Origin: Candidatus Moraniibacteriota bacterium
Lineage (GTDB): Bacteria > Patescibacteriota > Minisyncoccia > Moranbacterales > UBA1568
DNA length: 64,000 nucleotides
Assembly (NCBI GenBank): GCA_013334245.1
Contig: JAAXXZ010000003.1
Span: 2-64,001, forward strand
Direction: 5' to 3'
Positions within the stretch are counted from its first letter, which is position 1; each line of letters starts with the position of its first letter. Below, piece after piece: positions 1 through 64,000 of the stretch. The position numbers and the translations under genes were made by a program. A model generated the notes under the pieces. The model was not told the DNA's origin. It saw only the letters and a list, made by a program, of their open reading frames with translations, and ran no database searches.

Positions 1-71
1 GACGGTCATCGACTCTCCTTTTTCCAACCCGAGGCTGATCTCCTCGCGCTCAGCATCGGACAGGCGCGTAT

Positions 72-752
72 ATGATGTTTGCATACGGACAGGGTATCCG
101 TTGCGTTAGATTCTGGAAACCGCCAAATAAACAGTCATACAGTTATCGTTGCGCCCGCCATGAAGGCGGCCTGCTCGTGAGAGTGCTTGAAGGGCTCGGT
201 ATAAACGTTATTCGGAGCGGTTCCGAATGCGCGCTGAATTTCGATTTCCTCCCTGCGGAGCAGCGAATAGGGTCGTTTGCCGAACATCATGCCTTGTCCG
301 CGTCGCGCTGTGCTCAGAAAACATGTTTCAGTCGCGTGGTATGCGGATTCCATTCCGGCGCGATATTCAACGACTGCCTGTTGGGCGGTCCGCGGAACCA
401 AGCGGACCTTATCCACCTGCTGAAACTTTTGCGGAGAAAATCATACCGTTTCTTCGCGGTCGTCCATCTCAAGGTCTACGGATATCAGGGCGTATTACAA
501 ACGGAATGTTCCGAGACGATCGAAATCAATCCGTTCGTGCGGGACTTGAGTGATTCGGAGATTGCCGAGAGTGTCGCCGGAATACCTGAAAACCTTGTAT
601 GGTTGTACGATCCGGGTGTCCGCGCTTTGCCTGATTTCGAACACTCGTTCCGTCGGTATCTTTCCGAGGGAAGTGGTGACCGGAACGAATATGTCAGCCG
701 ACTCAAGCTGTTCTTGAGGACGGAGCTTACGAAAGCCGGAAAACTGAAGTGA
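72..752 (+). CDS. hypothetical protein. Long ORF, Cys/Arg-rich N-terminus, more protein-like C-terminal half.
   Basis: 681 nt open frame with no better alternative on either strand. No recognisable motif and no clear RBS. Confidence 0.25.
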   Translation: MMFAYGQGIRCVRFWKPPNKQSYSYRCARHEGGLLVRVLEGLGINVIRSGSECALNFDFLPAEQRIGSFAEHHALSASRCAQKTCFSRVVCGFHSGAIFNDCLLGGPRNQADLIHLLKLLRRKSYRFFAVVHLKVYGYQGVLQTECSETIEINPFVRDLSDSEIAESVAGIPENLVWLYDPGVRALPDFEHSFRRYLSEGSGDRNEYVSRLKLFLRTELTKAGKLK

Positions 753-823
753 CACCAGTCATGTGTCATGCAAAAAAGCCCAAGGGTAATCCCGGGCTTT
801 TTTCGCATCCTGGCGGATATTTC

Positions 824-1732
824 CTAGAACCACTTTTTCACCTTGAAGATGAAGACCGTGACAAAGGCGACGATCAGCATGACGACGGAATGTATCCAGA
901 ACGCGTTCGGGTTATCCGTGAGCGGAATCCGGGCGCTCATCGCCATGACGTTCGAATACAGGGTGATCGGGAGCAGTACGGCGCTGAAAATCGTGAGGAC
1001 TTTCATCGTCATGTCGAGCTTGTTCGAGAGCAGCGAGTTGTTCGTGTCCTCGAGCGCCTCTATGGTCTCCTTGGTGCTTTCCAGGATGTTCCAGATACGG
1101 ATATTCGTGCCGATCAGGTCCTGGAAATAGATCTTCAGTTCGTCCGGGATGAACGGGTGGTCCTTCTGCGAGAGCGAGTCGAGGATGGAGCGCTGCGGCT
1201 TGAGCGTCCGCCGGAAGTTGAGGATGTCGCGTTTCACGACGGATATCTCGAGCACCATTTCCTTCTCGTGGTCCGAGAAGACCTGTGTCTCGATGTAGTC
1301 CAGGTTCTCGGAGATGTGATGCAGTTTCGGGAAGCAGGAATTGAGCAGGATGTCGAGGATGTGGTACAGGAGGTGTGCCGGAGTCTTCGCAAAATAGGTC
1401 CGCTGGCTTCCCTTGCTCTTGCTCAGCTTGTCGAAAAAATCGCGGATCTGATAGATGTCGTGCTTGTGCGAGGTGATCAGGTAGTCCTTGGTCAGGATGA
1501 TGTCGAGCTCGCCCGGAAACGTGGTACGGAGCGCCGTATCGAAGAGCGGGGTGTGTACGGAAAGAAAGAGGCAGTTCTCGTACTGCACGGCCTTCGGCTG
1601 GTAGGTCGGGGTCATCAGCTCCTCGATCGCAAGGGGGTGGATGTTGAAGTTTTCCTGCAGGTACGTGATGTCGCTCTGCTGAGGATCAAGAAAGTCTATC
1701 CACGTAAACTTCCCGGATTTGATGATATTCAT
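824..1732 (-). CDS. CorA-like Mg2+/Co2+ transporter with a degenerate GMN motif
   Basis: 302 aa. The C-terminus has two TM helices with LLPITLYSNVMAMS...NPNAFW and a final KVKKWF, matching CorA TM1 architecture (FLPLT.I.G.YGMNF) except GMN is replaced by SNV. Long soluble N-terminal domain. Confidence 0.6.
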   Translation of the reverse strand: MNIIKSGKFTWIDFLDPQQSDITYLQENFNIHPLAIEELMTPTYQPKAVQYENCLFLSVHTPLFDTALRTTFPGELDIILTKDYLITSHKHDIYQIRDFFDKLSKSKGSQRTYFAKTPAHLLYHILDILLNSCFPKLHHISENLDYIETQVFSDHEKEMVLEISVVKRDILNFRRTLKPQRSILDSLSQKDHPFIPDELKIYFQDLIGTNIRIWNILESTKETIEALEDTNNSLLSNKLDMTMKVLTIFSAVLLPITLYSNVMAMSARIPLTDNPNAFWIHSVVMLIVAFVTVFIFKVKKWF

Positions 1733-1850
1733 AGTCCGTTTCGATGTTGCTTTTGTTTCAGTATATCAGATGGATCGTTTACAGCCAAAGTGATCGGGTG
1801 TACGATTGGTAAACTTCATATATAGGCTTTCAATCACATTAGAAAGTGGC

Positions 1851-1919
1851 GTCGCCCGCAATCGCGACCCTTTCTCCCTTTCAAAAAGGGAGTACCGATT
1901 CCGCGAGGGGAGGGATTTG
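1851..1919 (+). repeat. dispersed intergenic repeat family 1, copy A: hairpin CTCCCTTT-loop-AAAGGGAG + AGTACCG + GGGGAGGGATTTG
   Basis: gtcgcccgcaatcgcgac hairpin, then ctccctttcaaaaagggagtaccgattccgcgaggggagggatttg. Related copies at 5461-5510, 5531-5650 and 43111-43217. Coordinates approximate. Confidence 0.6.
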
Positions 1920-1944
1920 TTTGTAACAAGTACTCGATGATTGT

Positions 1945-2184
1945 ATGAAAAGATTGATCTTAATCATCATCCGGCTCTATCAGAAGACGCTTTCGCTCGA
2001 CCACGGACTGCTGGGGAAAATCATTCCCGGTGGCGCGTGCCGATTCCATCCGACCTGCTCCGAATATACCTACCAGGCGATCGACCGATTTGGCCTGTTT
2101 CGAGGCGGTTGGCTTGGACTTCAACGATTATCGCGCTGTCATCCCGGGAATCCCGGCGGGTACGATCCCGTGCCGAAGGAATAA
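1945..2184 (+). CDS. yidD: membrane protein insertion efficiency factor YidD
   Basis: 79 aa with the conserved [10 protein letters not shown] signature and RLSRCHP, typical of YidD. Confidence 0.85.
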
Positions 2185-2190
2185 CGCACA

Positions 2191-2226
2191 AAAAATCAAA
2201 GAGCCCTCATCGGAATGGGGCTCTTT
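2191..2226. terminator. bidirectional intrinsic terminator between yidD and the convergent minus-strand ORFs
   Basis: Stem agagccc/gggctct (2200-2206/2218-2224) with an 11-nt loop. T-rich on the minus-strand side (ctttgattttttg), weaker T-tract on the plus side. Confidence 0.5.
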
Positions 2227-2458
2227 CGTAACGAGCAAACAGAGTCACTGCTCTGGTTCGTCGATGTTGATGGTAGCGCCCGTGTTGCCGCCGGCGAATA
2301 TCGGTCTTTCGGGCGTGGTCGGTGGCGTGCCTCCGAAGTTGAACGGGCGTTCACAATGTGAGGTCTCGGGTTTAGATTCCCGTGAGTCGGCACCGTTTCC
2401 GGAGCCGTCGATAGGCTTCTGCTGCTGTGGCATGTGCTTTTGGTTTTGGTTATTCGGC

Positions 2459-2650
2459 CTATAACATCGTTTGGGTCGCTTCCGCGATATCTGCGGGAGT
2501 GACCGTGCGCTTTTTGGTGCTCGGATTTGCGTTACATCCGGGTGAAACGGTCGGGTGTGCACCGGCGCCAAAAGGCTCTGCGGGGATGGTGTGCGGATAC
2601 TCGTTCGCTTTCTGTGGGCGTTCGTGAGTATTTTTTGTCTGGTCTGCCAT
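2459..2650 (-). CDS. small Pro-rich hypothetical protein (63 aa)
   Basis: ATG preceded by AGGAGA at the proper spacing (ccaggagacctcATGgcagac). Protein MADQTKNTHERPQKANEYPHTIPAEPFGAGAHP... A second small frame continues to 2245. Tentative. Confidence 0.3.
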   Translation of the reverse strand: MADQTKNTHERPQKANEYPHTIPAEPFGAGAHPTVSPGCNANPSTKKRTVTPADIAEATQTML

Positions 2651-2868
2651 GAGGTCTCCTGGATAGAATTGGCGAAGGCTTCTTTGTAAATAGCAAGTAT
2701 CACGATTATGGAAATGGAGCGGGATATTGTCAAGGAGATACGACCTATTGCAAGTCATCGATAAGTCGGGATCGGAGTCGGTCTGCATGATGTAAAAATG
2801 TCCATAAAATGCAAATGACCCCGTATCCTTAGATAGGGGGTCATTGCGGGCGTTGCCGTTGCCGTCGG

Positions 2869-3459
2869 TTACCTTTTTACGCGAAATCCAGGCATACGTG
2901 CGAGGAAATCAAGAATGTTTCCACTGCCTGAGACTCCAACCACTTCGACTCCTTCGATTCCTGCGAATGTTTGGCTGAGCTCGCGTTTGAGCTGGCAGCT
3001 GATGCATTGGCATTCCTCTTTTACTTTGATCAGGTTGTATTGCGATAAAATCATGATGCTACCGAGACTCTTCAATGAATCCGATGCACCAGAATTTTCG
3101 CCAACAGAAACGTTCGGGGCGGATGCGCTTTCTACCAGACAGCCGATGAACAACTGCTTTTTGATCTGGTCAGCGACTGTTGATGTCTCCGTCTTGCTCT
3201 GTAACTCCATGAGTTCAACGAGAGCCCGTTCGAAAGGTGTCATTGGCCGCATGCCCTTGATGTCCAGGCGAGAAGTAAGCTCTTCATCTATCGGCTTGCT
3301 TTCTTTGCCGACGAATGTGGCAGCCGAGCGAAGAATGCTGCCGAGCTCTCTTCCCTCGAGACCAAGTTCGTTAACAACGGTGTTGATGGCCTGCTCGAGG
3401 ACGGTATTTGTTGATTCAGGTGAAGTTGAATCTGCTTTGGATGTGTCGTGTTTAGGCAT
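2869..3459 (-). CDS. hypothetical protein (196 aa) in a locally AT-richer segment
   Basis: Clean ORF ending at a hairpin terminator (tgacccc...ggggtca + T-tract on the minus side at about 2800-2840). No recognisable domain. Confidence 0.5.
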   Translation of the reverse strand: MPKHDTSKADSTSPESTNTVLEQAINTVVNELGLEGRELGSILRSAATFVGKESKPIDEELTSRLDIKGMRPMTPFERALVELMELQSKTETSTVADQIKKQLFIGCLVESASAPNVSVGENSGASDSLKSLGSIMILSQYNLIKVKEECQCISCQLKRELSQTFAGIEGVEVVGVSGSGNILDFLARMPGFRVKR

Positions 3460-3593
3460 GGATATCTGAATCTTGTTGTTAATTGAAATACTATTACTCC
3501 AGAAAGTCTGGAGATGTCACAGTAGCATAATGAGGCAAAACTGTCAAATATAAGACAGTGGCCAGGATAAGGGTAAAAGTGACCGATTTTCGA

Positions 3594-3620
3594 TTAGCAC
3601 TCAGACTTGACGAGTGCTAA
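3594..3620 (+). promoter_or_regulatory. CIRCE operator (HrcA binding site) upstream of hrcA
   Basis: Perfect consensus TTAGCACTC-N9-GAGTGCTAA (ttagcactc agacttgac gagtgctaa). Confidence 0.92.
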
Positions 3621-3635
3621 TCAAGCATTTATACT
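3607..3635 (+). promoter_or_regulatory. sigma70-type promoter overlapping CIRCE (-35 TTGACG, 17-nt spacer, -10 TATACT)
   Basis: ttgacg at 3607-3612 (inside the CIRCE right half), 17 nt, tatact at 3630-3635. Same architecture as the dnaK promoter at 6071-6099. Confidence 0.7.
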
Positions 3636-3755
3636 GTATCTGATGAAGCTGCGTAAGCTGCTAAAGCCTCTTTAGCTTCAGAAGCTTCCCTGATCCCACT
3701 CCCGTCTAACACCTTTTGAAGCTCATGCAGCTTCTGAAGCTCTCGAAGCTCCCAT

Positions 3756-4490
3756 ATGAATGAACGACAGAAACAAGTACTCGCCGCGATCGTCGAGGAA
3801 TATAGCAAGACCGCCGTACCGGTCGGGTCCCAGCTCCTGTTGGAGCAGTACGGATTCGAGGTGTCTTCGGCGACCCTGCGCAACGATATGCTCGCGCTCG
3901 AAAAAGCCGGGATGCTCTATCAGCCGCATACCTCGGCCGGGCGCATCCCGACCGACAAAGGGTATCGGTTTTTCGTCGAGGAGATCATGCCGGACGAGTC
4001 GCTCTCGCTTTCCGAACAGAAGTCGATGCAGAAGGAGTTGTTGACGCTTCGCGCCAAACATACCCGTCTGGGTCGCAGCACCGCAAAACTCCTGTCCGCG
4101 CTTTCGGGGAACCTGGCCGTCGCCGGTCTCGGTGATAACGAAGGATTGTATGATTTCGGCATGAAGGAACTGCTGGAGAACCCGGAGTTCCGCGAACTCG
4201 ACGAGCTCTGCCGGTTGGTGGAGGCTCTCGATTCGCTCGATGAGAAGTTCGATACGATCCTGGCGGAACTTTCCCAGGGCGAGACGAAGATCTTCATCGG
4301 TAAGGAAAATCCGATCGCCGAGATATCGAACTGTTCCATGATGGTCGCGCCGTACGAGAACGAGGAAGGTCGGGGAATCCTGGCGATCATCGGTCCGAAG
4401 CGGATGCAGTATGCCAAGAACAAGTCCCTGCTGGAACACATGCGCAAACTCCTGTCCGCCTCGCTCGTCCTGATCATATTCATACGATAA
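3756..4490 (+). CDS. hrcA: heat-inducible transcription repressor HrcA
   Basis: 244 aa. The N-terminus MNERQKQVLAAIVEEYSKTAVPVGSQLL...SSATLRNDM is the HrcA winged-helix signature. Preceded by CIRCE. Confidence 0.9.
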   Translation: MNERQKQVLAAIVEEYSKTAVPVGSQLLLEQYGFEVSSATLRNDMLALEKAGMLYQPHTSAGRIPTDKGYRFFVEEIMPDESLSLSEQKSMQKELLTLRAKHTRLGRSTAKLLSALSGNLAVAGLGDNEGLYDFGMKELLENPEFRELDELCRLVEALDSLDEKFDTILAELSQGETKIFIGKENPIAEISNCSMMVAPYENEEGRGILAIIGPKRMQYAKNKSLLEHMRKLLSASLVLIIFIR

Positions 4491-4518
4491 TTCAGACCGT
4501 AACACGCACGAAAAAGTT

Positions 4519-5415
4519 ATGCCGAAACACAAGGAGACAACGGAGGAGCCGAATTTCCGGTTCGAACTGTCTGCGAAGGCGGTCGTCGTCGGACCCGACG
4601 GGAAAGTCCTGATTCTGACCCGCTCCAAGCATGAGACGAGCGCGCAGGGGAAACGGGATTTGCCCGGAGGGAGCGTGGATTCGGGGGAAACGGTGGAGGA
4701 GGCGGTCCGGCGAGAAATCATGGAGGAAGCCGGTCTTTCCGTGACGGGCATCGCTCCGCTTCCGGTCTATCGACATACGAAGACGGGTGAAAGCGAACTG
4801 CAGCGGGTTCGGTTCGTAGCGTTCTCCGATTCGAACGATGTGACGCTTGATCCGATGGAGCATTCCGAGTTCGAATGGCTCACCCCCGACGAGGCGATTG
4901 CCAAGCTGTCTGACAAGGGATTCGAAGCGGATAAGCGAGAGTCGGTCATGCGGGCCAAGGAGTATATGGAGCTGCAGGATTCCCTTGGGGGATGGAAGCG
5001 GTGCCTGGCGGACTTTGATAACTACAAGAAGCGGCAGGAGGCTTCGCAGAAAGAGATGGGGCAGTATCTGGTGGAGCGGCTCCTGAACGACCTGGTTCCG
5101 GTACTCGACAATTTCCATGCGGCGGCGTCCCATGTTCCGGAAGAATCGAAAGACAATCCCTGGGTCGTTGGTATCGGGTATATCGAAAAGCAGCTCGAGG
5201 ATACGCTTGCCCAGCACGGGGTTCGCGTCATCGAGGTGAAAGAGGGTGATGCGTTCGATCCGAGCCGGCACGAGGCTTTGAGCGACAGCTCGACAGAGGC
5301 GGAAGAAGGGGAGGAAGGGGACGAACCGAAGGGGCACGTGATCGCCAAAGTCCTGCAAAACGGATACATGATAGGAGATAAAGTCGTCCGGGCGGCGAAG
5401 GTAGCCGTAAAGTAG
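4519..5415 (+). CDS. grpE: GrpE nucleotide exchange factor with an N-terminal Nudix hydrolase domain (Nudix-GrpE fusion)
   Basis: 298 aa. Residues about 1-150 carry a full Nudix box GSVDSGETVEEAVRREIMEEAGL (G-x5-E-x7-REU-x-EE-x-GU). Residues about 150-298 are canonical GrpE (ADFDNYKKR, VLDNFHAAA, DPSRHEAL, GYMIGDKVVRAAKVAV). Single uninterrupted frame. Confidence 0.85.
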   Translation: MPKHKETTEEPNFRFELSAKAVVVGPDGKVLILTRSKHETSAQGKRDLPGGSVDSGETVEEAVRREIMEEAGLSVTGIAPLPVYRHTKTGESELQRVRFVAFSDSNDVTLDPMEHSEFEWLTPDEAIAKLSDKGFEADKRESVMRAKEYMELQDSLGGWKRCLADFDNYKKRQEASQKEMGQYLVERLLNDLVPVLDNFHAAASHVPEESKDNPWVVGIGYIEKQLEDTLAQHGVRVIEVKEGDAFDPSRHEALSDSSTEAEEGEEGDEPKGHVIAKVLQNGYMIGDKVVRAAKVAVK

Positions 5416-5460
5416 TCAGAAGTCTATAAAGTCGAAAGTTGAAAGTCGGTTAAGTCGGAT

Positions 5461-5510
5461 TTCTCCCTTTCGGAAAAGGGAGTACCCGGTAGTCCTGGGG
5501 GAGGGATTTG
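5461..5510 (+). repeat. repeat family 1, copy B
   Basis: ttctccctttcggaaaagggagtacccggtagtcctgggggagggatttg. Confidence 0.6.
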
Positions 5511-5530
5511 AATCGTCAGAAAATCCCCCT

Positions 5531-5650
5531 GTCCCATCTTGATATGGGACGTCCCCCTTTTTCAAAGGTGGAAATCGGTGGTCGTCGACGTTTACGGTGC
5601 ATCTCCCTTTTGTAAAGGAAATATACGGTAGTCCGGGGGAGAGATATGTA
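5531..5650 (+). repeat. repeat family 1, copy C (two hairpins, degenerate tail)
   Basis: gtcccatcttgatatgggac hairpin, ccccctttttcaaaggtgg hairpin, then ctcccttttgtaaaggaaatatacggtagtccgggggagagat. Confidence 0.5.
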
Positions 5651-5681
5651 TGAAGAGGTCAGGCGTTTATAAAACAAATAT

Positions 5682-6014
5682 ATGATCACCTACGAGGATT
5701 TCGAGAAGGTGGATATACGGATCGGGACGGTGACGGCCGCCGAGGAGTTTCCCGAGGCGCGGAAGCCTGCCTACAGGCTGACGATCGATTTCGGTCCGGA
5801 TGTTGGCATCAAGAGGTCATCCGTGCAGATTACGAAACGGTATGCGAAGGACGAGCTGGTTGGGAGGCAGGTGATGGGGGTCGTGAACTTCCCGCCGAAG
5901 CAGATAGGCCCGTTCATTTCCGAAGTGCTGACGCTGGGGTTTTCGGACGAGAACGGGGAAGTCGTGCTGGCCGTTCCGGACAAGCCGGTCCCGAACGGAA
6001 AGAACATGTTTTGA
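5682..6014 (+). CDS. csaA: CsaA-like protein (tRNA-binding/EMAP fold), putative export chaperone
   Basis: 110 aa, same size as B. subtilis CsaA. Motifs DFEKVDIRIGTV and GRQVMGVVNFPPKQIG are typical of the Trbp111/CsaA tRNA-binding domain. Sits inside the chaperone operon. Confidence 0.65.
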   Translation: MITYEDFEKVDIRIGTVTAAEEFPEARKPAYRLTIDFGPDVGIKRSSVQITKRYAKDELVGRQVMGVVNFPPKQIGPFISEVLTLGFSDENGEVVLAVPDKPVPNGKNMF

Positions 6015-6057
6015 ACGCGGCGTTGATATGAAGTGTTTACAAAGCCTTATCACGTGA

Positions 6058-6084
6058 TTAGCACTCTCACTTGACGAGTGCTAA
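6058..6084 (+). promoter_or_regulatory. second CIRCE operator, upstream of dnaK
   Basis: ttagcactc tcacttgac gagtgctaa, a perfect TTAGCACTC-N9-GAGTGCTAA. Confidence 0.92.
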
Positions 6085-6099
6085 GACAAAATCTATAAT
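6071..6099 (+). promoter_or_regulatory. sigma70-type promoter for dnaK (-35 TTGACG, 17 nt, -10 TATAAT)
   Basis: ttgacg 6071-6076, 17-nt spacer, tataat 6094-6099. The -35 lies inside the CIRCE right half. Confidence 0.75.
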
Positions 6100-6113
6100 G
6101 AATTCGTACGTAC

Positions 6114-6420
6114 GGTATGGCTCCCCGCAAAGCTTCCGAAGTTGGTCGGAGAATATACTCCGCCACTGTCACGGAAACGCCTGCGGCTTAGCCGGAAGAT
6201 AAAGAGTAATCGATAATAAGAAGCTCGCGGGGTGCTCATATTTGTAGCATTTCGCGGACTCAGGAAGAAAGGTATGGCTCCCCGCAAAGCTTCCGAACTC
6301 GGTGAGAGAATATACTTCACCATTGTCACGGAAGCGCCTACGGCTTAGCCGGAAGATAAAGAGTAATCGATAATAAGAAGCTCGCGGGGTGCTCATATTC
6401 GTAGCATTTCGCGGACTCAA
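6114..6420 (+). repeat. tandem duplication (2 x about 157 bp) forming the dnaK 5-prime leader. Each unit carries a 24-codon uORF.
   Basis: Unit 1 6114-6270 and unit 2 6271-about 6419 are about 90% identical. The uORFs are atg 6117..tag 6191 and atg 6274..tag 6348 (MAPRKASE...). Copy 2 is preceded by aggaagaaagg. Confidence 0.8.
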
Positions 6421-8354
6421 TGACGAATATGGCAAAGATACTCGGAATTGATCTCGGGACGACGAACTCGGCGATGGCTATCGTCGAAGGCGGAAGCCCG
6501 TCGATCGTGGAAAACAAGGAAGGCAACCGGACGACCCCGTCCATGGTGGCCATTTCCAAGACGGGCGAACGCCTGGTCGGACTCCTGGCCAAGCGGCAGG
6601 CGGTCACGAACCCGGGCGACACGCTCTTCTCGATCAAACGGCTCATCGGACGCCACTTCAATGACGAGGAAGTGCAGCGTGACCTGAAGACCCTGCCGTA
6701 CAAGATCATCCAGGCGGGTGAGGGGACGAAGATCGTCATGGGCGGCAAGGAATACACCCCGCAGGAAATCTCGGGAATGATTCTCGGCAAGCTCAAGGCC
6801 GATGCGGAAGAGAAGCTCGGCGAGAAGATCACCGAAGCGGTCATCACCGTTCCGGCATACTTCGACGATTCCCAGCGCAAGGCGACGATGGAGGCCGGCG
6901 AGATCGCGGGCCTCAATGTGCGCCGCATCATCAATGAGCCGACGGCGGCCGCGCTCGCGTACGGGTTCAACAAGAAGAAGGACGAGAAGATCGCGGTCTA
7001 TGACCTCGGTGGCGGTACGTTCGACATCTCGATCCTCGAGGTGGCCGAAGACACCGTCGAGGTGAAGTCCACCAACGGCGACACGCACTTGGGAGGTGAC
7101 GACTTCGACCAGCGCATCATGCACTGGATCCTCGACGAGTTCAAGAAGCAGGAAGCCATCGACCTCAGTAAAGACCCGCTCGCGCTCCAGCGTATCAAGG
7201 AAGCGGCCGAAAAGGCGAAGATCGAACTCTCGACCGCGCAGGAGTCCGAAATCAATCAGCCGTTCATCACGAGCGGTGCCGACGGACCGAAGCACCTCGT
7301 CATGAAGCTCACCCGGGCCAAGCTCGAAGAGATCGTGCATGACCTCGTGGAAGCGACCCTCGTGCCGGTCAAGAAGGCACTTGCCGATGCGAAGCTCGAT
7401 GCCAAGGATATCAACGAGGTGGTGCTCGTCGGCGGTATGACGCGCATGCCGCTCGTGTTGGCGACCGTGGAGAAATTCTTCGGCAAGAAACCGAATATCT
7501 CGGTCAATCCGGACGAGGTTGTCGCGATGGGTGCGGCGATCCAGGGCGGCGTGCTCGAAGGGTCGGTCAAGGACGTCTTGCTCCTCGATGTCACCCCGCT
7601 CACGCTCGGTATCGAGACCATGGGCGGCGTGCGCACCGCGCTCATCGAACGCAATACGACCATCCCGGCGTCCAAGTCGCAGACCTTCTCGACCGCGGCG
7701 GACAATCAGCCATCCGTCGAGATCCACGTCTTGCAGGGCGAGCGCGAGATGGCCGCGGACAACAAGTCCCTCGGACGGTTTATCCTCGACGGCATCCCGC
7801 CGGCGCCGCGCGGCATCCCGCAGGTCGAAGTGACCTTCGATATCGACGCCTCGGGCATTCTCTCCGTCACGGCCAAGGACAAGGCGACCAACAAGAGCCA
7901 GTCCATCCGTATCGAGGCCTCTACCGGTCTCAAGGACGAGGAGATCGAGCGCATGAAGAAGGATGCCGAACTCCATGCCGAGGAGGACAAGCACAAGAAG
8001 GAACTCGTCGAGGCGCGCAATATCGCCGACACGCTCTCCTACACGACGGCCAAGGCGATAAAGGATGCGGGCGACAAACTGACCGAGGACGAGAAGAAGC
8101 CGGTCGAAGAAGCCATCGCCGAGCTCGATAAGGTCAAGAACGGCGACGACCTTGAGGCCATCAAGAAGGCGAGCGAAACCCTCTCCGAAGCGGCACAGAA
8201 GATCGGCGAGAAACTCTATGCTGCGGCTCAGGCTGCCAACGAACAACCGACAACTGACAACTCACAACAGGGAAGCGGAACATCGGATTCGGAAGGAGCG
8301 AAGGACGCCGAAGTGGACGATAGCGCCCCGGCAGGTGAGGAGGAAAAGAAGTAG
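6420..8354 (+). CDS. dnaK: molecular chaperone DnaK (Hsp70)
   Basis: 644 aa with [21 protein letters not shown] and other canonical Hsp70 motifs. Acidic C-terminal tail ending EEKK. Confidence 0.97.
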
Positions 8355-8363
8355 GCGTGTACT

Positions 8364-8408
8364 AAGAGCGAGGATTCATTTCCTCGCTCTTATAATTAAT
8401 TGTTTTTT
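8364..8408 (+). terminator. intrinsic terminator after dnaK
   Basis: Perfect 11-bp stem aagagcgagga/tcctcgctctt (8364-8374/8381-8391), loop ttcatt, then an AT/T-rich tract (ttgtttttt). No dnaJ follows. Confidence 0.8.
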
Positions 8409-8410
8409 GT

Positions 8411-9475
8411 ATGGCATTCGCACCAGTTCCAAGAGAGTCAAAAGAACAGATAAATAAGGCTGGAGCATCTCTTGTGAGTAATCCCAATGATAAAGTGGCG
8501 CTTGACTTAGCAAATAGATGGAGGGCATGTCACGCTTATCCTATCAACACTTTTAATGCAACATTAAGAATTAAATCTAAGGCTTTTAATGAATCAGTGA
8601 TTGTTGCGCAACGTTTGAAGCGCATGCCAACGATTGTTGACAAATTGAAAAGATATCCATCCATGAAACTTGCCCGGATGCAAGATATCGGCGGATTGAG
8701 AGCTGTTTTGACTTCAACAAAGTGCGTGTATGAATTGGCGTCATCATACAAAGATACTCGATTTAGGCATGAACTTGTAAACGAAAAGGATTATATTAAA
8801 GAACCGCGAGATGAAGATGGATATAGAAGTATACATTTGATTTTTAAATATAAGGGAGCAAATAGTATTGCTAACAAGTACGATGGACTATTATTGGAAC
8901 TACAGATTCGAACTAAGTTACAACATATTTGGGCGACTGCAGTCGAAACCATGGGAACCTTTCTTGGCCAGGCTTTAAAAGCACGTCTTGGCGATAAAGA
9001 GTGGCAAGATTTTTTTGCTCTTGTATCGTCAGCGTTTGCTATTTCTGAAAGAATGCCCGTTCTTCCACGGCATCGGGAGTTGTCTAAAGAAGATATATAC
9101 AGAGCAATTCAAAAGGCTAATGAGGAACTCGGCGTGTTGGAAAGAATAAAGGGATATGCAGTAGCTGTTGAGGTTATTAGCAATAGACCAGACTCTTCAA
9201 GGAGAGGACATTCATATCATCTGGTGGTTCTGAATTCGGATGCAAGGAGCGTGCAAGTTAAGTCATATAAAAAGGGAGCTGTAAAACAAGCACTGGAGGA
9301 TTATTCTAATATCGAAAATCGAGCTTTAAATGGAGAAAAGATTGAAGCGGTTTTGGTTTCTGCTGGCGGGCCGCTAGCAGTGCTTCGACAAGCTTACCCA
9401 AACTTCTTCCTAGATATTAAAGATTTCGTCGGAAAAATCGAGGATATTGTTAGAAAGGCAAAAAACTTAAAATAA
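8411..9475 (+). CDS. RelA/SpoT-domain nucleotidyltransferase (small alarmone synthetase-like, toxSAS/CapRel-like) with about 150-aa C-terminal extension
   Basis: 354 aa. Synthetase-domain motifs RMQDIGGLRAV (D-x-G-x-R), DGYRSIHLIF (GY-S-H) and ELQIRTKLQHIWA (E-QIRT). The gene sits in an AT-rich island (about 8395-9650) immediately after the dnaK terminator. Confidence 0.8.
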   Translation: MAFAPVPRESKEQINKAGASLVSNPNDKVALDLANRWRACHAYPINTFNATLRIKSKAFNESVIVAQRLKRMPTIVDKLKRYPSMKLARMQDIGGLRAVLTSTKCVYELASSYKDTRFRHELVNEKDYIKEPRDEDGYRSIHLIFKYKGANSIANKYDGLLLELQIRTKLQHIWATAVETMGTFLGQALKARLGDKEWQDFFALVSSAFAISERMPVLPRHRELSKEDIYRAIQKANEELGVLERIKGYAVAVEVISNRPDSSRRGHSYHLVVLNSDARSVQVKSYKKGAVKQALEDYSNIENRALNGEKIEAVLVSAGGPLAVLRQAYPNFFLDIKDFVGKIEDIVRKAKNLK

Positions 9476-9483
9476 AGAAGTGG

Positions 9484-9606
9484 GTCAGGTAGCTTTTTCA
9501 AAATACTACATATAGAATCTTACCGATACGAATGAAACGAGGTAGGGGAACGCGCTTGATGTTATTCTTTCTAGGCTGAAGAACGACCGCGACAAGGGAT
9601 ATGTTT
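9484..9606 (+). repeat. repeat family 4, copy 1: conserved about 120-bp element at the 3-prime end of an AT-rich cassette
   Basis: gtcaggtagctttttcaaaatactacatatagaatcttaccgatacgaatgaaacgaggtaggggaacgcgcttgatgttattctttctaggctgaagaacgaccgcgacaagggatatg. About 88% identical to 16707-16828. Confidence 0.8.
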
Positions 9607-9651
9607 TTTTGAGATTTTGCATACAATCGGCTTAGGTCGTAAGATGAACGC

Positions 9652-10458
9652 ATGGATATTCAGACCGTCTTCGATAAGGGTATAAAGCCAGTGAACGAGG
9701 ATTCGCTCTTGGTAGCGGATCCGATTTTTGGCGTGTTCGACGGCGTTTCCGTACTGGAACCTGGGGCGCCGCGAGAGGACGGGCTGACCGGAGCGGCTAT
9801 CGCTTCAAGAATCGCGAAGAATGTCTTCTCATCTAGGGATGGTGCCCTGGTCGAGTCGGCTCTTCAAGCGAATGACGCTATCCGAAAGGCGATGGAGGAG
9901 AATGGCATTGATTGGAAAAGAAAGACGGCACAATGGGCGACGACGGCGTCGGTTATCCGTATCGGGAACGGTTCGTTCGACTGGCTCCATATCGGGGACA
10001 GCGTCGTGATGGTGGTTATGAATGACGGATCCTGCAGGGTTCTTGGAAGCGGGCATGGGCAGGACCGGGAAATCTTGATCGAATGGAAAAAGCTTGCCGA
10101 TCAGGGGATTGAGAATATACGTGAGGCACTGTCGGACTCGATGTCCGCGGCGCGCAACGGTGAAGCTAATTATGGTGACCTGGACGGCGATCCTAATATA
10201 GAACGCTATCTGGAACATGGGACGGAGTCACTTGAAAATGTGCGTCACATTCTTCTCTTTACGGACGGACTCGTGATGCCGAAAGAAGATCCCGCATCAG
10301 ACGACGATTTACATCGCTTCGTCGATATGTTCGAGAAGGATACATTGGAAGGACTTCGTGACCATGTACGAACTCTCGAAGATGCCGATCCGAAATGCTG
10401 GAAGTACCCCCGATTCAAACAGCACGACGACATCGCTGCCGTCGCCATATCATTCTAA
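9652..10458 (+). CDS. PP2C-family (PPM) serine/threonine protein phosphatase
   Basis: 268 aa with FGVFDGVS, LHIGDSVV, LLFTDGLV and C-terminal DDIAAVAI, the conserved PPM metal-binding Asp motifs. Confidence 0.75.
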   Translation: MDIQTVFDKGIKPVNEDSLLVADPIFGVFDGVSVLEPGAPREDGLTGAAIASRIAKNVFSSRDGALVESALQANDAIRKAMEENGIDWKRKTAQWATTASVIRIGNGSFDWLHIGDSVVMVVMNDGSCRVLGSGHGQDREILIEWKKLADQGIENIREALSDSMSAARNGEANYGDLDGDPNIERYLEHGTESLENVRHILLFTDGLVMPKEDPASDDDLHRFVDMFEKDTLEGLRDHVRTLEDADPKCWKYPRFKQHDDIAAVAISF

Positions 10459-10589
10459 TCGGAAGGACCGCGCTAAAACTCGAATCGGATTTTTGGGAAA
10501 AAACAGGCCTCAACAATGTTCCTGACCCCTCTTCGGGACAGAATGGGGTTGTATACAATTATTTGCATAATTGATAATCTGAAGACAAT

Positions 10590-10988
10590 ATGAAACAACA
10601 AATCAATCCGGAAAATTTTACCGAGATCATGGGAGCGTATTCTCACGGTCTCCGAGTTGATATCGGGGATTCGGAAATGATTTTCGTTACCGGTCAGATC
10701 GCGATGGATAAACATGGCAATCCGGTTGCGCCCGACGATATCGTCAAGCAGACGGAGTTCGTGTTTCAGAATATCGTCAGGATATTGGAAGCGGGCGGTT
10801 CTTCCATCGATGACGTGGTCAAGGCCGTGATATATGTCACGAACATCTCCGACTTCAAGGAAATATCTACCGTGCGAAATAGGTATTTTGCGAACTGCAA
10901 GCCGGTCAGCACGCTAGTCGAGATCAATAAGACCGTGAAGGAAGGCTGTGATATTGAAGTGGAAGTGATAGCAATACGAAAAAAATAA
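10590..10988 (+). CDS. ridA: RidA/YjgF family reactive-intermediate deaminase
   Basis: 132 aa with IFVTGQIAMD, QTEFVFQNIVRILEAGGSSIDDVVKAVIYVT and CDIEVEVIAI, the chorismate-mutase-like RidA fold signature. Confidence 0.85.
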   Translation: MKQQINPENFTEIMGAYSHGLRVDIGDSEMIFVTGQIAMDKHGNPVAPDDIVKQTEFVFQNIVRILEAGGSSIDDVVKAVIYVTNISDFKEISTVRNRYFANCKPVSTLVEINKTVKEGCDIEVEVIAIRKK

Positions 10989-11048
10989 ACCCAGCCTGAA
11001 AAAGGTCAGGCATCTTTTCAAGAAGTAACGGCATAAAATCGAACTGAT

Positions 11049-12146
11049 ATGGATGAACCGAAGAAGGGGAATGCACTTGATAGCTTTCTTGCAGGACTGC
11101 GGAACGATATCACGACGAGGGATATGTCTGTCGCGACGGTTTTGAAGTGGGTGGTATTGCTTGTGGTGGCGTATGTCGTCTTGCCGCTTACAATCGTGGC
11201 GGCGCTGTGGTATATCTGGGCCAAGACATCGTGGTCGAAGTCGAAGCGGATACTGGCGACGTTGGCCGTCATTGTGGTCGCGATATGGATTGTTTCTCTT
11301 GGTGCCAACCGAAAGGCGGATGTGCCGGATACGGCGGGATCGCAGCAGCCGGCCACACAGACGCAATCAAATGTGGAGGCTCCGCAGGTTCAGGTTCCCG
11401 TAGTACAGGAAGAGGAAAAAGTGACGGAGCCCGTTTCGGAGGCTGATGACCTGTATAAGGTCGTTGGCGTGACGGACGGGGATACGATCAAGGTGGATAT
11501 CGGGGGGAATATCGAGACGATCAGACTCATCGGCATGGATACGCCGGAAACGGTGGACCCGCGCAAGCCGGTGCAGTGCTTCGGTAAGGAATCGTCCGAC
11601 AAGGCGCGCGAGATGCTCGGCGGGAAGAAGGTCCGTCTGGAAGCGGATCCGACCCAGGGCGAGCGGGACACGTACAATCGTCTGCTTCGATACGTCTATT
11701 TCGAGGACGGCACATCGTTCGACAAGTGGATGATCGCGGAAGGGTATGCCCACGAGTATACCTATCAGAGCAAGCCGTATAAATACCAGGCTGAATATCA
11801 GGCCGCCGAGAAGTCGGCACGCGAGGGGAAAAAAGGCCTGTGGGCCGACGATACCTGCAAAGGGGTTACGGTAACGGCTGCGGTGACCGCCGCCACGACA
11901 GCTGTCGTTGGGAATGCGCTTACCGCCGACACGTCAAAAACAACGTCCTCGGTATCGAATGGTTCCACGACCACGACTCCATCTGCCGGTTCAACGACAT
12001 CGACTTCCGGTGGTGTGGTCAAGAAAAGCTCGACCGGCATATGCCACGCTCCCGGAACGACCTACTACAACCAGACCAAAAGCTTCATAGCTTTCGACAC
12101 CCTCGACGCCTGCCTTGCGAGCGGGGGGCGGCTTCCGAAGAGATAA
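11049..12146 (+). CDS. membrane-anchored thermonuclease (SNase / micrococcal nuclease homologue) with Ser/Thr-rich linker and C-terminal Cys-containing domain
   Basis: 365 aa. N-terminal TM helix, then VTDGDTIKV...IRLIGMDTPE...CFGKES...YNRLLRYVY...WMIAEGYA (SNase OB-fold catalytic motifs). C-terminal TAAVTAATTAVV/STTTT tract and ICHAPGTTYY...LDACLASGGRLPK. Confidence 0.85.
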   Translation: MDEPKKGNALDSFLAGLRNDITTRDMSVATVLKWVVLLVVAYVVLPLTIVAALWYIWAKTSWSKSKRILATLAVIVVAIWIVSLGANRKADVPDTAGSQQPATQTQSNVEAPQVQVPVVQEEEKVTEPVSEADDLYKVVGVTDGDTIKVDIGGNIETIRLIGMDTPETVDPRKPVQCFGKESSDKAREMLGGKKVRLEADPTQGERDTYNRLLRYVYFEDGTSFDKWMIAEGYAHEYTYQSKPYKYQAEYQAAEKSAREGKKGLWADDTCKGVTVTAAVTAATTAVVGNALTADTSKTTSSVSNGSTTTTPSAGSTTSTSGGVVKKSSTGICHAPGTTYYNQTKSFIAFDTLDACLASGGRLPKR

Positions 12147-12299
12147 ACATATAAATATAGAGTCGCAAAAAAGGACCCGGTACGTTTTTGACTCTCAATG
12201 ATATGATGATCGAGTGAGCACTTCGTAGTCAATTCGAAACGTTGCACGTATATTGTCGTATGCGGAAATGCGTGATGGTCAATTTTTTTAGTCAAAGAT

Positions 12300-12851
12300 A
12301 TGAATATCTACATTTACGGTGTTCCGGGATCCGGGAAGACGACGCTTTCCAAGTTGCTGGGAGAGTCCTTGGGCAGGGCTTGTTATGAGGCTGATACGGT
12401 ACGCGCAGCAGCGCAGGCTGGAAAGACCTCCGACTCCGACCCATTCTATTTCCTGCCGACGACAGAAGCGTATAAGGCAATCGGAGAACGAACACCGGAA
12501 AACGTCATAAACGGACTGCTGGAAGTTCGAAGGGCGCTCGGCGATTTTGTGGAGCGTGAAGTATCTTTGCGGGAAGATGCAATCATTGAGGCTTCGTTTC
12601 TTGACCCGGTCAGGTTGATGTCGAGTGGCCGGATGTTATTATTGACCATCCCGTCCGAAAGCTTACATCGTGAACGGTTTTTGGTTCATCGCACCGAGAA
12701 GTCCTTCTTGCATGGTCAGTTTGAGAATGCGAGAATCATACAGGAATTTCTTATTGCGGAAGCTGATCGTCTCGCTATCGATGTCGTCGAAAATACGGGT
12801 GATTTGAATGACTTGATGGAGCGCACGCTAAAGTTATTATTCCGGCAATAA
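12300..12851 (+). CDS. P-loop NTPase, putative small nucleotide/nucleoside kinase
   Basis: 183 aa. The N-terminus is IYIYGVPGSGKTTLSKLL (Walker A). Size and layout resemble adenylate-kinase/AAA_33-type kinases. Specificity unknown. Confidence 0.6.
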   Translation: MNIYIYGVPGSGKTTLSKLLGESLGRACYEADTVRAAAQAGKTSDSDPFYFLPTTEAYKAIGERTPENVINGLLEVRRALGDFVEREVSLREDAIIEASFLDPVRLMSSGRMLLLTIPSESLHRERFLVHRTEKSFLHGQFENARIIQEFLIAEADRLAIDVVENTGDLNDLMERTLKLLFRQ

Positions 12852-13053
12852 AATAAGTACCATTTTTGAGAGTAAACTGATAAATCATCTCAAAAAGTGC
12901 AAATCGCGAGGCAACCTTCGGAGAAAAATGAGTGGATCATGCGAACGGTTTCCGCTCTCGACCTCGAATCGACCTTTAGGAAGAGGGGAAGACCCAAAAA
13001 AGGTACCTTACCTGCCCTGTAGAAATCATCTCTGCGTTTCAATTTTTCCGAAC

Positions 13054-13137
13054 CGTCATCCCGGGCTTGACCCGGGATCCAAGGCATAGATTTCAGCTCT
13101 TGCCCGGCGCATGCTCGGGCGGAGGCCGGAATGACAA
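13054..13137 (+). repeat. repeat family 2, copy 1 (MITE-like, imperfect terminal inverted repeats gtcatcccgg / ccggaatgac)
   Basis: gtcatcccgggcttgacccgggatcc...gcccggcgcatgctcgggcggaggccggaatgaca. Related copy at 21588-21696. Confidence 0.6.
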
Positions 13138-13196
13138 TCCCAGGACGGCACTTTTCTACGGAGCATACGAGACCACTTTTCTGGCTGGATGAGCGG

Positions 13197-14291
13197 TCAG
13201 GGAACCCGTTTCCGTCGCCAGACCTTGTGCGGATCGGCGACGAATTTTTCGGAATCGTTGGGTCCGTCTTCGAGTTCGTAGACGCGGAAGGAGTCCGGAT
13301 TCCTCTTTTTGACCAGCGATTCCCCGGCCTTCATCACGTTTTTGCTCCGTTCACGCTGCAATAGATTTTGTTCGATGAATTTGATGTGGGCGGTCCCGTA
13401 GATGAGCGTAATCTTCTTGTAGCCGGCATCGGCAAGGCGGTGAAGTGCGTCCGCGATATGTGCGTCCCTCAGGGCGTTCCATCGCATCTCCTCCGAAATC
13501 GATTCCGGAGTCGGTCCGTCGTCCGTCCGTTCGGAACGTTTGGGCGTTTCCGTCAGCTTCGGGGTGACACCGAATATGAGTCCGGCACCGGCAAGAAGGC
13601 CGAGGCGGAGAAAATTCCGCCGAGACATGTTCGATGCGGCTTCCGTCTTCTTTCCCATGCCGAGGGCGGTAGCTCCTGCTGCCGCGGCTGCGCCGTAAAG
13701 TCCGAGCCGTTTCAGTTTGGCGGACTCGGCGGCGTCCTCTTCGACGGCCTGCTGGTCCATCTCGCTTTCTTTCAGATATTCCTCTGGATCCATTGAATAA
13801 TTCAGGTCGGCACAGGCGAGATCCTTGCCGTATTTGGCGGCCAGCAGCTCGAGCTCATGATGAAAGATGCCGATGTTCCATTCCCGTTCGTGGCCGATGG
13901 CGGTCTGCCGGACCTGTTCGAGATTGTATGCGGGATTGGACGGAGACGGAATGGCTGAGAGGTGCGACGCCGTATCTCGATCGTACATTCCTTGGGCCTC
14001 GGGCGCGTATTCGACGACGACGATATCGCTTTCGCGAATCGCGGATTCGATCTCGCTTCGGAATTCCAGGAACGTTTCGGGAACGTGCATCGTTCCGATG
14101 GCGTTGATGTCGGATGCCCCGATCTTCCAATGCCGCGTCTCCATGTTCGAGCGGATCTGTTCCGATGGGAATTTCCGTTTTGACTCCGACTCACGATCAA
14201 ATTCGCGCGAATGGCCGGTGACGCGCTCGGATGTCGTGGGGATATGCTCGATGCTCGGGAAAGGGAATCGTTCCATAGTCACAGTATACAC
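13197..14291 (-). CDS. TraB/GumN/Tiki-family protein with internal Ala/Gly-rich hydrophobic insertion
   Basis: 364 aa. An N-proximal IGTMHV and DIVVVEYAPE, then LIYGTAHIKF near the C-terminus, match the two GT-H / G-AH motifs of the TraB/PrgY/Tiki fold. Between them lies LGLYGAAAAAGATALG...SRRNFLRLGLLAGAGLIFG, a Tat-signal-like motif but internal. The start codon is uncertain. Confidence 0.45.
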   Translation of the reverse strand: MYTVTMERFPFPSIEHIPTTSERVTGHSREFDRESESKRKFPSEQIRSNMETRHWKIGASDINAIGTMHVPETFLEFRSEIESAIRESDIVVVEYAPEAQGMYDRDTASHLSAIPSPSNPAYNLEQVRQTAIGHEREWNIGIFHHELELLAAKYGKDLACADLNYSMDPEEYLKESEMDQQAVEEDAAESAKLKRLGLYGAAAAAGATALGMGKKTEAASNMSRRNFLRLGLLAGAGLIFGVTPKLTETPKRSERTDDGPTPESISEEMRWNALRDAHIADALHRLADAGYKKITLIYGTAHIKFIEQNLLQRERSKNVMKAGESLVKKRNPDSFRVYELEDGPNDSEKFVADPHKVWRRKRVP

Positions 14292-14432
14292 CGGTATGGG
14301 AACGTTTTCAGCCTTCCGAGGGCATCCCCGGCGATCGGGCGACGGCCTAACGTGATGCGTCGAATGACTGGCGGCGATATTGGTGCGTATATGACAAAGC
14401 CTCGAACATTGCGGTCGAGGCTGTATTGTCTC

Positions 14433-14876
14433 TTAAGCGGATACATTGTTGCGGGCAGGAAAGACGGCGCGGTTCAGTGCTTCCAGCACGTTTCCGATGC
14501 TCTCGATCAGCAGGCAGGTAAACGAGCCCGTTGCGGCGACTGAGAGGTCGAACCACGGAAAACGGCTTTCCGAAAGGACGGTCACGTCCCGACACGCGCT
14601 TCCGTATGAGTATCGGAAGATGCCACCGAGACGAGCGTCGGGAGCCGACGCGCCGGTTATGCTTCCGTACGCCCAGCCGTTCGGTTTCACGTGCACCGTC
14701 GCTTTCGCGGAATAGTCGTTCCGGTCGTGGTATGAAGCATGAAACGTGATACCGTCGCAGGTGCGAAGCGATATCGCCTTACGGTCGATTCCGGCATATC
14801 CGTGAAACTGCGATGAGAGCAGTTTTTCGAAGTTTGCCCGTGCGCGCGGCCAGTTATTCGGATCGATATGGATCAT
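14433..14876 (-). CDS. hypothetical protein
   Basis: ORF with ATG at 14876 (MIHIDPNNW...). The upstream M of the track ORF is TTG-encoded. No recognised domain. Confidence 0.4.
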   Translation of the reverse strand: MIHIDPNNWPRARANFEKLLSSQFHGYAGIDRKAISLRTCDGITFHASYHDRNDYSAKATVHVKPNGWAYGSITGASAPDARLGGIFRYSYGSACRDVTVLSESRFPWFDLSVAATGSFTCLLIESIGNVLEALNRAVFPARNNVSA

Positions 14877-15216
14877 GGTGGTCTTGGGTTGCGGTTTTTG
14901 AGGAACGAGTGCCGGGTACAAGCTAACAGTATCGCCTCTTTCGTGTCAATGCCACGGTTTCGCGCTCCGAATGTCCGATCGGAACCAACCAGAAGGCATG
15001 AGACCAAGGAAAACGTCCTTTCGGTTCAATACCGGGATTCGGATAACGGGCCCTCGCGTCATCTGCCCTCGACTCGCGCCAGAATGCGCCATGACGGGAA
15101 GGGACGCGGTATTCAGGTTCGGTTCTTGTGTATTCGCTGCAAAATGCTATGATTTCAGCGTAAATGTGATGGTCATAACCAGTACTGCCATTTCCAAAAC
15201 ACGTTCCCGATGAGTC

Positions 15217-15350
15217 CGTCTTTGCGAGGACGTATTCGTCCGTGGCAATCCAGGGCTCAAGAATCGGGCATGGACCGCCACGGCCCGCCCTTTGCGAAGG
15301 GCAGGACTCGCGGAGACGGATGGAACGGATCCATGGAAATGGTATAAGAG
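15217..15350 (+). repeat. repeat family 3, copy 1 (candidate structured element: GTCTTTGCGAG ... GGCAATCCA ... CTGGACCGCCACG-hairpin-GACTCGCGGAGAC ... GAAATGGTAT)
   Basis: The central hairpin is gcccgccctttgcgaagggcaggac. The copies at 21378-21512 and 30345-30470 have different hairpin sequences with complementarity preserved. Confidence 0.6.
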
Positions 15351-15356
15351 AAGCAT

Positions 15357-16064
15357 ATGCAAACGGCAAATGTGGAGCTCATGCGGTCAGCTCGGGAGTC
15401 ATTGAAGGGAAAGTGGGGATTGGCTATCGGGGTCACTATCGTCTATTGCATCATCACCGGGGGCCTGCAAAGCATCAAGCAGGTCGGCCCGCTCGTAGCT
15501 ATGCTTGTGTCCGGTCCGCTCGCCGGGGGAATGGCGATATTCACATTGGCACTCGTACGGAATCAGGAGGCGAAGTTCGAGCAGCTCTTTGACGGCTTCA
15601 AATCGTTCGCGACGTATTTCGTCGCCTATCTCCTGATGCTCGTCTTCATACTTCTCTGGTCGCTTCTGCTTATCGTCCCGGGAATCATCGCGGCGATTTC
15701 GTATTCGATGACCTATTTCATCATCGCGGACAATCCGACGGTTTCGCCTTCCGACGCGCTCAAGCGGAGCAAAGAAATGATGCAGGGCAACAAGGGGAAG
15801 TTCTTCGGTCTCCAGTTACGATTCCTTGGTTGGGCGATCCTGTGCGTTTTGACCGCGGGTATCGGTTTTATCTGGCTTATCCCGTATATTCAGGTCAGCG
15901 TCGCCAAGTTCTATGAGGATTTGAAAGGAACCACCGCCGCGCCAAGTGCCCCAGCTGAGCCGGTCGCCGCGTCGCCGACGGCACCCGTATCTGATGCGCC
16001 GGTAACACAAGTGAAGGACGCCAAAGTGGACGACGGTACTCCGGTGAGTGAGGAAAAGAAGTAA
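15357..16064 (+). CDS. integral membrane protein, DUF975-like
   Basis: 235 aa. N-terminal MRSARESLKGKWGLAIGVTIVY followed by several TM segments matches the DUF975 pattern from memory. C-terminal Ala/Pro-rich tail ending EEKK. Confidence 0.65.
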   Translation: MQTANVELMRSARESLKGKWGLAIGVTIVYCIITGGLQSIKQVGPLVAMLVSGPLAGGMAIFTLALVRNQEAKFEQLFDGFKSFATYFVAYLLMLVFILLWSLLLIVPGIIAAISYSMTYFIIADNPTVSPSDALKRSKEMMQGNKGKFFGLQLRFLGWAILCVLTAGIGFIWLIPYIQVSVAKFYEDLKGTTAAPSAPAEPVAASPTAPVSDAPVTQVKDAKVDDGTPVSEEKK

Positions 16065-16072
16065 GGAACGAA

Positions 16073-16100
16073 GGGCGGAGGGATTTACCCTCCGCCTTTG
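16073..16100 (+). terminator. intrinsic terminator after the DUF975 gene
   Basis: Stem ggcggaggg/ccctccgcc (16074-16082/16088-16096), loop attta, then tttg. Confidence 0.6.
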
Positions 16101-16176
16101 CTAATCGGGAACAAGAGCCAGAAAAATAAATAATATGTAATTATCGTATTGAAGCAGAAATGAATATTTCAAATTT

Positions 16177-16695
16177 ATGGAAAAAAAATTAGCGAAAAAG
16201 GAAACACTCGTAATAAGCGCGTGGATTTGTGCAGGAAAATCATATTTGACGAAGAAATATACGAATATAATTGAGCTACCGAGCGGCGACTACAAGTATA
16301 TTTTGACGGACGAACAAAAGGCCGTTGTGAACAAGGAAAGCCTGAAATCGACAAAAAGGGAAATTAATCCCGCTTGGCCAAGAAATTATTATGATGCGAT
16401 TCTTACAGAAGTAAAAAACGGAAAATATGACATTATTCTTATCGCACCATGTATGCCTTTCTCAGAGATGCGGGACTATGGCATAAAATTCGTATTGGCG
16501 TATCCGGATCCGACGTGCAAGGAAGAGTATATTCAACGGGCAAGAAAGAGAGGTGCGAATGAAGAATTTGTAAAAAGAATCGAGACAAACATTCAGAGCG
16601 ATTTCGAAGATTTCGTAAACCAGCCGAACGAAAAGCTCATCATGCAACCGGGAGAATACTTAGAAGACGCCCTCATCAGAGCCGGTATATTATAG
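16177..16695 (+). CDS. small P-loop protein (putative kinase/NTPase) in an AT-rich cassette
   Basis: 172 aa with Walker-A-like SAWICAGKSY near the N-terminus and hydrophobic-Asp DIILIAP (Walker-B-like). The AT-rich island is about 16105-17100. Function unknown. Confidence 0.5.
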   Translation: MEKKLAKKETLVISAWICAGKSYLTKKYTNIIELPSGDYKYILTDEQKAVVNKESLKSTKREINPAWPRNYYDAILTEVKNGKYDIILIAPCMPFSEMRDYGIKFVLAYPDPTCKEEYIQRARKRGANEEFVKRIETNIQSDFEDFVNQPNEKLIMQPGEYLEDALIRAGIL

Positions 16696-16706
16696 CCGGT
16701 AAAGGT

Positions 16707-16828
16707 GTCAGGTACCTTTTTTCAAAATACTGCATAGAGAATCTCACCGATACGAATGAATCGAAGCGGGGAATGCGCTTGATGTTATTCTTTCCGGCTA
16801 GAAGAACGACCGCGACGAGGGATATGTC
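16707..16828 (+). repeat. repeat family 4, copy 2 (starts with terminator-like hairpin aaaggt-gtcagg-tacctttttt)
   Basis: gtcaggtaccttttttcaaaatactgcatagagaatctcaccgatacgaatgaatcgaagcggggaatgcgcttgatgttattctttccggctagaagaacgaccgcgacgagggatatg, followed by a tandem ccctttcgattgga x2. Confidence 0.8.
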
Positions 16829-17110
16829 CCTTTCGATTGGACCCTTTCGATTGGAAATGCTATCGAAAAAACGTAACATAATAATGCGGTCGTCAGTTGG
16901 TGTTACAATATATGCACCGGGTGACGCGAAGTGACGGCCGTCCGCTCATGTCACCTGAAAAAGAGCAGAGCCAAAAGCCGGATACATTTATTGAACATTT
17001 TTTTACGAAGACTCACGAAAAAATGTCGAAAAAGATTTAATACAAAGCTGCTCGACTCCGCCCTCTGGTCTTTGGGTGAAATCATCAGACCATAACGCTG
17101 TCTATCTATT

Positions 17111-17536
17111 ATGACCGAAGAAACCGGGATGCTTTCCGATTGTTTCTATAGGACGAGTGCCAAGGCTATGATTCTCGATGAAGGGGGGCGGTTCTTGCTC
17201 ATGCTCGAAAAGAAAGGTGTGTGGGAACTTCCTGGAGGAGGCTTGGATTTCGGCGAGAGTCCGCAGCAGTGTCTTGCCCGTGAGATACAAGAAGAAATGG
17301 GGCTCGAGGTGGTCCACATCGCCGAGAGGCCGAAGTATTTTCTGACGGCCCCGCGGAGGGACGGCCAAGGCTGGATCGCGAACATCATCTACGAGGTACG
17401 GGTCGCGAATCTGGATTTCGTACCGTCGGACGAATGCGTGGAAATTCGGTTTTTCACGGCGGTAGAGGCGTCGAAGGAGAACCTCCTCCCGCACGTGAGG
17501 GAGTTCGTGAAACTGTTTAATCCGACGCGGGAGTGA
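17111..17536 (+). CDS. Nudix hydrolase
   Basis: 141 aa. The Nudix box is GGGLDFGESPQQCLAREIQEEMGLEV. Confidence 0.85.
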   Translation: MTEETGMLSDCFYRTSAKAMILDEGGRFLLMLEKKGVWELPGGGLDFGESPQQCLAREIQEEMGLEVVHIAERPKYFLTAPRRDGQGWIANIIYEVRVANLDFVPSDECVEIRFFTAVEASKENLLPHVREFVKLFNPTRE

Positions 17537-17552
17537 TAATCTGCTATTTACT

Positions 17553-18092
17553 ATGAAACAAACTATCACCATCATCGGTACGCTTCATGCGGGGTTCACA
17601 CCGGAGGCGGAACTTCGTGCGATCATCGAGCGATATCATCCGGATTTGGTACTGGTGGAGATGGCGCAGGAAGACATGGAAAGTGGAAATATCGCCGGCT
17701 ATCCTCCGGAGATGGTCTTCGCATGCCGTTGGGCGGTCGAAAACGGTGTTTCCGTGAAGGGATTCGATTCGAAAATAGACACGTTCCGTGGTGGATTCTC
17801 GAAGGAGAGGAACGACGAGATAGTGCGAAAGCAGGGCGAGATAATCGCGAAGCATGACTGGAAGGATTTCAATCGTCCGGAGATCGATAGGTTGCTCGAT
17901 ATCCCGGAGCTTTCCAATTCGATCGACCCCGAACTGGAGGCGGAGCGTGAGGCGTTGATGCTCAAAAAAATCAGGGATTCGATCGGAGACGCCTCCGCCG
18001 TGCTTGTTCTTACGGGATGCGGACATCTGGATTTCTTGGAAAAAGCTATGCCGGATGCGGTACTGCCGCTTCGCTGCGGCACGAAGGAATAA
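17553..18092 (+). CDS. mini TraB/GumN/Tiki-family protein
   Basis: 179 aa with IIGTLHAG (motif 1), DLVLVEM and VLVLTGCGHLDFL (motif 2). Confidence 0.5.
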   Translation: MKQTITIIGTLHAGFTPEAELRAIIERYHPDLVLVEMAQEDMESGNIAGYPPEMVFACRWAVENGVSVKGFDSKIDTFRGGFSKERNDEIVRKQGEIIAKHDWKDFNRPEIDRLLDIPELSNSIDPELEAEREALMLKKIRDSIGDASAVLVLTGCGHLDFLEKAMPDAVLPLRCGTKE

Positions 18093-18122
18093 CCGATTGC
18101 TTATAAAGTATGAGACAGAAAA

Positions 18123-18803
18123 ATGGCTGCTGTTAAGAATATACATCAGTGCCTAGAAATTGATGCTAAACCATATATGACCCAGGAACTTCCGACAATT
18201 GCCGATGAGATCAGGGCGGGGAAATGGTCGGGTTTGATTCCCGAAGTGTATGCGCTGAAGGAGGTCGTCGAGAACAGCCGCCGTTGGCATAAGAACGATT
18301 CGGTATTCGACCACACCCTGCGGGCGATGGACGGTCTGGACGATGTCTTGGAGAAGGCCGGAGAAACGGTACATACATACCTCGGTCAGGTGGTCGGTCG
18401 TTATTCCCGAAAAGACCTGCTGTATCTGGCATTGCTGTTCCACGATCTGGGCAAGAAGGATACGCTTTGTGTCGTGGACGGCTTCACGAATGCCCCCGAT
18501 CATGAATCGGTGGGTGCAAAACAGGCGGTGCCGATCCTCGCCCGGCTGGGTCTTACGGAAGATGAACGCGACCATGTGGTCGCGCTCATCCAAAATCACG
18601 GAGCGACGTTCTCCATCGTAGACCCTGGGAACGACCGGTTGGAGGAGCAAATTGCGGAAATCAGGGAGCAATACGGGGATGTGTTCGTGGAAATCATCCT
18701 GTTGTCGATGGCGGATGCGCTCGGTTCGCAGATCGGTGAAACGGATCCCGCGGAATTCGCTTTCCGAATGCGTACGTACGAAGGTATTCTTGGTCGGATC
18801 TGA
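18123..18803 (+). CDS. HD-domain phosphohydrolase
   Basis: 226 aa with H...LALLFHDLGK...D, the HD motif. Resembles HD domains attached to nucleotidyltransferases. Confidence 0.7.
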   Translation: MAAVKNIHQCLEIDAKPYMTQELPTIADEIRAGKWSGLIPEVYALKEVVENSRRWHKNDSVFDHTLRAMDGLDDVLEKAGETVHTYLGQVVGRYSRKDLLYLALLFHDLGKKDTLCVVDGFTNAPDHESVGAKQAVPILARLGLTEDERDHVVALIQNHGATFSIVDPGNDRLEEQIAEIREQYGDVFVEIILLSMADALGSQIGETDPAEFAFRMRTYEGILGRI

Positions 18804-18964
18804 TAGAGAGACATTTCTTGATAGGATCGGACTGGTTATCGAAAATGTCATCGACGCGTGTCGCGAAGGCGTGTGTGCCTAGAACACCGAAATAAAAATT
18901 CATTAGACATGTCCTTTTTGAGCCAAAAATGATACTATCGTGTTACGAAAAATGGGGTCGCAAT

Positions 18965-19318
18965 ATGCGTATCTGGGACGTAGAGCCGAAATATCTGTGC
19001 CGGAAGCATCTCCTGGCCGAACATAGGGAGTTGCACGGACTTTGGAATATCCTGACCGTTCATGGCGGAACGGGCGGGTATTCGCGACACCCTGAGACAC
19101 TTCGATGGGTCGGAAAAACGAAAGCGCTGTATGCCCGACACGAGGAGCTGGTTCGTGAGTTCGCTCGGCGGGGCTACGATCACCGGACGCCGCTTGATGA
19201 GCGCCTGGCTTTCGGTTCCGAAATGCAGGACGTCTTTCGGGACACTCCCGAGGAACAGATACGGATGCTGAAAGAAAAGCAGTGCGATTGTCGAGCGCGT
19301 GGAAGCGACGTATGTTAG
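18965..19318 (+). CDS. pyrimidine-dimer DNA glycosylase (T4 endonuclease V / DenV-like)
   Basis: Starts MRIWDVEPKYLCRKHLLAEHRELHGLW, which aligns to T4 endoV [28 protein letters not shown] with the catalytic N-terminus and Glu. ATG at 18965 chosen over the track start at 18929. Confidence 0.7.
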   Translation: MRIWDVEPKYLCRKHLLAEHRELHGLWNILTVHGGTGGYSRHPETLRWVGKTKALYARHEELVREFARRGYDHRTPLDERLAFGSEMQDVFRDTPEEQIRMLKEKQCDCRARGSDVC

Positions 19319-19632
19319 GTATGTTTGTTCACGACGTGACGGGGTACGAGGACGGTGCTGTCCCAGAACCGTTCGTCACATATACGCAGCTGGAGGCCGG
19401 TTCGTATCCGGCCGGAAAAAGATGGGTCAGGTCGCAAAGCGATTTCCGTTCACATTTTCGAAAGGTTTAATAGCGTTCCATCGGCGTTTGGAGTGGACAT
19501 TATGCCCTATTTATGGGCTATTTTCGTTTTGACTTCGAAGCGGAAATCGGCTATAAGGAAGATGACGAACAGCGGACAGGATACGGATGTCGTCCGCACG
19601 CTTTCAGAAACTTAACAACAATGGAGTGAACC

Positions 19633-20139
19633 ATGATTAAAAAGATGGTTGCAGTGTGCTTTGCGATATCCGTCGTTCTTTTCGGAAATATCGCAGTAAA
19701 TGCCGAGAACAACAACGAAGCGTATCTCGGGAATATGGCCTACCGGCCCATCGAGTGGAATACGCGATCACAGCTGGGCCGGAAGTACTGCCAGCTGCGA
19801 GGCGGGGAGTATGCAAGCGATGCGGGCATATACGCCGAGACCCTGAAGATGACGGGCCACGTCGTGGGGGACCTGAACGGGGACGGAATTCCCGATGCCA
19901 TCGTCGTACTGGTGCATTCTTTCGGAGGATCGGGGTCTGTCTTGCAGATGGCGGCGGTGATAGGGTATCCCGGCAGGAGACTCGAACACGTGGCATCGAT
20001 TAACCTTGGCAAGGGGGTCCACGTGATCTATGTCGACATCGGACGTGGAGGGAAAATCGAAGTGAAATTGACGACGGACGACAATCTGATTTCGTGTCGT
20101 ACGTATCACTTCAGAGGAAACCGGATCACCAAAGGTTGA
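19633..20139 (+). CDS. secreted hypothetical protein (signal peptide)
   Basis: 168 aa. N-terminal MIKKMVAVCFAISVVLFGNIAVNA signal peptide. DLNGDGIPD is a calcium-binding-like loop. Confidence 0.5.
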   Translation: MIKKMVAVCFAISVVLFGNIAVNAENNNEAYLGNMAYRPIEWNTRSQLGRKYCQLRGGEYASDAGIYAETLKMTGHVVGDLNGDGIPDAIVVLVHSFGGSGSVLQMAAVIGYPGRRLEHVASINLGKGVHVIYVDIGRGGKIEVKLTTDDNLISCRTYHFRGNRITKG

Positions 20140-20325
20140 TCCGGGTATAGGGGGAGCTGTCTACCAGACGCTCCCTCTATATATTTTCCAACATGGCAGC
20201 ACGGGCTTGCCGTTCGGATCGCATGTGAACAGGATAACGAAAGTCGTGTCTGACAGACTTTTTTAGTGCGGATATTTGATATACTGGAAACAAGAAACGA
20301 AGCCTGATTTTTTTGAAGGAGACCT

Positions 20326-21342
20326 ATGAGCATGGAATCGCCGGATAATCATCAGAATGTTCCGGCTAGGACCCCCGAATCGGAGCGGGCGCTGGAGCTG
20401 CTTCGCGTTTGGCGGGAACGGACGCCGGTAATCCTGAAGTCGTCCTCGCCGATACGCAAGAACGGACTGATCGAAAAGGCCGGCTTCAATCCGGACAATA
20501 TACGGGTGATGGTTTCTCCCGATTTGGTCGAGGAGAACGTGTTTGAAACGACGTCCGCCGATTCACGACTCGCGGAAGCATGTGCGGTCGCCAAAGGCGC
20601 GTCGCCGGAAACCATCCCTCCTGAAGCGATCGTCTTCGCGTTCGATACGTTGGTCGTCTGGTATCCCGAGTGTACGGACCCGGCGCATCCGGAGAACGTC
20701 GAATCGTGGCCCGGAGCAAGTATCCGGAAACCGAAGAATATTACAGAGGCGAAAGAGACGACGAAACGACTTTTTCTAGGTGTGCTTGCGAACCACGCGA
20801 ATTTCCGAGTGCACGCGAAGATGTCGGGAGTGCCGGAAGGGGACAATGCAGACAAGCGTGAAGAAAATTCGAAAAAGGATTTCGCGTCCGGCATACACGC
20901 GGTTACGAGCCTCGATGTCCGCTTTCCGAATTCCGAATCCTCGGAAAATTATCGCGACAGGATTATCGCGCGACCGCAACGACTTTATGGACTGATCGAG
21001 GGGATGGATATCGATACCGATCGCATTACGACCGAAACCGTGACGTCGTGGAAATGCGGCGACGGTGGTTCTGTCGATGAGGCGCTTGATGAAATCATCG
21101 AAAAAATGTTCAAACGCATGAAGGACGTCGGCATAGATCCGTTGAAGATCTGCGGGGGAGTGGCGTACAGTGATGACGGAGTTCGGGAACTGCTCGGCAT
21201 CACCGAGATCGCGGACGTGTGTCCAGACGGTCTGAAGTCGGATATTCCGGATCGAAGCATCTATTCCGGTTATCCCGAAACGCTGGTCAATAACGTTTTG
21301 AATCGCAGGGCGTTCGAAATCGCGACGGGCAAGAAGAGCTGA
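20326..21342 (+). CDS. Maf-like nucleoside-triphosphate pyrophosphatase, unusually long with insertions
   Basis: 338 aa. VILKSSSPIRKNGLIEKAGF corresponds to Maf LILAS-SPRR..LL..G.F, and IVFAFDTLVV to Maf GADTVV. The C-terminal GIDPLKICGGVAYSDDG resembles Maf GEPLDKAGAYGIQG. About 120 extra residues relative to a typical Maf. Confidence 0.5.
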   Translation: MSMESPDNHQNVPARTPESERALELLRVWRERTPVILKSSSPIRKNGLIEKAGFNPDNIRVMVSPDLVEENVFETTSADSRLAEACAVAKGASPETIPPEAIVFAFDTLVVWYPECTDPAHPENVESWPGASIRKPKNITEAKETTKRLFLGVLANHANFRVHAKMSGVPEGDNADKREENSKKDFASGIHAVTSLDVRFPNSESSENYRDRIIARPQRLYGLIEGMDIDTDRITTETVTSWKCGDGGSVDEALDEIIEKMFKRMKDVGIDPLKICGGVAYSDDGVRELLGITEIADVCPDGLKSDIPDRSIYSGYPETLVNNVLNRRAFEIATGKKS

Positions 21343-21377
21343 CGTCTCAATGCCATTTCAGGCGGATCCGGGGCAAT

Positions 21378-21512
21378 CGGTCTTTGCGAGACATACATAT
21401 GTTCATAGGTGTGTCGTGGCAATCCATTCGTATCCATTAGGAATCGGATACGGGGGCATATTTCTGGACCGCCACGCCCCGCGCTTTGCAAAGAGCGGGA
21501 CTCGCGGAGACA
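21378..21512 (+). repeat. repeat family 3, copy 2
   Basis: ggtctttgcgagac...gtcgtggcaatccattcg...ctggaccgccacgccccgcgctttgcaaagagcgggactcgcggagac. Confidence 0.6.
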
Positions 21513-21587
21513 GAGTAGTGTTGCGATGATACGCATGTTCGGATGAATTAGAGCCTATCTCAAAAATACGACAAGCACGGTTTTGTT

Positions 21588-21696
21588 ATCCCGGTCTCCT
21601 GACCAGCGTATACTGGTTGACCCGGGATCTAGGAAATATGCCGTTTTGGATTCCGGCACTTGTTCCGCGAATGCCGGGCGGAGGCTGGAATGACAG
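21588..21696 (+). repeat. repeat family 2, copy 2 (with a 23-bp internal insertion)
   Basis: tatcccggtctcctgaccagcgtatactggttgacccgggatct...gaatgccgggcggaggctggaatgacaggg. Confidence 0.6.
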
Positions 21697-21784
21697 GGAA
21701 AAGAATCTTGAGAAATGCTCAAGTAATATGTGAAGAACGAACAAACCCGGAGCTTCATGAAGAAGATCCGGGTTGTTTTGTCGA

Positions 21785-22234
21785 TCAATGATGCTTCATT
21801 GTTTCGACGGTGCTGTAAACCAGTGGGCCGGCCAGTACTTTGTCGTTGTACGTTGACCGTTCGATGATACTTTCTGCCAAGCGACCTGCGCTGCGGTTTG
21901 AACATACATATGACGCCCGCATGTCTGGTCCTACGAAAATAACGTAGTAGCCAATCCTTTTGCCGGCGTTACCCGTCTTGAGCTGGCAATATATTTTTTC
22001 GTATTCTAATGGCGCGAGCTTGCGATCGGATAAAATAATCGCGAATCCGTAGCTTGTAGACCTCTTATTCATTTTTTCAAGGACGAGGTCGTTCCTCATC
22101 ACCTGAAACGACGACATTTCGTTATACAGCCGCGCTTTCGGGTCTGCATGGAAGTACTCGGTCGCCGCTGCTGTGAGCGAAAATGATACGGAAATGAAGA
22201 GCGCAAGAAGCGCGGCAAGAAAAGTTCTTTTCAT
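21785..22234 (-). CDS. secreted hypothetical protein
   Basis: ATG at 22234 preceded by GAGG. The signal peptide is MKRTFLAALLALFISVSFSLTAAA. No recognised domain. Confidence 0.5.
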   Translation of the reverse strand: MKRTFLAALLALFISVSFSLTAAATEYFHADPKARLYNEMSSFQVMRNDLVLEKMNKRSTSYGFAIILSDRKLAPLEYEKIYCQLKTGNAGKRIGYYVIFVGPDMRASYVCSNRSAGRLAESIIERSTYNDKVLAGPLVYSTVETMKHH

Positions 22235-22458
22235 GATATGCCTCATGGATGGCGGGCAGATGCCCTGGTTTGAATTGTTAATTAAATACAAATGCTATTA
22301 TAGCACTATTAACGACTGATGTCAATCATCGTCGGAATATGGCTGAGAAAAGGCGCAAATCGATATCGAGATTTTGTGGCATAGATTTTTTGCAGAACCG
22401 TATTTTGGCAGGTATCAAGGGGGAGTATACTTGTAATGAAGTACTTCGAAGTAAAAGT

Positions 22459-22932
22459 ATGACGCAAAACGATCTGATATCGCTTGTTCAGGAAATCGTA
22501 AAAGACGCCGTACGGCTGAAGGACGCGTACACCGATCTGCGGGACGTGACGGTCGGGTACGCGTGTGTTTTCGCGCACGGAGATGCGGAGTATGCCGAGT
22601 TGAGGAAAGCCGCCGAGTCGATGGGTCAGGAAATCAAGTCGACGCCGACTGGATCCGTATTTTTGGTACAGCCGATGCCGACCGTGGCAGGATCGCTTCG
22701 GGTCCTGAAAATCCGGATTCCGGACGAGACCCGTACCGAACGTGGCGATGCCGACTTCAATGTTCCGGATTATCAGAAGTTCAGAATAGCTGTCATGGGT
22801 ACGCCCGGATTCACGATTATCCCGCGGGCCGATTGCGAGATGATCGAACTTATGGAATCTGGCGCCGACGTCCGCGTCTATTTTTCCGATCCGCCGGTCG
22901 AGAAACAGCTTGGTTTGGCCACGTTGGAATGA
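22459..22932 (+). CDS. hypothetical protein
   Basis: The plus-strand frame (MTQNDLISLVQEIVKDAVRLKD...YACVFAHGDAEYAELRKAAESMG) is more protein-like than the overlapping Arg/His-rich minus-strand ORF 22309-22956. Confidence 0.35.
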   Translation: MTQNDLISLVQEIVKDAVRLKDAYTDLRDVTVGYACVFAHGDAEYAELRKAAESMGQEIKSTPTGSVFLVQPMPTVAGSLRVLKIRIPDETRTERGDADFNVPDYQKFRIAVMGTPGFTIIPRADCEMIELMESGADVRVYFSDPPVEKQLGLATLE

Positions 22933-23015
22933 ATCAGAATTGGAGACACTCTTCACATGAAAAGGCGAAAAGCGTACACTTTGATTGACATCCGTAATGT
23001 TTCAAATGCTTTCGT

Positions 23016-23915
23016 ATGAAATTCCTTCAGACGGTGCGTGGCAGCGTCTATAACCCGGCCTTTTACAGGCTGGTGCTTTCGGGTGCCGGACCGTCCGCGA
23101 TGCGATACTTTTCGAGTGTCGTAGCGCTCGTAGCCATCGTGGTGACGATCATGTCGGCGGCGTCGTTCTTTCCGTGGCTGTCGTCGACAGGCGGTATCGA
23201 GAAGCTCCGCACGACCGTGCTTTCGGCGTACCCCGACGAGCTTGCGCTCCAGTATCGGGACGGACATGTGACGTCCAATGTCGAAGAGCCGTATTTCATT
23301 CCGATGCCGGCCGCGTCTGGAGCGTCCTCGTCCGACGATCGGACACCGCAGAATCTTCTGGTCATCGATACGACCCATACGGTGGTTCCGCAGGATCTCG
23401 ATCGGTATCATGCGGCGGCGATACTTGCCAGGGACGCCATATGGACGAAGGATTCGAAAGGAATCCAGGTGCATACGTTCGAGGATTGGAAGAGGGATCC
23501 GTTTACGCTCGATGCGGCGGCGGTGACCGGTTTTGTCGATCGGATCGCGGAGATGCTGATGCCGATGATCATCATAGGATTCGCATTGCTTCCGTTGGTG
23601 CTGTTCGTGGCGTTTTCCATCGGGTATCTCGCATACATGCTCTTCGGCACACTGGTTATCATGATCGTCGGCAAGGTGCGGAAGATCGATCTGTCGTACT
23701 CCGTCTCGTATCGGCTGGGATTGTTCCTCATCACGCTTCCGGTAGCATACGGCCTGCTTCGGTCGGCATTTCCGATTCTCAATGTCCCGTTCCTGTTCAC
23801 GATCATCCTGGCGATCGCCGCCTACGCGAATATGGGGCCCGCCGAAGCCAGACCCGTCACCGATGAGAAGATGGACCTGTGGGGAACGGAGCCGGAGAAG
23901 ACCCCATCGGTATGA
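23016..23915 (+). CDS. polytopic membrane protein, DUF1189-like (tentative)
   Basis: 299 aa. N-terminal MKFLQTVRGSVYNPAFYRLV followed by TM helices matches the DUF1189 pattern from memory. Confidence 0.5.
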   Translation: MKFLQTVRGSVYNPAFYRLVLSGAGPSAMRYFSSVVALVAIVVTIMSAASFFPWLSSTGGIEKLRTTVLSAYPDELALQYRDGHVTSNVEEPYFIPMPAASGASSSDDRTPQNLLVIDTTHTVVPQDLDRYHAAAILARDAIWTKDSKGIQVHTFEDWKRDPFTLDAAAVTGFVDRIAEMLMPMIIIGFALLPLVLFVAFSIGYLAYMLFGTLVIMIVGKVRKIDLSYSVSYRLGLFLITLPVAYGLLRSAFPILNVPFLFTIILAIAAYANMGPAEARPVTDEKMDLWGTEPEKTPSV

Positions 23916-24115
23916 AAAGGGATATCCGGGTCGAAGTTCGGCGGTGTTCCGAAGGCCTCCGACCGTAGGCCTGTTTCAAGTGTCCGTCAGGAAGCGCTTG
24001 TGAGGCGTTGTTCGCGGATACGACATGCTGCCGTCGCATATCTGCGTTCGGTTGTTGCATGATATAATCCTGCCAGGCCGCTTTGGCTATCCATACGTAT
24101 TCGTTTTCATTTCCT

Positions 24116-25228
24116 ATGAAGAAGATCATCCTGATGGTGGTCGGATGGCTGTTCGTGGTCAACCTGTTCGGGTATGCCGCGCTGAACCGGTTCAATCTGA
24201 CCCCGGATACGTCGTACAAGTGGATCTTGCCGGAAAATTTTCGGGTACCGACGTCGTCCGATCTCGTGGACATGCATAACCGATGGGATTCGTATTGGTA
24301 TCTCGATATCGTTCACAACGGGTATTACCTGAAGACGGATAACACCTTGGCGAACGTCGTTTTCTTTCCGATGTACCCCGCGCTCATTCTCGTCGTCGGC
24401 ACCGTCCTTTTCGGGAACTACGTCCTTGCCGGATGGCTGTTGAGCATGGCTTTTCTTGTCGCGTCGTGTGTCTATCTGTACCGGTACGTGAAGGAGTTCC
24501 ATCCGGATATCGATCCGGAACTGCCGATCGTGCTGATGCTCGTTTTCCCGACGGCGTTCTTCTTCAACGTGATCTATACCGAGTCGATCTTCCTGTTCAT
24601 GACGATCACGGCCTTCTATTACGCATTCAGAAAGGAGTATCGGCTTGCGGGACTGTTCGCGTTCCTCGGGGCGCTGACGCACAGCAACGGTGTGTTTCTG
24701 GCATTGCCGATCCTGTGGAAGATCGTCGAGGAAAACGGATGGAAGAATATGCTGGCTCCGAAGACGTGGTGGAAACTGTACCCGGTCGTTTTCGCGCCGA
24801 TCGGCAGCTTCCTGTTCCTCGGGTATGACTATTGGAAGTTCGGCGACCCGCTTCTGTTCTTCAAGATCCAAAGCAATTGGGGCCGCTCGTTTTCGATCAA
24901 CTGGGAACACTTCTCGACGTTTTCACATCCGTCGATCACGAACATGTGTATCGATATCTTCCTCGCCGTATTCATCATCTCGGCCGTCGTCGCGGTATGG
25001 CGGAAGCTTTCACCCCTCTACGCGATTTTCATGTCGACCACGCTTATCGCTGCATTCACGTCGGGGACGCTTATGAGCGTAGGGCGATACAGTCTCGTGA
25101 TGTTCCCGCTGTTCATCCTGCTTGCGGGCGTGAAAGACCGATACGCGAGAATGGGATGGATCCTCGCATCGACGCTGTTCCTCGCCCTGGATATCATCCT
25201 GTTCGTCAACAATTATTGGGCGGGATAG
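24116..25228 (+). CDS. GT-C family glycosyltransferase, PIG-V / mannosyltransferase-like
   Basis: About 370 aa, about 10 TM segments, with RWDSYWYLDIVHNGYYL...VVFFPMYP matching the PIG-V/GT-C WDS..Y..IA..GY...FFPLYP signature. Confidence 0.6.
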   Translation: MKKIILMVVGWLFVVNLFGYAALNRFNLTPDTSYKWILPENFRVPTSSDLVDMHNRWDSYWYLDIVHNGYYLKTDNTLANVVFFPMYPALILVVGTVLFGNYVLAGWLLSMAFLVASCVYLYRYVKEFHPDIDPELPIVLMLVFPTAFFFNVIYTESIFLFMTITAFYYAFRKEYRLAGLFAFLGALTHSNGVFLALPILWKIVEENGWKNMLAPKTWWKLYPVVFAPIGSFLFLGYDYWKFGDPLLFFKIQSNWGRSFSINWEHFSTFSHPSITNMCIDIFLAVFIISAVVAVWRKLSPLYAIFMSTTLIAAFTSGTLMSVGRYSLVMFPLFILLAGVKDRYARMGWILASTLFLALDIILFVNNYWAG

Positions 25229-25290
25229 CTGCAGGGGATGATTTTTCGCGGCTTAACCGGACATTTGACGAAAAGTGTGCAGAAAGTTCA

Positions 25291-25330
25291 AAAGCGGTCA
25301 GATGTTGTGTCTGTCCGCTTTTGATTTTGC
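25291..25330. terminator. bidirectional intrinsic terminator
   Basis: Stem aagcggtcaga/tctgtccgctt with loop tgttgtg, flanked by tttgattttg on the plus side and T-rich on the minus side. Confidence 0.6.
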
Positions 25331-25347
25331 TCGATAGGAGCCGCAGG

Positions 25348-25722
25348 TTACATGCCGTAACACCCGAATGACGGGATCTCGATCCCGAGAAGCACGAAGA
25401 CGAATTCGAATGCTTCTGCGGCCGCATCGCCGATCGTGTCGGCGAGGATGTCCGGAATCCATTCCAGACATGCGTCGAGGGCGGACTCCATCGTCTCGAC
25501 GACCTTTTCAAGAACATTTCCGGCTGCACTGATGACCGCTGTTTCAGCGATCTGGATGCCGTGGCCGACGAGGCTGAGCGTATCAGCCACGCCTTCGACG
25601 ATACCCATGCCGAATTCGATTGGTGCGAACAGGATGTTTTTGAGATGCGTTATTACTGTGCCAAGCCAGTTGGTAGGCTCGGAAATGGTTTGCGGGCAAG
25701 CCGCGTCTGCAGGTGTGCTCAT
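25348..25722 (-). CDS. hypothetical protein
   Basis: ATG at 25722 preceded by AGGAAC (aggaacatagcaATG). Protein MSTPADAACPQTISEPTNW..., amphipathic with no recognised domain. Confidence 0.45.
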   Translation of the reverse strand: MSTPADAACPQTISEPTNWLGTVITHLKNILFAPIEFGMGIVEGVADTLSLVGHGIQIAETAVISAAGNVLEKVVETMESALDACLEWIPDILADTIGDAAAEAFEFVFVLLGIEIPSFGCYGM

Positions 25723-25785
25723 TGCTATGTTCCTGGATAATATTGTGAAAGGCTTTCGCTGAACTAAAGCCACGGTCTGTCAAGA

Positions 25786-25816
25786 TTTCTCAGAAGGATA
25801 TTGCACAGCAATCCTT
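25786..25816 (+). promoter_or_regulatory. near-perfect inverted repeat (operator-like) upstream of the DUF3467 / peptidase S51 / CYTH / methyltransferase gene cluster
   Basis: CAGAAGGATATTGC-aca-GCAATCCTTTCTG, arms of 13-14 bp. Confidence 0.4.
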
Positions 25817-25887
25817 TCTGAAAGAGTATCCGATTTAGTTGCGTTTCGTGATAGTATGTACGGGGTGAAATCGATAGGACACGAAAT

Positions 25888-26184
25888 ATGACCATGAACC
25901 AACCCTCGCCGCAGCAGATCCAGATCAAAGCAAGCGACGAAAGGCTGAAGGGGGAATATGCGAACACGATGCAGGTCATGCATACGAAAGAGGAGTTTGT
26001 GATCGACTTCCTGAACGTCTTTCCTCCCTCGGGCACGTTGAATGCCAGAATCATCGTGAGTCCGGGACATTTCAAGCGCATTCTTCTTGCCATGCAGGAG
26101 AACCTGAAAAAGTACGAGTCCGGTTTCGGCGAGGTTTCGCCGTCTGATGCTCCGAAGACTCGGATCGGTTTCGGTGAGGAATAA
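25888..26184 (+). CDS. DUF3467-family small protein
   Basis: 98 aa. YANTMQVMHTKEEFVIDFLNVFP...RIIVSPGHFKRILLAMQENLKKYESGFGE matches the DUF3467 pattern (Y.N...i.ht.eEfviDF......a.v.sRiimsP.hakrll.al.eni.kyE..fGei). Confidence 0.6.
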   Translation: MTMNQPSPQQIQIKASDERLKGEYANTMQVMHTKEEFVIDFLNVFPPSGTLNARIIVSPGHFKRILLAMQENLKKYESGFGEVSPSDAPKTRIGFGEE

Positions 26185-26205
26185 GGACGAAAGACAAACG
26201 GTACT

Positions 26206-26865
26206 ATGAAACTGTTGCTCACATCCGGTGGAATCACGAACGAGTCGATCGAACAGGCTTTGCTCGGATTGGTCGGAAAGCCGGCCGATGAGACGTCACT
26301 CGTGTTCGTTCCCACCGCCTCGAACGTCGAACCCGGGGATAAGAGTTGGCTCATCGACGATCTGGTGAGGCTGAAGAGGATCGGCTTCAAGATCATCGAC
26401 ATCGCCGACATATCGGCAATCGACAAGGATGTGTGGCTTCCGAGGGTGGAAGCGGCGGATATCCTGTATTTCGAAGGAGGTGATACGTACCATCTCCTGA
26501 AGTGGGTGCGTCAATCCGGCCTGGGCGCCGAACTGTCGGGGCTGCTCACGAACAAGGTATATGTCGGAGTCAGTGCGGGAAGCATGATAACGAACACGTC
26601 GTTGAATCTTCGGGTAAGCCACGAGATTTACGCGGAAGGGTTCGATCAGACTGCGGACATACCCGCACTCGGATTTGTAGACCTGCAGTTCCTTCCGCAT
26701 TTGAACGCATCTTTCTTTCCGACCGCGACGGAAGAACAAATACGCGAGGTGGTAAGCGGGGTGGCAGGGGTGACGTACGCAGTGGATGATGCGTGCGCCC
26801 TGCGAATCGTCGACGGGGACGTTTCCGTCGTCGGTGAAGGGAAGTGGTTAACGATAAACGGTTGA
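26206..26865 (+). CDS. peptidase S51 family (dipeptidase E / cyanophycinase-like)
   Basis: 219 aa with MKLLLTSGG...YFEGGDTYHLL...VYVGVSAGS, containing the S51 catalytic Ser context. Confidence 0.75.
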   Translation: MKLLLTSGGITNESIEQALLGLVGKPADETSLVFVPTASNVEPGDKSWLIDDLVRLKRIGFKIIDIADISAIDKDVWLPRVEAADILYFEGGDTYHLLKWVRQSGLGAELSGLLTNKVYVGVSAGSMITNTSLNLRVSHEIYAEGFDQTADIPALGFVDLQFLPHLNASFFPTATEEQIREVVSGVAGVTYAVDDACALRIVDGDVSVVGEGKWLTING

Positions 26866-26875
26866 TCGCACCGAT

Positions 26876-27487
26876 ATGAGTACCGTGAACAACGAGGAGA
26901 TAGAAGTGGTGTTTCTCGAGATCGACCAAGACGACATTGAGCGTCGGTTGGCGGGAATCGGGGCGGAGAAGGTGGGCGATATCCTGTATCGTCATACCGC
27001 TTTCGATTATCCCGATTATCGGCTGAACAGCGACAATGCGTGGATACGTCTTCGTGACGAAGGGGACGAGATAGTCCTGGCATACAAGAAGCGTCTTGGG
27101 GTCACCTCTCAGGATGGCAGTACGAACGACGAGGGAATGGAAGAGATCGAATTGGTCGTGGACGATTACTATATGACGAAGGCATTTCTTGCCAAGATAG
27201 GACTCATCGAGAAACACGAGGGAGAGAAGAAAAGGACACGATGGCGGAAAGGGGAGACCGAGTTCGATATCGATACGTGGCCGGGGATACCGACCATGCT
27301 CGAGATCGAAGCGCCGTCGTGGGACGACATCGATATCGCGACGGAGGCTTTGGGACTCCGAAAGGAAGACCGGAAGATCTGTTCGGTGAACCAGGTGTAT
27401 CAGCTGTACGGCATGAACGTGAATGATTATCGGAAGATCGCTTTCGATGGACTGGTGCGGAAGGACGGGTTATCGGTCGATGTGTAA
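26876..27487 (+). CDS. CYTH-domain protein (triphosphate tunnel metalloenzyme / CyaB-like)
   Basis: 203 aa. N-terminal EIEVVFLEID (E-x-E-x-K-like start of the CYTH tunnel), acidic residues throughout and EIELVVDD. Confidence 0.65.
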   Translation: MSTVNNEEIEVVFLEIDQDDIERRLAGIGAEKVGDILYRHTAFDYPDYRLNSDNAWIRLRDEGDEIVLAYKKRLGVTSQDGSTNDEGMEEIELVVDDYYMTKAFLAKIGLIEKHEGEKKRTRWRKGETEFDIDTWPGIPTMLEIEAPSWDDIDIATEALGLRKEDRKICSVNQVYQLYGMNVNDYRKIAFDGLVRKDGLSVDV

Positions 27488-27502
27488 CGACATGCAAACG
27501 CT

Positions 27503-27925
27503 ATGCTGTGGCTATTGTTCGTGTTTCTGACTATCCTGACGTGGGGGAGTTACAACGTGCTGTTGAAATTGGCCGAGCCACACATCAGCCAGTCATGGGC
27601 GTTGTTCCTGATCGGTGTCGTACAGGTGGTCGTAGGAGTGTTCTTCATATGGTATCAGAGAGCGAACGATGAGGCGCTGCTTACGATAAAGGGCGCGATG
27701 ATAGCGGTCATTGCAGGCCTTGTGTTCGTCATGGGCATGATTTTTTTCCTGTACGCCTTCAAATTCAAAGCTCCGGCATCCGTCGCCATCGCGCTGTATA
27801 CCGTAGGCGCCCTACTGATCGGCGTGATTTCCGGCCCGCTCGTTTTCCATGAAGTACTGACGTCGAGAATCCTGACGGGTATAGGGTTTGCACTGGTCAG
27901 TATCGCTATCCTGACGCTCAAATAA
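27503..27925 (+). CDS. small 4-TM membrane protein (EamA/SMR-like)
   Basis: 140 aa with four hydrophobic helices. Resembles half of a DMT transporter. Confidence 0.5.
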   Translation: MLWLLFVFLTILTWGSYNVLLKLAEPHISQSWALFLIGVVQVVVGVFFIWYQRANDEALLTIKGAMIAVIAGLVFVMGMIFFLYAFKFKAPASVAIALYTVGALLIGVISGPLVFHEVLTSRILTGIGFALVSIAILTLK

Positions 27926-27927
27926 AT

Positions 27928-28623
27928 ATGCAAAACCTACCGACCGCGGAAGTGTACGAGAAGGAGTTCAGGTATATGCCTTGGGGCATCCTTATTCACG
28001 AGATCATGGATCGTATCGCGGAGGATGTTCCGCAGGAAGGAAAGGTGTTGGATTTATTGTGCGGTACCGGATATCTTCTTTCTGAACTAAAGAAGAGGCG
28101 TCCGGATATCTCGTTCGTCGGCGTCGATATGGAATCCGAATTCATCGATTTCGCGATGGAACGGTATGACAGTATCGAGTTCAAGGCGGCGGATGTCCTG
28201 AAGTGGACGGATGATCGCCGATTCGACGCCGTTCTCTGTACCGCCGGCCTGCATCATCTGCCGTATGAAATGCAGGACGCGTTCGTCGGGAAGGTCGCCG
28301 GCTTCGTGGGGGAGGGCGGATTCGCGATCATCGCCGACCCGTATATCGACGATTATGCGGACGAGATCGAACGAAAACTGGCGTCGGCGAAACTCGGATA
28401 TGAGTACCTGGCGGCGACCATCAGAAACGGCGGCACCGATGACGTGATCGATGCGGCCCTGACTCTGATCGGCAATGATATATATACCGTAGAGTTCAAG
28501 ACCTCGGTTGCGAAGAATCGGCCCGTTTTCAGCCGATATTTTGGGAAGGTCGAGGAACATAAAACATGGCCGGAAACCGACGGAGGAGGGTATGGTGATT
28601 ATTATTTCATTCTCAGACGTTAA
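27928..28623 (+). CDS. class I SAM-dependent methyltransferase
   Basis: 231 aa. Motif I is VLDLLCGTGYL. Acidic post-I FVGVDME and DAVLCTAGLHH. Confidence 0.75.
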   Translation: MQNLPTAEVYEKEFRYMPWGILIHEIMDRIAEDVPQEGKVLDLLCGTGYLLSELKKRRPDISFVGVDMESEFIDFAMERYDSIEFKAADVLKWTDDRRFDAVLCTAGLHHLPYEMQDAFVGKVAGFVGEGGFAIIADPYIDDYADEIERKLASAKLGYEYLAATIRNGGTDDVIDAALTLIGNDIYTVEFKTSVAKNRPVFSRYFGKVEEHKTWPETDGGGYGDYYFILRR

Positions 28624-28707
28624 CAGGGTTTCTAGAGAGAGGGATTCTTCATTTTACGGTCTTCTGATATACTGGACGGGTCGGAAATAACAACGTAAGA
28701 AAAAAAT

Positions 28708-29694
28708 GTGAAAAAGGGTATACTTATCGGCGCGCTCGTCGTGCTTTTGTTGTCGGGAGCGGCGTTCGTCGCCATTTCCCGTACCGGCTTAGTACGGTTG
28801 ACCCCCGGGAAATCCGTCATCGGGGCCGAGGCCGCGAAAGCGAAAATGGAAGCGTTCGTCCGTGACGGCCTCGGTGTTCCCGCGACGGCCGAAGTGATGG
28901 TCTCCGCAGCTACCGAGGAAGCGGGAGTCTACAAGGCGACCGTGACCATTCAGAAGAAGGATTACCCGATGTACCTTTCACTCGATGGAAAGAAGTTCTT
29001 TCCGAACGGGATGGACACCGAGGTGAAGTCGGCCGAAGCGGCTGCTGCCAAGGCGCAGCCCCAGGATATTCCGAAGTCGGCTAAGCCCACGGTGCAGCTG
29101 TTCGTCATGAGTTATTGCCCGTATGGAACGCAGATCGAGAAGGGGATTCTGCCCGTTCTTGAGACACTCGGCGACAAGATAGACTACACGTTGGAGTTCG
29201 TCTCGTACGCGATGCATGACAAGAAGGAGCTCGACGAGAACCTTCGTCAGTACTGCATCCGGATTGAAGAGCCCTCGAGACTCAATGCATATCTAGGCTG
29301 TTTCCTGAAGAAGGGGCAGGGAACCGAGGCGGCATGCCTGAAGACGGCCGGCGTAAATGTCGCGAAGAACGCCGCGTGCATGAAGGCGACGGACACGAAG
29401 TTCGACATCACGAAGAACTTCAACGACAAGAGTACCTATTCCGGCTCGTTTCCCCCGTTTAACGTCGACAAGGCGGACAACGACAAGTATGCGGTGGCCG
29501 GATCCCCGACGCTCGTAATCAACGGCGTCTCGGCCGATTCGCAGCGCGATCCGGCATCGCTCCTGAAGACGATCTGTTCCGGATTCGACAACGCGCCCGC
29601 GGAATGTTCGAAGACGCTTTCGACGACCGCGCCGGCTGCAGGATTCGGTGAAGGTGCGGGGAGCGGCGCGTCGAACGCCAATTGCGGAAGTTAG
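28708..29694 (+). CDS. exported DsbA-like thioredoxin-fold protein with monothiol active site (CPYG)
   Basis: 328 aa. N-terminal anchor/signal. The thioredoxin-like core is VQLFVMSYCPYGTQIE (DsbA-like position, second Cys replaced by Gly). Further Cys pairs downstream. Confidence 0.55.
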   Translation: MKKGILIGALVVLLLSGAAFVAISRTGLVRLTPGKSVIGAEAAKAKMEAFVRDGLGVPATAEVMVSAATEEAGVYKATVTIQKKDYPMYLSLDGKKFFPNGMDTEVKSAEAAAAKAQPQDIPKSAKPTVQLFVMSYCPYGTQIEKGILPVLETLGDKIDYTLEFVSYAMHDKKELDENLRQYCIRIEEPSRLNAYLGCFLKKGQGTEAACLKTAGVNVAKNAACMKATDTKFDITKNFNDKSTYSGSFPPFNVDKADNDKYAVAGSPTLVINGVSADSQRDPASLLKTICSGFDNAPAECSKTLSTTAPAAGFGEGAGSGASNANCGS

Positions 29695-29720
29695 TCAAAA
29701 AATCTGGTATAGAAAGACTG

Positions 29721-29749
29721 AAAGCCGTCCTTATGGGCGGCTTTCTTTT
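29721..29749 (+). terminator. intrinsic terminator
   Basis: aaagccgtcc-ttat-gggcggcttt followed by cttttg. Confidence 0.6.
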
Positions 29750-29760
29750 GCGAAGCGTTT

Positions 29761-30162
29761 TCATGACGTGAGGGCGAGCAGCTGCTTCGCGGTTACGCAT
29801 GCGGACCTGAACAAGTTCAGGCTTGTGCAGATACATTCGCCCAGGAGCCAGACGAACGCGTCCGGAATGGGATTCGGTGACAGTTCCCAATCCTTGAACT
29901 CCAGGACTTCGAACCGGAATCCGAGTTCCTTTTCTCCATCCGATTCACGAACCGGTTCCACGAAGACCAGCCCAACCAGGCACAGGCCATGTCGCGGATA
30001 CGGGTAGAAGTATCCTTCGACGATGAGCTTGCCGGTAGCGTCGCGGTATTTGTAGGGTCGCGTGTGGACGGAACCCGGGTTATCGCCATTCAGCAACCCC
30101 GTGAGTTGTAGCGCCTTAATAAAGGCACGTCTGGATTTTTCATCCTGGTATTCCTGATTCAT
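29761..30162 (-). CDS. hypothetical protein
   Basis: ATG at 30162 with strong GGAGGAGGA RBS (agaggaggaggaacggcaATG). 133 aa, no recognised domain. Confidence 0.55.
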   Translation of the reverse strand: MNQEYQDEKSRRAFIKALQLTGLLNGDNPGSVHTRPYKYRDATGKLIVEGYFYPYPRHGLCLVGLVFVEPVRESDGEKELGFRFEVLEFKDWELSPNPIPDAFVWLLGECICTSLNLFRSACVTAKQLLALTS

Positions 30163-30344
30163 TGCCGTTCCTCCTCCTCTTGCGCATTGTTAATTTTAGG
30201 CCAAAAACGAACCCTTTTGCTTGTGGTCGGCATCATAGGGAATCAAGGGGAATCCGTCAATCGTATCGTGGACCGACGAGCGTAAAATAATACCATTTCT
30301 AAATAATACATTCCCTCTATAGCTGTCGTTCGAGTCCGTACTCG

Positions 30345-30470
30345 GGCGGTCTGTCCCGTGTATGCCGGAGTAGCAATCCAGTATTTATAGCACAGACCTG
30401 GACCGCCACGGATTTCCGAAGACGCAAATCCTTGCGGAGACAGGAAGGCGGTTTCTTAGAAATGGTATGA
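30345..30470 (+). repeat. repeat family 3, copy 3
   Basis: ggtctgtcccg...gtagcaatccag...ctggaccgccacggatttccgaagacgcaaatccttgcggagac...agaaatggtatgac. Confidence 0.6.
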
Positions 30471-30525
30471 CTCCCACTTTCCCTTCCCGCTTCGGCGTGC
30501 TATACAAGGGAAAGACTCTTACTCT

Positions 30526-31104
30526 ATGGAAATACGGGAGGTGAAATTCTTACGGGGGGTGACGGGATCCGAGGGGCTTCCCGAGGTCGACCGGCCGACG
30601 GTCGCCTTTTTCGGTCGCTCGAACGTGGGAAAGTCGAGTGTCATCAACGCGCTTGTCCGTCGAAAGGATATGGCCCGTTCCAGTTCGCGTCCCGGTCGCA
30701 CGACCGAGGTGAACTACTTTTCCGTCGACGATTCCTGGTACCTTGCGGACACTCCCGGATACGGATATGCTCGGCTGTCGAAGGTGTTCATGGAAAAGAT
30801 TGCAAAGCACCTCTCCTGGTTTGCGGGCGCTCCCGAGGTCACGCTTCGCCTTGCGGTCGTAGTGATCGATGCGGCGATCGGTTTGCAGGAAGCGGACAAG
30901 GAAACGATTTCCGTCCTGCAAGACGCCGGTCGCACGGTGCTGATTCTCGGGAATAAAAGTGACAAGGGACGTCGGAACGATATTTCGAACCATATACGGG
31001 AAGCGGAGCGCGAGTTCCCGGATTGCCGCGTCATCCGGTATTCGGCAAAGACCGGTGAAGGTAGGGCGGACCTGCTGGGCGCCATTTCCGATGTCATCGG
31101 ATAA
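30526..31104 (+). CDS. engB: ribosome biogenesis GTP-binding protein EngB/YihA/YsxC
   Basis: 192 aa with VAFFGRSNVGKSSVINAL (G1), DTPGYGYA (G3) and NKSD (G4). Confidence 0.9.
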   Translation: MEIREVKFLRGVTGSEGLPEVDRPTVAFFGRSNVGKSSVINALVRRKDMARSSSRPGRTTEVNYFSVDDSWYLADTPGYGYARLSKVFMEKIAKHLSWFAGAPEVTLRLAVVVIDAAIGLQEADKETISVLQDAGRTVLILGNKSDKGRRNDISNHIREAEREFPDCRVIRYSAKTGEGRADLLGAISDVIG

Positions 31105-31116
31105 AGCGGATAGCGG

Positions 31117-31156
31117 AACGGACTGCGAGGGTTGACCTGCAGTCCGTTTGCTTTTG
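31117..31156 (+). terminator. intrinsic terminator after engB
   Basis: 10-bp stem aacggactgc/gcagtccgtt with 12-nt loop, then tgcttttg. Confidence 0.7.
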
Positions 31157-31163
31157 CCGTTCG

Positions 31164-31625
31164 TTACTCCGAGTGTATCGGAGGCGAAAGCCTTTTCCTG
31201 TCTAAAATGGAAAAAATAGTTCCCACCATCTGAGCGCTGTGCCTCAGAGCGATTCGTGCCAGTTGCATCTGGATGCCAACGAAGGACCCTATCGATTGGC
31301 CGACCGCGTGCAAGAAGTACTTCCCGGCGATGACTTCAGCAACAAATTCTTCGAATGACTTTCCGCTTTCCTGGAACAGTCGGAACAGCGTGTCGCCCGT
31401 ACACGGTGCCATCTCGAGGAATCGAACCGTCATCTCCTTACTCTCCATTTCGGAGTATTGTTTGCCTCCGAAGAGGTAAAAATGTGCCACTAATTTCGTA
31501 AGATCATAGTGGCCGTTCGTGATGTGTCTCGCGTGCTGCAAGGGCAGCGGAAGCTGCGGATTTTTCATGGCTGGTTCGGTTTTTTGGTTGATGTAAAGGT
31601 AGAAATTGACTTTCGAAACTATCAT
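31164..31625 (-). CDS. hypothetical protein (start uncertain)
   Basis: 153-aa ORF. No SD at either candidate ATG (31625 or 31568). Confidence 0.35.
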   Translation of the reverse strand: MIVSKVNFYLYINQKTEPAMKNPQLPLPLQHARHITNGHYDLTKLVAHFYLFGGKQYSEMESKEMTVRFLEMAPCTGDTLFRLFQESGKSFEEFVAEVIAGKYFLHAVGQSIGSFVGIQMQLARIALRHSAQMVGTIFSILDRKRLSPPIHSE

Positions 31626-31747
31626 AGCATGCCTATTCCGTCAAGGGTAGCGCACGGGAGAGAGCCTTCCCAGAAGTCCATATTTGAATAATTATGCGAA
31701 AAGGAACACAATGAGCGCAACAACGGGGGACTCGGTTTCATAAGAAC

Positions 31748-32323
31748 ATGAAAGCACTACGGATTATCATCGTCACATCTTTTTTCGCTCTCGTATCGCT
31801 TCCGGGATATGTTTTTGCAGAAAATGAAACGCAATCGTCAGGAGCGATCCACGCAAAGAATGAGAACGAGCTTTCCGCTGGTTTTTATTATTTCATCGGC
31901 GATCTGGCTGGGTGGAACATCGGAGAAGACGGCAAGTCTGCCTCGGAACAGTGTCATGAGTCCGGCAGCGTACGTGGCGAAGAAACGGAAACGGGTACCG
32001 GGGAGCCGAATGAGGTATCAGGCAAGATCGAAAAACCTGTTTCAGAAATTCCGTCAGGCGTACCTGAACAGGAGGTACAAAAAAGAACGATTCCGGTTCC
32101 ATTCAAGCCCGCAACGGTTGTCCGACATGTAATTTCCGCGCCATATCCGAACTCGTATAAGAAGGTGAACGGACGACTCGTATGTGCGAAGAAAAACGAT
32201 CATCCGGAAAAGAGCAAAAAAAATAAAAAGAAACACATGGATATGGAGTGTTGTCTTGATCCTGACGAGATTCCGAATCCGCACTGTTACTATCCGCCGG
32301 AAAAGTACGGAAAGTATCTTTAG
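31748..32323 (+). CDS. secreted hypothetical protein
   Basis: Signal peptide MKALRIIIVTSFFALVSLPGYVFA. Lys-rich and Cys-containing C-terminus (HMDMECCLDPDEIPNPHCYY). Confidence 0.5.
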   Translation: MKALRIIIVTSFFALVSLPGYVFAENETQSSGAIHAKNENELSAGFYYFIGDLAGWNIGEDGKSASEQCHESGSVRGEETETGTGEPNEVSGKIEKPVSEIPSGVPEQEVQKRTIPVPFKPATVVRHVISAPYPNSYKKVNGRLVCAKKNDHPEKSKKNKKKHMDMECCLDPDEIPNPHCYYPPEKYGKYL

Positions 32324-32697
32324 CGGCTGAAATGGAGAAAGACAGGCCGTTAGGTCTGTCTTTCGTTTGTTGACGTTTGGCAGGCGTTACGCAGTGACTG
32401 CCTGTCCGTCAGAGGTTTCTGCTGCCTGAGGCTTTAACGGAGTGCCGTCTGATACTTCTGACGATCCGCAGCCTTGTCCAGAGGACAGAGCGCATCCTGG
32501 GCATTTTGGGCCACCGAAGTTGGGGCAGCCTGGCTTATTGCAGGTTTCGATTTCTGGCATTCACGTTCTCCGTTAGTGTTCTAGAAGTTAAGACAACAAT
32601 AATTTTTGATTATAGACGAAAACCCTCGTTTTGTCAATTGTTGCCGAAGAACGGGACGTGGTATGATACAGGGCCGAAACAAGTAATTCATGACGCT

Positions 32698-33066
32698 ATG
32701 ACTGGAAACGCGAAAGAGATACTCGCGAAGCTCCGAGCGAAGGCGGAACCCATCGCGCAGGATTCGCTTGGAAAAGTGAAGGCGTCGGTCTGTTCAGCGC
32801 GCGGGTACGCGTGTTCGATCGTCGGTAGAATGACGGTGAAGGAACGTCTGTTGGTATTGTTCGCTGTCGGAGTCGTCCTCGGCTTCGGCGTGAAGACTGC
32901 CGCCGGTGGATTCATGACGATCGGCTACCAGGATTATTCCGTGAAGGGTAAAGGGGGAGCATACGACCTGAACCTTTTGCAACGGAAGGTCGCGGAGAAG
33001 AACGCGTCCATGACGTCGGATCAGGCGGATGCGACGGCGGTGCCGGCTGGTGGACAATGTCAGTAG
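32698..33066 (+). CDS. small membrane protein (start uncertain)
   Basis: MTGNAKEIL... with one TM (LLVLFAVGVVLGFGV). The upstream 190 nt of the track ORF look non-coding. Confidence 0.35.
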   Translation: MTGNAKEILAKLRAKAEPIAQDSLGKVKASVCSARGYACSIVGRMTVKERLLVLFAVGVVLGFGVKTAAGGFMTIGYQDYSVKGKGGAYDLNLLQRKVAEKNASMTSDQADATAVPAGGQCQ

Positions 33067-33118
33067 ACGGACGCAGACATCCGGGAGGAAGGAGGGGATA
33101 AGTAACGAATGGAACGAT

Positions 33119-34195
33119 ATGTACGGAAATGACATCGAATCGGGAGAGATCGTGACGGGCGGAGCGGGAATCGTTCCGATCCGTGACGAGAAGGAGATGA
33201 AGATCCAGAATTTGACCGCGATACTCATATTGATCGTCGGTCTGTTCGTGGGAAGCCTTTTCGTTGACATCGGACAGCTGGTGACTCGTGAGGGATATTC
33301 TCCGCGTGCGGTCCGGGAGAACAACATCCTCGAAGCGGCCGGTAAGACCTGGGTCGCCTACACGGATCCGAAGGTGGACGTCACGGTCATTACCGACGAG
33401 GCCTGCGAGAAATGTTCGCCGGACGAGGCGTTGGTATGGTTCCGTCGGATTCTCCCTACCATGGAGGCAGAGCCGGTGGAGGCGTCCTCGGAGCAAGGGG
33501 AAGTGCTGGTTGAACGGTATGGTATTCGGACGCTTCCCGCTTTCATATTTTCCGATGCGGTAGCTGGAACCGATTTCTATAACGCGGCCGCCGAGATTTT
33601 CACAGTGAAGGACGGTTCCTTCGTACTTGATACGGCCCGCCTCGGTCTCGCACCCGGGAAATACCTTTCGACTCCCGAGGTCGGGGATGGTGCCATCGTT
33701 GTCGGGTCAAAGGATGCGAAGGTTCGTGTCATCGAATATTCTGATTTCCAGTGTCCCTATTCAAAGGCGTTTCATCCTTCGGTGAAGAAGATGCTTGCCG
33801 AATATGGCGACAGAATCGAGTTCGTGTACAAGCAGCTTCCGCTCGCGTTTCATGCGCAGGCCGAAAACGCGTCGCTTGCGAGCGAGTGCGCGAACGAGCA
33901 GGGCAAGTTCCAGGCATATTCCGACGTGCTGTTCGCCAAACAGGCCGAATGGGGAGCGACGCAGGGGGTGCAGAAATTCAAGGACTATGCGCGGGTACTT
34001 GGAATCAAGGCCGCCGATTTCAACGCCTGTCTCGATTCGAAGAAGTTCTCCGACAAGATAGCGGCGGATTCCGCGGAGGCGGCATCCTTCGGCGTGGACG
34101 GAACGCCGGGCATCTTCGTGAATGACGAGTTCTTCGCGGGCGCCGTCCCGTACGAGAGCCTGAAGGCCTCCATCGATGCGAAACTGGCGGAGTAG
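33119..34195 (+). CDS. membrane-anchored tandem thioredoxin-fold / DsbA-family protein with CxxS motif
   Basis: ATG 33119 preceded by GGAGGAAGGAGGGG. TM anchor ILILIVGLFVGSLFV. First domain with DEACEKCSPDE. The second is DsbA-like with VIEYSDFQCPYSKAFHP (CPYS instead of CPHC/CPYC) and FGVDGTPGIFVN. Confidence 0.7.
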   Translation: MYGNDIESGEIVTGGAGIVPIRDEKEMKIQNLTAILILIVGLFVGSLFVDIGQLVTREGYSPRAVRENNILEAAGKTWVAYTDPKVDVTVITDEACEKCSPDEALVWFRRILPTMEAEPVEASSEQGEVLVERYGIRTLPAFIFSDAVAGTDFYNAAAEIFTVKDGSFVLDTARLGLAPGKYLSTPEVGDGAIVVGSKDAKVRVIEYSDFQCPYSKAFHPSVKKMLAEYGDRIEFVYKQLPLAFHAQAENASLASECANEQGKFQAYSDVLFAKQAEWGATQGVQKFKDYARVLGIKAADFNACLDSKKFSDKIAADSAEAASFGVDGTPGIFVNDEFFAGAVPYESLKASIDAKLAE

Positions 34196-34220
34196 CGTTC
34201 ATTTTTGGCGACGCACAAAA

Positions 34221-34246
34221 AAACGCCCCCGCGTGGGGCGTTTTTT
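34221..34246 (+). terminator. intrinsic terminator
   Basis: aaacgcccc-cgcgt-ggggcgtttttt. Confidence 0.8.
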
Positions 34247-34316
34247 GATAGCCGTATTCATTCCAGACTTCCGACCGTTACCCGTCTCGTTCACCGTTCT
34301 CTGTTATCTGACACTG

Positions 34317-34389
34317 AGCCGATGGCCGGATTTGAACCGGCGACCTACGCGTTACGAGTGCGTTGCTCTACCAACTGAGCTACATCGGC
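34317..34389 (-). tRNA. tRNA-Thr (anticodon CGU)
   Basis: Minus-strand sequence GCCGATGTAGCTCAGTTGGTAGAGCAACGCACTCGTAACGCGTAGGTCGCCGGTTCAAATCCGGCCATCGGCT. 7-bp acceptor, D-arm GCTC/GAGC, T-arm GCCGG-TTCAAAT-CCGGC, anticodon loop CTCGTAA. One A-C mismatch in the anticodon stem. Confidence 0.85.
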
Positions 34390-34518
34390 AAACCCTTCGA
34401 TTGAAAGCCCGATCGGGTTCTAGGAACCAGAGTACCGGAATATTGCGAACTTGGCAACCGGAACGTCGGTGCGGATTACGCTTTCATTTTCTTCAAAAAA
34501 TGGTATACTGAAAGCGTT

Positions 34519-35617
34519 ATGGAAGCACTGAAAGAGACTATCGAGGCGTTACGCGAGAAACTCCCGCATCTGCGGGAATATCTTTGACGTGCCGACGAAG
34601 GAACGGAGGCGGCAGGAGCTGAGGGCGGAGAGTTCGAGGGCGGATCTCTGGAACGACCCGGCTGAGGCGGGGAAAATGCTCCGAGAACTCGAGTCACTCG
34701 ATCGGGAGCTTGGTTCTTTGGAAAGGATCGAAACGGAACTGCGCGATCTCGATGAGTTGTCGCGACTGGGGGACCTTGGTGCGGATGAGGAGAAGGATAT
34801 TTCCCGTCAGGTCGACGTGCTCGAGAAGGAAATGGGGGAATGGGAATTCCGTCTGCTGTTTTCGGGGGCGCATGATCGAGGCGACGCGCTGGTGTCCATC
34901 CATGCGGGAGCGGGAGGCGTCGACGCGCAGGACTGGGCAGAGATGCTTCTGCGGATGTATCTGCGATATGCCGAACAGAGCGGCTTCAAGGCTCACGTCA
35001 TCGACGAATCCCGGGGCGGGGAGGCGGGAATCAAGAGCGTCACGATAGAAGTATCCGGGGAATACGCGTACGGATATCTCAGGACGGAGGCAGGGGTGCA
35101 TCGGTTGGTGCGGTTGTCGCCGTTCAATGCCAATCAGCTTCGTCAGACTTCGTTCGCGCTTGTCGAGGTACTGCCGGTGCTTGAGGATACCGCGGAAGTC
35201 GCCGTAAAGCCGGACGAGTTGCGGATCGATACGTACCGGGCATCCGGAGCCGGCGGGCAGCATGTGAACAAGACCGACAGCGCCGTGCGTATAACACACC
35301 TCGCGACCGGCATAGTGGCCAGCTCGCAGAGCGAGCGTTCCCAACTCCAGAACCGGGAGCAGGCCATGAAGCTCCTGATCGGAAAACTCTACAAACGTCA
35401 GCTCGAAGAGCGTGAGCAGGAGACGAAGGCCCTCAAGGGCGAACACAAGAGTGCCGAGTGGGGGAATCAGATACGTTCCTACGTGCTTCACCCGTACAAT
35501 CTCGTAAAGGATCATCGGACCAAAGTGGAGACGGCGGATACGACGAAAGTGCTCGATGGGGGGATAGGTCCGTTCATAGAAGCGGCACTCAAATCCGGAA
35601 TCGTTTCAAAAGGATAA
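34519..35617 (+). CDS. prfB: peptide chain release factor 2, with programmed +1 ribosomal frameshift
   Basis: Frame 0 runs MEALKETIEALREKLPHLREYL then TGA at 34585-34587 within CTT TGA C (34582-34588). The +1 frame continues DVPTKERRRQEL... to 35617. Contains SPF (RF2 tripeptide) and GGQHVNKTDSAVRITH. Product about 365 aa. Confidence 0.9.
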
Positions 35618-35632
35618 ACAAGGAATACGAAT

Positions 35633-36466
35633 ATGGACATCGCAAAGGCCACCAAAAAGAAAGTCGTGCCCACGATCGACCCGATGCGCGAGGAGGACGT
35701 GACTGATTTCGAAGTGTCGTATTCCGAGGAACTGCAGGAAGAGTCCGCCGTGCCTATCATCCGTTTCGATTCCGTTTCAAAAGCGTATTCCAACGGAGAT
35801 CCGGCTCTCGAGAATATCAACCTGTCGATCTTGCCCGGTGAGTTCGTGTCGCTCGTCGGCGCGAGCGGAGCCGGAAAGTCGACACTATTGAAGCTGATTT
35901 ATTCCGAAGAGGTGCCGACCACCGGAGCCGTATACTTCAATGGGCGGGACCTCGCGGCAATCAAGCGCAAACACCTTCCGTATTACCGACGCAACATCGG
36001 GACCGTTTTCCAGGATTTCAAGCTGTTGCCCCAGAAGACCGCGTTCGAAAACATTGCCTATGCCCTCGAGGTGTATGGGAAGCCTACCGAGGAAATACTC
36101 GACGAAGTGCCGCAAATACTCGAGATCGTGGAGCTTGAACACAAGGCAAACAATCTGCCCAAGCAGCTTTCCGGAGGTGAACAGCAGCGTGTAGCCATCG
36201 CACGGGCACTCATTCTGCAGCCGAAGATGATCATCGCGGACGAACCGACCGGTAATCTTGATCCGGTATCCGCCGAAGGGATCATCGACCTTCTGCTCGA
36301 AATCAACCAACTTGGGACGACGGTCATACTGGCGACGCACAACCAGGCACTGGTGAACAAGATCGGCCGTCGGGTGATAGCCCTCAACGACGGGAAGATC
36401 GTAAGCGACGTCATGGAGGGACAATATGTGTTCGCCGATCGGAAACACTCCACGAAAACCGTCTGA
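35633..36466 (+). CDS. ftsE: cell division ATP-binding protein FtsE (with about 40-aa N-terminal extension)
   Basis: Walker A GASGAGKST, signature LSGGEQQRVAIARAL, Walker B MIIADEPT, H-loop LATHN. Confidence 0.85.
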   Translation: MDIAKATKKKVVPTIDPMREEDVTDFEVSYSEELQEESAVPIIRFDSVSKAYSNGDPALENINLSILPGEFVSLVGASGAGKSTLLKLIYSEEVPTTGAVYFNGRDLAAIKRKHLPYYRRNIGTVFQDFKLLPQKTAFENIAYALEVYGKPTEEILDEVPQILEIVELEHKANNLPKQLSGGEQQRVAIARALILQPKMIIADEPTGNLDPVSAEGIIDLLLEINQLGTTVILATHNQALVNKIGRRVIALNDGKIVSDVMEGQYVFADRKHSTKTV

Positions 36467-36478
36467 ACCAAACAAGCT

Positions 36479-37396
36479 ATGAAAACGATCAAACTCTGGC
36501 GGACATTCCGTGAAGGTGTGGACAATTTCCGCAGGAACGGATGGCTGACGTTCGCGACGGTGAGCGTGTTGGCGCTTTCACTGTTCGTCATCGGCCTGAC
36601 GGCGCTCATCGGTTTCGCCGGCGGGCTCGCGGTGCGCAACCTGGAGGAAAAGATCAGTATCAGCGTCTCGTTCCGTCCGGACGTTTCCGAGGACAGGATC
36701 ATCGCGATCCGTGACGAGCTCACGAAGTACCGTGAAATCTCATCGGTCGTCTATGTTTCCAAGGAGGCCGCCCTCGAAGAGTTCATGCGCGACGGCAACC
36801 CCGTGATTTCCGACGCCGTGGAGGAAATCGGAGAGAATCCGCTGCTGTCTTCCCTCATCATCCGTGCCGGTAACCCCAAGGATTACGACCTGATCGCCAC
36901 CCAGCTTCGAAGCTCGACCTACAAGGATGACATCGAGCAGGTGAACTACGAACGGAACCGCAAACGGATCGAGGGCCTGAACGACCTGACGACCCGTGCC
37001 CGGGCGATCGGTCTCGCGCTCGGCATTGCCTTTACCCTCATCGGGGTCCTTATCACGTTCAATACCATCCGCCTGACGATCTATTCGCACCGGCAGGAGT
37101 TCGAGGTGATGCGGCTTGTGGGCGCTTCCAACCTCTATATCCGCATGCCGCTTTTCTTCGAAGGCGTCTTTTACGGATTGACCGCCGCCGCCGTCACCAT
37201 CCTGTTCCTGACGCTCACGGCATACGCGTTCTCACAGAACGCCGGTCCGCTTCTGGCCGAGATCCTGGGCGGGAAGACCTTCTTTCATGTATATCTCTCC
37301 TTCTTCTGGATTTTCGCCCCGGGAACGATCATCACAGGCATCGTGCTCGGCGTGGTTTCCAGCCTTATCGCCATCAGGCGATACTTGCGGATCTGA
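36479..37396 (+). CDS. ftsX: cell division permease FtsX
   Basis: 305 aa. N-terminal TM, large periplasmic domain and three C-terminal TM helices. Immediately downstream of ftsE. Confidence 0.8.
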   Translation: MKTIKLWRTFREGVDNFRRNGWLTFATVSVLALSLFVIGLTALIGFAGGLAVRNLEEKISISVSFRPDVSEDRIIAIRDELTKYREISSVVYVSKEAALEEFMRDGNPVISDAVEEIGENPLLSSLIIRAGNPKDYDLIATQLRSSTYKDDIEQVNYERNRKRIEGLNDLTTRARAIGLALGIAFTLIGVLITFNTIRLTIYSHRQEFEVMRLVGASNLYIRMPLFFEGVFYGLTAAAVTILFLTLTAYAFSQNAGPLLAEILGGKTFFHVYLSFFWIFAPGTIITGIVLGVVSSLIAIRRYLRI

Positions 37397-37536
37397 AGAC
37401 TCGTCGGAAAAGGAGTTGATAGGGGTCCTGAGTATACGGGGCCACTTCGTCGCATATGCGAAGCCTTTCCAAGCCTTGATTTTTTCCGGACCGGATGATA
37501 TCGTATCCGAGGACTACGGAGTCCCGATTTTAACTT

Positions 37537-37611
37537 TGGGGAGTAGCCAAGCGGTAAGGCAGCGGGTTCTGGTCCCGCCATGCGTAGGTTCGATCCCTAC
37601 CTCCCCAGCCA
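37537..37611 (+). tRNA. tRNA-Gln (anticodon CUG), CCA encoded
   Basis: TGGGGAGTAGCCAAGCGGTAAGGCAGCGGGTTCTGGTCCCGCCATGCGTAGGTTCGATCCCTACCTCCCCAGCCA. U1-A72, 3-bp D-stem and D-loop AAGCGGTAA are typical of bacterial tRNA-Gln. Anticodon loop TTCTGGT. Confidence 0.85.
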
Positions 37612-37629
37612 CGTCGTTCGCGAACGACG

Positions 37630-38007
37630 TTGCCAGCCATCAAAAATATGCCAAATTCCGCCGTTGAACGATGGTTCTTGTCTCTGAAGAATATTTGGAT
37701 CAACAAGGACATCGAGAATATCGGGACCTTGCTGTCCTCGGAATTTCGGTACTACGAGGATCCTTTCGGGCCGCCTCTCGTTACTTTGGATGAGGTGAAG
37801 AATGCATGGAAAGGGGTGTCCGACCAGGATATACTCAAACTTGAAATTCGCACGCTCATAGAGCATGAGAACGAGGGGAGTGCGACGTACGAATTTTCCT
37901 ACAAAGATGTGCAGGGCAACACGCATGACTCAAAAGGAGCCTACTTCGTTATGCTGGACGGTCGGGGCAGGGCGATCGAGTTCCGGCAATGGTGGGTTGG
38001 CAGATAG
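37630..38007 (+). CDS. NTF2-like / SnoaL-like small protein, paralogue of 42049-42420
   Basis: 125 aa. ERWFLSLKNIWINKDIENIGTLLSSEFRYYEDPFGPP...AWKGVSDQDILKLEI versus DRWFAGLKRVWIEKDIEGVRELLSTDFEYYENPFGLP...AWQGVRDQDISKLEI in the paralogue (about 45% identity). Confidence 0.55.
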   Translation: MPAIKNMPNSAVERWFLSLKNIWINKDIENIGTLLSSEFRYYEDPFGPPLVTLDEVKNAWKGVSDQDILKLEIRTLIEHENEGSATYEFSYKDVQGNTHDSKGAYFVMLDGRGRAIEFRQWWVGR

Positions 38008-38120
38008 GTTTTCATTGTCCTCTTTTTACGATCCATTCGGATAATCACCATAGCCCCTTGTGGGCGTGGTGATTTTCTCTTATCCTAGGAAGAACGGTAC
38101 TAACATGCGAATAAACAAAG

Positions 38121-39125
38121 ATGGATAATCAGACACACGGCAAGGGATCGGTGACCGCGGCGCTCTTGGGTAATACGTTCGTGACGGTGATGAAAGCGGC
38201 GGTCTTTTTCGCGACCGGTTCGGCGAGCATGTTCGCGGAGGCGACTCATAGTTTCGCGGACACGCTCAACCAGTCCCTTTTGCTGATCGGGATCAAACGT
38301 TCGAAAAAGCCGGCCGATGACGTCCACGGATACGGGTATGGTATCGAGCGGTTCTTCTGGTCGCTCGTATCGGCTTGTGGGATTCTTTTCATCGGTTCCG
38401 GTATCACCATCTATCACTCCGTCGATTCCCTGATGACGAGACATGTGACGCATGCCTCGTTCAATATGGTGAGCATCGTGATACTGATGGTGGCGTTCGT
38501 CATCGAGGGCGCGACCCTGCTTATGGCATTGAAGGAGATGCAGAAAGGCAAGGCATTGTCGAAGAGGATGTTCCGGGATGCCGACCCGGTGCTCCTCGCG
38601 GTCATCTATGAGGACGGGGCGGCGGTACTCGGCGTCTTTATCGCCATCATCGCCCAATGGATGGCATATATCACGGGCGATGTCGGCTATGACGCGGCGG
38701 GCGGGATCGTCGTCGGCCTGATACTCGGCATCCTGGCGATCGTGTTGATAATGAAGAACCATCAGTACATAATCGGAAAACCGCTCAACAGGGAGGTTAC
38801 GCAGAAGATCATAAAGAGCCTGCTGAAGGATCCATGCATCGAACAGGTACTTGAGTTCAAATCCGTCGCAATCGACATCGGAAAATACCGCATATTCACG
38901 ACGGTGGAATGGAATGGGTCGCCCTTGTACGAGGAGATATACGAGGCCGGCGACCTGCAACGGGAGTACGACGCGATACGGGACGACTTCGGGGAATTCG
39001 CGCGACTGATGTTCCGGACGACGGATCGGATCCCGCGATTGGTCGGCAACCACATCGACAAGGTGGAGAAGAAGATCGTCGAGAAGTTCCCGCAGGTCGT
39101 CTATGTCGACATCGAGATCAATTGA
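38121..39125 (+). CDS. cation diffusion facilitator (CDF) family transporter (CzcD/FieF-like)
   Basis: 334 aa. Six TM helices with HSFADTLNQ on TM2 and DAAGGIVVG on TM5, plus a C-terminal cytoplasmic domain. Confidence 0.85.
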   Translation: MDNQTHGKGSVTAALLGNTFVTVMKAAVFFATGSASMFAEATHSFADTLNQSLLLIGIKRSKKPADDVHGYGYGIERFFWSLVSACGILFIGSGITIYHSVDSLMTRHVTHASFNMVSIVILMVAFVIEGATLLMALKEMQKGKALSKRMFRDADPVLLAVIYEDGAAVLGVFIAIIAQWMAYITGDVGYDAAGGIVVGLILGILAIVLIMKNHQYIIGKPLNREVTQKIIKSLLKDPCIEQVLEFKSVAIDIGKYRIFTTVEWNGSPLYEEIYEAGDLQREYDAIRDDFGEFARLMFRTTDRIPRLVGNHIDKVEKKIVEKFPQVVYVDIEIN

Positions 39126-39142
39126 TATGAGCATGAAAAGGA

Positions 39143-39760
39143 TTGCTCCTTTTGCCTATTCCGTCCATCTGCGTGATAATGGATGACATACGGAAGAACC
39201 GAAAAAAAAGTATGCGTTTTGGAGAATGGAGGCCGACACTGAAAACTGAGGAGGAGGGCGATTCTTTAAAGTTGGAAGCATTCGGTGACGGTTCACCGGA
39301 ATTGGAGCATCCCCAAAGCGATGAGGTCGCCGCGACGCGACGGATGTTGGAGCGTGTTGACGGACTGAGTGAGGAACTTGATCAGAAGGTTTCCAAAAAA
39401 TTCGGGAAGGAATTCCTCCCGTTTCTTCTTGAAAAGGGAGATGCAACCGTCGAGTATTTGTTCGTCAAGATAGCGGATGCGGTAGATTGGGGGGATTCGA
39501 AGGGGCTCAAGGTCAGCGAGGGCGCGAAGGTCGTCATGTCTTCGGCCGACAGGCTGCTCACGAAGATGGAAGACATGGGCATTCCGATCCCGAAAAAGCC
39601 TGTCGGCATTCGCGTGGTATCTTCCGCGCTCGGCATCGCTGGTTGCGTGCCATGTTGTGGCGTGCTCTGGGGATTGTCGGCGCTGCTCCTCAAAAGGGAC
39701 CCGGCCGTTCAGGCGTACTTCGAATCGAAACGATCGAAATTACGGAAATCATATGAATAG
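39143..39760 (+). CDS. hypothetical protein (start uncertain)
   Basis: 205-aa ORF. Acidic middle, C-terminal hydrophobic/Cys-rich GCVPCCGVLWGLSALLL. Confidence 0.4.
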   Translation: MLLLPIPSICVIMDDIRKNRKKSMRFGEWRPTLKTEEEGDSLKLEAFGDGSPELEHPQSDEVAATRRMLERVDGLSEELDQKVSKKFGKEFLPFLLEKGDATVEYLFVKIADAVDWGDSKGLKVSEGAKVVMSSADRLLTKMEDMGIPIPKKPVGIRVVSSALGIAGCVPCCGVLWGLSALLLKRDPAVQAYFESKRSKLRKSYE

Positions 39761-40061
39761 TTCCGACATCTTCAACTTCGGCCTCTTGATCGGCGGATCG
39801 GATCGGATTGTAGCCCTCCTGGGAATCGAGTCGCTTCCCGAGGAGGAACAGCTGGTTCTGGCCGGTCGTTTTTCGGACATCGTGCTGAAGCGGATCCTGC
39901 TACGGGTTCCGGATGAAAACGTCGAGGACGTGAAGCGGGCGCTCCTGTCGGACGGCGGAAATCTGGAGGCGTTCATAACGGCTTTAGAGGCTTCCATCCC
40001 GGACTTCGATCGTTGTTTTGAGGAAGAACTGGAAAAGACAGTGGCGGACTTTCTCGCGTGA
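39753..40061 (+). CDS. hypothetical small protein
   Basis: ATG at 39753 overlaps the stop of the previous gene (ATGAATAG). MNSSDIFNFGLLIGGSDRIVALLG... Confidence 0.35.
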   Translation: MNSSDIFNFGLLIGGSDRIVALLGIESLPEEEQLVLAGRFSDIVLKRILLRVPDENVEDVKRALLSDGGNLEAFITALEASIPDFDRCFEEELEKTVADFLA

Positions 40062-40092
40062 AGCGGGCCCGATTAACGATGTGCATGAACGT

Positions 40093-40644
40093 ATGAAACC
40101 ATTCACCGTCATTTCGGAAACGGAGGACTATCGTTTCAGGGACCGGCTGTCGGTGCTGCGCGCGCGACTCGGCACTCCGGATGGAAAGGAAACCGAGTGG
40201 GCCTACGTGAAACAAAACGATGTCGTCGCGGTGATCGCGTTCGATGATGATAAGTGCATCCGTATCAAGCGTGAATGGCGATTGAACCGCAAGGACTTCG
40301 TATGGGAACTTCCGAGCGGGTTCGTCGAGGTATCCGATCCGACCGAGCAGGACATCCTGGACACGGCGAACCGGGAATTGCAGGAAGAGGTCGGTGTGAA
40401 AGCGGATCACCTGACACTGCTCCGCACGTTTTATCCGAGCAATCATATCTCGAGCCGTTACCATGTCGTACTCGCCACCGGCCTTACGGAGTCGAAACTG
40501 CCGTATGACGAATTCGAATTCGTGGAAGCTCAAAAGGTTCCGTTCGGCGAGGCGTCGGAGAAACTGCTCGAAGGGCAGATCCCGACGGGTCTTGTCATCG
40601 TCGCGCTTGAATGTGCGAAGGAGTATCTGAATGGCAAAGAATGA
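40093..40644 (+). CDS. Nudix hydrolase (ADP-ribose pyrophosphatase-like)
   Basis: The Nudix box is ELPSGFVEVSDPTEQDILDTANRELQEEVGV, with a C-terminal extension. ATG at 40093. Confidence 0.8.
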   Translation: MKPFTVISETEDYRFRDRLSVLRARLGTPDGKETEWAYVKQNDVVAVIAFDDDKCIRIKREWRLNRKDFVWELPSGFVEVSDPTEQDILDTANRELQEEVGVKADHLTLLRTFYPSNHISSRYHVVLATGLTESKLPYDEFEFVEAQKVPFGEASEKLLEGQIPTGLVIVALECAKEYLNGKE

Positions 40645-40671
40645 CAGATTTCGAAGGGAAAGCGACCGTTT

Positions 40672-41925
40672 TCAGCATGACGTTTTTCCAGCTGCCGAAG
40701 AACCGGCGACGAAGCCGGTGGTCCAGCAAAGCTGGAGACTGTATCCGCCGGACGGCCGGTCGATATCAAGGATATCCCCGGCGAGATAGAGATTCGGATG
40801 GAGGCGGGAACGCATATGCTTAAAATCGACTTCCTTGGGCGTTACTCCGCCACTGGTCACGATGGCCTTATCCGCGTCCAAAAGGCCTTCTACGTTCATT
40901 TGGAGGCCTTTCAGGGCCTTTGCGATGGATTGTCGCTCTTCCCGGGTTACATCATGGACCGGTTTCTCCGCCCTGATGCCGGAAAGCTCCAAAATGACCC
41001 CGATACAGGAATAGGGGACGATTCCTTCGAGCCCGTTCAAGACCGACTTGTTTTTACTGAGATCGAACCGTGTTCGCAGCTTCAGATCGAGTTCGGAAAC
41101 GTCGATGGCGGGTAAGAGATCGATGGAGAGCGTGACGGGTCCGTTTTTCAACAGTTCACCGATGGTTTTGCTCGTATTGAGCACGAGGGGGCCACTCAGT
41201 CCGAAGTGCGTGAAGAGTACTTTCCCTTTTGCGACGGACAGCTTCTTTCCATCTTGAAGGACCGTCAGTTTCGCATCCGAAAAGCTGAGGCCCGAGAGAG
41301 ACCCGACCCACGATTCGCGGATGCGGACCGGAACGAGGGATGGGCGTGGTTCGAGTATCGTGTGGCCGAGCTCCTGCAGCCATTTGAATCCGTCACCGGT
41401 CGATCCGGTCTGCGGATGTGATTTTCCACCGGTCGTCACTACATACGAGTGGGCGTGTACGATATTCCCATCCTTGAGGCGTATGCCACATATGGCGCCG
41501 TCGGTTGTTTCGAATCCGTCGACTTCCGCGTCGGTTCTGACAGTGACGTCTCCGTCCGCCATGTAGCGCCGGAGCGCCTCGAGGACCGATTCGGCCCTAT
41601 CGCTTTTCGGGAACACCCGATTTTCTTCTTCGGTCTTTGTCGGGACACCGAGATCCGCGAAAAAATCCAGCGTGTCCTGGATGCCGAACGTCGAAAGCGG
41701 GGAGTGAAGGAATTTCGACGCGCCGTGAAATTTCGAAAGGAAGACGTTCCGATCGAAGGTCGCGTTCGTCAGATTGCATCTGCCCCCACCGGTGAGGAGC
41801 AGTTTTTTTCCGAGCACCCCGTTCTTTTCGAGCAGAATCACGCGGGCGCCGCACTCTGCCGCCCGACCCGCAGCCATCATGCCTGCCGGTCCTCCGCCGA
41901 TCACCGCAACGTCGTAATTGGTCAT
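40672..41925 (-). CDS. HI0933-family FAD-dependent oxidoreductase (BaiN-like)
   Basis: 417 aa. The N-terminus is YDVAVIGGGPAGMMAAGRAAECGARVILLEKN...LLLTGGGRCNLTN, the diagnostic GGGRCN(V/L)TN of the HI0933 family. Confidence 0.85.
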   Translation of the reverse strand: MTNYDVAVIGGGPAGMMAAGRAAECGARVILLEKNGVLGKKLLLTGGGRCNLTNATFDRNVFLSKFHGASKFLHSPLSTFGIQDTLDFFADLGVPTKTEEENRVFPKSDRAESVLEALRRYMADGDVTVRTDAEVDGFETTDGAICGIRLKDGNIVHAHSYVVTTGGKSHPQTGSTGDGFKWLQELGHTILEPRPSLVPVRIRESWVGSLSGLSFSDAKLTVLQDGKKLSVAKGKVLFTHFGLSGPLVLNTSKTIGELLKNGPVTLSIDLLPAIDVSELDLKLRTRFDLSKNKSVLNGLEGIVPYSCIGVILELSGIRAEKPVHDVTREERQSIAKALKGLQMNVEGLLDADKAIVTSGGVTPKEVDFKHMRSRLHPNLYLAGDILDIDRPSGGYSLQLCWTTGFVAGSSAAGKTSC

Positions 41926-42048
41926 TTCTCGTACCTAAGAATCCATATACCATAGGATATTCGTCGAAATATGGCAATATTCACGATTGCCCGGAGGACC
42001 AAATTCTTCTACTATGGGAACAAACGGGGATTCTTGAACGGCAACGAT

Positions 42049-42420
42049 ATGGATGACAACGATATGGAAAAAAACACCGACCGATGGTTTGCCGGACTGA
42101 AACGGGTCTGGATCGAAAAGGACATCGAGGGCGTAAGGGAATTATTGTCGACGGATTTCGAGTATTACGAAAATCCGTTCGGCCTCCCGTTGACGACATG
42201 GGAATCGGTGCGGAATGCTTGGCAGGGTGTCCGTGATCAGGACATATCGAAACTGGAAATACTCCCGCTCATTTCCGGTGATACGGAAGGCATGGCGATG
42301 TATGAGCTCGCATTCCGGGACAGACAGGGGAATGATCGTGAGGTGAGGGGCGCGTATTATGTGAAGCTTGACTCCGAAGGGTGTGCGATCCGATTCAGAC
42401 GATGGCGGGTCGCCGCGTGA
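42049..42420 (+). CDS. NTF2-like / SnoaL-like small protein, paralogue of 37630-38007
   Basis: See 37630-38007. ATG 42049 chosen because the upstream part of the track ORF lies in the divergent promoter region. Confidence 0.5.
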   Translation: MDDNDMEKNTDRWFAGLKRVWIEKDIEGVRELLSTDFEYYENPFGLPLTTWESVRNAWQGVRDQDISKLEILPLISGDTEGMAMYELAFRDRQGNDREVRGAYYVKLDSEGCAIRFRRWRVAA

Positions 42421-42441
42421 CACGCTTCGTATGTTCGTAAT

Positions 42442-43029
42442 GTGACCGTTGTGACCTACGAGGATACCATTTTTTCGGAAGAGGAATCCGACGGACGGCA
42501 GTTTACGGATTGTCGGTTCGTGCGATGTTCTTTTCCGGGAGCCAAATTCCGATTCACGGTCTTTCGGCATTGTGTTTTCGAGTCATGCGATTTTTCGACG
42601 GTCGTATTCGAGGGTACGAATTTTACCGGTTGCTCCTTTCCGGAAAGCAAGCTTTCCGACCTGAACCTCTACCAGGTGACGTTTAGGGAGTGCAATTTTT
42701 CCGGTGCGGTCATGCGTAATTGCGTCTTCCAGCGGCTTGAGGGCCCGCGGAGCCCGTCATCGAAGAAATTCGATCTGCGTACCGGTTCGTTTCGTGAGAC
42801 GGACCTGACCGGGAGCGTGTTTATGAATTGCGATCTGACAGGAACGGATTTCAGCTCGGCACTATTGGAACGCGTGGCATTCGACCGGTGCGCGGTGAAA
42901 CGCACGGATTTTACGGGGGCGACGATGGGCGGTGTACGGTTTTCGGATTGTCGGATCGAGAAAGCGAAACTGGATATGCCAGGATTTATCTCGGTCGGGC
43001 AATCGATCGGGTTCGAATTGGGAGGATGA
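42442..43029 (+). CDS. pentapeptide-repeat protein (Qnr/MfpA-like beta-helix)
   Basis: 195 aa of contiguous A(D/N)LxF-type pentapeptides (CRFVRCSFPGAKFRFTVFRHCVFESCDFSTVVFEGTNFTGCSF...). GTG start. Confidence 0.8.
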   Translation: MTVVTYEDTIFSEEESDGRQFTDCRFVRCSFPGAKFRFTVFRHCVFESCDFSTVVFEGTNFTGCSFPESKLSDLNLYQVTFRECNFSGAVMRNCVFQRLEGPRSPSSKKFDLRTGSFRETDLTGSVFMNCDLTGTDFSSALLERVAFDRCAVKRTDFTGATMGGVRFSDCRIEKAKLDMPGFISVGQSIGFELGG

Positions 43030-43110
43030 AGCTGGCATATCATCGGTTTCCTTCTTCGGGAAAACGATCGAGTCCGAAAGTGGAAATATGTAGACATCAG
43101 AAAATTCCCC

Positions 43111-43217
43111 GTCATGTCCGTCGCCGGACATGACACCCCCTTTTTCAAAGGGGGAAACCTGATAGGCCGCTTTCCTACTCTGGGAAAGGGAGTACCGAGT
43201 CAAAGAGGGGAGGGATT
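43111..43217 (+). repeat. repeat family 1, copy D
   Basis: gtccgtcgccggac hairpin, ccccctttttcaaaggggg hairpin, then ctttcctactctgggaaagggagtaccgagtcaaagaggggagggatttg. Confidence 0.6.
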
Positions 43218-43242
43218 TGAAATGATCATGTAACCGTCAATC

Positions 43243-43803
43243 ATGAAATATATGCGTGAAACGATAGTAACCCTTTTCGAAGCCATAGCTCCGTTCGATG
43301 AACTCGAACGGGAGCATCGAAATGACACGCTCGAGTGGATACGGAGCGGCGCGGAGATATTCCGCATCGCCAAGCCGGATACCCCGCCGAAACATCTGAT
43401 TTCGTATTTTGTCGTAGTGGATCCGCGAAACGAGTCGATTTTGCTGGTGGACCATATCAACGCCGAAAAGTGGCTTCCGACCGGCGGGCATGTCGAGCTC
43501 GGCGAGAACCCGAAAAGAACCGTGGAGCGCGAATCGATCGAAGAGCTCGGAATGAAAGCCGAATTCCTGTTCGATCATCCGATATTCGTTTCACAGATGG
43601 TGACGGTCGGAAAGGCTGCCGGTCACAGGGATGTCTGTCTGTGGTACGTTATCAGGGGAGACGTCGACGATACGATCACCTATGAGAAACGGGAATTCAA
43701 CGGGGTCAGGTGGTTTACGTTCGATGAGGTGCTGGAGACCGACGTCGCCGAGCTCGACGAACATCTCCATCGGTTCGTGTCGAAACTGAAAACGTTATTA
43801 TGA
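43243..43803 (+). CDS. Nudix hydrolase
   Basis: 186 aa. The Nudix box is GGHVELGENPKRTVERESIEELGM. Confidence 0.8.
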   Translation: MKYMRETIVTLFEAIAPFDELEREHRNDTLEWIRSGAEIFRIAKPDTPPKHLISYFVVVDPRNESILLVDHINAEKWLPTGGHVELGENPKRTVERESIEELGMKAEFLFDHPIFVSQMVTVGKAAGHRDVCLWYVIRGDVDDTITYEKREFNGVRWFTFDEVLETDVAELDEHLHRFVSKLKTLL

Positions 43804-43970
43804 GCAAAAAGTTCATCTACCTGTTTCTCTTCATCGGGTCGACTATCGGCGGGTATGTCCCGCTTCTCTGGGGCGGGAGCGTCTTCTCCATGTCTTCGAT
43901 CATTCTGAGCGGTGTGGGTGGACTGATCGGTATCTATGTGGGATATCGGCTAGGGGAGAGTCTCGGCTGA
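43800..43970 (+). CDS. small membrane protein (56 aa), translationally coupled (ATGA overlap)
   Basis: MSKKFIYLFLFIGSTIGGYVPLLWGGSVFSMSSIILSGVGGLIGIYVGYRLGESLG, two hydrophobic helices. Below the 60-aa cut-off of the ORF track. Confidence 0.4.
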   Translation: MSKKFIYLFLFIGSTIGGYVPLLWGGSVFSMSSIILSGVGGLIGIYVGYRLGESLG

Positions 43971-44034
43971 TTCCTTCGCGGTATGTTGCAGGGAAAGAAG
44001 CATCGTAAGCACCATAAGCACTAAGTGAAACCGT

Positions 44035-44940
44035 ATGCGTCATGTCATCGAGTCCCAACAGTTCGATAGGAAGTCGATCGATGGGTTGTTTGCGGTCGCC
44101 GATGCGTTGGAAAAAAAGAAAGACGCTTCCATGAAGGGAAAGATCATGGCGTCGCTTTTTTATGAACCGAGTACGCGTACCCGGTTCTCGTTCGAATCGG
44201 CCATGCTCAGGCTCGGCGGGAATGTCATCACGACGGAAAACGCAAAGGAATTCTCCTCGGTATCCAAGGGTGAAACGCTCGAGGATTCGATCCGGGTCGT
44301 GAACGGCTACGTCGACGTCATCGTGCTGCGTCACGACGAGGAGGGTTCGTCGAAGCGTGCCTCACTCGTTTCGGACGTCCCGGTCATCAATGCCGGCGAC
44401 GGGTCCGGACAGCATCCGACACAGGCACTTCTTGACCTGTATACGATCCGGAGGGAGCTCGGGAAGATCGACGGGCTGCGAATCGCGTTCGTCGGCGATC
44501 TGAAACATGGCCGGACGATCCGTTCGTTGTCGTATCTCCTGGGAAAGTATCGGAACATCACGATATGGTTCGTGTCCCCGAAAGGGTTGCGGGTCGGGGA
44601 GGACATCAAGGAATACCTCGGGAGGCACGGCGTCTCGTATTCGGAAACGGAAGACCTGGACGCAGTCGTTCCGGAAGTCGACGTGGTGTATCAGACGCGG
44701 ATCCAGAAGGAGCGCTTCAAGAACGCGAAGGAGTATTCGAGATTCAAAGGATGCTACAAAATCGATATGGCCGTCGTGAAGCGGATGAAGCGGAAGTCCA
44801 TCATCATGCACCCGTTGCCCCGCGTGGACGAGATCGCGACCGAAGTGGATGCGTCACCGAAGGCGGTCTATTTCAAGCAGGCGCGCTATGGGCTTCTTGT
44901 CCGTATGGCGCTGTTGAAGCTCGTCGTGGGGAAGAAATAG
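44035..44940 (+). CDS. pyrB: aspartate carbamoyltransferase catalytic subunit
   Basis: 301 aa with STRTR (carbamoyl-phosphate binding), HPTQ and HPLPRVDEI (ATCase-type; OTCase has HCLP). Confidence 0.8.
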   Translation: MRHVIESQQFDRKSIDGLFAVADALEKKKDASMKGKIMASLFYEPSTRTRFSFESAMLRLGGNVITTENAKEFSSVSKGETLEDSIRVVNGYVDVIVLRHDEEGSSKRASLVSDVPVINAGDGSGQHPTQALLDLYTIRRELGKIDGLRIAFVGDLKHGRTIRSLSYLLGKYRNITIWFVSPKGLRVGEDIKEYLGRHGVSYSETEDLDAVVPEVDVVYQTRIQKERFKNAKEYSRFKGCYKIDMAVVKRMKRKSIIMHPLPRVDEIATEVDASPKAVYFKQARYGLLVRMALLKLVVGKK

Positions 44941-45033
44941 CGTTCATTCAGTCATTTTTGTCTTCCGCAGACAATTTATCCCGATATATAACCATATTTA
45001 AAGCATATTTCCGGAATGTGCGGCTATTGATGG

Positions 45034-45062
45034 TTGACAAATAAGCAAATAAAGGGTATTCT
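45034..45062 (+). promoter_or_regulatory. consensus-like sigma70 promoter (TTGACA-17-TATTCT)
   Basis: ttgaca 45034-45039, 17-nt spacer, tattct 45057-45062. Upstream of a lower-GC segment. Confidence 0.4.
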
Positions 45063-45192
45063 GTACATTATTCCGATTTCTCGGAAGCGAGGAACGGAAT
45101 CAGTTCATTAACAGCGGGGTGACCGGAACGGATAGCGCAGCGGATGTCTCTTACGAGGTCTCTGATGCGCTCTCCGATTTCCGGAGGGTGTA

Positions 45193-45750
45193 ATGTCAAA
45201 ACCCCAACAGCACATGCAAGCGTTTAAGAAAGGCTTGATCCTTCCCGATGTTAAACGGAAGTGGTTGTATAATAGCGAGAAGATGGTGATTGACCTTCTT
45301 GGTACTGCGGGCGCTCCGATCTTTCGACTGAACGTCATCGATCGAAGGAGCTTACTCGTGAAAGAGAGAGGATGCGATGAAATGCCGATCCTTCTCGACT
45401 TACAGATATTATTCCGAAGTTCTGAAAGTCGTGTTCTCGATGGGCTTCCGGGATTCACGGTCGATAGGAGAGCCGGTTCGGGTGGATTACTGTTTATGTA
45501 TTGCGATCCTGGGATAAAGGTTCGCTTTCCGAGAAAATCAAACCCTGTCATGGCAATCGACATGGAAACGAAAACTGTCAATACCACTCCTTTTGTAGGA
45601 ACGGACGGTTATTGCTGGTTTGAACATCCAACAGAGCTCGTGGTCGCTTTGGATCAGGGTGGACGAGTCGAAAGTGCTCGCGATTTCAGAGAAAAGAGCA
45701 AGGTTAGATGTGTCCGTTTTTCGTGTAAGGACTTTATTTTGCTGTACTAA
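45193..45750 (+). CDS. hypothetical protein in a lower-GC segment
   Basis: 185-aa ORF. More protein-like than the antisense ORF 45108-45587. No recognised domain. Confidence 0.3.
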   Translation: MSKPQQHMQAFKKGLILPDVKRKWLYNSEKMVIDLLGTAGAPIFRLNVIDRRSLLVKERGCDEMPILLDLQILFRSSESRVLDGLPGFTVDRRAGSGGLLFMYCDPGIKVRFPRKSNPVMAIDMETKTVNTTPFVGTDGYCWFEHPTELVVALDQGGRVESARDFREKSKVRCVRFSCKDFILLY

Positions 45751-45840
45751 ACAACGCAATGCGGCTAAAATCTCCCGGAGTTAATCGAAGGGAGATTTTG
45801 CATATATGATATAATTCACATCATTCATAGTAATTACTGT

Positions 45841-47244
45841 ATGGCACTCATGATCAGCGTGTCGGGAATCCGGGGGATAATCGGGGAGGATCTGACACCG
45901 AAAAATCTGGTTTCGTATACGCAGGCATTCGCCGCATGGGTCACGAAGGGGCGCGTAGGGGAGGGGAGGCCGAAGATCGTTATCGGTCGAGACACGCGTC
46001 CATCCGGCGTTCAGATAGTGCCGCTCGTCGCCGAAACACTCGCCTTGTCCGGTATCGAGGTAGTCGATCTCGGTGTCGCGACGACGCCGACGGTCGAGCT
46101 TGTTGTTACGGAAAACGGGGCCGATGCGGGCATCATCGTGACCGCCTCGCACAATCCGATAGAATGGAACGCGCTGAAGCTACTGAACCGATCGGGTGAA
46201 TTTCTTGGTCCGGACGAACTCGCGGATTTTTTGTCGATCGCGGAAACGGAGTCGTTCACTCCCGCCCGGTGGGATGAGATAGGATCGACCGTCTCGGACA
46301 AAACGGCGGACGAGATGCATCTCGGAAAGATACTCTCGTTGCCGTTCGTGGATACGGATATGATCGATAGGGCGGGACTGAGCGTACTGATCGATGCTGT
46401 CGAGGGGGCGGGATCGGCGGTGGTTCCGGAGTTGTGTTCGCGATTGGGAATCGGACGGGTGGAGACGTTCGCGTGCGGAGGAACGGGCATTTTCCCGCGC
46501 AATCCCGAGCCGATCGCGGACAATCTCTCGGAAACGGTTTCACGAATGAAGGAAAGCGGATGCGATTTCGGTATCATCGTCGATCCGGATGTCGATCGGG
46601 TGGCGCTCATCCAAGAAGACGGGGAACTGTTCGGTGAGGAATACACGTTGGTCGCTTGTGCCGATTATTACTTGAAAAAGTTTCCGGGGACGGTGGTGAA
46701 CAATCTTTCCAGCAGTCGGGCTCTCCGGGATATTGCACAGCGGTATGGCCAGAAATGCGTGAGTGCGAAAGTGGGAGAGGCGAATGTCGTCACGATCATG
46801 AAGGAAGAACGCGCGACGATAGGAGGGGAGGGGAACGGCGGTATCATCCTGCCGTCGCTCCATTACGGACGGGACGCGCTTATCGGCATAGCGATTTTCG
46901 TGACCGCGTTCGCGGAGTGGCGAGCCGGCAGGTCGGATGCCGAGGAAAAAACGCTTTCGGCGTTCCGGAAAACGTTTCCCGCATATTTCATGGCCAAGAA
47001 GAAACTGGAGGTCTCGATACCGAAGGAGGAACTTGCCGGATTGTTCGCGAAGATCGCCGGGTCGCATCCTGATGCGGTCGCGGATACGCGCGACGGTCTC
47101 AAACTCGATTTCCCGGAGTATTGGGTGCATTTGCGCGCCTCGAATACTGAACCGATCATCCGTATCTATACCGAGGCGAAGACGGCCGAGGATGCCGATC
47201 GAGTGGCGGATGCGTTCATGCGGGAAATCTCATCCGTTCGTTAG
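45841..47244 (+). CDS. alpha-D-phosphohexomutase (phosphoglucomutase/phosphomannomutase/GlmM family)
   Basis: 467 aa with SGIRG near the N-terminus and active-site loop TASHNPIEWNALK (phospho-Ser). Mg-binding DPDVDR. Confidence 0.85.
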   Translation: MALMISVSGIRGIIGEDLTPKNLVSYTQAFAAWVTKGRVGEGRPKIVIGRDTRPSGVQIVPLVAETLALSGIEVVDLGVATTPTVELVVTENGADAGIIVTASHNPIEWNALKLLNRSGEFLGPDELADFLSIAETESFTPARWDEIGSTVSDKTADEMHLGKILSLPFVDTDMIDRAGLSVLIDAVEGAGSAVVPELCSRLGIGRVETFACGGTGIFPRNPEPIADNLSETVSRMKESGCDFGIIVDPDVDRVALIQEDGELFGEEYTLVACADYYLKKFPGTVVNNLSSSRALRDIAQRYGQKCVSAKVGEANVVTIMKEERATIGGEGNGGIILPSLHYGRDALIGIAIFVTAFAEWRAGRSDAEEKTLSAFRKTFPAYFMAKKKLEVSIPKEELAGLFAKIAGSHPDAVADTRDGLKLDFPEYWVHLRASNTEPIIRIYTEAKTAEDADRVADAFMREISSVR

Positions 47245-47444
47245 CGCCGGTACCGTTGACAGGGAACGGGTCTTGTGCGACCATCATGGCAAATGAGGCT
47301 TCGTTCTTTCTTTTTCGTGCCGGAGTGATTCCTCAGCCTCGATAACGTTCCGGAGAATTCTCGACGAGGGGGTGATCGGATATGTCCAGTGGGCCGCTAC
47401 CGTGAGTGCGTAGCGGTCCACTATTATATTCAAAACGCTCAAAC

Positions 47445-47475
47445 AAAAAGCATGACCACGAAGGTCATGCTTTTT
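47445..47475. terminator. bidirectional intrinsic terminator between convergent genes
   Basis: aaaaagcatgacc-acgaa-ggtcatgcttttt. Confidence 0.8.
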
Positions 47476-47496
47476 GCGTATATATCACTCTTGATA

Positions 47497-48966
47497 TCAG
47501 CGGACGTGATCCCGAAGGTCGATGACTTCGTCTATCCGGATGCGTGCGACAAAGTCGGGAACGTGAGAGACGAAAATCATCGCGCCCTTATAGGCGTCGA
47601 GTGCGTCCGCGATCACGGGTATGTGCCGGAAATTGATATGGTTCGTGGGTTCGTCGAGGATGAGGAGGTTCGGCTGACGCAGGAAGAGCTGCGCGAACAT
47701 GAGCAGGCCCTTCTGTCCTTCGGACAGGGACGCTACCGGGAGCTGTAACAGTTCCGCGGGAATGAGGAATCGCGCCGCCGCCTTGAATACGTCTTCCTTC
47801 GTGCCGATGTCCATCGCGGATTCAAGTTCCTCGAACGCGGTCTTGTCGAAGTCGAGCGTAGAGAAATCCTGGCGATAGTATCCGATCTTCGCGCCCGGAG
47901 CGATATCGACGAGGTCGGAATTCCCGGAGACCAATGCCTCGAGCAGGGTGCTTTTTCCGATGCCGTTCGGTCCGGAAATCAGCAGGTGGGTATCCTTCTT
48001 GAGAACAAGATTCACGGGTGATATCTTTGGTCCGTCCGGCGTCATGACGGAGACGGACTTGATCGTGATGATGGGTCCGACGGATTCGGTCGCCGGAATC
48101 TCGAACGGAGGAAGCGTCTTGTCTTCCCGTTTGACGTCCACCTTGTTGTCCTCGAGTTCCTGCGCCATGTCCCGCATGCGCTTCGCGACGGATCGGAGTT
48201 TGCCTCCCTTGTTCGCGAAGACGTTCGCCTGGTCCTTCTTTTCCTTGATGGTGTGCTCGAGCCGGGCATTCTCGCGCTGTTCCTTCTCGATGCGACGGGA
48301 AATCTCCTCGACCACGTCGTAATAGTTTCCGGAATACTGTTCCATCTTATGCGTATGAACGTCGAGGTAGAGGACTCCGTCCGTGAACGCGTTCAGGAAG
48401 TCGGCGTCGTGGGAAATGACAATAAGCGTCTTGTGATAGGCCATCAGAAAGGCGGTCAGGTGCGCGATGCCTTCGTCGTCAAGGTTGTTCGTCGGTTCGT
48501 CGAGCAGCAGTATGTCGGGATCCTTGATGAGTGCCGAAGCGAGAAGTATCCGTGCCTGCTGGCCGCCGGAAAATTCACGGAGTTTCTTTTCAAGCGGGGG
48601 GACGGGCAGGTTCACGACTTCGAGCACTTCCTTGATCTTGACCGGAAGCTCCCATTCCTTCCCTGGGAAACCGTCGGCGAAGAAGTCGTGTATGGTCTCG
48701 TCGAGACGATCGCGTGGAATGACTTGCCTGCCGATGGCGACGGTCGAATTCGGATCGATGGATATCCGTCCACTCTCAGGTTTGCGCTCGTCCATGATGA
48801 GGCTGAACAGCGAGCTTTTCCCGGCACCGTTCTGACCCATGAGGGCTATCTTGGTGCCTCCGCGCACCGAAAAATTGACCGCGTCGAGGACGGGTTTGCG
48901 GTGCCGATATTCGAATGAGACCTCGCTGAACCGGAGGACGATGTTGTCTTTGGCCATCGTGTACAA
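47497..48966 (-). CDS. ABC-F family ATPase (two ABC domains, no TMD; EttA/Uup-like)
   Basis: 489 aa with two Walker A sites GQNGAGKSS and GPNGIGKST, two LSGG signatures and an inter-domain linker. Confidence 0.85.
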   Translation of the reverse strand: MYTMAKDNIVLRFSEVSFEYRHRKPVLDAVNFSVRGGTKIALMGQNGAGKSSLFSLIMDERKPESGRISIDPNSTVAIGRQVIPRDRLDETIHDFFADGFPGKEWELPVKIKEVLEVVNLPVPPLEKKLREFSGGQQARILLASALIKDPDILLLDEPTNNLDDEGIAHLTAFLMAYHKTLIVISHDADFLNAFTDGVLYLDVHTHKMEQYSGNYYDVVEEISRRIEKEQRENARLEHTIKEKKDQANVFANKGGKLRSVAKRMRDMAQELEDNKVDVKREDKTLPPFEIPATESVGPIITIKSVSVMTPDGPKISPVNLVLKKDTHLLISGPNGIGKSTLLEALVSGNSDLVDIAPGAKIGYYRQDFSTLDFDKTAFEELESAMDIGTKEDVFKAAARFLIPAELLQLPVASLSEGQKGLLMFAQLFLRQPNLLILDEPTNHINFRHIPVIADALDAYKGAMIFVSHVPDFVARIRIDEVIDLRDHVR

Positions 48967-49048
48967 AAAAATGCCGTTCTGCTTACGGATCCGGCTTCAT
49001 GACCAGTATAGGCCGAAAGAGGGGAATTGTCGAGCGCTGGGATGCGGT

Positions 49049-49798
49049 TCAAAGACCGAGCGAGGAAAGAAACTCGTCCTTTTCCGCTCCCTTGAGGTCT
49101 CGGTAGGCGCCGGGGGCGAGACTGCCGAGCGTGATGTTCATGATACGGACGCGCTTGAGCGCGATGACGGTTCCGCCGACGGCCGAAAGCATGCGTCGTA
49201 TCTGGTGTTTGCGACCTTCCGTGATGGTCATGGAGATCATACTCGGGCCTTTCTTGACGATGCGGCAGGGCTTCGTCGGACCGTCTTCGATGACGATGCC
49301 GCGTTCCATCGCCTCGATCATTTCATTTTTCAGGTGTTCCTGAACGGTGACCAGATACTCTTTTTCATGATTGAAGCGAGGAGAGAGAAGCCGCTCCGTT
49401 ATGCGACCGTCGTCCGTCAGGATGATGAGGCCTTCGGACTCCTTGTCGAGGCGGCCGATCGGGTAGACGCCGGAAACGGGGAATATATCCGCGATCGACC
49501 GATCATGATGCCCCTTTTCGGAATGCGTAAGGATGCCCCGCTTCTTGTTGTAGACGATATACCGATACGACCTCGGTTTGTACCCCTTCACGACGACCTC
49601 GTCGCCTTGGAGCACGCGATCGGTCAGGACGGCGACGCGGTTGTTGATGGTCACCTTGCCTTTCACGATGAGTTCCTCGGCTCCGCGGCGCGTCGAAACG
49701 CCGGTCAACGCGAGGTATCGGTTGATGCGGACGGGATAGGGGATATCGTCCTTCTTTTTTGTCGGATAGGTCTTTGCGGGAGTAGTCGGTGCGGGCAT
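49049..49798 (-). CDS. RsuA/RluB-family pseudouridine synthase with S4 domain
   Basis: S4 RINRYLALTGVSTRRGAEELIVKGKVTIN. Catalytic GRLDKESEGLIILTDDG (Asp in RLD). ATG at 49798 preferred to avoid overlap with the next gene. Confidence 0.85.
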   Translation of the reverse strand: MPAPTTPAKTYPTKKKDDIPYPVRINRYLALTGVSTRRGAEELIVKGKVTINNRVAVLTDRVLQGDEVVVKGYKPRSYRYIVYNKKRGILTHSEKGHHDRSIADIFPVSGVYPIGRLDKESEGLIILTDDGRITERLLSPRFNHEKEYLVTVQEHLKNEMIEAMERGIVIEDGPTKPCRIVKKGPSMISMTITEGRKHQIRRMLSAVGGTVIALKRVRIMNITLGSLAPGAYRDLKGAEKDEFLSSLGL

Positions 49799-49811
49799 GT
49801 CTGTGGCGTGA

Positions 49812-50975
49812 TTATGAGACGACCGAGTCGTCGAATTCCTCGATGTCACGTGATTTCTTTATCGAGAGCGAGACGGATTCCTTGTCCGGAATCTTCGCCG
49901 CCTCGACCGCCTTTCGTGCGGAGACGGGGAGTACGGGGAGAATCCCCCGTAACGCTGTCCCATCAATCTTCCTTATTTCATCCCATTTGTCAAGGGGTAC
50001 GAGGACCTCTCGGAGCTTGTCTTCGTCGTATTTCCAGGTCCTTCGGATCGATTTTCCGACTATTCCGGAAGATCCGAATACCCGGTCGACCTGTTTCCCT
50101 TCCATGTATCGGAGAAGCGTTTCCTGGAGCGCGGCGAAGCGCGTCTTGTCGCTCTTCATCCTGTCGCGGAGCGCGAGGATCTCTTCGATCGAGGTCTGCG
50201 CCTCTTCGTCTTCGACGGCCGTTTCTTCCTGGAACTTATGTTTCCAGAACGGACACAGTCGCTGAAATCCGCAGTAGTCGCAGAGTGGGGAGAGTATGGG
50301 ATCGAATTTTCCATCCTCGATGTTCCGTATCGTTTCGAGGAACTGGCGATCGAGATCTTCGAGCTGTTCCCTGGTCCGCGTCGAAGACAGTTTCACTCCG
50401 TGGCGAAGGTAGTAGAGGCTTACCGTGATGCGGTCAAGATGCGCGGTCTCCTTCGGATATCGGTCAAGAAATGCGCGGAGATAAATGGAGAGCTGGAGGT
50501 CGTTGTCGACCTTCTCCTGTGAGGGCATCTTGCGTGCCGTCTTATAGTCGATAATCTCGAAGCCGTCCGGAGTCGCATCAATACGGTCGATGATCCCGGC
50601 GATGACATGTTTGCCGTTTTCCTGGTCTCCGATCTCGATCGCGAAGCGGCTTTCCAGGTCGACGATGGTGAAATCGGCGGGGTTGTTCTTCGCGTAGTAG
50701 TCCGAAATGATCTTGACACCCTGCGTGAACGCGGCGCGTTCCTCGGTCTCGTCCGCGTAGGCGTCCCCGTTCCACGACTGCGAAAACTGGTTGAGCGCGG
50801 CATCGAGCGACGGCTGCATGGGTGCCGGCGTGTGAATGTATCGCAGTACGGAGTGCACAATGGTACCGAAGATCTGTTCCTTGGACTTTGGTTCCTTTAT
50901 CTTGTCGATCGCTTGGAAGCGATACTTCAGCGGACAATTCTTGTAGGCCTCGAGTCCCGAGTAGGATATTCTCAT
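49812..50975 (-). CDS. PD-(D/E)XK nuclease superfamily protein (RecB/Cas4-like) with C-terminal Cys cluster
   Basis: 387 aa. The N-terminus YKNCPLKYRF and IIDYKT (nuclease motif III-like), then C..CGFQRLC (4-Cys arrangement typical of Fe-S RecB-family nuclease domains). Confidence 0.6.
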   Translation of the reverse strand: MRISYSGLEAYKNCPLKYRFQAIDKIKEPKSKEQIFGTIVHSVLRYIHTPAPMQPSLDAALNQFSQSWNGDAYADETEERAAFTQGVKIISDYYAKNNPADFTIVDLESRFAIEIGDQENGKHVIAGIIDRIDATPDGFEIIDYKTARKMPSQEKVDNDLQLSIYLRAFLDRYPKETAHLDRITVSLYYLRHGVKLSSTRTREQLEDLDRQFLETIRNIEDGKFDPILSPLCDYCGFQRLCPFWKHKFQEETAVEDEEAQTSIEEILALRDRMKSDKTRFAALQETLLRYMEGKQVDRVFGSSGIVGKSIRRTWKYDEDKLREVLVPLDKWDEIRKIDGTALRGILPVLPVSARKAVEAAKIPDKESVSLSIKKSRDIEEFDDSVVS

Positions 50976-51071
50976 AGTCGTTCTTTAAAAATGGCAGTTT
51001 AGACCTGATTATATCATGAAAGCAAATTCTTCACTGCGGAGCCATTACGGTATACACTTTGATCATAAATA

Positions 51072-51722
51072 ATGTGTTGGACATGTATGAAGAGTGGAAA
51101 ATGGACCGTGGATAATGTCGAAGATGGTTTAAATAGGTACTTTAAGGAGTTCGGTCGTTTTCCTACTGCACAGGAGATTGATAAAGTTAGTTACCTGCCC
51201 TCGTCACGACAGATTCAGCGGCGCTGGGGCGGGTTAGAGGAGCTAAGACGCCTACTCGGTCACAAGGATATTAATTTTGGTAAAGGTGTCCATAGAAGTA
51301 GGATTGCTCATGAATCCAATGTCAAGGGGAGGAGCGGGGAAGGATCCGTAAGGAAACTATTATGTGAGAGATTTCACGAAGAATTTGTTCATATCGAACG
51401 ACCGATAGATAAAAACAGAAAATTACGTGCAGATTTTTACGTGTACAGTCCCGAGGGAAATTTCTGCGTCGACGTATTTTCTACGGATACATTTCATGAC
51501 CTAGTCACACATATAGGCATAAAGTCCAGAAAATATGCCCATTATAGCGAGAAACTATTTTTTCTCTTAATTTCAGATCAGCTTTCCCAATGTGATATTG
51601 ACCTTTTGATTCAGAGAAAGAAAGTCCCTTTGTCTTCAAATGTATCGCTGGTAACGTTAGAATCGTTCAAGCAAATAATAAGAATTATGCCAAGTTATGA
51701 TTTCGTAGAGCAAAAATTGTAA
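51072..51722 (+). CDS. hypothetical protein in an AT-rich island, possibly a nuclease-fold protein
   Basis: 216 aa in a region of markedly lower GC (about 51000-52150). ERFHEEFVHIERPIDKNRKLRADFYVYSPEGNFCVDV loosely resembles E...D/E-x-K restriction-endonuclease-like cores. Speculative. Confidence 0.35.
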   Translation: MCWTCMKSGKWTVDNVEDGLNRYFKEFGRFPTAQEIDKVSYLPSSRQIQRRWGGLEELRRLLGHKDINFGKGVHRSRIAHESNVKGRSGEGSVRKLLCERFHEEFVHIERPIDKNRKLRADFYVYSPEGNFCVDVFSTDTFHDLVTHIGIKSRKYAHYSEKLFFLLISDQLSQCDIDLLIQRKKVPLSSNVSLVTLESFKQIIRIMPSYDFVEQKL

Positions 51723-52179
51723 ATGCGGGAGGGGAGTGGTACTTATGAGTAAAAGATAGGAATAGAAATAATTTCGCTATTCAATCGTATGACAATGACG
51801 GTAGATAGTGTCAGGCGAGCTAGAGTCTACCGACTGCGGGCGCGATGGCATCTCATTTATTCTATTATAAAATTGATATTCATAAATAATATTGCTTGTG
51901 CCGTATTTATTCATGACATGTCGTACTATGTAACTTATGCGACATGCTAAAAGAAAATTTTATACGGCACCAGGCCGCTTCGTTGTCCGACTCTTTGTGT
52001 TTTAAGATTCCTGGGTGTACGATAGCACATGAAAAGTAACCCTGCAAGATTATGTCAAGAGGTCGATATAGAAGCATGGAACCCTGGCGCTGGTCCTTCG
52101 GTGAAGTTGTCGCCTATATAGTGATGGCCGGCGCGTTCTTCGCTTGGGTTTTCTTACATCAAATCTGACATCGAAACAA

Positions 52180-52674
52180 TCAAGCGTTGACCGTAGCAGA
52201 AACAGCCAGTCGATAGGCTCTCACGATCTGACCCGCTCGTTGCGCACTGATACCAAACACCCGGGCAATCTCCGTCGGCCCGGTTTTCTTTTGGATCAAT
52301 TGTTCCAAGCGCGCGACTCCTCCCTGCGCCTGGTATCGCCGGTCGAAAAAATCGCGATTAAATGCTTTCACGTCCAGGCCAGTATATGCTTCCTGAAATA
52401 TGCTCATTCTTTCGTCTAAAATCGTCCTCTCGGCCTCAATTTCAGTCGGACCCCATGAAAGAACCAACCGGGGGAGTCTGACGCGCTGACGGAGGTATTG
52501 GACGGCCTTACGGCGAAATGAAACAGAGGGTAACGCGGCGACCATCTCCGTCATCTCATACTCCCCTTCAAGATAGATCGATTCGCCGCAGTGCGGACAA
52601 TATTTCACAAAATATCCAAAGCCTCCCTTTTGTGCGCCGATCCAATACGCCTTTCCGATAGTTTTGCTCGCCAT
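52180..52674 (-). CDS. putative DNA-binding protein (zinc ribbon + C-terminal HTH) at the edge of the phage-like module
   Basis: CPHCGESIYLEGEY zinc-ribbon-like and a C-terminal TGPTEIARVFGISAQRAGQIVRA HTH. ATG 52674 chosen because a hairpin lies in the upstream extension. Confidence 0.4.
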   Translation of the reverse strand: MASKTIGKAYWIGAQKGGFGYFVKYCPHCGESIYLEGEYEMTEMVAALPSVSFRRKAVQYLRQRVRLPRLVLSWGPTEIEAERTILDERMSIFQEAYTGLDVKAFNRDFFDRRYQAQGGVARLEQLIQKKTGPTEIARVFGISAQRAGQIVRAYRLAVSATVNA

Positions 52675-52782
52675 ACGCTGAACACAAAGCCACGCGGGCG
52701 AGCGCGTGGCTGTGCGAATTATAGCACATCTCGCCATGCGCCGGAATTCTTTTTCTGTTTATGTTTGTGTTTGTGTTTGTCT

Positions 52783-52955
52783 CTACGCTCCGGACCGGGC
52801 GCCGATATAGTATCCGGCGGCGGCCGTCGCGAGCGATTCGAGCAGCGCGGGCACCTCAATCTTGAGAATGACCGCGACGCAAACCGTCGCAATCACCGAC
52901 AAGGCGAGTATGGCCCGCACACTCCCCTTCGGGAGCCCGAGCGGTTCGTCCGTCA
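52783..52955 (-). CDS. small TM protein (holin/spanin-like)
   Basis: MTDEPLGLPKGSVRAILALSVIATVCVAVILKIEVPALLESLATAAAGYYIGARSGA, adjacent to the endolysin. Confidence 0.35.
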
Positions 52956-52979
52956 TGGCGTTATTCTTAATGCTTAAAC

Positions 52980-53798
52980 TTATTTGATAATGATCGTAAG
53001 CACCATCCCCGCCATAATCAGGCTTGGGTTGGTAACGATCATTTTGTTGGTCTCGTATATCTCGAGCCAACGGGCGGCGCTGCCCAAATATCGTTGTGCG
53101 ATACTTGAGAGCGTTTCGCCTCTCGCAACGGTGTGTTTCACCGTTTCCGGTTCAACCGTATCAGTCTTCAACACGTCCGGAATCCGTAATTCCTGCCCGA
53201 CACGAATCGTACCGGGTTCCTTCAAAATGTCAGCGTTCGCAGCAAATATCTCAGGCCAGCGCGCAGAACTTCCCAGATACGCGCGCGCAAGTCCTGAAAG
53301 CGTATCGCCGGAAACCACCCTATGGCGCGTCGGTCGAATGGTTACCCCTTCCGCTTCGCGAAACAGCGCGGGCTGATTCAAAAACATCTGCGGATCCATC
53401 AACGCACCATCCTTCCATACGGAAAGATGCAAATGCGCCCCCGTAGATTGTCCGCTGTTTCCGGACTTGCCGATCTTCTGCCCAAGACTGACGTTGTCGC
53501 CAGGCTTCAATCGATCATCGATTTCGCTCATATGGCCGTATAATGCTTCGTATCGTCCATCGGCCGATCGTATGACAACCATCCGGCCGTAGCCGGTCAG
53601 TTGCCAGCGCTCAATACGCGAGACCCATCCGTCGAATATCGCTAAAAGCGGCGTGCCAGTCGGCACGGCAAAATCGGTGCCATTGTGATGGCCTCCATTT
53701 GTCTTATACATTTGCGGCCAATAGTTCCAGAATTTCTGCGAAACAGGGTATTCCCCTTCAAACGCTTTCGGCTTAATGTCTGTGCTCATAATCGTCAT
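52980..53798 (-). CDS. phage endolysin: M23 (LytM) peptidase domain + two LysM domains
   Basis: HNGTDFAVPTGTPL...GNSGQSTGAHLHLSV is the M23 H-x3-D / H-x-H metallopeptidase pattern. Two LysM repeats follow (HRVVSGDTLSGLARAYLG... and HTVARGETLSSIAQRYLG...). Confidence 0.85.
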   Translation of the reverse strand: MTIMSTDIKPKAFEGEYPVSQKFWNYWPQMYKTNGGHHNGTDFAVPTGTPLLAIFDGWVSRIERWQLTGYGRMVVIRSADGRYEALYGHMSEIDDRLKPGDNVSLGQKIGKSGNSGQSTGAHLHLSVWKDGALMDPQMFLNQPALFREAEGVTIRPTRHRVVSGDTLSGLARAYLGSSARWPEIFAANADILKEPGTIRVGQELRIPDVLKTDTVEPETVKHTVARGETLSSIAQRYLGSAARWLEIYETNKMIVTNPSLIMAGMVLTIIIK

Positions 53799-54020
53799 TT
53801 AATGATTTATCCTACAAGCTTTTATATCGTTCACGCTGTCGCGTATCCACTTGATGTCAGTCTGAATCGCAGAAATTGCGGCATCAAGCTTGTCATGCGC
53901 CTCTACACGTTTCTCAAGCGTTGAAACGCGCTTTTCATTCGATCTCCAAATGACAGCGATCAACGCGATCGAAACGGTCCACGCAAGCGCAAAAATCGGA
54001 AATGGTACTTGGTCGGGCAT
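53799..54020 (-). CDS. holin-like small membrane protein
   Basis: 73 aa with an N-terminal TM (FPIFALAWTVSIALIAVIW) and a charged coiled C-terminus. The stop overlaps the endolysin start (TAAATG). Confidence 0.4.
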   Translation of the reverse strand: MPDQVPFPIFALAWTVSIALIAVIWRSNEKRVSTLEKRVEAHDKLDAAISAIQTDIKWIRDSVNDIKACRINH

Positions 54021-54021
54021 A

Positions 54022-54519
54022 TTACGAAACCTTAAAGACGCTTAATCGCGGAGTATAAACCACACGCGCCGCTCCTGAGTCTTGATAAATTTGCGCCTCA
54101 ATATAATCGCCCGGTACAAAATTAAAACAATCCGACAATGATCCAGCGTATCGTCCGGGTGCATCTTTTGAAAAAAAACAATCAGCAAGTTGGCTTCCAT
54201 TTTTTGCAATCGCAAACGCTCTTCCGGAACCACTGGTCGATGCTTCTATAGATGCACCAAAATTCACAAAATATACGCCGGCTTGATTGATAACAATCCG
54301 TTTATTCGTAGTATCGACCGTAATGTCGCCCGTTTGCGAGTCCACAGTCGCCGTGGAAGTCACTTTAGAAAAAACGCCAGAGGGACTCGAAAAATTGGCA
54401 AAGGCCAACTTCCCCTGTATCGGCGCTTTCGTGGTTGCAATAGTCAATGCCCGGATAGCATCCGCAATAGCCTTTAACGCCAAAATAATTCCTGAAAAAG
54501 AAATCTTTTCCATATTCAT
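54022..54519 (-). CDS. phage structural protein, fibre-tip-like (beta-rich)
   Basis: 165 aa, Ser/Thr/Gly-rich beta-type sequence. Position between large fibre-like gene and holin. Confidence 0.35.
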   Translation of the reverse strand: MNMEKISFSGIILALKAIADAIRALTIATTKAPIQGKLAFANFSSPSGVFSKVTSTATVDSQTGDITVDTTNKRIVINQAGVYFVNFGASIEASTSGSGRAFAIAKNGSQLADCFFSKDAPGRYAGSLSDCFNFVPGDYIEAQIYQDSGAARVVYTPRLSVFKVS

Positions 54520-55889
54520 TTCATTAATGTCATCGGCAAATAAATATATTCAAGATCAACACCGCCAGGCGTCGTTGCCGTATCGGTCGTCTGCAGCTCG
54601 ATCTTAAATTCGACAAACTCATATGGTCCGCTGCCCGGCGGCCAATCATACATCGCAACGACCGCGCCATCCGTTTCACTCGTCAAAATAAGCCCGTAAG
54701 CTGTAGCACGATTAAATCGGACATAGACTTTGACCGTGTGACCAGCAAGCAGCGGATTGTGCCGCAAAACAATGCGGCGCGGTGAATGTGTAGCGCAATC
54801 GATCTCCCCTGTTTCAAGAACAGCGGCTGAAAGGCTATAATTGCTCGTTTTCGAAACTCTCAATTTAGACGCCGTAATAGGGCCTCCGGAATAGGCTTCA
54901 CATACGTATAGGCGTTCCCCTAAGAAAGGCATCGGATCATAGTCGTGCGAAGCTCCGCTTGTAACAGTAGGATATGATTCGACGAAAAAAACGCTCCCGG
55001 AATCAATATCAATCGCATACAATTTCCGAGTCGTATCATCTGACACAAAAAATCCAAAACCATCACAAATATACAGCGCGCGAACAGTAGGTGCAGACCA
55101 TGGTAAGCGTCGCAACAGCTTCAATTCACCGTCATAAAGATAAACGTCAAGGTACCCGGTCGCCGTAAGCGCATAAAACAAAGCCACATCATCTCCAAAA
55201 GACGTTCCAAAGTAAAAATGAAACGGTATAGAGTCCAACGCCTGATCGCGGACAAATTCGTCAGACTCCGTTTTCCGATAGATTTTATCATCATGCCGAA
55301 CAAACAATGTTGATCCGACAGTGAAAAAATATGTGTCACTACCCACTCCGAACTCATGAACCAGTTCATATGTGACAAAATCCTTCGTGCGCAATATGTT
55401 CAACTCACCTTCGCCCAAGTATATATATTCGTCAAAAAAACAAATATCCGTCACGTTTCCGATAGCCGGCGCAGTCTCCGTCCACGAATCACCGCCATCA
55501 AAAGAATACGTGAGGTGGGGCAAATCAGAATCAAACACAACGACCAAATCAGTCCCCTTTTTCGCAAAAATACTTTGGGCTGACGCGAATGTATAAGAGC
55601 ACGTTTTCTTTTTTGTCCACGTCAATCCATCAAGCGTCCTCCAAATCTCGACTAAAAGCGTCGCAGGATTCGTAAGAACCATAAACGCGCCGCGCGAATT
55701 TGACGCAAACCGAGTATCACCACTCGTAGTAGCCGCAATTTCTGAAGACACAGCAACAGACCGTGGCAAAACCAGGTCACCGCTGTCAGTCACGTTAAGC
55801 GTAGCCGATCGAAACCCGTCCGGCTCAAACGTCTTGTATCCGAGTCCCTTCCGAAACCCCTTGATCAACTTAGATTTTTCAGTGCTCAT
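54516..55889 (-). CDS. phage structural protein, putative receptor-binding/tail-fibre (beta-propeller-like repeats)
   Basis: 457 aa with repeated hydrophobic-aromatic blocks (YIYLGEG, YFFTVGSTLFV, FYALTATGYLDVYLY, LYAIDIDSGSVFFV) suggesting a propeller fold. Confidence 0.4.
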   Translation of the reverse strand: MSTEKSKLIKGFRKGLGYKTFEPDGFRSATLNVTDSGDLVLPRSVAVSSEIAATTSGDTRFASNSRGAFMVLTNPATLLVEIWRTLDGLTWTKKKTCSYTFASAQSIFAKKGTDLVVVFDSDLPHLTYSFDGGDSWTETAPAIGNVTDICFFDEYIYLGEGELNILRTKDFVTYELVHEFGVGSDTYFFTVGSTLFVRHDDKIYRKTESDEFVRDQALDSIPFHFYFGTSFGDDVALFYALTATGYLDVYLYDGELKLLRRLPWSAPTVRALYICDGFGFFVSDDTTRKLYAIDIDSGSVFFVESYPTVTSGASHDYDPMPFLGERLYVCEAYSGGPITASKLRVSKTSNYSLSAAVLETGEIDCATHSPRRIVLRHNPLLAGHTVKVYVRFNRATAYGLILTSETDGAVVAMYDWPPGSGPYEFVEFKIELQTTDTATTPGGVDLEYIYLPMTLMK

Positions 55890-56476
55890 ACGTTTGCTTG
55901 TTTGATTCGCTTTATCTCCTGATCCACTTCGTCACTCACCTCCTTCAAAACACGCCGTATTTCGTTTACATCGACATCAGGCATAAATTGTTTCGTCGTC
56001 GCCGTAAGCAAAACCAGTCGCCGAAGGTATCGAGAAACTCCCAAAAGCGCGGCGACAGGTAGATACCGTTCCGGAATATCAAGCGTGGTTCCGTCCGCAG
56101 TTGGGACCGTAAATGCGACGCGTCGATGAATCGTAATGGTTTTACCGCTTCCCGGTGCAAGCAGAAAAATTATCTCAGTCGCGGTCTGATAAAAGCGGTT
56201 CTGTCCGCCGTCTCGACAAACATCAATACGCTCGCGCTCATCAAGCGCGATCTCCTCGTATTCCTCGTCGCCGACCAAAATTCCATAGATACCAATCGTT
56301 CCGGAAGGCTTCGAAAAAATAGCGGTCGATCCATTGCCGGTCAGACTCGTGTCCTCGTCGTCAAGCCAAAAGAAATTCGACAAATGCCGAATCGCGTCGG
56401 CAGCCGCGATCGTAACGTCGGCCGAAGAATCGGCGACATAATTCTTGATAACCGTCTTAAATTCTGCGTACGTCAT
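55886..56476 (-). CDS. phage hypothetical protein (possible head-tail adaptor)
   Basis: ATG at 56476 (MTYAEFKTVIKNY...). Positioned between capsid and fibre genes. Confidence 0.35.
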   Translation of the reverse strand: MTYAEFKTVIKNYVADSSADVTIAAADAIRHLSNFFWLDDEDTSLTGNGSTAIFSKPSGTIGIYGILVGDEEYEEIALDERERIDVCRDGGQNRFYQTATEIIFLLAPGSGKTITIHRRVAFTVPTADGTTLDIPERYLPVAALLGVSRYLRRLVLLTATTKQFMPDVDVNEIRRVLKEVSDEVDQEIKRIKQANV

Positions 56477-56651
56477 ACATGGTATGTTAGTGATTCCTCC
56501 GAAAAGCCCTGTTGGCGGGAAACTTCTGCTTGCGTCCGGACGACGGAACGACACGCCGCTACCGGAACCATCAGAGCTATTCGGAAGGATCAACAATTGT
56601 TGACCTTCCGGAATGTCGACATTGGCCGGCCGGCCATAGTCGACATTCCTT

Positions 56652-56885
56652 TCATTTCTTGTCTCCGTCTCCTTCGGGTTCCTTGTCCCCTTCCGGAACA
56701 GTCGGCTCCTCCGGTACTTCCTCAACTGCCTCAAGCGCATCATCCTCACTCAACTTTTTTATGAGCGCCTTGTTGTCCGTCTCGAACGGATCCCGATCCG
56801 TCAACGTGACCTTCTCGCCGCCGTAGAATCCAACATGGATCCCAGCGCGAAGGTTTATTCGTCTAAATTTCGCCATAATCGTCAT
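56652..56885 (-). CDS. small phage protein with acidic C-terminal tail
   Basis: MTIMAKFRRINLRAGIHVGFYGGEKVTL...EEVPEEPTVPEGDKEPEGDGDKK, immediately after the capsid gene. Confidence 0.3.
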   Translation of the reverse strand: MTIMAKFRRINLRAGIHVGFYGGEKVTLTDRDPFETDNKALIKKLSEDDALEAVEEVPEEPTVPEGDKEPEGDGDKK

Positions 56886-56945
56886 TTGTCGGATTAAATC
56901 CCCGAAGAGAGGATCCGGCCGGCCATCCGGCCGGATCCGCTGCAA

Positions 56946-58094
56946 TCAGGAGATGCCGTAGCAGCGGGTGCCGGCCCCGTTCCGGAAGTCTCCGGTATAG
57001 AGTCCAAGAACCTGCTTCGCCTTCTTCTTCCCGTTGGCAGGGAGATCGTAGGTCGCGAGCGCTCCGGAAACCTGTCCGTTTTCCATCGCACCATACGCGA
57101 TCCGCTCATCATCGACGATCAACATCTCGGAAGAAAGCATGTCACGGTCAGCTCGCAGTTCGAGATCAAACCCGAGAGCCGTAATAACCGCAACCGAAAG
57201 ACCGGCGCGACGCTCGTCACTCTTCATCTGCAGCTTGCCAGTGTAGAGCTGTTCGAGGGCAGCGATGGCATGAATCGAACCATGTATCGCCGTCGGTACC
57301 AGTCCAGCCGCAAGATGCGTCTCAAGCGCCGAATACAGCTTAGCCTCCGTAAGAGACCCACCGACGTTCGACGTGTTCGAAATGAACTGCCGAAGTCCGC
57401 CCATGGTCGCGACCTTGTTGGTCGTGTCATTGTTGCGGAGTCCGTAGATCAACGCGCGGTTCAGCAGCCGTAAGGTCTCCTTCGTCTTCACCGCAACCGC
57501 CATATCAAGCGCATCACCGAAGTCTGCTCCGGAAGCGATCGCCAGCTGCAGCGATTCATCGGCAACGTCCTCAAACTCCTGGACATAGTTGTAGTCCTCC
57601 GTAAAGCCCTGAAAGTTGGCCGTCATCGCATCCCCGCCTTCGACCTGCGCGTTACCGATGATCGTGACCGTAAACGCTGTGGTCGGCTGCGCCGTTGCCG
57701 TCGAGCCCCCATGTCCGCGCCCGTATACGTCAATCGTATTCGATCCGGTCGTCACCGTTTTAACGACAACCTGTTCACTGCCGTTCGGCAAAAGCAGAAC
57801 ATCGCCAACGCGGATCTTGGTTATATCACCCGAGGCAATCGGAAGGCTCGCCGTAACACCTGTCGAGTTCCACAGCACTCCTGCTCCGGATGTTCCAGAA
57901 GTAACTGTGACCACCCGCGCCGCAAGATTCCGCCACTCGTGCTTCGTCTTCGTAACCATCGCACCAAACCGACTCTTAATCGGCCGCAGGTGCCGGACAA
58001 ACGACAGATACCGCATATCGTTATCCGTCAGGAACAGGGTATCAATCACTGGGGAAAGATCCTCCCTGGTCCGAATATCTCCTATCAACATCAC
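56946..58094 (-). CDS. phage major capsid protein (HK97-fold likely)
   Basis: 382 aa, follows the scaffold gene. Gly/Ala/Thr-rich beta/alpha pattern typical of MCPs. No sequence motif is diagnostic. Confidence 0.55.
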   Translation of the reverse strand: MMLIGDIRTREDLSPVIDTLFLTDNDMRYLSFVRHLRPIKSRFGAMVTKTKHEWRNLAARVVTVTSGTSGAGVLWNSTGVTASLPIASGDITKIRVGDVLLLPNGSEQVVVKTVTTGSNTIDVYGRGHGGSTATAQPTTAFTVTIIGNAQVEGGDAMTANFQGFTEDYNYVQEFEDVADESLQLAIASGADFGDALDMAVAVKTKETLRLLNRALIYGLRNNDTTNKVATMGGLRQFISNTSNVGGSLTEAKLYSALETHLAAGLVPTAIHGSIHAIAALEQLYTGKLQMKSDERRAGLSVAVITALGFDLELRADRDMLSSEMLIVDDERIAYGAMENGQVSGALATYDLPANGKKKAKQVLGLYTGDFRNGAGTRCYGIS

Positions 58095-58168
58095 TTTGAA
58101 AGAACGACCGCCACCTCGCTACACCTCATCGCACACCTCGTCATCCCGTACTATCGAATTAAAACCGC

Positions 58169-58879
58169 TTACTGACTAAGACCATTCCGGACTCGCGTGA
58201 GTCGCATCACCTCGACGGATTTCTGGACACCGCTCATATTCTGGTCCTTCTGGACCTTCTCAATCGCTGCATCCACATCCGCCGCTGTGCCATAGGCAGG
58301 AGCCGCAAAATACCGACTATCGCCGTATATCTGCTTATTCCTCGCCCGCTGCGCCTCGACGATCTTTTCGATCGCCGCGTCGTCCTTGTCGATAAGCAGT
58401 TCCGGAAGAATATCCGGATACTTCTCGGCAAGAATCTTCTCGCGCTTTTCCCTCTGAACCGTCGCCAGTTCATCGGTAAGCCGTTTGACCTCCTCGCGCA
58501 TCGATTCGACAATCTGAGACAAAGCCGAACCATCCGCGCCCTTCATGCGCTCAAGTTCGGCCTGCGCCGCCTTAAGCTGCTTATCCCGCTCCGTCAGTTT
58601 GGCGTGGAGGGCCTGGATATTCGGATCCAAGTTACCGCCGTCGCCAGGTTTGCCGCCGCCGGCATCCGGATTGCCGTTCCCTTTCGGGTCAGGGTCCTTA
58701 TTGCCGTCGCCGGGACCTTTTTCACCCTCCGACTTCGTCTCTCCGATCATGAAGATCCCCAGCGGCAAAACCGCCGGACCCGCGACCATCGCCACAAGAG
58801 CGACGACCGCAGCAAAGAAAATCCGCCTTCGGTTGAAAACAATAGAATCCATCACCTCCTGTATCATGCTCCGCATCAT
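58169..58879 (-). CDS. phage scaffolding-like protein (N-terminal TM, Gly/Pro/Asp-rich linker, coiled coil)
   Basis: KLTERDKQLKAAQAELERMKGADG...EEVKRLTDELATVQREKREKILAEK, a heptad-rich helical segment. Sits between portal-proximal genes and capsid. Confidence 0.45.
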   Translation of the reverse strand: MMRSMIQEVMDSIVFNRRRIFFAAVVALVAMVAGPAVLPLGIFMIGETKSEGEKGPGDGNKDPDPKGNGNPDAGGGKPGDGGNLDPNIQALHAKLTERDKQLKAAQAELERMKGADGSALSQIVESMREEVKRLTDELATVQREKREKILAEKYPDILPELLIDKDDAAIEKIVEAQRARNKQIYGDSRYFAAPAYGTAADVDAAIEKVQKDQNMSGVQKSVEVMRLTRVRNGLSQ

Positions 58880-58963
58880 ATGTTTGTCATCGTTCGTTTT
58901 TTGATAATCCGCCGCCGCTCCTTCTCGATCTTCCGCCGATATTCCCGATTCCCGACATCCGGC

Positions 58964-59359
58964 TCAAGTTTCGCTATCCCCTGCCGGAGGCTCCTCCGCG
59001 CCTTCCGATATTTCGACCGCCACCGATGCCTCAATATCAAGAATGAGGCAGAGAGGATCATCCGGAAACGGCACCAAACTCCGTGTTTCATACGGTTTTT
59101 TCCTTAGTCGATTTATAAATGCCTTTGTAGGGCCAATTTGAAGCGGCGCGTCATTGCAGACGTACACCAAAGACCCCTCTTCAACCCCAGCCGCCTTAAA
59201 CGCGGGCGACAAATGCGGCGAAGTGGCATACGTCCTCGTTACTATTTCTCCATCCTTCACGACATCAAACCACACCTTTACATCGTTCATGTAAGGCGGA
59301 ATCTGTACAAAATCTCGTAAAATATGCACTTCCATATGTTTATGCCGTTCGTTTAACAC
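58964..59359 (-). CDS. phage hypothetical protein
   Basis: 131-aa ORF, no motif. Confidence 0.3.
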   Translation of the reverse strand: MLNERHKHMEVHILRDFVQIPPYMNDVKVWFDVVKDGEIVTRTYATSPHLSPAFKAAGVEEGSLVYVCNDAPLQIGPTKAFINRLRKKPYETRSLVPFPDDPLCLILDIEASVAVEISEGAEEPPAGDSET

Positions 59360-60209
59360 CTGCGGCCAAAATCCGCAGATCTGTTATCGCTGCCGACAAT
59401 TGTGCGGTCCAATTTTCATTCGCAACCGGCTGCAGCATCGGGACATCAGAAAAATCAATTCGCACCGTCTCGCCGGCCGGCACATTGACCGATAGTAACA
59501 CTGTGCCAGCAGTCGCCGCTCGAATATCGACACGCACCGCGCTCGCGCTTGTGTTCGTAAACATCATCCAGGAAGGATCAACATATACGCCCGCCCCTGC
59601 GGCCGCAAGCAGCGTCGTCTCGGTCGTTGTCGTCAAGATAAGAGGCATTTGCACCATCTGCGCACGCACTCCCAGCGCGACCATAACCTGCTTACCCAGC
59701 AAATCAAACATTGCGTCCACTCGATCAGCATTCGCAACAGCCGCCCTATCAGCACTTCCAGCTCGCCCACCTACTTTCACCGGATTGGATGAATCGACTG
59801 CATCATGACCCGCGTTGCCGTTAATGGAAGCAGAAACAGTATTCAGTAATCCTACAATCGGTTGTGTGGACAATAACACCGTCGCGGTACGCGTACCGGA
59901 CGTATATGCCGATACTCGAATCCGGAAATAGACGGTCGGAACCATGCCATACCATTGTCCCGCAGAGGTAGCGCTCGTTGTTGCAGATCCTCCAGCAACC
60001 GGTACCAACGCACAGGAGCTCCAATTTATACCGTCATTAGAACACTCAAAAATTACCGTACCAACAAACGTACCTGATAGTTGCACGACGACCGAATCAA
60101 ACAGATCCATCAAAATCGGCGATCCGTCAGATGTCAAAATATTGTTAGTCAAAGCAGCCGCAGAACCCTGCATCAACTCTGTGTGTGAATTTGGTACGAC
60201 TCTGCTCAT
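59340..60209 (-). CDS. phage hypothetical structural protein (Ala/Thr/Ser/Val-rich)
   Basis: 289 aa, between the portal and scaffold genes, so a minor head protein or protease slot. No protease motif seen. Confidence 0.35.
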   Translation of the reverse strand: MSRVVPNSHTELMQGSAAALTNNILTSDGSPILMDLFDSVVVQLSGTFVGTVIFECSNDGINWSSCALVPVAGGSATTSATSAGQWYGMVPTVYFRIRVSAYTSGTRTATVLLSTQPIVGLLNTVSASINGNAGHDAVDSSNPVKVGGRAGSADRAAVANADRVDAMFDLLGKQVMVALGVRAQMVQMPLILTTTTETTLLAAAGAGVYVDPSWMMFTNTSASAVRVDIRAATAGTVLLSVNVPAGETVRIDFSDVPMLQPVANENWTAQLSAAITDLRILAAGVKRTA

Positions 60210-61570
60210 AGCCCTTTCTTGTTCTTTTCAACTTCATCACTGGGCTTAAAAAACTCGCGCTCTTTCAGAATCTCTGCGAGCTTCAAGTCAGCGTCTTCAC
60301 CGCCCCGCAACTCCTCGATCGCGTCTCGACGAGAAATCAAACTGGCATCAACCATCATCGTCATTTCCTCGACCTTCGCCTTCGTATCCTGCGGCAGTGC
60401 CGGATGATAAACGGGATCTGTATGATAGTCGCCATCGGTCGCACCGAAACGATACGTAAGGATCGCCCGATTCAGTGCGCGGAATCCCTCATCCCAGAAA
60501 ACGCGCATATAGGCGACCGCATCAAGCATGTCGTTGTATTGGTAGGCCAAAGAAACGCCGGAAACCGCGCTCTTGATCGTACCAGCGGAATCAACCAAAC
60601 ACAGCTTGGTCTTGATTTGTTCGCGGATATCCGACACATACGCCGCGATATCCTCAGCGTCCGGAACCGTCAGATATTTAGCGTCAGCGCCCTTTTCAAG
60701 ACGCGTAACCTTCTTCCGCCCTCGCTTGACCGCCGACTCGTCCTTTACCAAGTCGGACATAAAAACCAGATGCGGATCGGTATTGTCGCCGACTCGCTTT
60801 GACCAATCGCTCGTGCGTCGATTCAGATCCTCTTCAAGGCTTCGGACGGAGCGCAATTTCGGCCGACCGTTCATGCTGTGCGGCTTCGGACGGTTGGGCA
60901 TAAAAGAATACGGCACAACATGCGAAACATTATCGCCCTGCGCCTTTACGGCATCGTCCTCGATGACGACATACGCGTCGCGAGTCCAATACGTAACCCG
61001 CTTCGTCAGCGTCATGTGCGCATTGTAAAACTCCTCCGTATGTGCGGCAGCGGCAAGCCCATCGGCGTCAAACAGAAACGAGCATCGCGTCGGGTCAACG
61101 GATCGAATCATGGCCCGCTTCGTCGTCGGATCTTGCGGATAATACAGAACCGCCGATCCACCGACCAGAAAGTTTTGCCCCTGCTCGAGCAAAATCGCCG
61201 ACAGGTTTGACCGCTTGTACACGTCGATGATCTCCTGTTCATACTTCGAGCGCTTGGCCTTGTCCTGCTCGTAAGTCTTCACGCCGATTTCAAGCACCTG
61301 CGTCCGCGGATTGATCGGAAACAATTTGCCGAGATATTTGTCCGTATAATCTTCGGAAAGATTCAGCGTCAAAACGGGCGCGTCCTCGCGCTCGAGTTTC
61401 TCGGCCGCATCCCACTGGTTACCATCAAAAACAAAGGAAAATGCCTTTGCGAACTCCGATTCGCGCTCGCGTCGTCCCTTCTCCGTCGCGGAGATGAAAT
61501 CACTCGCCGCGCGCACGAGCGCCGCATTCGTCGGACTCACTGCCGTCTTGATTTTATTGAAAATACCCAT
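60206..61570 (-). CDS. phage portal protein (putative)
   Basis: 454 aa, immediately downstream of the large terminase in transcription order. Size and charge pattern are typical of portals. Confidence 0.5.
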   Translation of the reverse strand: MGIFNKIKTAVSPTNAALVRAASDFISATEKGRRERESEFAKAFSFVFDGNQWDAAEKLEREDAPVLTLNLSEDYTDKYLGKLFPINPRTQVLEIGVKTYEQDKAKRSKYEQEIIDVYKRSNLSAILLEQGQNFLVGGSAVLYYPQDPTTKRAMIRSVDPTRCSFLFDADGLAAAAHTEEFYNAHMTLTKRVTYWTRDAYVVIEDDAVKAQGDNVSHVVPYSFMPNRPKPHSMNGRPKLRSVRSLEEDLNRRTSDWSKRVGDNTDPHLVFMSDLVKDESAVKRGRKKVTRLEKGADAKYLTVPDAEDIAAYVSDIREQIKTKLCLVDSAGTIKSAVSGVSLAYQYNDMLDAVAYMRVFWDEGFRALNRAILTYRFGATDGDYHTDPVYHPALPQDTKAKVEEMTMMVDASLISRRDAIEELRGGEDADLKLAEILKEREFFKPSDEVEKNKKGL

Positions 61571-61580
61571 ACATCGTATC

Positions 61581-61787
61581 TTATTTGAAACACTCCTCCT
61601 TCATCTTCAACCAGATATCCACTCCGCATTCCGGACACGTCGCCGCCTTCGTTGCCTTTCCCTGCTCGCTGTTGTCATGTATCAAACCGATCATCTTCTG
61701 CTTATCATTCCATCCGACCGTCGTCGCCGGGATCATGCATATCGGACACATGAACCGACTTGCGTATAGCTCATCCGAGATCTCCAT
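61581..61787 (-). CDS. small zinc-ribbon protein
   Basis: CPIC...CPEC, two CxxC pairs in 68 aa. Confidence 0.4.
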   Translation of the reverse strand: MEISDELYASRFMCPICMIPATTVGWNDKQKMIGLIHDNSEQGKATKAATCPECGVDIWLKMKEECFK

Positions 61788-63138
61788 ACTTCACCGTCTC
61801 AATGGTTATGCCCGATGCCGCGATGGCAAGCGCCATCAGCCAGTCGGTATCGAGATTGACATCGCTTCTCTGATAGACGGTCATCTCGTCGGCCAATGCC
61901 GGAATGAACGGCGCCACCAGCAGCCCGGCATCAATCACCGCCTGCAAATGATCAAGCAGCTCGTCCTTGCGCCCGCCGCGGAAGTCAACGGGATCAGCGA
62001 TATCCATCAAAATGCCGTACAGCGTATCACCGACACCGGTCGAGTCGAGCCGCACATCCTCGCGTGTCTCATAGTGCGAAGCGCGGATCTCCCGTTCGAT
62101 GGATGATTGCTCAATGACTCGTCCCTCGGCCGCGTTGATGTTCTCGCGCTCCTTCTCGGTCCATGGCAGCTGGAAGTTCCACGTCTTCACCACGCGCGCC
62201 GGCCGCTCGGTTACGTCCAGCCGTATCCCTACAGTCTGGTCCGACTGGCTCCCCTTGCGGCCTCGTGCGAGATCCCATCCCGACAGGTATTTCCGGCCGA
62301 CCTGTGGCTCTTCAAAGGTCAGGTCGTCGCGGAACAATACCGGCACACGGGAAGCAAACATCATCGTACCCGTGTCGATGGACTTGCCGTAGATCGTCTG
62401 CTGCACGCGGGCCTCACTCCACGAGCTCGTGATATACCGGAGCAAGTCATGATCGATCCACGGATTTTCAAAAGAACTCCCACCGCGGACATACCCGCCG
62501 GCCCGCCCTATCTTCTCGACGACGCGCCAGTAGGCGTTCTTCCCCTTCGGCGTTGCGAAGAAGTCCAACTGACTATCCGGGTATTTGCGAGTGCGAGGAA
62601 GGAGAATGGATTCGCGGATGAACTCAAGATATGGCTCAAGCGCGATTTCGTCCGCACTGATATAGCCGTACTCCTTACCTTCAACCGATTCCGCCTTCTT
62701 CTTCGTCGTCTTGAACTCCGTCTCGGACCCGAAACGATATCGAATCCGAGGAACCGGAGAACTGACAATCCCATTTTTCGGAATCAATCCGAGTCGTGAA
62801 AGAACTGGACTCTCCTGCGCGTACCTCACGATCCGCGCTTGAACCATCTCCGCCTGCTCGATAGTAATCGCTATATTCAGCGTTCGATATGCAGGATCGA
62901 AGAGATGGCTCAAGATGAACCGCAAATGCTTAATGGCGATAACCTCCGTCTTTCCAAAACCGTTCCCAGGATGAAGCGCGTTTTCCTTAAACTGCGCTTT
63001 CGATAGGAATTCCGACTGTCCATCATGCAACTTCCCTTTCAAAACGCACTCGACAAACGGCTGCCAATCCCCCTCATTCTGAATCTTCGCAAGCGACCAA
63101 GTGATCAAATCTATCAACTTCGCATCAATGTCAGTCAT
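61771..63138 (-). CDS. phage terminase large subunit
   Basis: The ATPase N-domain has HDGQSEFL and HPGNGFGKT (Walker A-like). The C-terminal nuclease has DVRLDSTGVGD and DWLMALAIAA. ATG 63138 chosen because the first codon of the track ORF is TTG. Confidence 0.8.
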   Translation of the reverse strand: MTDIDAKLIDLITWSLAKIQNEGDWQPFVECVLKGKLHDGQSEFLSKAQFKENALHPGNGFGKTEVIAIKHLRFILSHLFDPAYRTLNIAITIEQAEMVQARIVRYAQESPVLSRLGLIPKNGIVSSPVPRIRYRFGSETEFKTTKKKAESVEGKEYGYISADEIALEPYLEFIRESILLPRTRKYPDSQLDFFATPKGKNAYWRVVEKIGRAGGYVRGGSSFENPWIDHDLLRYITSSWSEARVQQTIYGKSIDTGTMMFASRVPVLFRDDLTFEEPQVGRKYLSGWDLARGRKGSQSDQTVGIRLDVTERPARVVKTWNFQLPWTEKERENINAAEGRVIEQSSIEREIRASHYETREDVRLDSTGVGDTLYGILMDIADPVDFRGGRKDELLDHLQAVIDAGLLVAPFIPALADEMTVYQRSDVNLDTDWLMALAIAASGITIETVKYGDLG

Positions 63139-63690
63139 ACGCCATTTCGAATCACATCCGATTTGATATCGCCCATTCCAACGCACCACCCCTTCGAACC
63201 ACAAAGCCCCTACTGCTTGGCCGTCCCCCTACTGAATCGATCGCGGGCCTCGTACTGCTTCGGTGTGTGTCGTCGCGAATACTGCTGGGCGTGTCATTCG
63301 TGGCCCCTACCTTCGAACCGTATCCGTGGTGGCTTGCACGAAAGGTGGTCGTCTGCACCAAGCGCAACCGCGTGGCAAGCTCCCCGTAGCAGAGTGGCAC
63401 GTTCCTACTCGACACCCGGCTGGCCTCGTCCCGCCTATCCGGCCCCTACCAAACCCGATTCGGCCAGATGTGCTTCGGAGTACGTCTACGCTCCTTCGCG
63501 CTGGTACCTTATGGCCTCAAAAGGATGGGGACTATTCCGATTCGCGCGCTACGGGCTCACCGTCGTCCGAGGGGCCCCCGCCCCACGGCCTAGGCGATCC
63601 CGTTCCGAAGCAGGTCAGGGCACCCCGCCGTCCCCTCTACCCCCCCGGACCCCCCGTACTCTCCCGGCATCCCCGATATTGACGGGGGCC

Positions 63691-63954
63691 TCATTGGTTC
63701 GGGGGGGAGAGGAGCACTCTTGGGGGCCCTTCGGAAAGGCATTCCCCCGAGGGCGACTGATACCGGCCCGACCGTCGTGTCCGCACCGCGGCCCCGCCGT
63801 ATGTCGGACCGGCAAGGTTTCGCCCTCCTCCCCTGCCTTTCCGCCCTGCTTTCGGACGCGCGCCCAACCGTTTCCGATTCTTCTTCTTCGCCTCTTTCCC
63901 GCCCCTGCCCTTGGGTGGTTTCTGCTTCGTTGGATCTGGCTTGCGCTCGGGCAT
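63691..63954 (-). CDS. small highly basic protein upstream of terL (possible small terminase / DNA-binding). Very tentative.
   Basis: MPERKPDPTKQKPPKGRGGKEAKKKNRKRLGARPKAGRKGRGG... Lies in an extremely GC-rich stretch and could be non-coding. Confidence 0.2.
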   Translation of the reverse strand: MPERKPDPTKQKPPKGRGGKEAKKKNRKRLGARPKAGRKGRGGGRNLAGPTYGGAAVRTRRSGRYQSPSGECLSEGPPRVLLSPPNQ

Positions 63955-64000
63955 CGTCCGTCCGGCGGGTCCCTGGCCCGCTCGGCCGGCCGACTTGCCC

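Follow-up and report, generated by a model that had tools for sequence, protein, structure and literature searches.

Short extragenic palindromes that lie just past stop codons, singly or as inverted doublets, together with a cognate Y1/HUH transposase gene flanked by inverted copies of the palindrome, constitute the REP/REPIN-RAYT "REPtrons" described in E. coli, Pseudomonas, Stenotrophomonas and Marinomonas. At related and metagenome loci, the REP family described here likewise has copies after stop codons, inverted doublets that form long hairpins and transposase genes flanked by inverted copies, and the best structural and HMM relatives of its transposases are TnpA_REP and REP_Tyr_transpos. 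In Marinomonas, REPs are concentrated near their tnpA gene (PMC8266576), and the REPs described here similarly cluster near a transposase gene. Three other kinds of system share some of its traits. Integron cassettes with attC sites, for example the Vibrio cholerae repeats, form same-strand arrays of unrelated small accessory genes with related spacers of about 120 bp and an AT-rich cargo that varies between strains. MITEs such as Correia elements are short non-coding repeats with a hairpin-forming end that occur in several copies beside genes. Hypervariable islands and defence hotspots, such as the tRNA-proximal islands of Prochlorococcus, are anchored on conserved genes and contain repeated gene-end fragments.

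We analyzed a 64-kb stretch of Moranbacteria DNA (the window), in which a repeat of about 120 bp follows unrelated AT-rich genes. We favor, with a probability of about 0.65, the reading that this repeat is a composite scar, in which a REP is joined to a broken-off gene head in a hotspot downstream of dnaK, and not a cassette tail. The features are collected in Table 1.

Table 1. Features of the dnaK-downstream region, in window coordinates (asterisks in translations, stop codons)
Feature	Position	Strand	Remarks
dnaK 3' tail and GC-rich terminator	8297..8400	+	Pfam HSP70; left flank of cargo 1
Cargo 1, RelA/SpoT-like synthetase, candidate single-gene anti-phage defence	8411..9475	+	Pfam RelA_SpoT 5e-16; AT-rich, GC 0.40
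Copy 1	9475..9606	+	diverged REP head 9475-9497; -10-like TAGAAT box; pseudogenised anchor/SNase head (TNETR*GNALDVILSRLKNDRDKGY)
Degenerate REP-like motif	10513..10535	-	differs from the 23-mer at 5 positions; lies between PP2C and RidA
Copy 3	10996..11127	+	REP head 10996-11018, in the RidA terminator hairpin; TAAAAT box; genuine ATG at 11049; first 26 nuclease codons
Membrane-anchored staphylococcal-nuclease-domain protein	11049..12146	+	Pfam SNase 6.5e-25; intact gene of the type from which the element's 3' two-thirds derive
RAYT-like Y1 transposase relic, last 31 codons (..LESTFRKRGRPKKGT)	12915..13020	+	overlaps a degenerate inverted REP; tblastn, translation and pattern match
REP-like motif	13165..13185	-	11 nt past the stop of the minus-strand gene 13197-14291
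DUF975 3' end, dnaK-like tail (..KDAKVDDGTPVSEEKK*) with terminator	16010..16099	+	left flank of cargo 2; also on the L012 DUF975
Left half of a REP (GAGCCAGAAAAA)	16115..16126	+	5' of cargo 2; homologous to the full REPs that precede this gene in L002 and L003
Cargo 2, 172-aa Walker-A protein, nucleoside/nucleotide-kinase-like fold	16177..16695	+	AT-rich, GC 0.40
Copy 2	16698..16828	+	REP head 16698-16720, differing from the 23-mer at 3 positions; GAGAAT box; gene head with frameshift and TAG stop (GNALDVILSG*KNDRDEGY)
Further junction debris	16829..17095	+	contains the next four features
Tandem 14-nt repeat	16829-16856		in debris 3' of copy 2
Conserved hairpin	16920-16955		in debris 3' of copy 2
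Degenerate REP	16967-16993		in debris 3' of copy 2
Relic of C-terminal codons, 200-aa protein family (..NTKLLDSALWSLGEIIRP*)	17023-17085		in debris 3' of copy 2
NUDIX gene	17111..17536	+	with upstream debris syntenic in L014 and L002

Copies and composition of the repeat

A sequence-only reading of this DNA had described two segments, 9484-9606 and 16707-16828, as about 88% identical and as lying directly 3' of unrelated AT-rich ORFs, and both observations held. By self-BLAST, copy 1 (9484-9604) and copy 2 (16707-16827) are 88.6% identical over 123 nt (E 6e-35), and each begins 0-10 nt 3' of the stop codon of an AT-rich ORF, one encoding a RelA_SpoT domain and the other the 172-aa Walker-A protein. 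The repeat is not limited to these two segments. Repeat finding, nhmmer and BLAST recovered a third, diverged copy at 11005-11127 (62-71% identical), and a fourth is present in a related Moranbacteria MAG (L014). Copy 3 has no AT-rich gene 5' of it; RidA precedes it and it runs directly into the SNase-domain ORF. All window copies are co-oriented with their downstream genes, and copies 1 and 2 are recent duplicates of each other. The right end, ..GAYRAGGGRYAT, is identical in copy 1, copy 2 and the L014 copy, and this common boundary could represent a defined element end rather than a single inherited truncation. An exact two-part pattern taken from the element (GGGGAAYGCNCTTGAT..RAGGGATATG) gave 0 matches in viral, genome and metagenome collections, a pattern so strict that it misses even the L014 copy.

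The element is composite: a REP head of about 23 nt is followed by about 95 nt in which a -10-like box precedes the ~25 opening codons of a gene for a membrane-anchored nuclease. The head matches AGAAAAGGGGTCAGGTACCTTTT, a REP-type sequence that forms the terminal repeat of a family of RAYT-like Y1/HUH transposases of 224-226 aa, and it can be aligned with the terminal repeats of RAYT genes. The exact 23-mer occurs on 62 metagenome contigs, and ORFs of 224-226 aa flanked by inverted copies of it, on metagenome contigs and at related loci, match Pfam Y1_Tnp with E values of 1e-14 to 1e-19. In the PDB these ORFs have a single relative, TnpA_REP of E. coli (4ER8, E 2e-5), and they score 75-76 bits against NCBIfam REP_Tyr_transpos, just below its curated cut-off of 80, compared to 19-27 bits for the IS200 model. 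Source databases name homologues "REP-associated tyrosine transposase [Patescibacteria]" and "transposase [Cand. Moranbacteria]". The transposase gene lies between inverted repeat copies in L111/L144, L145, L112, L097, L106, L130 and L153, inverted REP doublets occur in L093, L096, L103, L108, L128, L139 and L141, and REP copies are placed after stop codons, with a hairpin folding energy of -7.6 kcal/mol. At an E value of 1e-10 or better, this RAYT/REP family contains about 6,000 proteins; it is frequent in CPR bacteria and widespread in Patescibacteria.

Several properties set this family apart from described REPtrons. Its transposases are longer than the 165-aa E. coli TnpA_REP, with a C-terminal extension of about 85 aa, and their last codons (KKGT-stop) lie inside the right REP, such that the 23-mer overlaps the transposase stop codon. 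Classical REP superfamilies possess a conserved GTAG (or CGTC) tetranucleotide at the palindrome foot (PMC8266576), whereas the canonical 23-mer has neither tag, and in the window GTAG happens to occur in copy 1 only. In addition, the 23-mer is exactly identical across contigs of 30-73% GC. Searches returned 0 matches for a REP 18-mer in IMG/VR, only unrelated KpnI primers for the motif in the literature and only tRNAs when 15 REP-bearing loci were compared to Rfam.

Within the window, we found 5-7 diverged REP-like matches, all between 9.4 and 17 kb; at 5 or fewer mismatches to the 23-mer, about 0.02 matches would be expected by chance. Copies 1 and 2 differ from the 23-mer at 3-5 positions and copy 3 at more, its REP head having been detected by a GTCAGG..TTTT pattern scan only. 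The window transposase, in a further departure from REPtrons, is only a relic: no intact RAYT is present within the 64 kb, and the remaining 31 codons (12915-13007) are 64.5% identical over 31 aa to the L111 RAYT (tblastn, E 7e-5). A likeness between the second half of the element and the RAYT N-terminus (ALDVI versus APDVI) was judged to be chance because tblastn gave only this relic. An intact, REP-flanked RAYT is located between dnaK and DUF1189 in MAG GCA_018061645.1, and this same dnaK-downstream region is the Moranbacteria home locus of the transposase.

The fusion of a REP to a gene-head fragment, which yields the 120-bp repeat, is likewise peculiar to this locus among the REPtrons compared. 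Using the first 100 aa of ORF 11049 as a phmmer query, we recovered P0241, a 339-aa SNase-type protein (E 4e-15), and P0242 (E 4e-11), with alignments starting at about residue 2-3. Both proteins and copy 3 contain the motif xNA[LF]DxFLxGLxxD, and it recurs when copies 1 and 2 and their L014 counterpart are conceptually translated. Copy 3 forms the functional 5' end of the SNase-domain gene, which is intact at this copy only among copies 1-3. In copies 1, 2 and L014 the gene head contains TAG stops, frameshifts or lost ATGs; in copies 1 and 2, where it stems from a paralogue, it is cut off at about codon 27 and has a lost start codon, a frameshift and stops. Inter-copy differences avoid codon position 2, a bias that does not reach statistical significance with 13-17 differences. 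Approximately 95 of the 120 nt thus derive from the usual downstream gene, comprising its promoter region and ~25 opening codons, and the repeat is therefore a 5' gene relic and not a 3' tail. A small ORF starting at the ATG in ..GAATGAA.. was discarded, its peptides being unlike in every copy (MKRGRGTRLMLFFLG, MNRSGECA).

Folding and possible regulatory roles

The hairpin that had been noted at the start of the element is present, as is the self-complementary stretch gttattctttc...gaagaacgac, but its description as strongly terminator-like in copy 2 was wrong. RNA folding energies of the opening hairpin are -2.9, -4.8 and -9.7 kcal/mol in copies 1, 2 and 3, and the copy 3 hairpin is the only one to pass a terminator scan. 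Folding of the whole element gave z-scores of +1.46, -0.28 and +0.94 for copies 1-3 on the plus strand and +1.55, -0.03 and +1.44 on the minus strand, indicating no stable fold, and RNAalifold, applied to 3 sequences, which are few for covariation, returned -14 kcal/mol and 2 compensatory pairs. A riboswitch or leader reading was dropped because the element folds no better than shuffled sequence. The same result bears on the earlier suggestion that the repeat encodes a small RNA or shared 3'-UTR regulatory RNA, which would suit an intergenic, same-strand element that starts after a hairpin and has a local stem (TTCTT..AAGAA), swapped for a different stem in copy 3. We nonetheless consider such an RNA very improbable, given that the conservation pattern fits a protein N-terminus and that Rfam searches of the whole window at gathering threshold, and of 8-18 kb at E up to 10, identified only two tRNAs elsewhere.

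Selection could alternatively maintain the repeat as a portable regulatory module, in which a terminator, promoter and 5' leader insulate the foreign gene and drive the downstream gene (PP2C at copy 1, the nuclease at copy 3 and NUDIX at copy 2). The layout of the element is that of RAYT left ends (REP, about 12 nt, -10 box, short leader, ATG), copy 3 sits exactly at the nuclease start, every copy is on the same strand as its downstream gene, and a -10-like hexamer (TAGAAT, GAGAAT or TAAAAT) is kept in four copies. Despite these points, we regard this explanation as unlikely, if the most serious to be weighed. The hexamer is accompanied by neither a -35 box nor a TG extension, and a sigma-70 scan called no promoter at the element. 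Moreover, the ~75 nt after the box are decayed, coding-derived and devoid of a conserved RNA fold, and 285 nt of other debris, including hairpins, separate copy 2 from NUDIX. Any promoter and terminator roles of the element are thus putative ones, suggested by sequence features.

A variable interval behind dnaK

Both cargo genes are foreign, horizontally acquired and variable accessory genes and not part of a syntenic core. Cargo 1 matches the PADLOC family PDC-S33 over its full length (8e-117) and phrog_4773 (3e-99), and it is missing from the corresponding site in the closest relative, L011. Cargo 2, a phage-related gene, has no Pfam match, contains a Walker A motif (AWICAGKT) and matches phrog_4182 (3e-24); its AF2 model (pLDDT 88) has hCINAP, UCK2, AK1 and GMP kinase as best Foldseek matches. 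We found 150 homologs of cargo 2 at 71-100% identity, and the gene occurs elsewhere, at 75-79% identity, in prophage/ICE-like and IS-rich contexts. A 961-nt contig of SRR11449211 has the same sequence throughout cargo 2 and into the beginning of copy 2. The GC content of 0.40 in both cargo ORFs compares to 0.53-0.60 in their neighbours, which bears out the normal GC ascribed to the flanking genes, but these are not all core genes, as PP2C and NUDIX are themselves part of the variable array.

Gene content between dnaK and DUF1189 differs in every relative examined, and seven relatives have seven different genes 3' of the dnaK terminator. In L011, which is 95.5% identical at the nucleotide level across hrcA-dnaK, this position is occupied by a different AT-rich gene of 208 aa. 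For neither cargo gene did we find a clean empty site in relatives, only alternative occupancy of this kind. The arrays contain other relics, namely cutA heads (L063, L043), internally deleted RAYT elements and C-terminal ends of a 200-aa family. A "type B" repeat of L002, initially taken for a leader peptide (MNVEKFSDTKMLDFALWSLGAIM), turned out to be the C-terminal end of the 200-aa protein family. Together with homology blocks that start and stop at REPs, these data identify the dnaK-DUF1189 interval as a recombination hotspot where foreign single genes pile up.

The left flanks of the two cargo genes are also similar, an observation that adds to the sequence-only reading: the dnaK 3' tail and terminator (8297-8400) resemble those of DUF975 (16010-16099) at 79% identity over 58 nt, and the dnaK ends of L011, L012 and L014 are similar to 8297-8400 as well. 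A recent duplication as the origin of the dnaK-like tail on DUF975 was dropped; because the tail is also present in L012, it must be older.

Like the islands of Prochlorococcus, the interval is a fixed site by a highly conserved gene with strain-specific cargo, defence and nucleotide-metabolism genes and gene-end footprints; its anchor, however, is dnaK and not a tRNA, and its footprints are REPs plus the heads and tails of several genes. No integrase or phage remnants were seen in this interval.

Origin of the repeat

The sequence-only reading had interpreted the shared segment as part of a mobile unit. That the cargo is acquired and variable and that the head belongs to a mobile REP/RAYT repeat support this notion, but the 120-bp unit is no recombination site carried by a cassette. 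Two unrelated AT-rich genes with a common 3' neighbour of VCR-like length and identity, and with left flanks that are similar too, are what one would expect if the element were an attC- or VCR-like site for a tyrosine or serine recombinase encoded elsewhere. This proposal is already largely refuted and, to us, the least tenable of those considered. No recombinase or integrase domain was found in the ~40 window ORFs scanned or in the array genes of L002, L003, L014 and L153, and the copies have no attC-like palindrome, no GTTRRRY core at the 3' end, no R''/R' cores, no shared inverted arms and no stable single-strand fold. In contrast to integron cassettes, the repeat is mostly coding sequence of a neighbouring gene and is not carried with the gene it follows: copy 3 lacks cargo and serves as the start of a functional gene, the 120-bp element is absent from 172-aa gene homologs outside Moranbacteria (L005-L010), and the lack of exact two-part pattern matches noted above also counts against such a system. 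A literature search for integron attC in Patescibacteria returned nothing relevant. Delivery by a MITE comes closest among the earlier suggestions, insofar as the REP head is of a mobile family, but the 120-bp unit has neither the terminal inverted repeats nor the target-site duplication that are MITE hallmarks; inverted pairs differ by copy, and copy 3 is without any.

A further possibility is that the Y1 transposase moves REP-bounded single genes as single-stranded units, thereby building an integron-like array behind dnaK. REPs lie in the gene's own orientation 0-20 nt 3' of array-gene stop codons, and the RAYT home locus is inside the array. In L002 and L003 the 172-aa gene is bracketed by direct REPs, the REP is all that is shared around it and homology stops there; its upstream neighbours are unrelated across three Moranbacteria genomes. 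HUH enzymes are known to cleave and transfer strands at hairpins (PMC8266576), which would be consistent with this route. We nevertheless consider such capture improbable. Homologs of the 172-aa gene outside Moranbacteria have no REP, we found no REP-bounded unit that occurs at two loci, and homologous recombination between dispersed repeats accounts for the pattern as well. RAYTs, furthermore, are generally held to be domesticated and to move only REP/REPIN units (PMC5581495).

The composite-scar reading accommodates both the REP and the gene head. REPs, either through RAYT cleavage or as mere dispersed homology, would act together with the highly conserved dnaK anchor to promote block exchange, duplication and deletion, events whose scars would be the gene heads and tails that remain. 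For the cargo gene, the REP hairpin is probably a weak terminator, and the promoter of the relic may still read into the downstream gene. The sequences show the identity of the REP, its association with RAYTs, the coding origin of the relic and the variability of the cargo, whereas we infer both this recombination mechanism and any present regulatory role. The element belongs to the known REP/RAYT kind and marks recombination junctions in the hotspot, and the apparent cassette tail is thus explained without a new mobile system.

CPR bacteria have small genomes that are believed to contain few mobile elements. Seemingly unstudied until now are a large CPR RAYT/REP family, a Moranbacteria transposase at a conserved place behind dnaK, and the dnaK-DUF1189 hotspot itself, where the complement of PDC-S33 defence candidates and phage-type genes changes from one very close relative to the next. 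It is doubtful that the RAYT-type HUH transposase and REPs of Moranbacteria and other Patescibacteria constitute a gene-capture and shuffling platform at a fixed site behind dnaK; if true, REPs would be junctions for inserting, swapping and deleting single defence or nucleotide-metabolism genes, a functional analogue of the integron that operates via single-strand HUH chemistry. A hotspot at a fixed site and marked by REPs would be of use in locating the accessory and defence genes of CPR bacteria and in examining whether their turnover is promoted by REPs.

The shared repeat and its flanks

The sequence-only reading described a repeat with about 88% identity directly 3' of two AT-rich genes, and our self-BLAST bears this out: copies 1 and 2 of the element are 88.6% identical over 123 nt (E 6e-35), and each begins no more than 10 nt from the stop codon of the AT-rich ORF ahead of it. 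Both cargo ORFs have a GC content of 0.40, compared to 0.53-0.60 in adjoining genes. That reading overlooked a third, diverged copy of the element (62-71% identical), which sits behind a RidA gene, has no AT-rich gene ahead of it and continues straight into an SNase-domain ORF. It also overlooked kinship in the left flanks of both cargo genes, where dnaK and a DUF975 gene resemble each other in their last ~55 nt and in the terminators that follow. In the window, AT-rich foreign genes come after both DnaK-like ends; the tail and terminator on DUF975 also occur in the related locus L012 (about 6370-6470) and are absent from L002. Copies 1 and 2 are direct repeats (88% identical) at a distance of 7.2 kb, through which the segment in between could be deleted or duplicated. 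An nhmmer search for further copies across the 64 kb found none beyond these three, and an exact two-part pattern from the element had zero matches in viral, genome and metagenome collections.

The hairpin at the start of the element, described as strong and terminator-like in copy 2, turned out to be weak, with RNA energies of -2.9, -4.8 and -9.7 kcal/mol for copies 1, 2 and 3, respectively. On both strands, each copy folded no better than its own shuffles (z-scores -0.3 to +1.5), and no terminal inverted repeats are common to the copies. Rfam holds no family for the element, even with E up to 10, and no recombinase domain was found in the ~40 window ORFs scanned. The element does not display the defining features of an integron cassette (attC-like), a MITE or a structured RNA, each of which had been put forward to explain the shared tail.

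A hotspot behind dnaK

Scanning with the DnaK C-terminus yielded 80 Moranbacteria loci. L011, the nearest of these, shares 95.5% identity with the window across hrcA-dnaK and has another gene after the dnaK terminator, very AT-rich and coding for 208 aa; across seven relatives, this position holds seven different genes. Because the occupant differs among relatives, both cargo genes are accessory and lie in a hotspot. Cargo 1 shows full-length similarity to the PADLOC defence candidate PDC-S33 (E 8e-117) and also matches phrog_4773, cargo 2 matches phrog_4182, and the AlphaFold model of cargo 2 (pLDDT 88) resembles nucleoside and nucleotide kinases. The cargo genes are foreign and turn over between relatives.

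The 172-aa protein encoded by cargo 2 has 150 homologs (71-100% identity), the closest of which are named Candidatus Moranbacteria by their sources, which places the window in a CPR bacterium. In three other Moranbacteria assemblies its gene belongs to an array of small accessory genes, all on one strand, immediately behind hrcA-grpE-dnaK, with content that includes MNT/HepT, SLFN_AlbA_2, Fic, NUDIX, NTPase, PRTase, HD_4 and CYTH, and its upstream neighbours are unrelated across those genomes. Elsewhere, 75-79% identical homologs adjoin an NT5C-like gene and IS21 or reside within a prophage/ICE-like region. Outside Moranbacteria, homologs come immediately after an NT5C-like (nucleotidase) gene (contigs L005 921-2018, L006 9437-10534 and L010 1948-3039). 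The pairing of NT5C-like and kinase-like genes hints at a nucleotide-modifying module made up of two genes and derived from phages or mobile elements.

A REP, a promoter region and a gene head

The motif GCCAGAAAAGGGGTCAGGTACCTTTT, the counterpart of the opening ~25 nt of the window's element, occurs at array-gene junctions in five related loci (L002, L003, L012, L014 and L029). The exact 23-mer AGAAAAGGGGTCAGGTRCCTTTT was found in 62 metagenome contigs with GC from 0.30 to 0.73 and unrelated flanks, often 0-20 nt from a stop codon and sometimes as an inverted doublet that gives a 23-bp perfect hairpin (-51 kcal/mol). This short palindromic repeat (REP), AGAAAAGGGGTCAGGTACCTTTT, is exactly identical in these 62 contigs (L091-L152, 30-73% GC; e.g. 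L103 6540-6614, L111 2642-3496, L145 3328-4113). Stuttered partial copies (gaaaaggggtcag gaaaagg ...) often precede it, and in several contigs the TAG of the upstream ORF is built with its first two bases.

In several contigs, inverted REP copies flank an ORF of 224-226 aa. These ORFs are Y1_Tnp proteins whose sole solved-structure relative is E. coli TnpA_REP. With the NCBIfam model REP_Tyr_transpos, which has a cut-off of 80, they reach 75-76 bits, versus 19-27 bits with the IS200 model. At E 1e-10 or better the family comprises 5,977 proteins, among them entries called 'REP-associated tyrosine transposase [Patescibacteria group]' or 'transposase [Candidatus Moranbacteria]'. The right-hand REP overlaps the last transposase codons (..RGRPKKGT-stop), and at the left end ~12 nt separate the REP from an extended -10 box (TGATATACT or TGATACAAT), after which a short leader runs to the ATG. 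The element head and transposase are of the REP/RAYT kind (RAYT, REP-associated Y1/HUH transposase), yet differ from such systems in that the transposase is longer, the stop codon lies inside the REP, the GTAG tag is absent, the 23-mer is identical across very different GC contents, and the home is fixed behind dnaK in a CPR lineage.

An intact transposase gene with REPs lies between dnaK and DUF1189 in MAG GCA_018061645.1. The window has this same interval, with DUF1189, DsbA and RF at 23.0, 33.0 and 34.6 kb. L012 and L014 hold transposase derivatives with internal deletions, and REP-like matches in the window are confined to 9.4-17 kb; in Marinomonas, REPs are clustered round their tnpA gene (PMC8266576). 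The dnaK-downstream locus is where the REP family and its transposase are at home.

Behind the REP of every copy, where the RAYT genes have their promoter box, stands a -10-like hexamer (TAGAAT, GAGAAT and TAAAAT in the window; TAGAAT in the copy in L014). Queried with the N-terminal 100 residues of ORF 11049, a full phmmer search matched P0241, a 339-aa SNase-type protein (E 4e-15), and P0242 (E 4e-11), both aligning from their own residue 3, and the motif xNA[LF]DxFLxGLxxD is common to these proteins, copy 3 and conceptual translations of copy 1, copy 2 and the L014 copy. This alignment and the common motif show that the nuclease gene truly begins, at its 5' end, with copy 3. In copy 1, copy 2 and the L014 copy the start codon is lost, an indel of 1 or 2 nt and TAG codons are present, and all similarity ceases past ~codon 27, just ahead of the membrane helix; these three are truncated gene heads. 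Differences between copies by codon position (7:2:8, 5:2:6 and 6:2:6) avoid position 2, as expected for former coding sequence, with counts too small for significance. In the element a REP and a promoter region are joined to the 5'-most ~25 codons of a neighbouring gene family, and copies 1 and 2 are decayed duplicates.

Features of the dnaK-downstream region and other repeats in the window
Feature	Position	Remarks
Tandem duplication	6114-6262, 6271-6419	93% identical, 157-nt period; immediately upstream of dnaK start, right after CIRCE-like inverted repeat 6056-6103; single copy in L011
Cargo 1	8411-9475	RelA_SpoT domain
Element copy 1	9484-9606
Element copy 3	11005-11127
ORF 11049	11049-12146 (+)	membrane-anchored nuclease
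Second small P-loop protein	12300-12851	183 aa; weak matches to 2-phosphoglycerate and mevalonate-3-phosphate kinase models; kept in L012 (91.6% nt identity), there followed by a REP
Transposase C-terminus relic	12915-13007	31 codons
DUF975 DnaK-like tail and dnaK-like terminator	16010-16099	KDAKVDDGTPVSEEKK-stop; cf. dnaK end 8297-8400
Cargo 2	16177-16695	Walker A motif, no Pfam domain
Element copy 2	16707-16828
Perfect 14-nt tandem repeat	16829-16856	CCCTTTCGATTGGA x2; directly 3' of copy 2
Hairpin with conserved loop	16920-16955	GACGGCCGTCCGC; also L014 8426-8462
Type B relic	17023-17085
50-nt hairpin repeat	1870-1919, 5599-5648, 43170-43219	CTCCCTTTCAAAAAGGGAG...GGGGAGGGATTTG; three distant sites, no Rfam match
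50-nt GC-rich repeat	15271-15320, 21465-21514	TGGACCGCCACGGCCCGCCCTTTGCGAAGGGCAGGACTCGCGGAGACGGA; 88% identical; flanks distal part of array

Scars in the array and a proposed mechanism

Gene fragments of other kinds also punctuate the array. The 'type B' repeat (L002, L014) consists of the C-terminal ~27 codons of a family of 200-aa proteins and has left a relic in the window, and cutA heads are repeated in L063 and L043. The window, L002 and L003 are homologous around the 172-aa gene up to the REPs on either side, and no further. The truncated cutA heads (MNFIIIYIT..) lie upstream of the intact gene, behind dnaK (L063 2940, 3895 and 6831; L043 about 13830), and L079 has five copies of a 60-100-nt repeat behind dnaK (12742-17738).

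We propose that blocks would be exchanged, duplicated and deleted by way of REPs and the very conserved dnaK, which would provide homology anchors or cleavage points, and that heads and tails of genes would stay behind as scars. The REP hairpin may provide some termination for the cargo gene, and the relic promoter may still read into the gene downstream. That the RAYT and its REPs are actively capturing genes at the dnaK locus strikes us as quite improbable. Many other Moranbacteria loci carry 40-250-nt direct repeats behind dnaK, and repeat-punctuated arrays seem to be general among Moranbacteria.

Follow-up and report, generated by a model that had tools for sequence, protein, structure and literature searches.

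Integration without a self-encoded integrase is described for the IMEX elements TLCphi, GGI and VGJphi and for the dif-type double-jelly-roll vibriophages (PMC5357621, PMC12715192). In the attP of such elements, a single recombinase-binding arm is joined to a copy of the central region of the host dif and faced by a divergent second arm, and insertion at dif restores a working dif at one junction. The known IMEX phages are tailless (filamentous or double-jelly-roll) and come mostly from Proteobacteria; tailed phages are treated in the literature covered here as integrase-encoding. A report on Legionellales, in which a mobile element revealed the dif/Xer system, indicates that an integrase-less element with dif-like repeats points to its host's otherwise unannotated dimer-resolution site (PMC9765430). 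The same logic is applied here to another host phylum and another type of element.

The smallest tailed phages in isolation include Mycoplasma phage P1 (11.7 kb), Salmonella phage astrithr (11.6 kb), Rhodococcus phage RRH1 (14.3 kb) and members of the phi29-like group (PMC7762592, PMC11476376). With these the element described here shares a presumably short tail and a genome in the 12-15 kb range, which is about as small as tailed phages get and for which capsids of roughly T=3 are predicted (PMC7762592). Another relevant phage is Escherichia phage vB_EcoP_SU10 (Kuravirus; KM044272), whose gene order the element matches. SU10 is a 77-kb virulent phage that encodes a polymerase of its own and a far larger set of tail and ejection proteins, whereas the element is 13.8 kb long, apparently temperate and resident in a CPR host.

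The locus lies at one end of the window, the 64,000-nucleotide stretch of DNA that was analyzed, which belongs to a Candidatus Moranbacteria MAG (Patescibacteria/CPR; host assignment by MAG binning). Its phage-like gene module is best explained as most of a complete 13.8-kb phage, presumably short-tailed, that is integrated in the chromosome of a CPR bacterium. The element as a whole is probably an intact temperate mini-podovirus that uses the host Xer at dif. If so, a tailed phage of Patescibacteria enters through dif and a host recombinase, a mode of integration for which only tailless phages have been on record.

Extent, host and relatives of the element

The original prediction placed 15 colinear minus-strand genes at positions 52180-63138 and read them as a podovirus-like or minimal phage, a GTA-like particle or a degraded prophage. 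All 15 ORFs are present, and an independent gene caller finds the same genes on an identical contig from Logan, L001. The element is larger than predicted, spanning 51929 to about 65747, and its end therefore lies roughly 1.7 kb outside the window. L001 is 100% identical to window positions 51918-64000 and continues 1,758 bp further. This independent contig holds an identical copy of the element, 13,800 bp long and bounded by a 19-bp direct repeat. The search beyond 64 kb that the prediction had proposed yielded, on L001, the att repeat, an initiator domain with iterons and a putative small terminase. The reason for the missing integrase was hidden from the window because the att sites, their dif-like nature and the left end lie partly outside it. 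As predicted, the flank is true chromosome, with genes for DnaK, a release factor, FtsE/FtsX, phosphoglucomutase, a carbamoyltransferase and RelA/SpoT.

The capsid protein defines a phage family without a close GenBank relative. It has 59 homologues, almost all on contigs of at most 15.7 kb, and the best match among capsid proteins of GenBank phages reaches 27% identity. No terL match was found among GenBank phages and no sequence relative among 50,697 GenBank phage records. At least 11 family members share the element's gene order on assemblies that close into circles of 11.9-15.5 kb. The comparison with related genomes covers a family of 16 genomes, in which synteny is conserved and the minimal tail set recurs.

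A defective or domesticated prophage, or a producer of GTA-like particles, that is no longer mobile would fit two observations: both samples that hold the exact element sequence show it solely as an integrated copy, and no repressor or excisionase is recognized in the element. Against this, the ORFs are all intact and tightly packed, and neighboring genes have 4-nt overlaps or gaps of 0-10 nt (for example portal/g06, adaptor/g12, g12/g13, holin/lysin). The element has the same length as its free circular relatives, its att repeats are perfect, and it has putative packaging, replication and lysis determinants of its own. The element is also polymorphic in the second of the two samples, SRR11449211, which appears to contain occupied and empty sites side by side. 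No attP junction turned up in that sample. At both ends of L001, the terminal 30-mer consists of exactly 11 nt of flank and the 19-nt core; a k=31 graph, taken as the one behind the Logan contig, would give such ends if an empty attB were also present in the sample. GTA clusters are not known to carry att repeats or to occur as free genomes. Loss of mobility accordingly has a very small probability, and of the predicted readings the podovirus-like or minimal phage is supported and the degraded prophage and the GTA-like particle are not. The intact prophage would presumably also excise and be inducible.

Virion and lysis genes

All genes given below lie on the minus strand. The large terminase subunit (TerL; 61771..63138; 455 aa; phrog_2 3.7e-12) is 52-64% identical to the products of the family terL genes. 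It is followed by g04 (61581..61787; 68 aa), a CxxC...CxxC zinc-ribbon protein with weak zinc-ribbon matches and a homologue at the equivalent position in the prophage L034 (family F23). The portal (60206..61570; 454 aa) is of the SPP1 type (PF05133 1.2e-18; phrog_64 3e-24), and the major capsid protein (56946..58091; 381 aa) has an HK97 fold of the SU10 type (PF17236 SU10_MCP 7.4e-29), so that homology searches uphold both predicted calls. In the PDB, the capsid family profile matches 9in6 'major capsid of VP1' (1.8e-10) and the SU10 head protein 7z45 (9e-4). A 100% identical capsid protein is found on a record from a Candidatus Moranbacteria MAG.

Between portal and scaffold genes, this element alone in the family carries g06 (59340..60209; 289 aa), a candidate accessory virion or adhesion protein with two beta-sandwich (jelly-roll-like) domains in AF2 and Foldseek analysis. 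Structure-based annotation, suggested for every ORF, was informative for this protein: the model has a pLDDT of 83 and matches uncharacterized Caudovirales proteins (5.6e-22) and, in the PDB, PBSX XepA/YomS. It has 5,289 relatives, and proteins of 200-1,050 aa, some with F5/8 type C domains, end in the same C-terminal domain. The adjacent g07 (58964..59359; 131 aa) is element-specific, with no Pfam or PHROG match and no homologue in 15 relatives. The scaffolding protein candidate (58169..58879; 227-236 aa), also predicted, is a coiled-coil protein encoded between portal and capsid genes and found in 15 genomes (family F5); position, composition and conservation point to this role, and its database matches are weak coiled-coil Pfam hits. 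A small acidic protein, g10 (56652..56885; 77 aa), lies between capsid and adaptor genes, is also called on the Logan contig and has weak homologues in two relatives (L002, L012), and a small ORF (family F7) occupies its position in 14 relatives.

The head-to-tail adaptor g11 (55886..56476; 196 aa; PF24175 SU10_adaptor 6.2e-8, above the Pfam cut-off) is conserved across the family. It is followed by g12 (54516..55889; 457 aa), a beta-propeller protein whose family profile, A2, has its best PDB match among designed 'Cake' propellers (4e-7) and also matches a BNR xyloglucanase and sortilin Vps10. In the nine genomes with two separate ORFs, g12 always comes after the adaptor, and in four others a single longer ORF, possibly a fusion, takes the place of both. 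The AF2 model of g12 has a pLDDT of 42, and no similarity to SU10 tail proteins or other solved nozzles was detected. The protein probably serves as the tail nozzle or hub. The next gene, g13 (54022..54519; 165 aa), encodes a C1q/TNF-like tail fiber or receptor-binding tip. It matches C-terminal parts of virion and minor tail proteins (phrog_13989, 7.5e-6; phrog_737, minor tail protein, 1.9e-5), a BclA_C match (1e-3) falls under the Pfam cut-off, and proteins at the same position in relatives match Pfam C1q (4.8e-7). The predicted 2.9 kb between capsid and lysis genes was confirmed from the capsid stop (56946) to the holin start (54020) and is too short to hold genes for a tail tube or tape measure. 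Proteins for ejection or an internal core could not be identified in the element.

The holin candidate (53799..54020; 73 aa), directly upstream of the lysin with zero gap, combines a single TM helix at its N-terminus with a coiled coil. It has no database match, and we therefore infer its role, as predicted, from position, composition and conservation (family F9, nine genomes). The endolysin (52980..53798) combines an M23 metallopeptidase with two LysM domains (PF01551 7e-27; PF01476 3e-16; phrog_380 1e-33) and is conserved in 15 of the 16 family genomes. The small TM protein g16 (52783..53070; likely start ATG 52956, giving 57 aa) may be an accessory lysis protein or a membrane protein, and its positional counterparts in L007, L008, L020 and L021 (family F15) are 36-41% identical. 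Profile matches thus back the predicted terL, portal, capsid, adaptor, propeller, fiber-tip and M23+LysM calls, and the small TM protein is conserved in relatives.

The arrangement is podovirus-like, with an SU10/T7-like neck of adaptor and then propeller protein. The gene order agrees with that of SU10: terL comes first, portal, a small gene, scaffold and capsid follow, and another small gene, the adaptor and two tail genes precede the holin and the lysis gene. Capsid and adaptor fall in SU10-defined Pfam families; sequence similarity to SU10 itself is confined to a marginal capsid profile match. The virion would have a small HK97-fold capsid of SU10-type capsid protein on an SPP1-type portal, built with the coiled-coil scaffold and, in this element, bearing the two-jelly-roll protein g06. 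TerL would package the genome into it, probably together with a small-terminase-like protein of the zinc-finger/HTH type, and its tail would be reduced to three parts: adaptor ring, beta-propeller nozzle and C1q-like fiber. Release would depend on the holin, the M23/LysM endolysin and the small membrane protein.

The very small genome, which lacks polymerase, primase and helicase, the minimal tail set and the indirect assignment of g12 would also suit a capsid-forming satellite of the cf-PICI kind, which makes its own small heads and needs a helper for tail or replication. This seems most improbable, because adaptor, propeller, C1q-like fiber and a complete lysis cassette are ordered as in the autonomous podovirus SU10, the same minimal set occurs in 11 closed genomes, and the integrase, AlpA, primase-replicase and helper-interference genes typical of PICIs are missing.

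Attachment sites and the dif-like host site

The attR, a regenerated 28-bp dif-like site, lies at 51919..51946 and reads ATGTCGCATAA-GTTACA-TAGTACGACAT on the minus strand. This site occurs once in the window and not at all in 100 shuffles. The 19-bp core shared by attR and attL, GCATGTCGCATAAGTTACA (51929-51947 in attR), stands at both ends of L001, 13,800 bp apart, the left (attL) copy being about 1.7 kb past the window end. It comprises one arm and the 6-bp center of the 28-bp, 11-6-11 palindrome. In a second prophage from another host, L033, the identity of the 17-bp repeat (ACGTCGCACAATGTAGA) likewise stops exactly at arm plus 6-bp center, the pattern described for TLCphi and GGI (PMC5357621). 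In a third, L034, two dif-like sites stand at one end and no recognizable site at the other. One junction regenerates a site with a 6-bp spacer, whereas the phage sites have 7-9-bp spacers, a difference from the IMEX elements, and a recognizable second arm. No XafT-like (DUF3653) factor was detected in the element.

A search with a degenerate 11-6-11 pattern turned up at least 120 loci in metagenomes, which comprise 86 distinct sites, some on contigs of up to 830 kb, with the consensus AyGTCGCACAA-TATAtC-TTTTrCGACrT. Positions left unconstrained in the pattern are conserved in 43-97% of sites (7/8 positions at 61% or more). The window site matches this conserved site and differs from the consensus in its center (GTTACA versus TATATC) and at two right-arm positions. 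Gene orientation converges on the site in 17/18 loci, with 88% + strand coding to its left versus 18% to its right (p=2.7e-4), and GC skew is higher to the left in 23/31 loci (p=0.011). The genes nearest the site are housekeeping genes and six tyrosine recombinases; five site neighbors, very probably among these six, have the Xer-type Phage_int_SAM_1 domain. Its 11-6-11 layout, its conservation across the phylum and its terminus-like surroundings argue that the site is a dif. In the window, cumulative skew has its maximum at about 52 kb, a switch inseparable from the strand bias of the phage itself because the sequence covered stops short of the chromosome on the right side of the insertion.

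As predicted, no integrase was found in the module, nor in 20 flanking ORFs of 240-640 aa, and 52 kb of available flank yielded no Xer gene. The 16 family genomes gave no integrase, recombinase, polymerase or Rep and no match to a known recombinase fold or motif. Since the element has no integrase and its attP copies a dif arm and center, we infer insertion by the host Xer. The attP would copy one 11-bp arm and the 6-bp central region of the host 28-bp dif, and a host Xer-type tyrosine recombinase would insert the circular genome there, as for IMEX of the TLCphi or GGI type. A normal dif would be regenerated at attR (51919-51946), and the opposite junction would keep a phage-type site whose spacer is 8 bp long.

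The last gene before attR, g17 (52180..52737; 164-185 aa), has a CxxC motif, a C-terminal HTH-like segment and no Pfam or PHROG match, and is a candidate lysogeny regulator or Xer accessory factor. It also offers an alternative: a complete prophage integrated by an unrecognized phage recombinase, such as g17 or g02, or by the integrase of another element, at a site that merely resembles dif or is a hot spot for several integrases. The only g17 homologue in 16 genomes (family F24) likewise adjoins attR, in L033, the other prophage with resolved att sites. In addition, g17 and g02 both lack a family assignment, no Xer gene is seen in the window, some tyrosine recombinases beside the site could be integrases of other elements, and the 7-9-bp phage spacers depart from the chromosomal 6 bp. 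Integration by such an enzyme is nevertheless unlikely: g17 is missing from the 14 other family genomes, 8 of which have dif-like sites, none of the 16 genomes shows a known recombinase fold, and both the features of the site and the arm-plus-center identity are those expected of dif and known from IMEX.

Left end and replication

The left end, 2.6 kb and partly outside the window, encodes g01, a 112-aa winged-helix initiator domain (HTH_36 1e-9; phrog_270 3.5e-10) followed by three iterons. Just past the window end, g02 encodes a zinc-finger/HTH protein, a putative small terminase for which no supporting database match was found. Pfam detects no primase or helicase in the element; among its proteins and 73 accessory ORFs of the 16 genomes, the only families found are Laminin_G_3, C1q, SSB, HTH_36, ArdcN and AbrB. 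Replication would be left to the host, except for the initiator domain and iterons. Mycoplasma phage P1 encodes a polymerase. The family genomes contain no protein-primed B-family polymerase or terminal protein (Pfam), no inverted terminal repeats were found and no pRNA was matched (Rfam); unlike phi29-like and the smallest tailed phages, the element would package by a classical TerL.

An ORF-poor spacer of 1.1 kb (63139..64000 in the window, minus strand, continuing to about 64317) separates the putative small terminase from terL. It is 69% G+C with 10% T on the coding strand and has no Rfam match. A spacer of 0.74-1.66 kb lies at the same place in 15/15 family genomes measured; the 16th has these genes on the other strand. 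At positions 1500-1900 of L001, a hairpin-rich stretch is present (z about -3.4 on both strands).

Virion and lysis genes of a small-genome phage family

In the window, fifteen minus-strand ORFs fill positions 52180-63138 so tightly that adjoining ORFs share 4 nt or lie 0-10 nt apart, and an independent gene caller returns the same set from an identical public contig, in agreement with the compact phage-like module of the original prediction. Most of the functions that had been assigned from the sequence alone recur in database searches. The large terminase terL (phrog_2, 3.7e-12), an SPP1-type portal (PF05133, 1.2e-18) and an SU10-type major capsid protein (PF17236, 7.4e-29) supply the large terminase, portal and HK97-fold capsid by which a tailed phage of the short-tailed podovirus type is recognized, and the endolysin contains an M23 peptidase and two LysM domains. 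The capsid profile matches the capsid proteins of VP1 and SU10 in the PDB. The adaptor-sized protein is of SU10 type (PF24175, 6.2e-8), the 165-aa fibre-tip-like protein (g13) matches the C-terminal part of minor tail or virion proteins, with Pfam C1q matches in its positional equivalents in relatives, and the family profile of the 457-aa propeller-like protein (g12) retrieves beta-propellers from the PDB (best 4e-7). Tube, sheath and tape-measure families are unmatched and the capsid-to-holin distance is 2.9 kb, in line with the predicted lack of a recognizable tail tube or tape measure. For the candidate scaffold, the candidate holin and the small membrane protein, database searches give no match; all three keep their position across relatives.

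The propeller fold class and gene position of g12 suggest a nozzle or hub. Its AlphaFold2 model, built from only two usable sequences, has a pLDDT of 42 and was discarded; a repeat search for g12 homologues, run with the family alignment, gave these two again and none further. Two proteins encoded between portal and scaffold, g06 (289 aa) and g07 (131 aa), are unique to the window element. The g06 model (pLDDT 83) has two beta-sandwich domains; the protein resembles many uncharacterized tailed-phage proteins and XepA of PBSX, its C-terminal domain is found at the ends of thousands of variable-length proteins, and it probably serves as an additional protein for adhesion or decoration. PDB searches with the single sequences of g12, g06 and the capsid protein, and with family profiles of the adaptor, g06 and g02 (a 175-aa protein encoded upstream of terL), gave nothing useful.

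Of the 59 homologues of the capsid protein, nearly all lie on contigs of at most 15.7 kb. Scans of GTDB genomes and IMG/VR yield 31 loci, about 20 of which carry other family genes while the rest have a distant capsid match only, and 11 family genomes close as circles of 11.9-15.5 kb. The order common to 16 genomes is a small-terminase-like gene, an ORF-poor spacer, terL, a small gene, portal, scaffold, capsid, a second small gene, adaptor, a propeller protein of about 475 aa, one or two fibre-like proteins, holin, lysin and small membrane proteins. The adaptor, 457-aa and 165-aa proteins are the usual minimal tail set, with no truncation. Among GenBank phages there is no close relative (best capsid identity 27%, terL without a match).

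The original prediction allowed for a podovirus-like or minimal phage, a GTA-like particle or a degraded prophage. Its first option holds, and a complete small podovirus prophage is very likely; the other two are excluded by these family results. In GTAs, a cluster of structural genes sits in the chromosome, lacks att sites, a free genome and packaging specificity of its own, and has a head too small to hold it, whereas perfect att repeats, the closed free genomes and a conserved small-terminase-like gene are found here. Among phage satellites, capsid-forming PICIs (cf-PICIs) have capsid genes together with an integrase, AlpA and a primase-replicase, and are devoid of tail or lysis genes. The adaptor, propeller, fibre, holin and lysin genes of the element argue against a satellite, as does the absence of any integrase or primase-replicase among the family accessory ORFs of 16 genomes. 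Phages like phi29 have a protein-primed B-family polymerase, a terminal protein, inverted terminal repeats and pRNA. In the element and its relatives no polymerase family is matched, Rfam gives no match in the spacer upstream of terL or in 10 family genomes, and the family's inverted terminal repeats measure 0-2 nt, while direct assembly overlaps join the genomes into circles. In SU10 the structural and lysis genes follow the same order, but HMM and phmmer searches with all element proteins and family profiles give only a marginal capsid match.

The element provides a complete, host-anchored genome for a phage family without a close GenBank relative; to our knowledge, CPR phages are experimentally almost unknown and none has been classified. 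At 12-15.5 kb these genomes mark the lower size limit of tailed phages and indicate how few genes suffice for a tailed virion: about 10 for structure and packaging, 3 for lysis and one initiator domain. Based on genome length, the capsid would be approximately T=3 (PMC7762592).

Extent of the element and its non-structural region

Left of the module, 52 kb of sequence carry ordinary host genes, as anticipated for flanking chromosome, including those for DnaK, a release factor, FtsE/FtsX, phosphoglucomutase, a carbamoyltransferase, RelA/SpoT, an ABC-F protein and a PD-(D/E)XK nuclease, along with two tRNAs. A Candidatus Moranbacteria MAG encodes, on a contig of 65,856 bp, a protein with 100% identity to the capsid protein. 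A second copy of the element is found in L001, a Logan contig of 13,841 bp from run SRR11449211, which is 100% identical to window positions 51918-64000 and runs 1,758 bp further. A 19-bp direct repeat, GCATGTCGCATAAGTTACA, is present at both ends of L001, 13,800 bp apart; its right copy corresponds to window positions 51929-51947, where it is single in the window and recurs in 0 of 100 shuffles.

At either end of L001 the terminal 30 bases consist exactly of the 19-nt core and 11 nt of flank. Logan assemblies are built with k=31, and a de Bruijn graph of that k would branch at these points if the sample also held reads of an empty site (flank-core-flank). Within SRR11449211 the element thus seems to be polymorphic, integrated in some cells and missing from others. 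No attP junction, and hence no excised form, was seen in this run, and record look-ups of two flanking host proteins (a 216-aa protein and the PD-(D/E)XK nuclease) in search of an empty site returned nothing.

Continuing past 64 kb, as had been proposed for finding replication genes and att sites, reveals the left repeat, an initiator domain and iterons. The 2.6 kb upstream of terL consist of a 1.1-kb ORF-poor spacer, the 175-aa protein g02, three iterons and a 112-aa winged-helix replication-initiator domain (g01; HTH_36, 1e-9; phrog_270, 3.5e-10). The iterons (L001 717-796, outside the window) are ACTAGTAAAGCCAGTT(T/G)ACC-like copies at 23-24 bp spacing directly downstream of the initiator gene and form the probable replication origin of the element. 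The g02 protein has an invariant Cys/His cluster, an HTH-like segment and a conserved C-terminal motif; its gene is conserved next to terL in the family, and by position and architecture it is probably the small terminase.

The spacer between this gene and terL (window 63139-64000, on to about 64317; L001 1442-2620) has 69% G+C compared with 53% for the element; T makes up only 10% of its coding strand, and a hairpin-rich core scores z about -3.4 on either strand. Such a spacer, 0.74-1.66 kb long, poor in ORFs and in most cases enriched in G+C, lies in the same place in 15 of the 15 genomes measured, the 16th having the bordering genes on the other strand, and takes up 6-13% of a very small genome. 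Open frames in the spacer arise from the lack of T, and the idea that it encodes a basic protein was rejected, as AT-rich relatives have no ORF there. A GCGNAGC heptamer, often within AGCG-N-AGCGA and corresponding to a GNA-triloop mini-hairpin motif, occurs in the spacers of L002, L004, L005, L007, L009-L011, L013, L017, L020, L033 and L034, all family loci, and is absent from that of the window element. It is found 36 times on the coding strand and 0 times on the other, at 13 times the density of the rest of the genomes (p=3e-22), and could be a repeat for packaging, priming or protein binding.

Attachment sites and the route of integration

The predicted absence of an integrase extends to the whole element: Pfam and PHROGs searches with all element proteins matched none, and no integrase, resolvase, transposase, polymerase or Rep was found by Pfam in these proteins and 73 accessory ORFs from 16 genomes. 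The 52 kb of flank contain no Xer gene. From the window-element junctions, attB is GAAATATCACT+core+TAGTACGACAT and attP is TTTTCTTTTA+core+CCTTTTGAGGC. The reconstructed attB, ATGTCGCATAA-GTTACA-TAGTACGACAT, is a 28-bp imperfect palindrome of 11-6-11 arrangement, whose left arm resembles the XerC arm of proteobacterial dif. In L033, a second family prophage of 12,604 bp in a different host, the flanking repeat is ACGTCGCACAATGTAGA and attB reads ACGTCGCACAA-TGTAGA-TTTTGCGAAGT. The identity between attP and attB spans 19 bp in the window element and 17 bp in L033 and comprises, in both, one arm plus exactly the 6-bp centre, the same arm-plus-centre identity that is described for TLCphi and the gonococcal island (PMC5357621). 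The attR junction (51919-51946) regenerates a site with a 6-bp spacer, and known IMEX elements likewise regenerate the site at one junction (PMC12715192).

Free family genomes have the site with both arms, in most cases within the terS-terL spacer. Phage-borne two-arm sites are located at L001 14-41, L033 3908-3936, L007 2685, L008 9899, L002 4552, L011 14042, L019 50 and L020 474. The centres of the phage copies measure 7-9 bp versus 6 bp in chromosomal copies, a difference that could decide which strand exchanges the recombinase completes.

The element shares with IMEX elements the lack of a recombinase of its own, a dif-like target at a terminus-like site and arm-plus-centre attP identity. 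In the literature consulted, IMEX phages are filamentous or double-jelly-roll phages, and tailed phages are treated as integrase-encoding. On this evidence, integration through Xer is reasonably probable, and the most likely explanation of the data as a whole is a temperate mini-podovirus, intact at 13.8 kb, that entered the dif of a CPR bacterium, most likely through the host Xer.

Two further loci have paired sites. In the third prophage, L034, two dif-like sites lie 210 bp apart (3740 and 3951) at one prophage end; its right end was looked for and not located. The metagenome locus L140 has a full site at about 3404-3431 on the minus strand and a second, direct arm-plus-centre copy about 2.2 kb away, and the 2.2-kb segment between them may be a very small IMEX.

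The 28-bp site as a putative dif

A metagenome scan with the degenerate pattern AYGTCGCAYAA-N6-TNNTRCGAMRT returned at least 120 loci, and 86 distinct sites are represented among the matches listed, on contigs of up to 830 kb and 29-60% G+C. The eight unconstrained positions are 43-97% conserved among the listed sites (seven of them at 61% or more), with the consensus AyGTCGCACAA-TATAtC-TTTTrCGACrT, from which the window site departs in the centre. For the 18 listed loci with at least 3 kb on either side, coding on the plus strand falls from 88% left of the site to 18% right of it, a pattern seen in 17 of the 18 (Wilcoxon p=2.7e-4), and in 23 of 31 listed loci the left side has the higher GC skew (p=0.011). 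In the window, cumulative GC skew rises over 52 kb and turns at the site, beyond which lies prophage and not far-side chromosome; the flanks of L033 are convergent, with skews of +0.165 and -0.059. The ORFs nearest the listed sites are housekeeping genes (SecDF, GluRS, Mur ligase, cellular M23 peptidases). Tyrosine recombinases account for 6 of the 140 neighbouring ORFs, and the five neighbours with the Xer-type N-terminal domain Phage_int_SAM_1 very probably fall among these six.

Prediction of dif relies on a palindromic 11-6-11 structure, wide conservation and position at a switch in gene orientation and skew (PMC3025954); the 28-bp site has these properties and is read as a putative dif. 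Literature searches found no paper tying Patescibacteria to dif or Xer. In CPR genomes such a site would serve as a marker of the replication terminus and aid in closing and orienting assemblies.

By a slight preference, we regard the element as belonging to the first tailed-phage IMEX, in which a whole family of short-tailed CPR phages of 12-15.5 kb has dropped its integrase and achieves lysogeny through a dif mimic shown to the host Xer. If this is true, the same data define a previously undescribed Patescibacteria dif with the consensus of the listed sites, the systematic 7-9-bp phage spacer, against 6 bp in the chromosome, is a control device for strand exchanges, and a dif with a half-dif 12-15 kb away becomes a rule for finding prophages, which would escape integrase-based prophage finders.

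Two host genes recur beside the putative dif. The linkage of the PD-(D/E)XK nuclease (window 49812-50975) is conserved, with homologues 38-61% identical adjoining the site in eight other loci (L034, L053, L074, L092, L108, L109, L121 and L142). The palindrome could be taken for an operator of the adjacent nuclease gene; that reading was rejected because most loci have other neighbours and phages recombine exactly at the central region. The second conserved neighbour of the putative dif is an M23 peptidase gene, within about 1 kb of the site in more than 10 listed loci, among them L086 (2273-3547), L144 (4340-5650), L058, L076, L108, L113, L125, L127, L134 and L142. A prophage lysin was rejected for L086 and L144, where the genes encode 424-436 aa in host-like operons. 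In L053, L108, L121 and L142 the site lies just 20-70 bp upstream of the nuclease start codon. In the window, about 950 bp of lower G+C (50976-51928; 0.47) part the nuclease gene from the site; this segment, whose 216-aa ORF has no family match, may have been left by an earlier insertion there.
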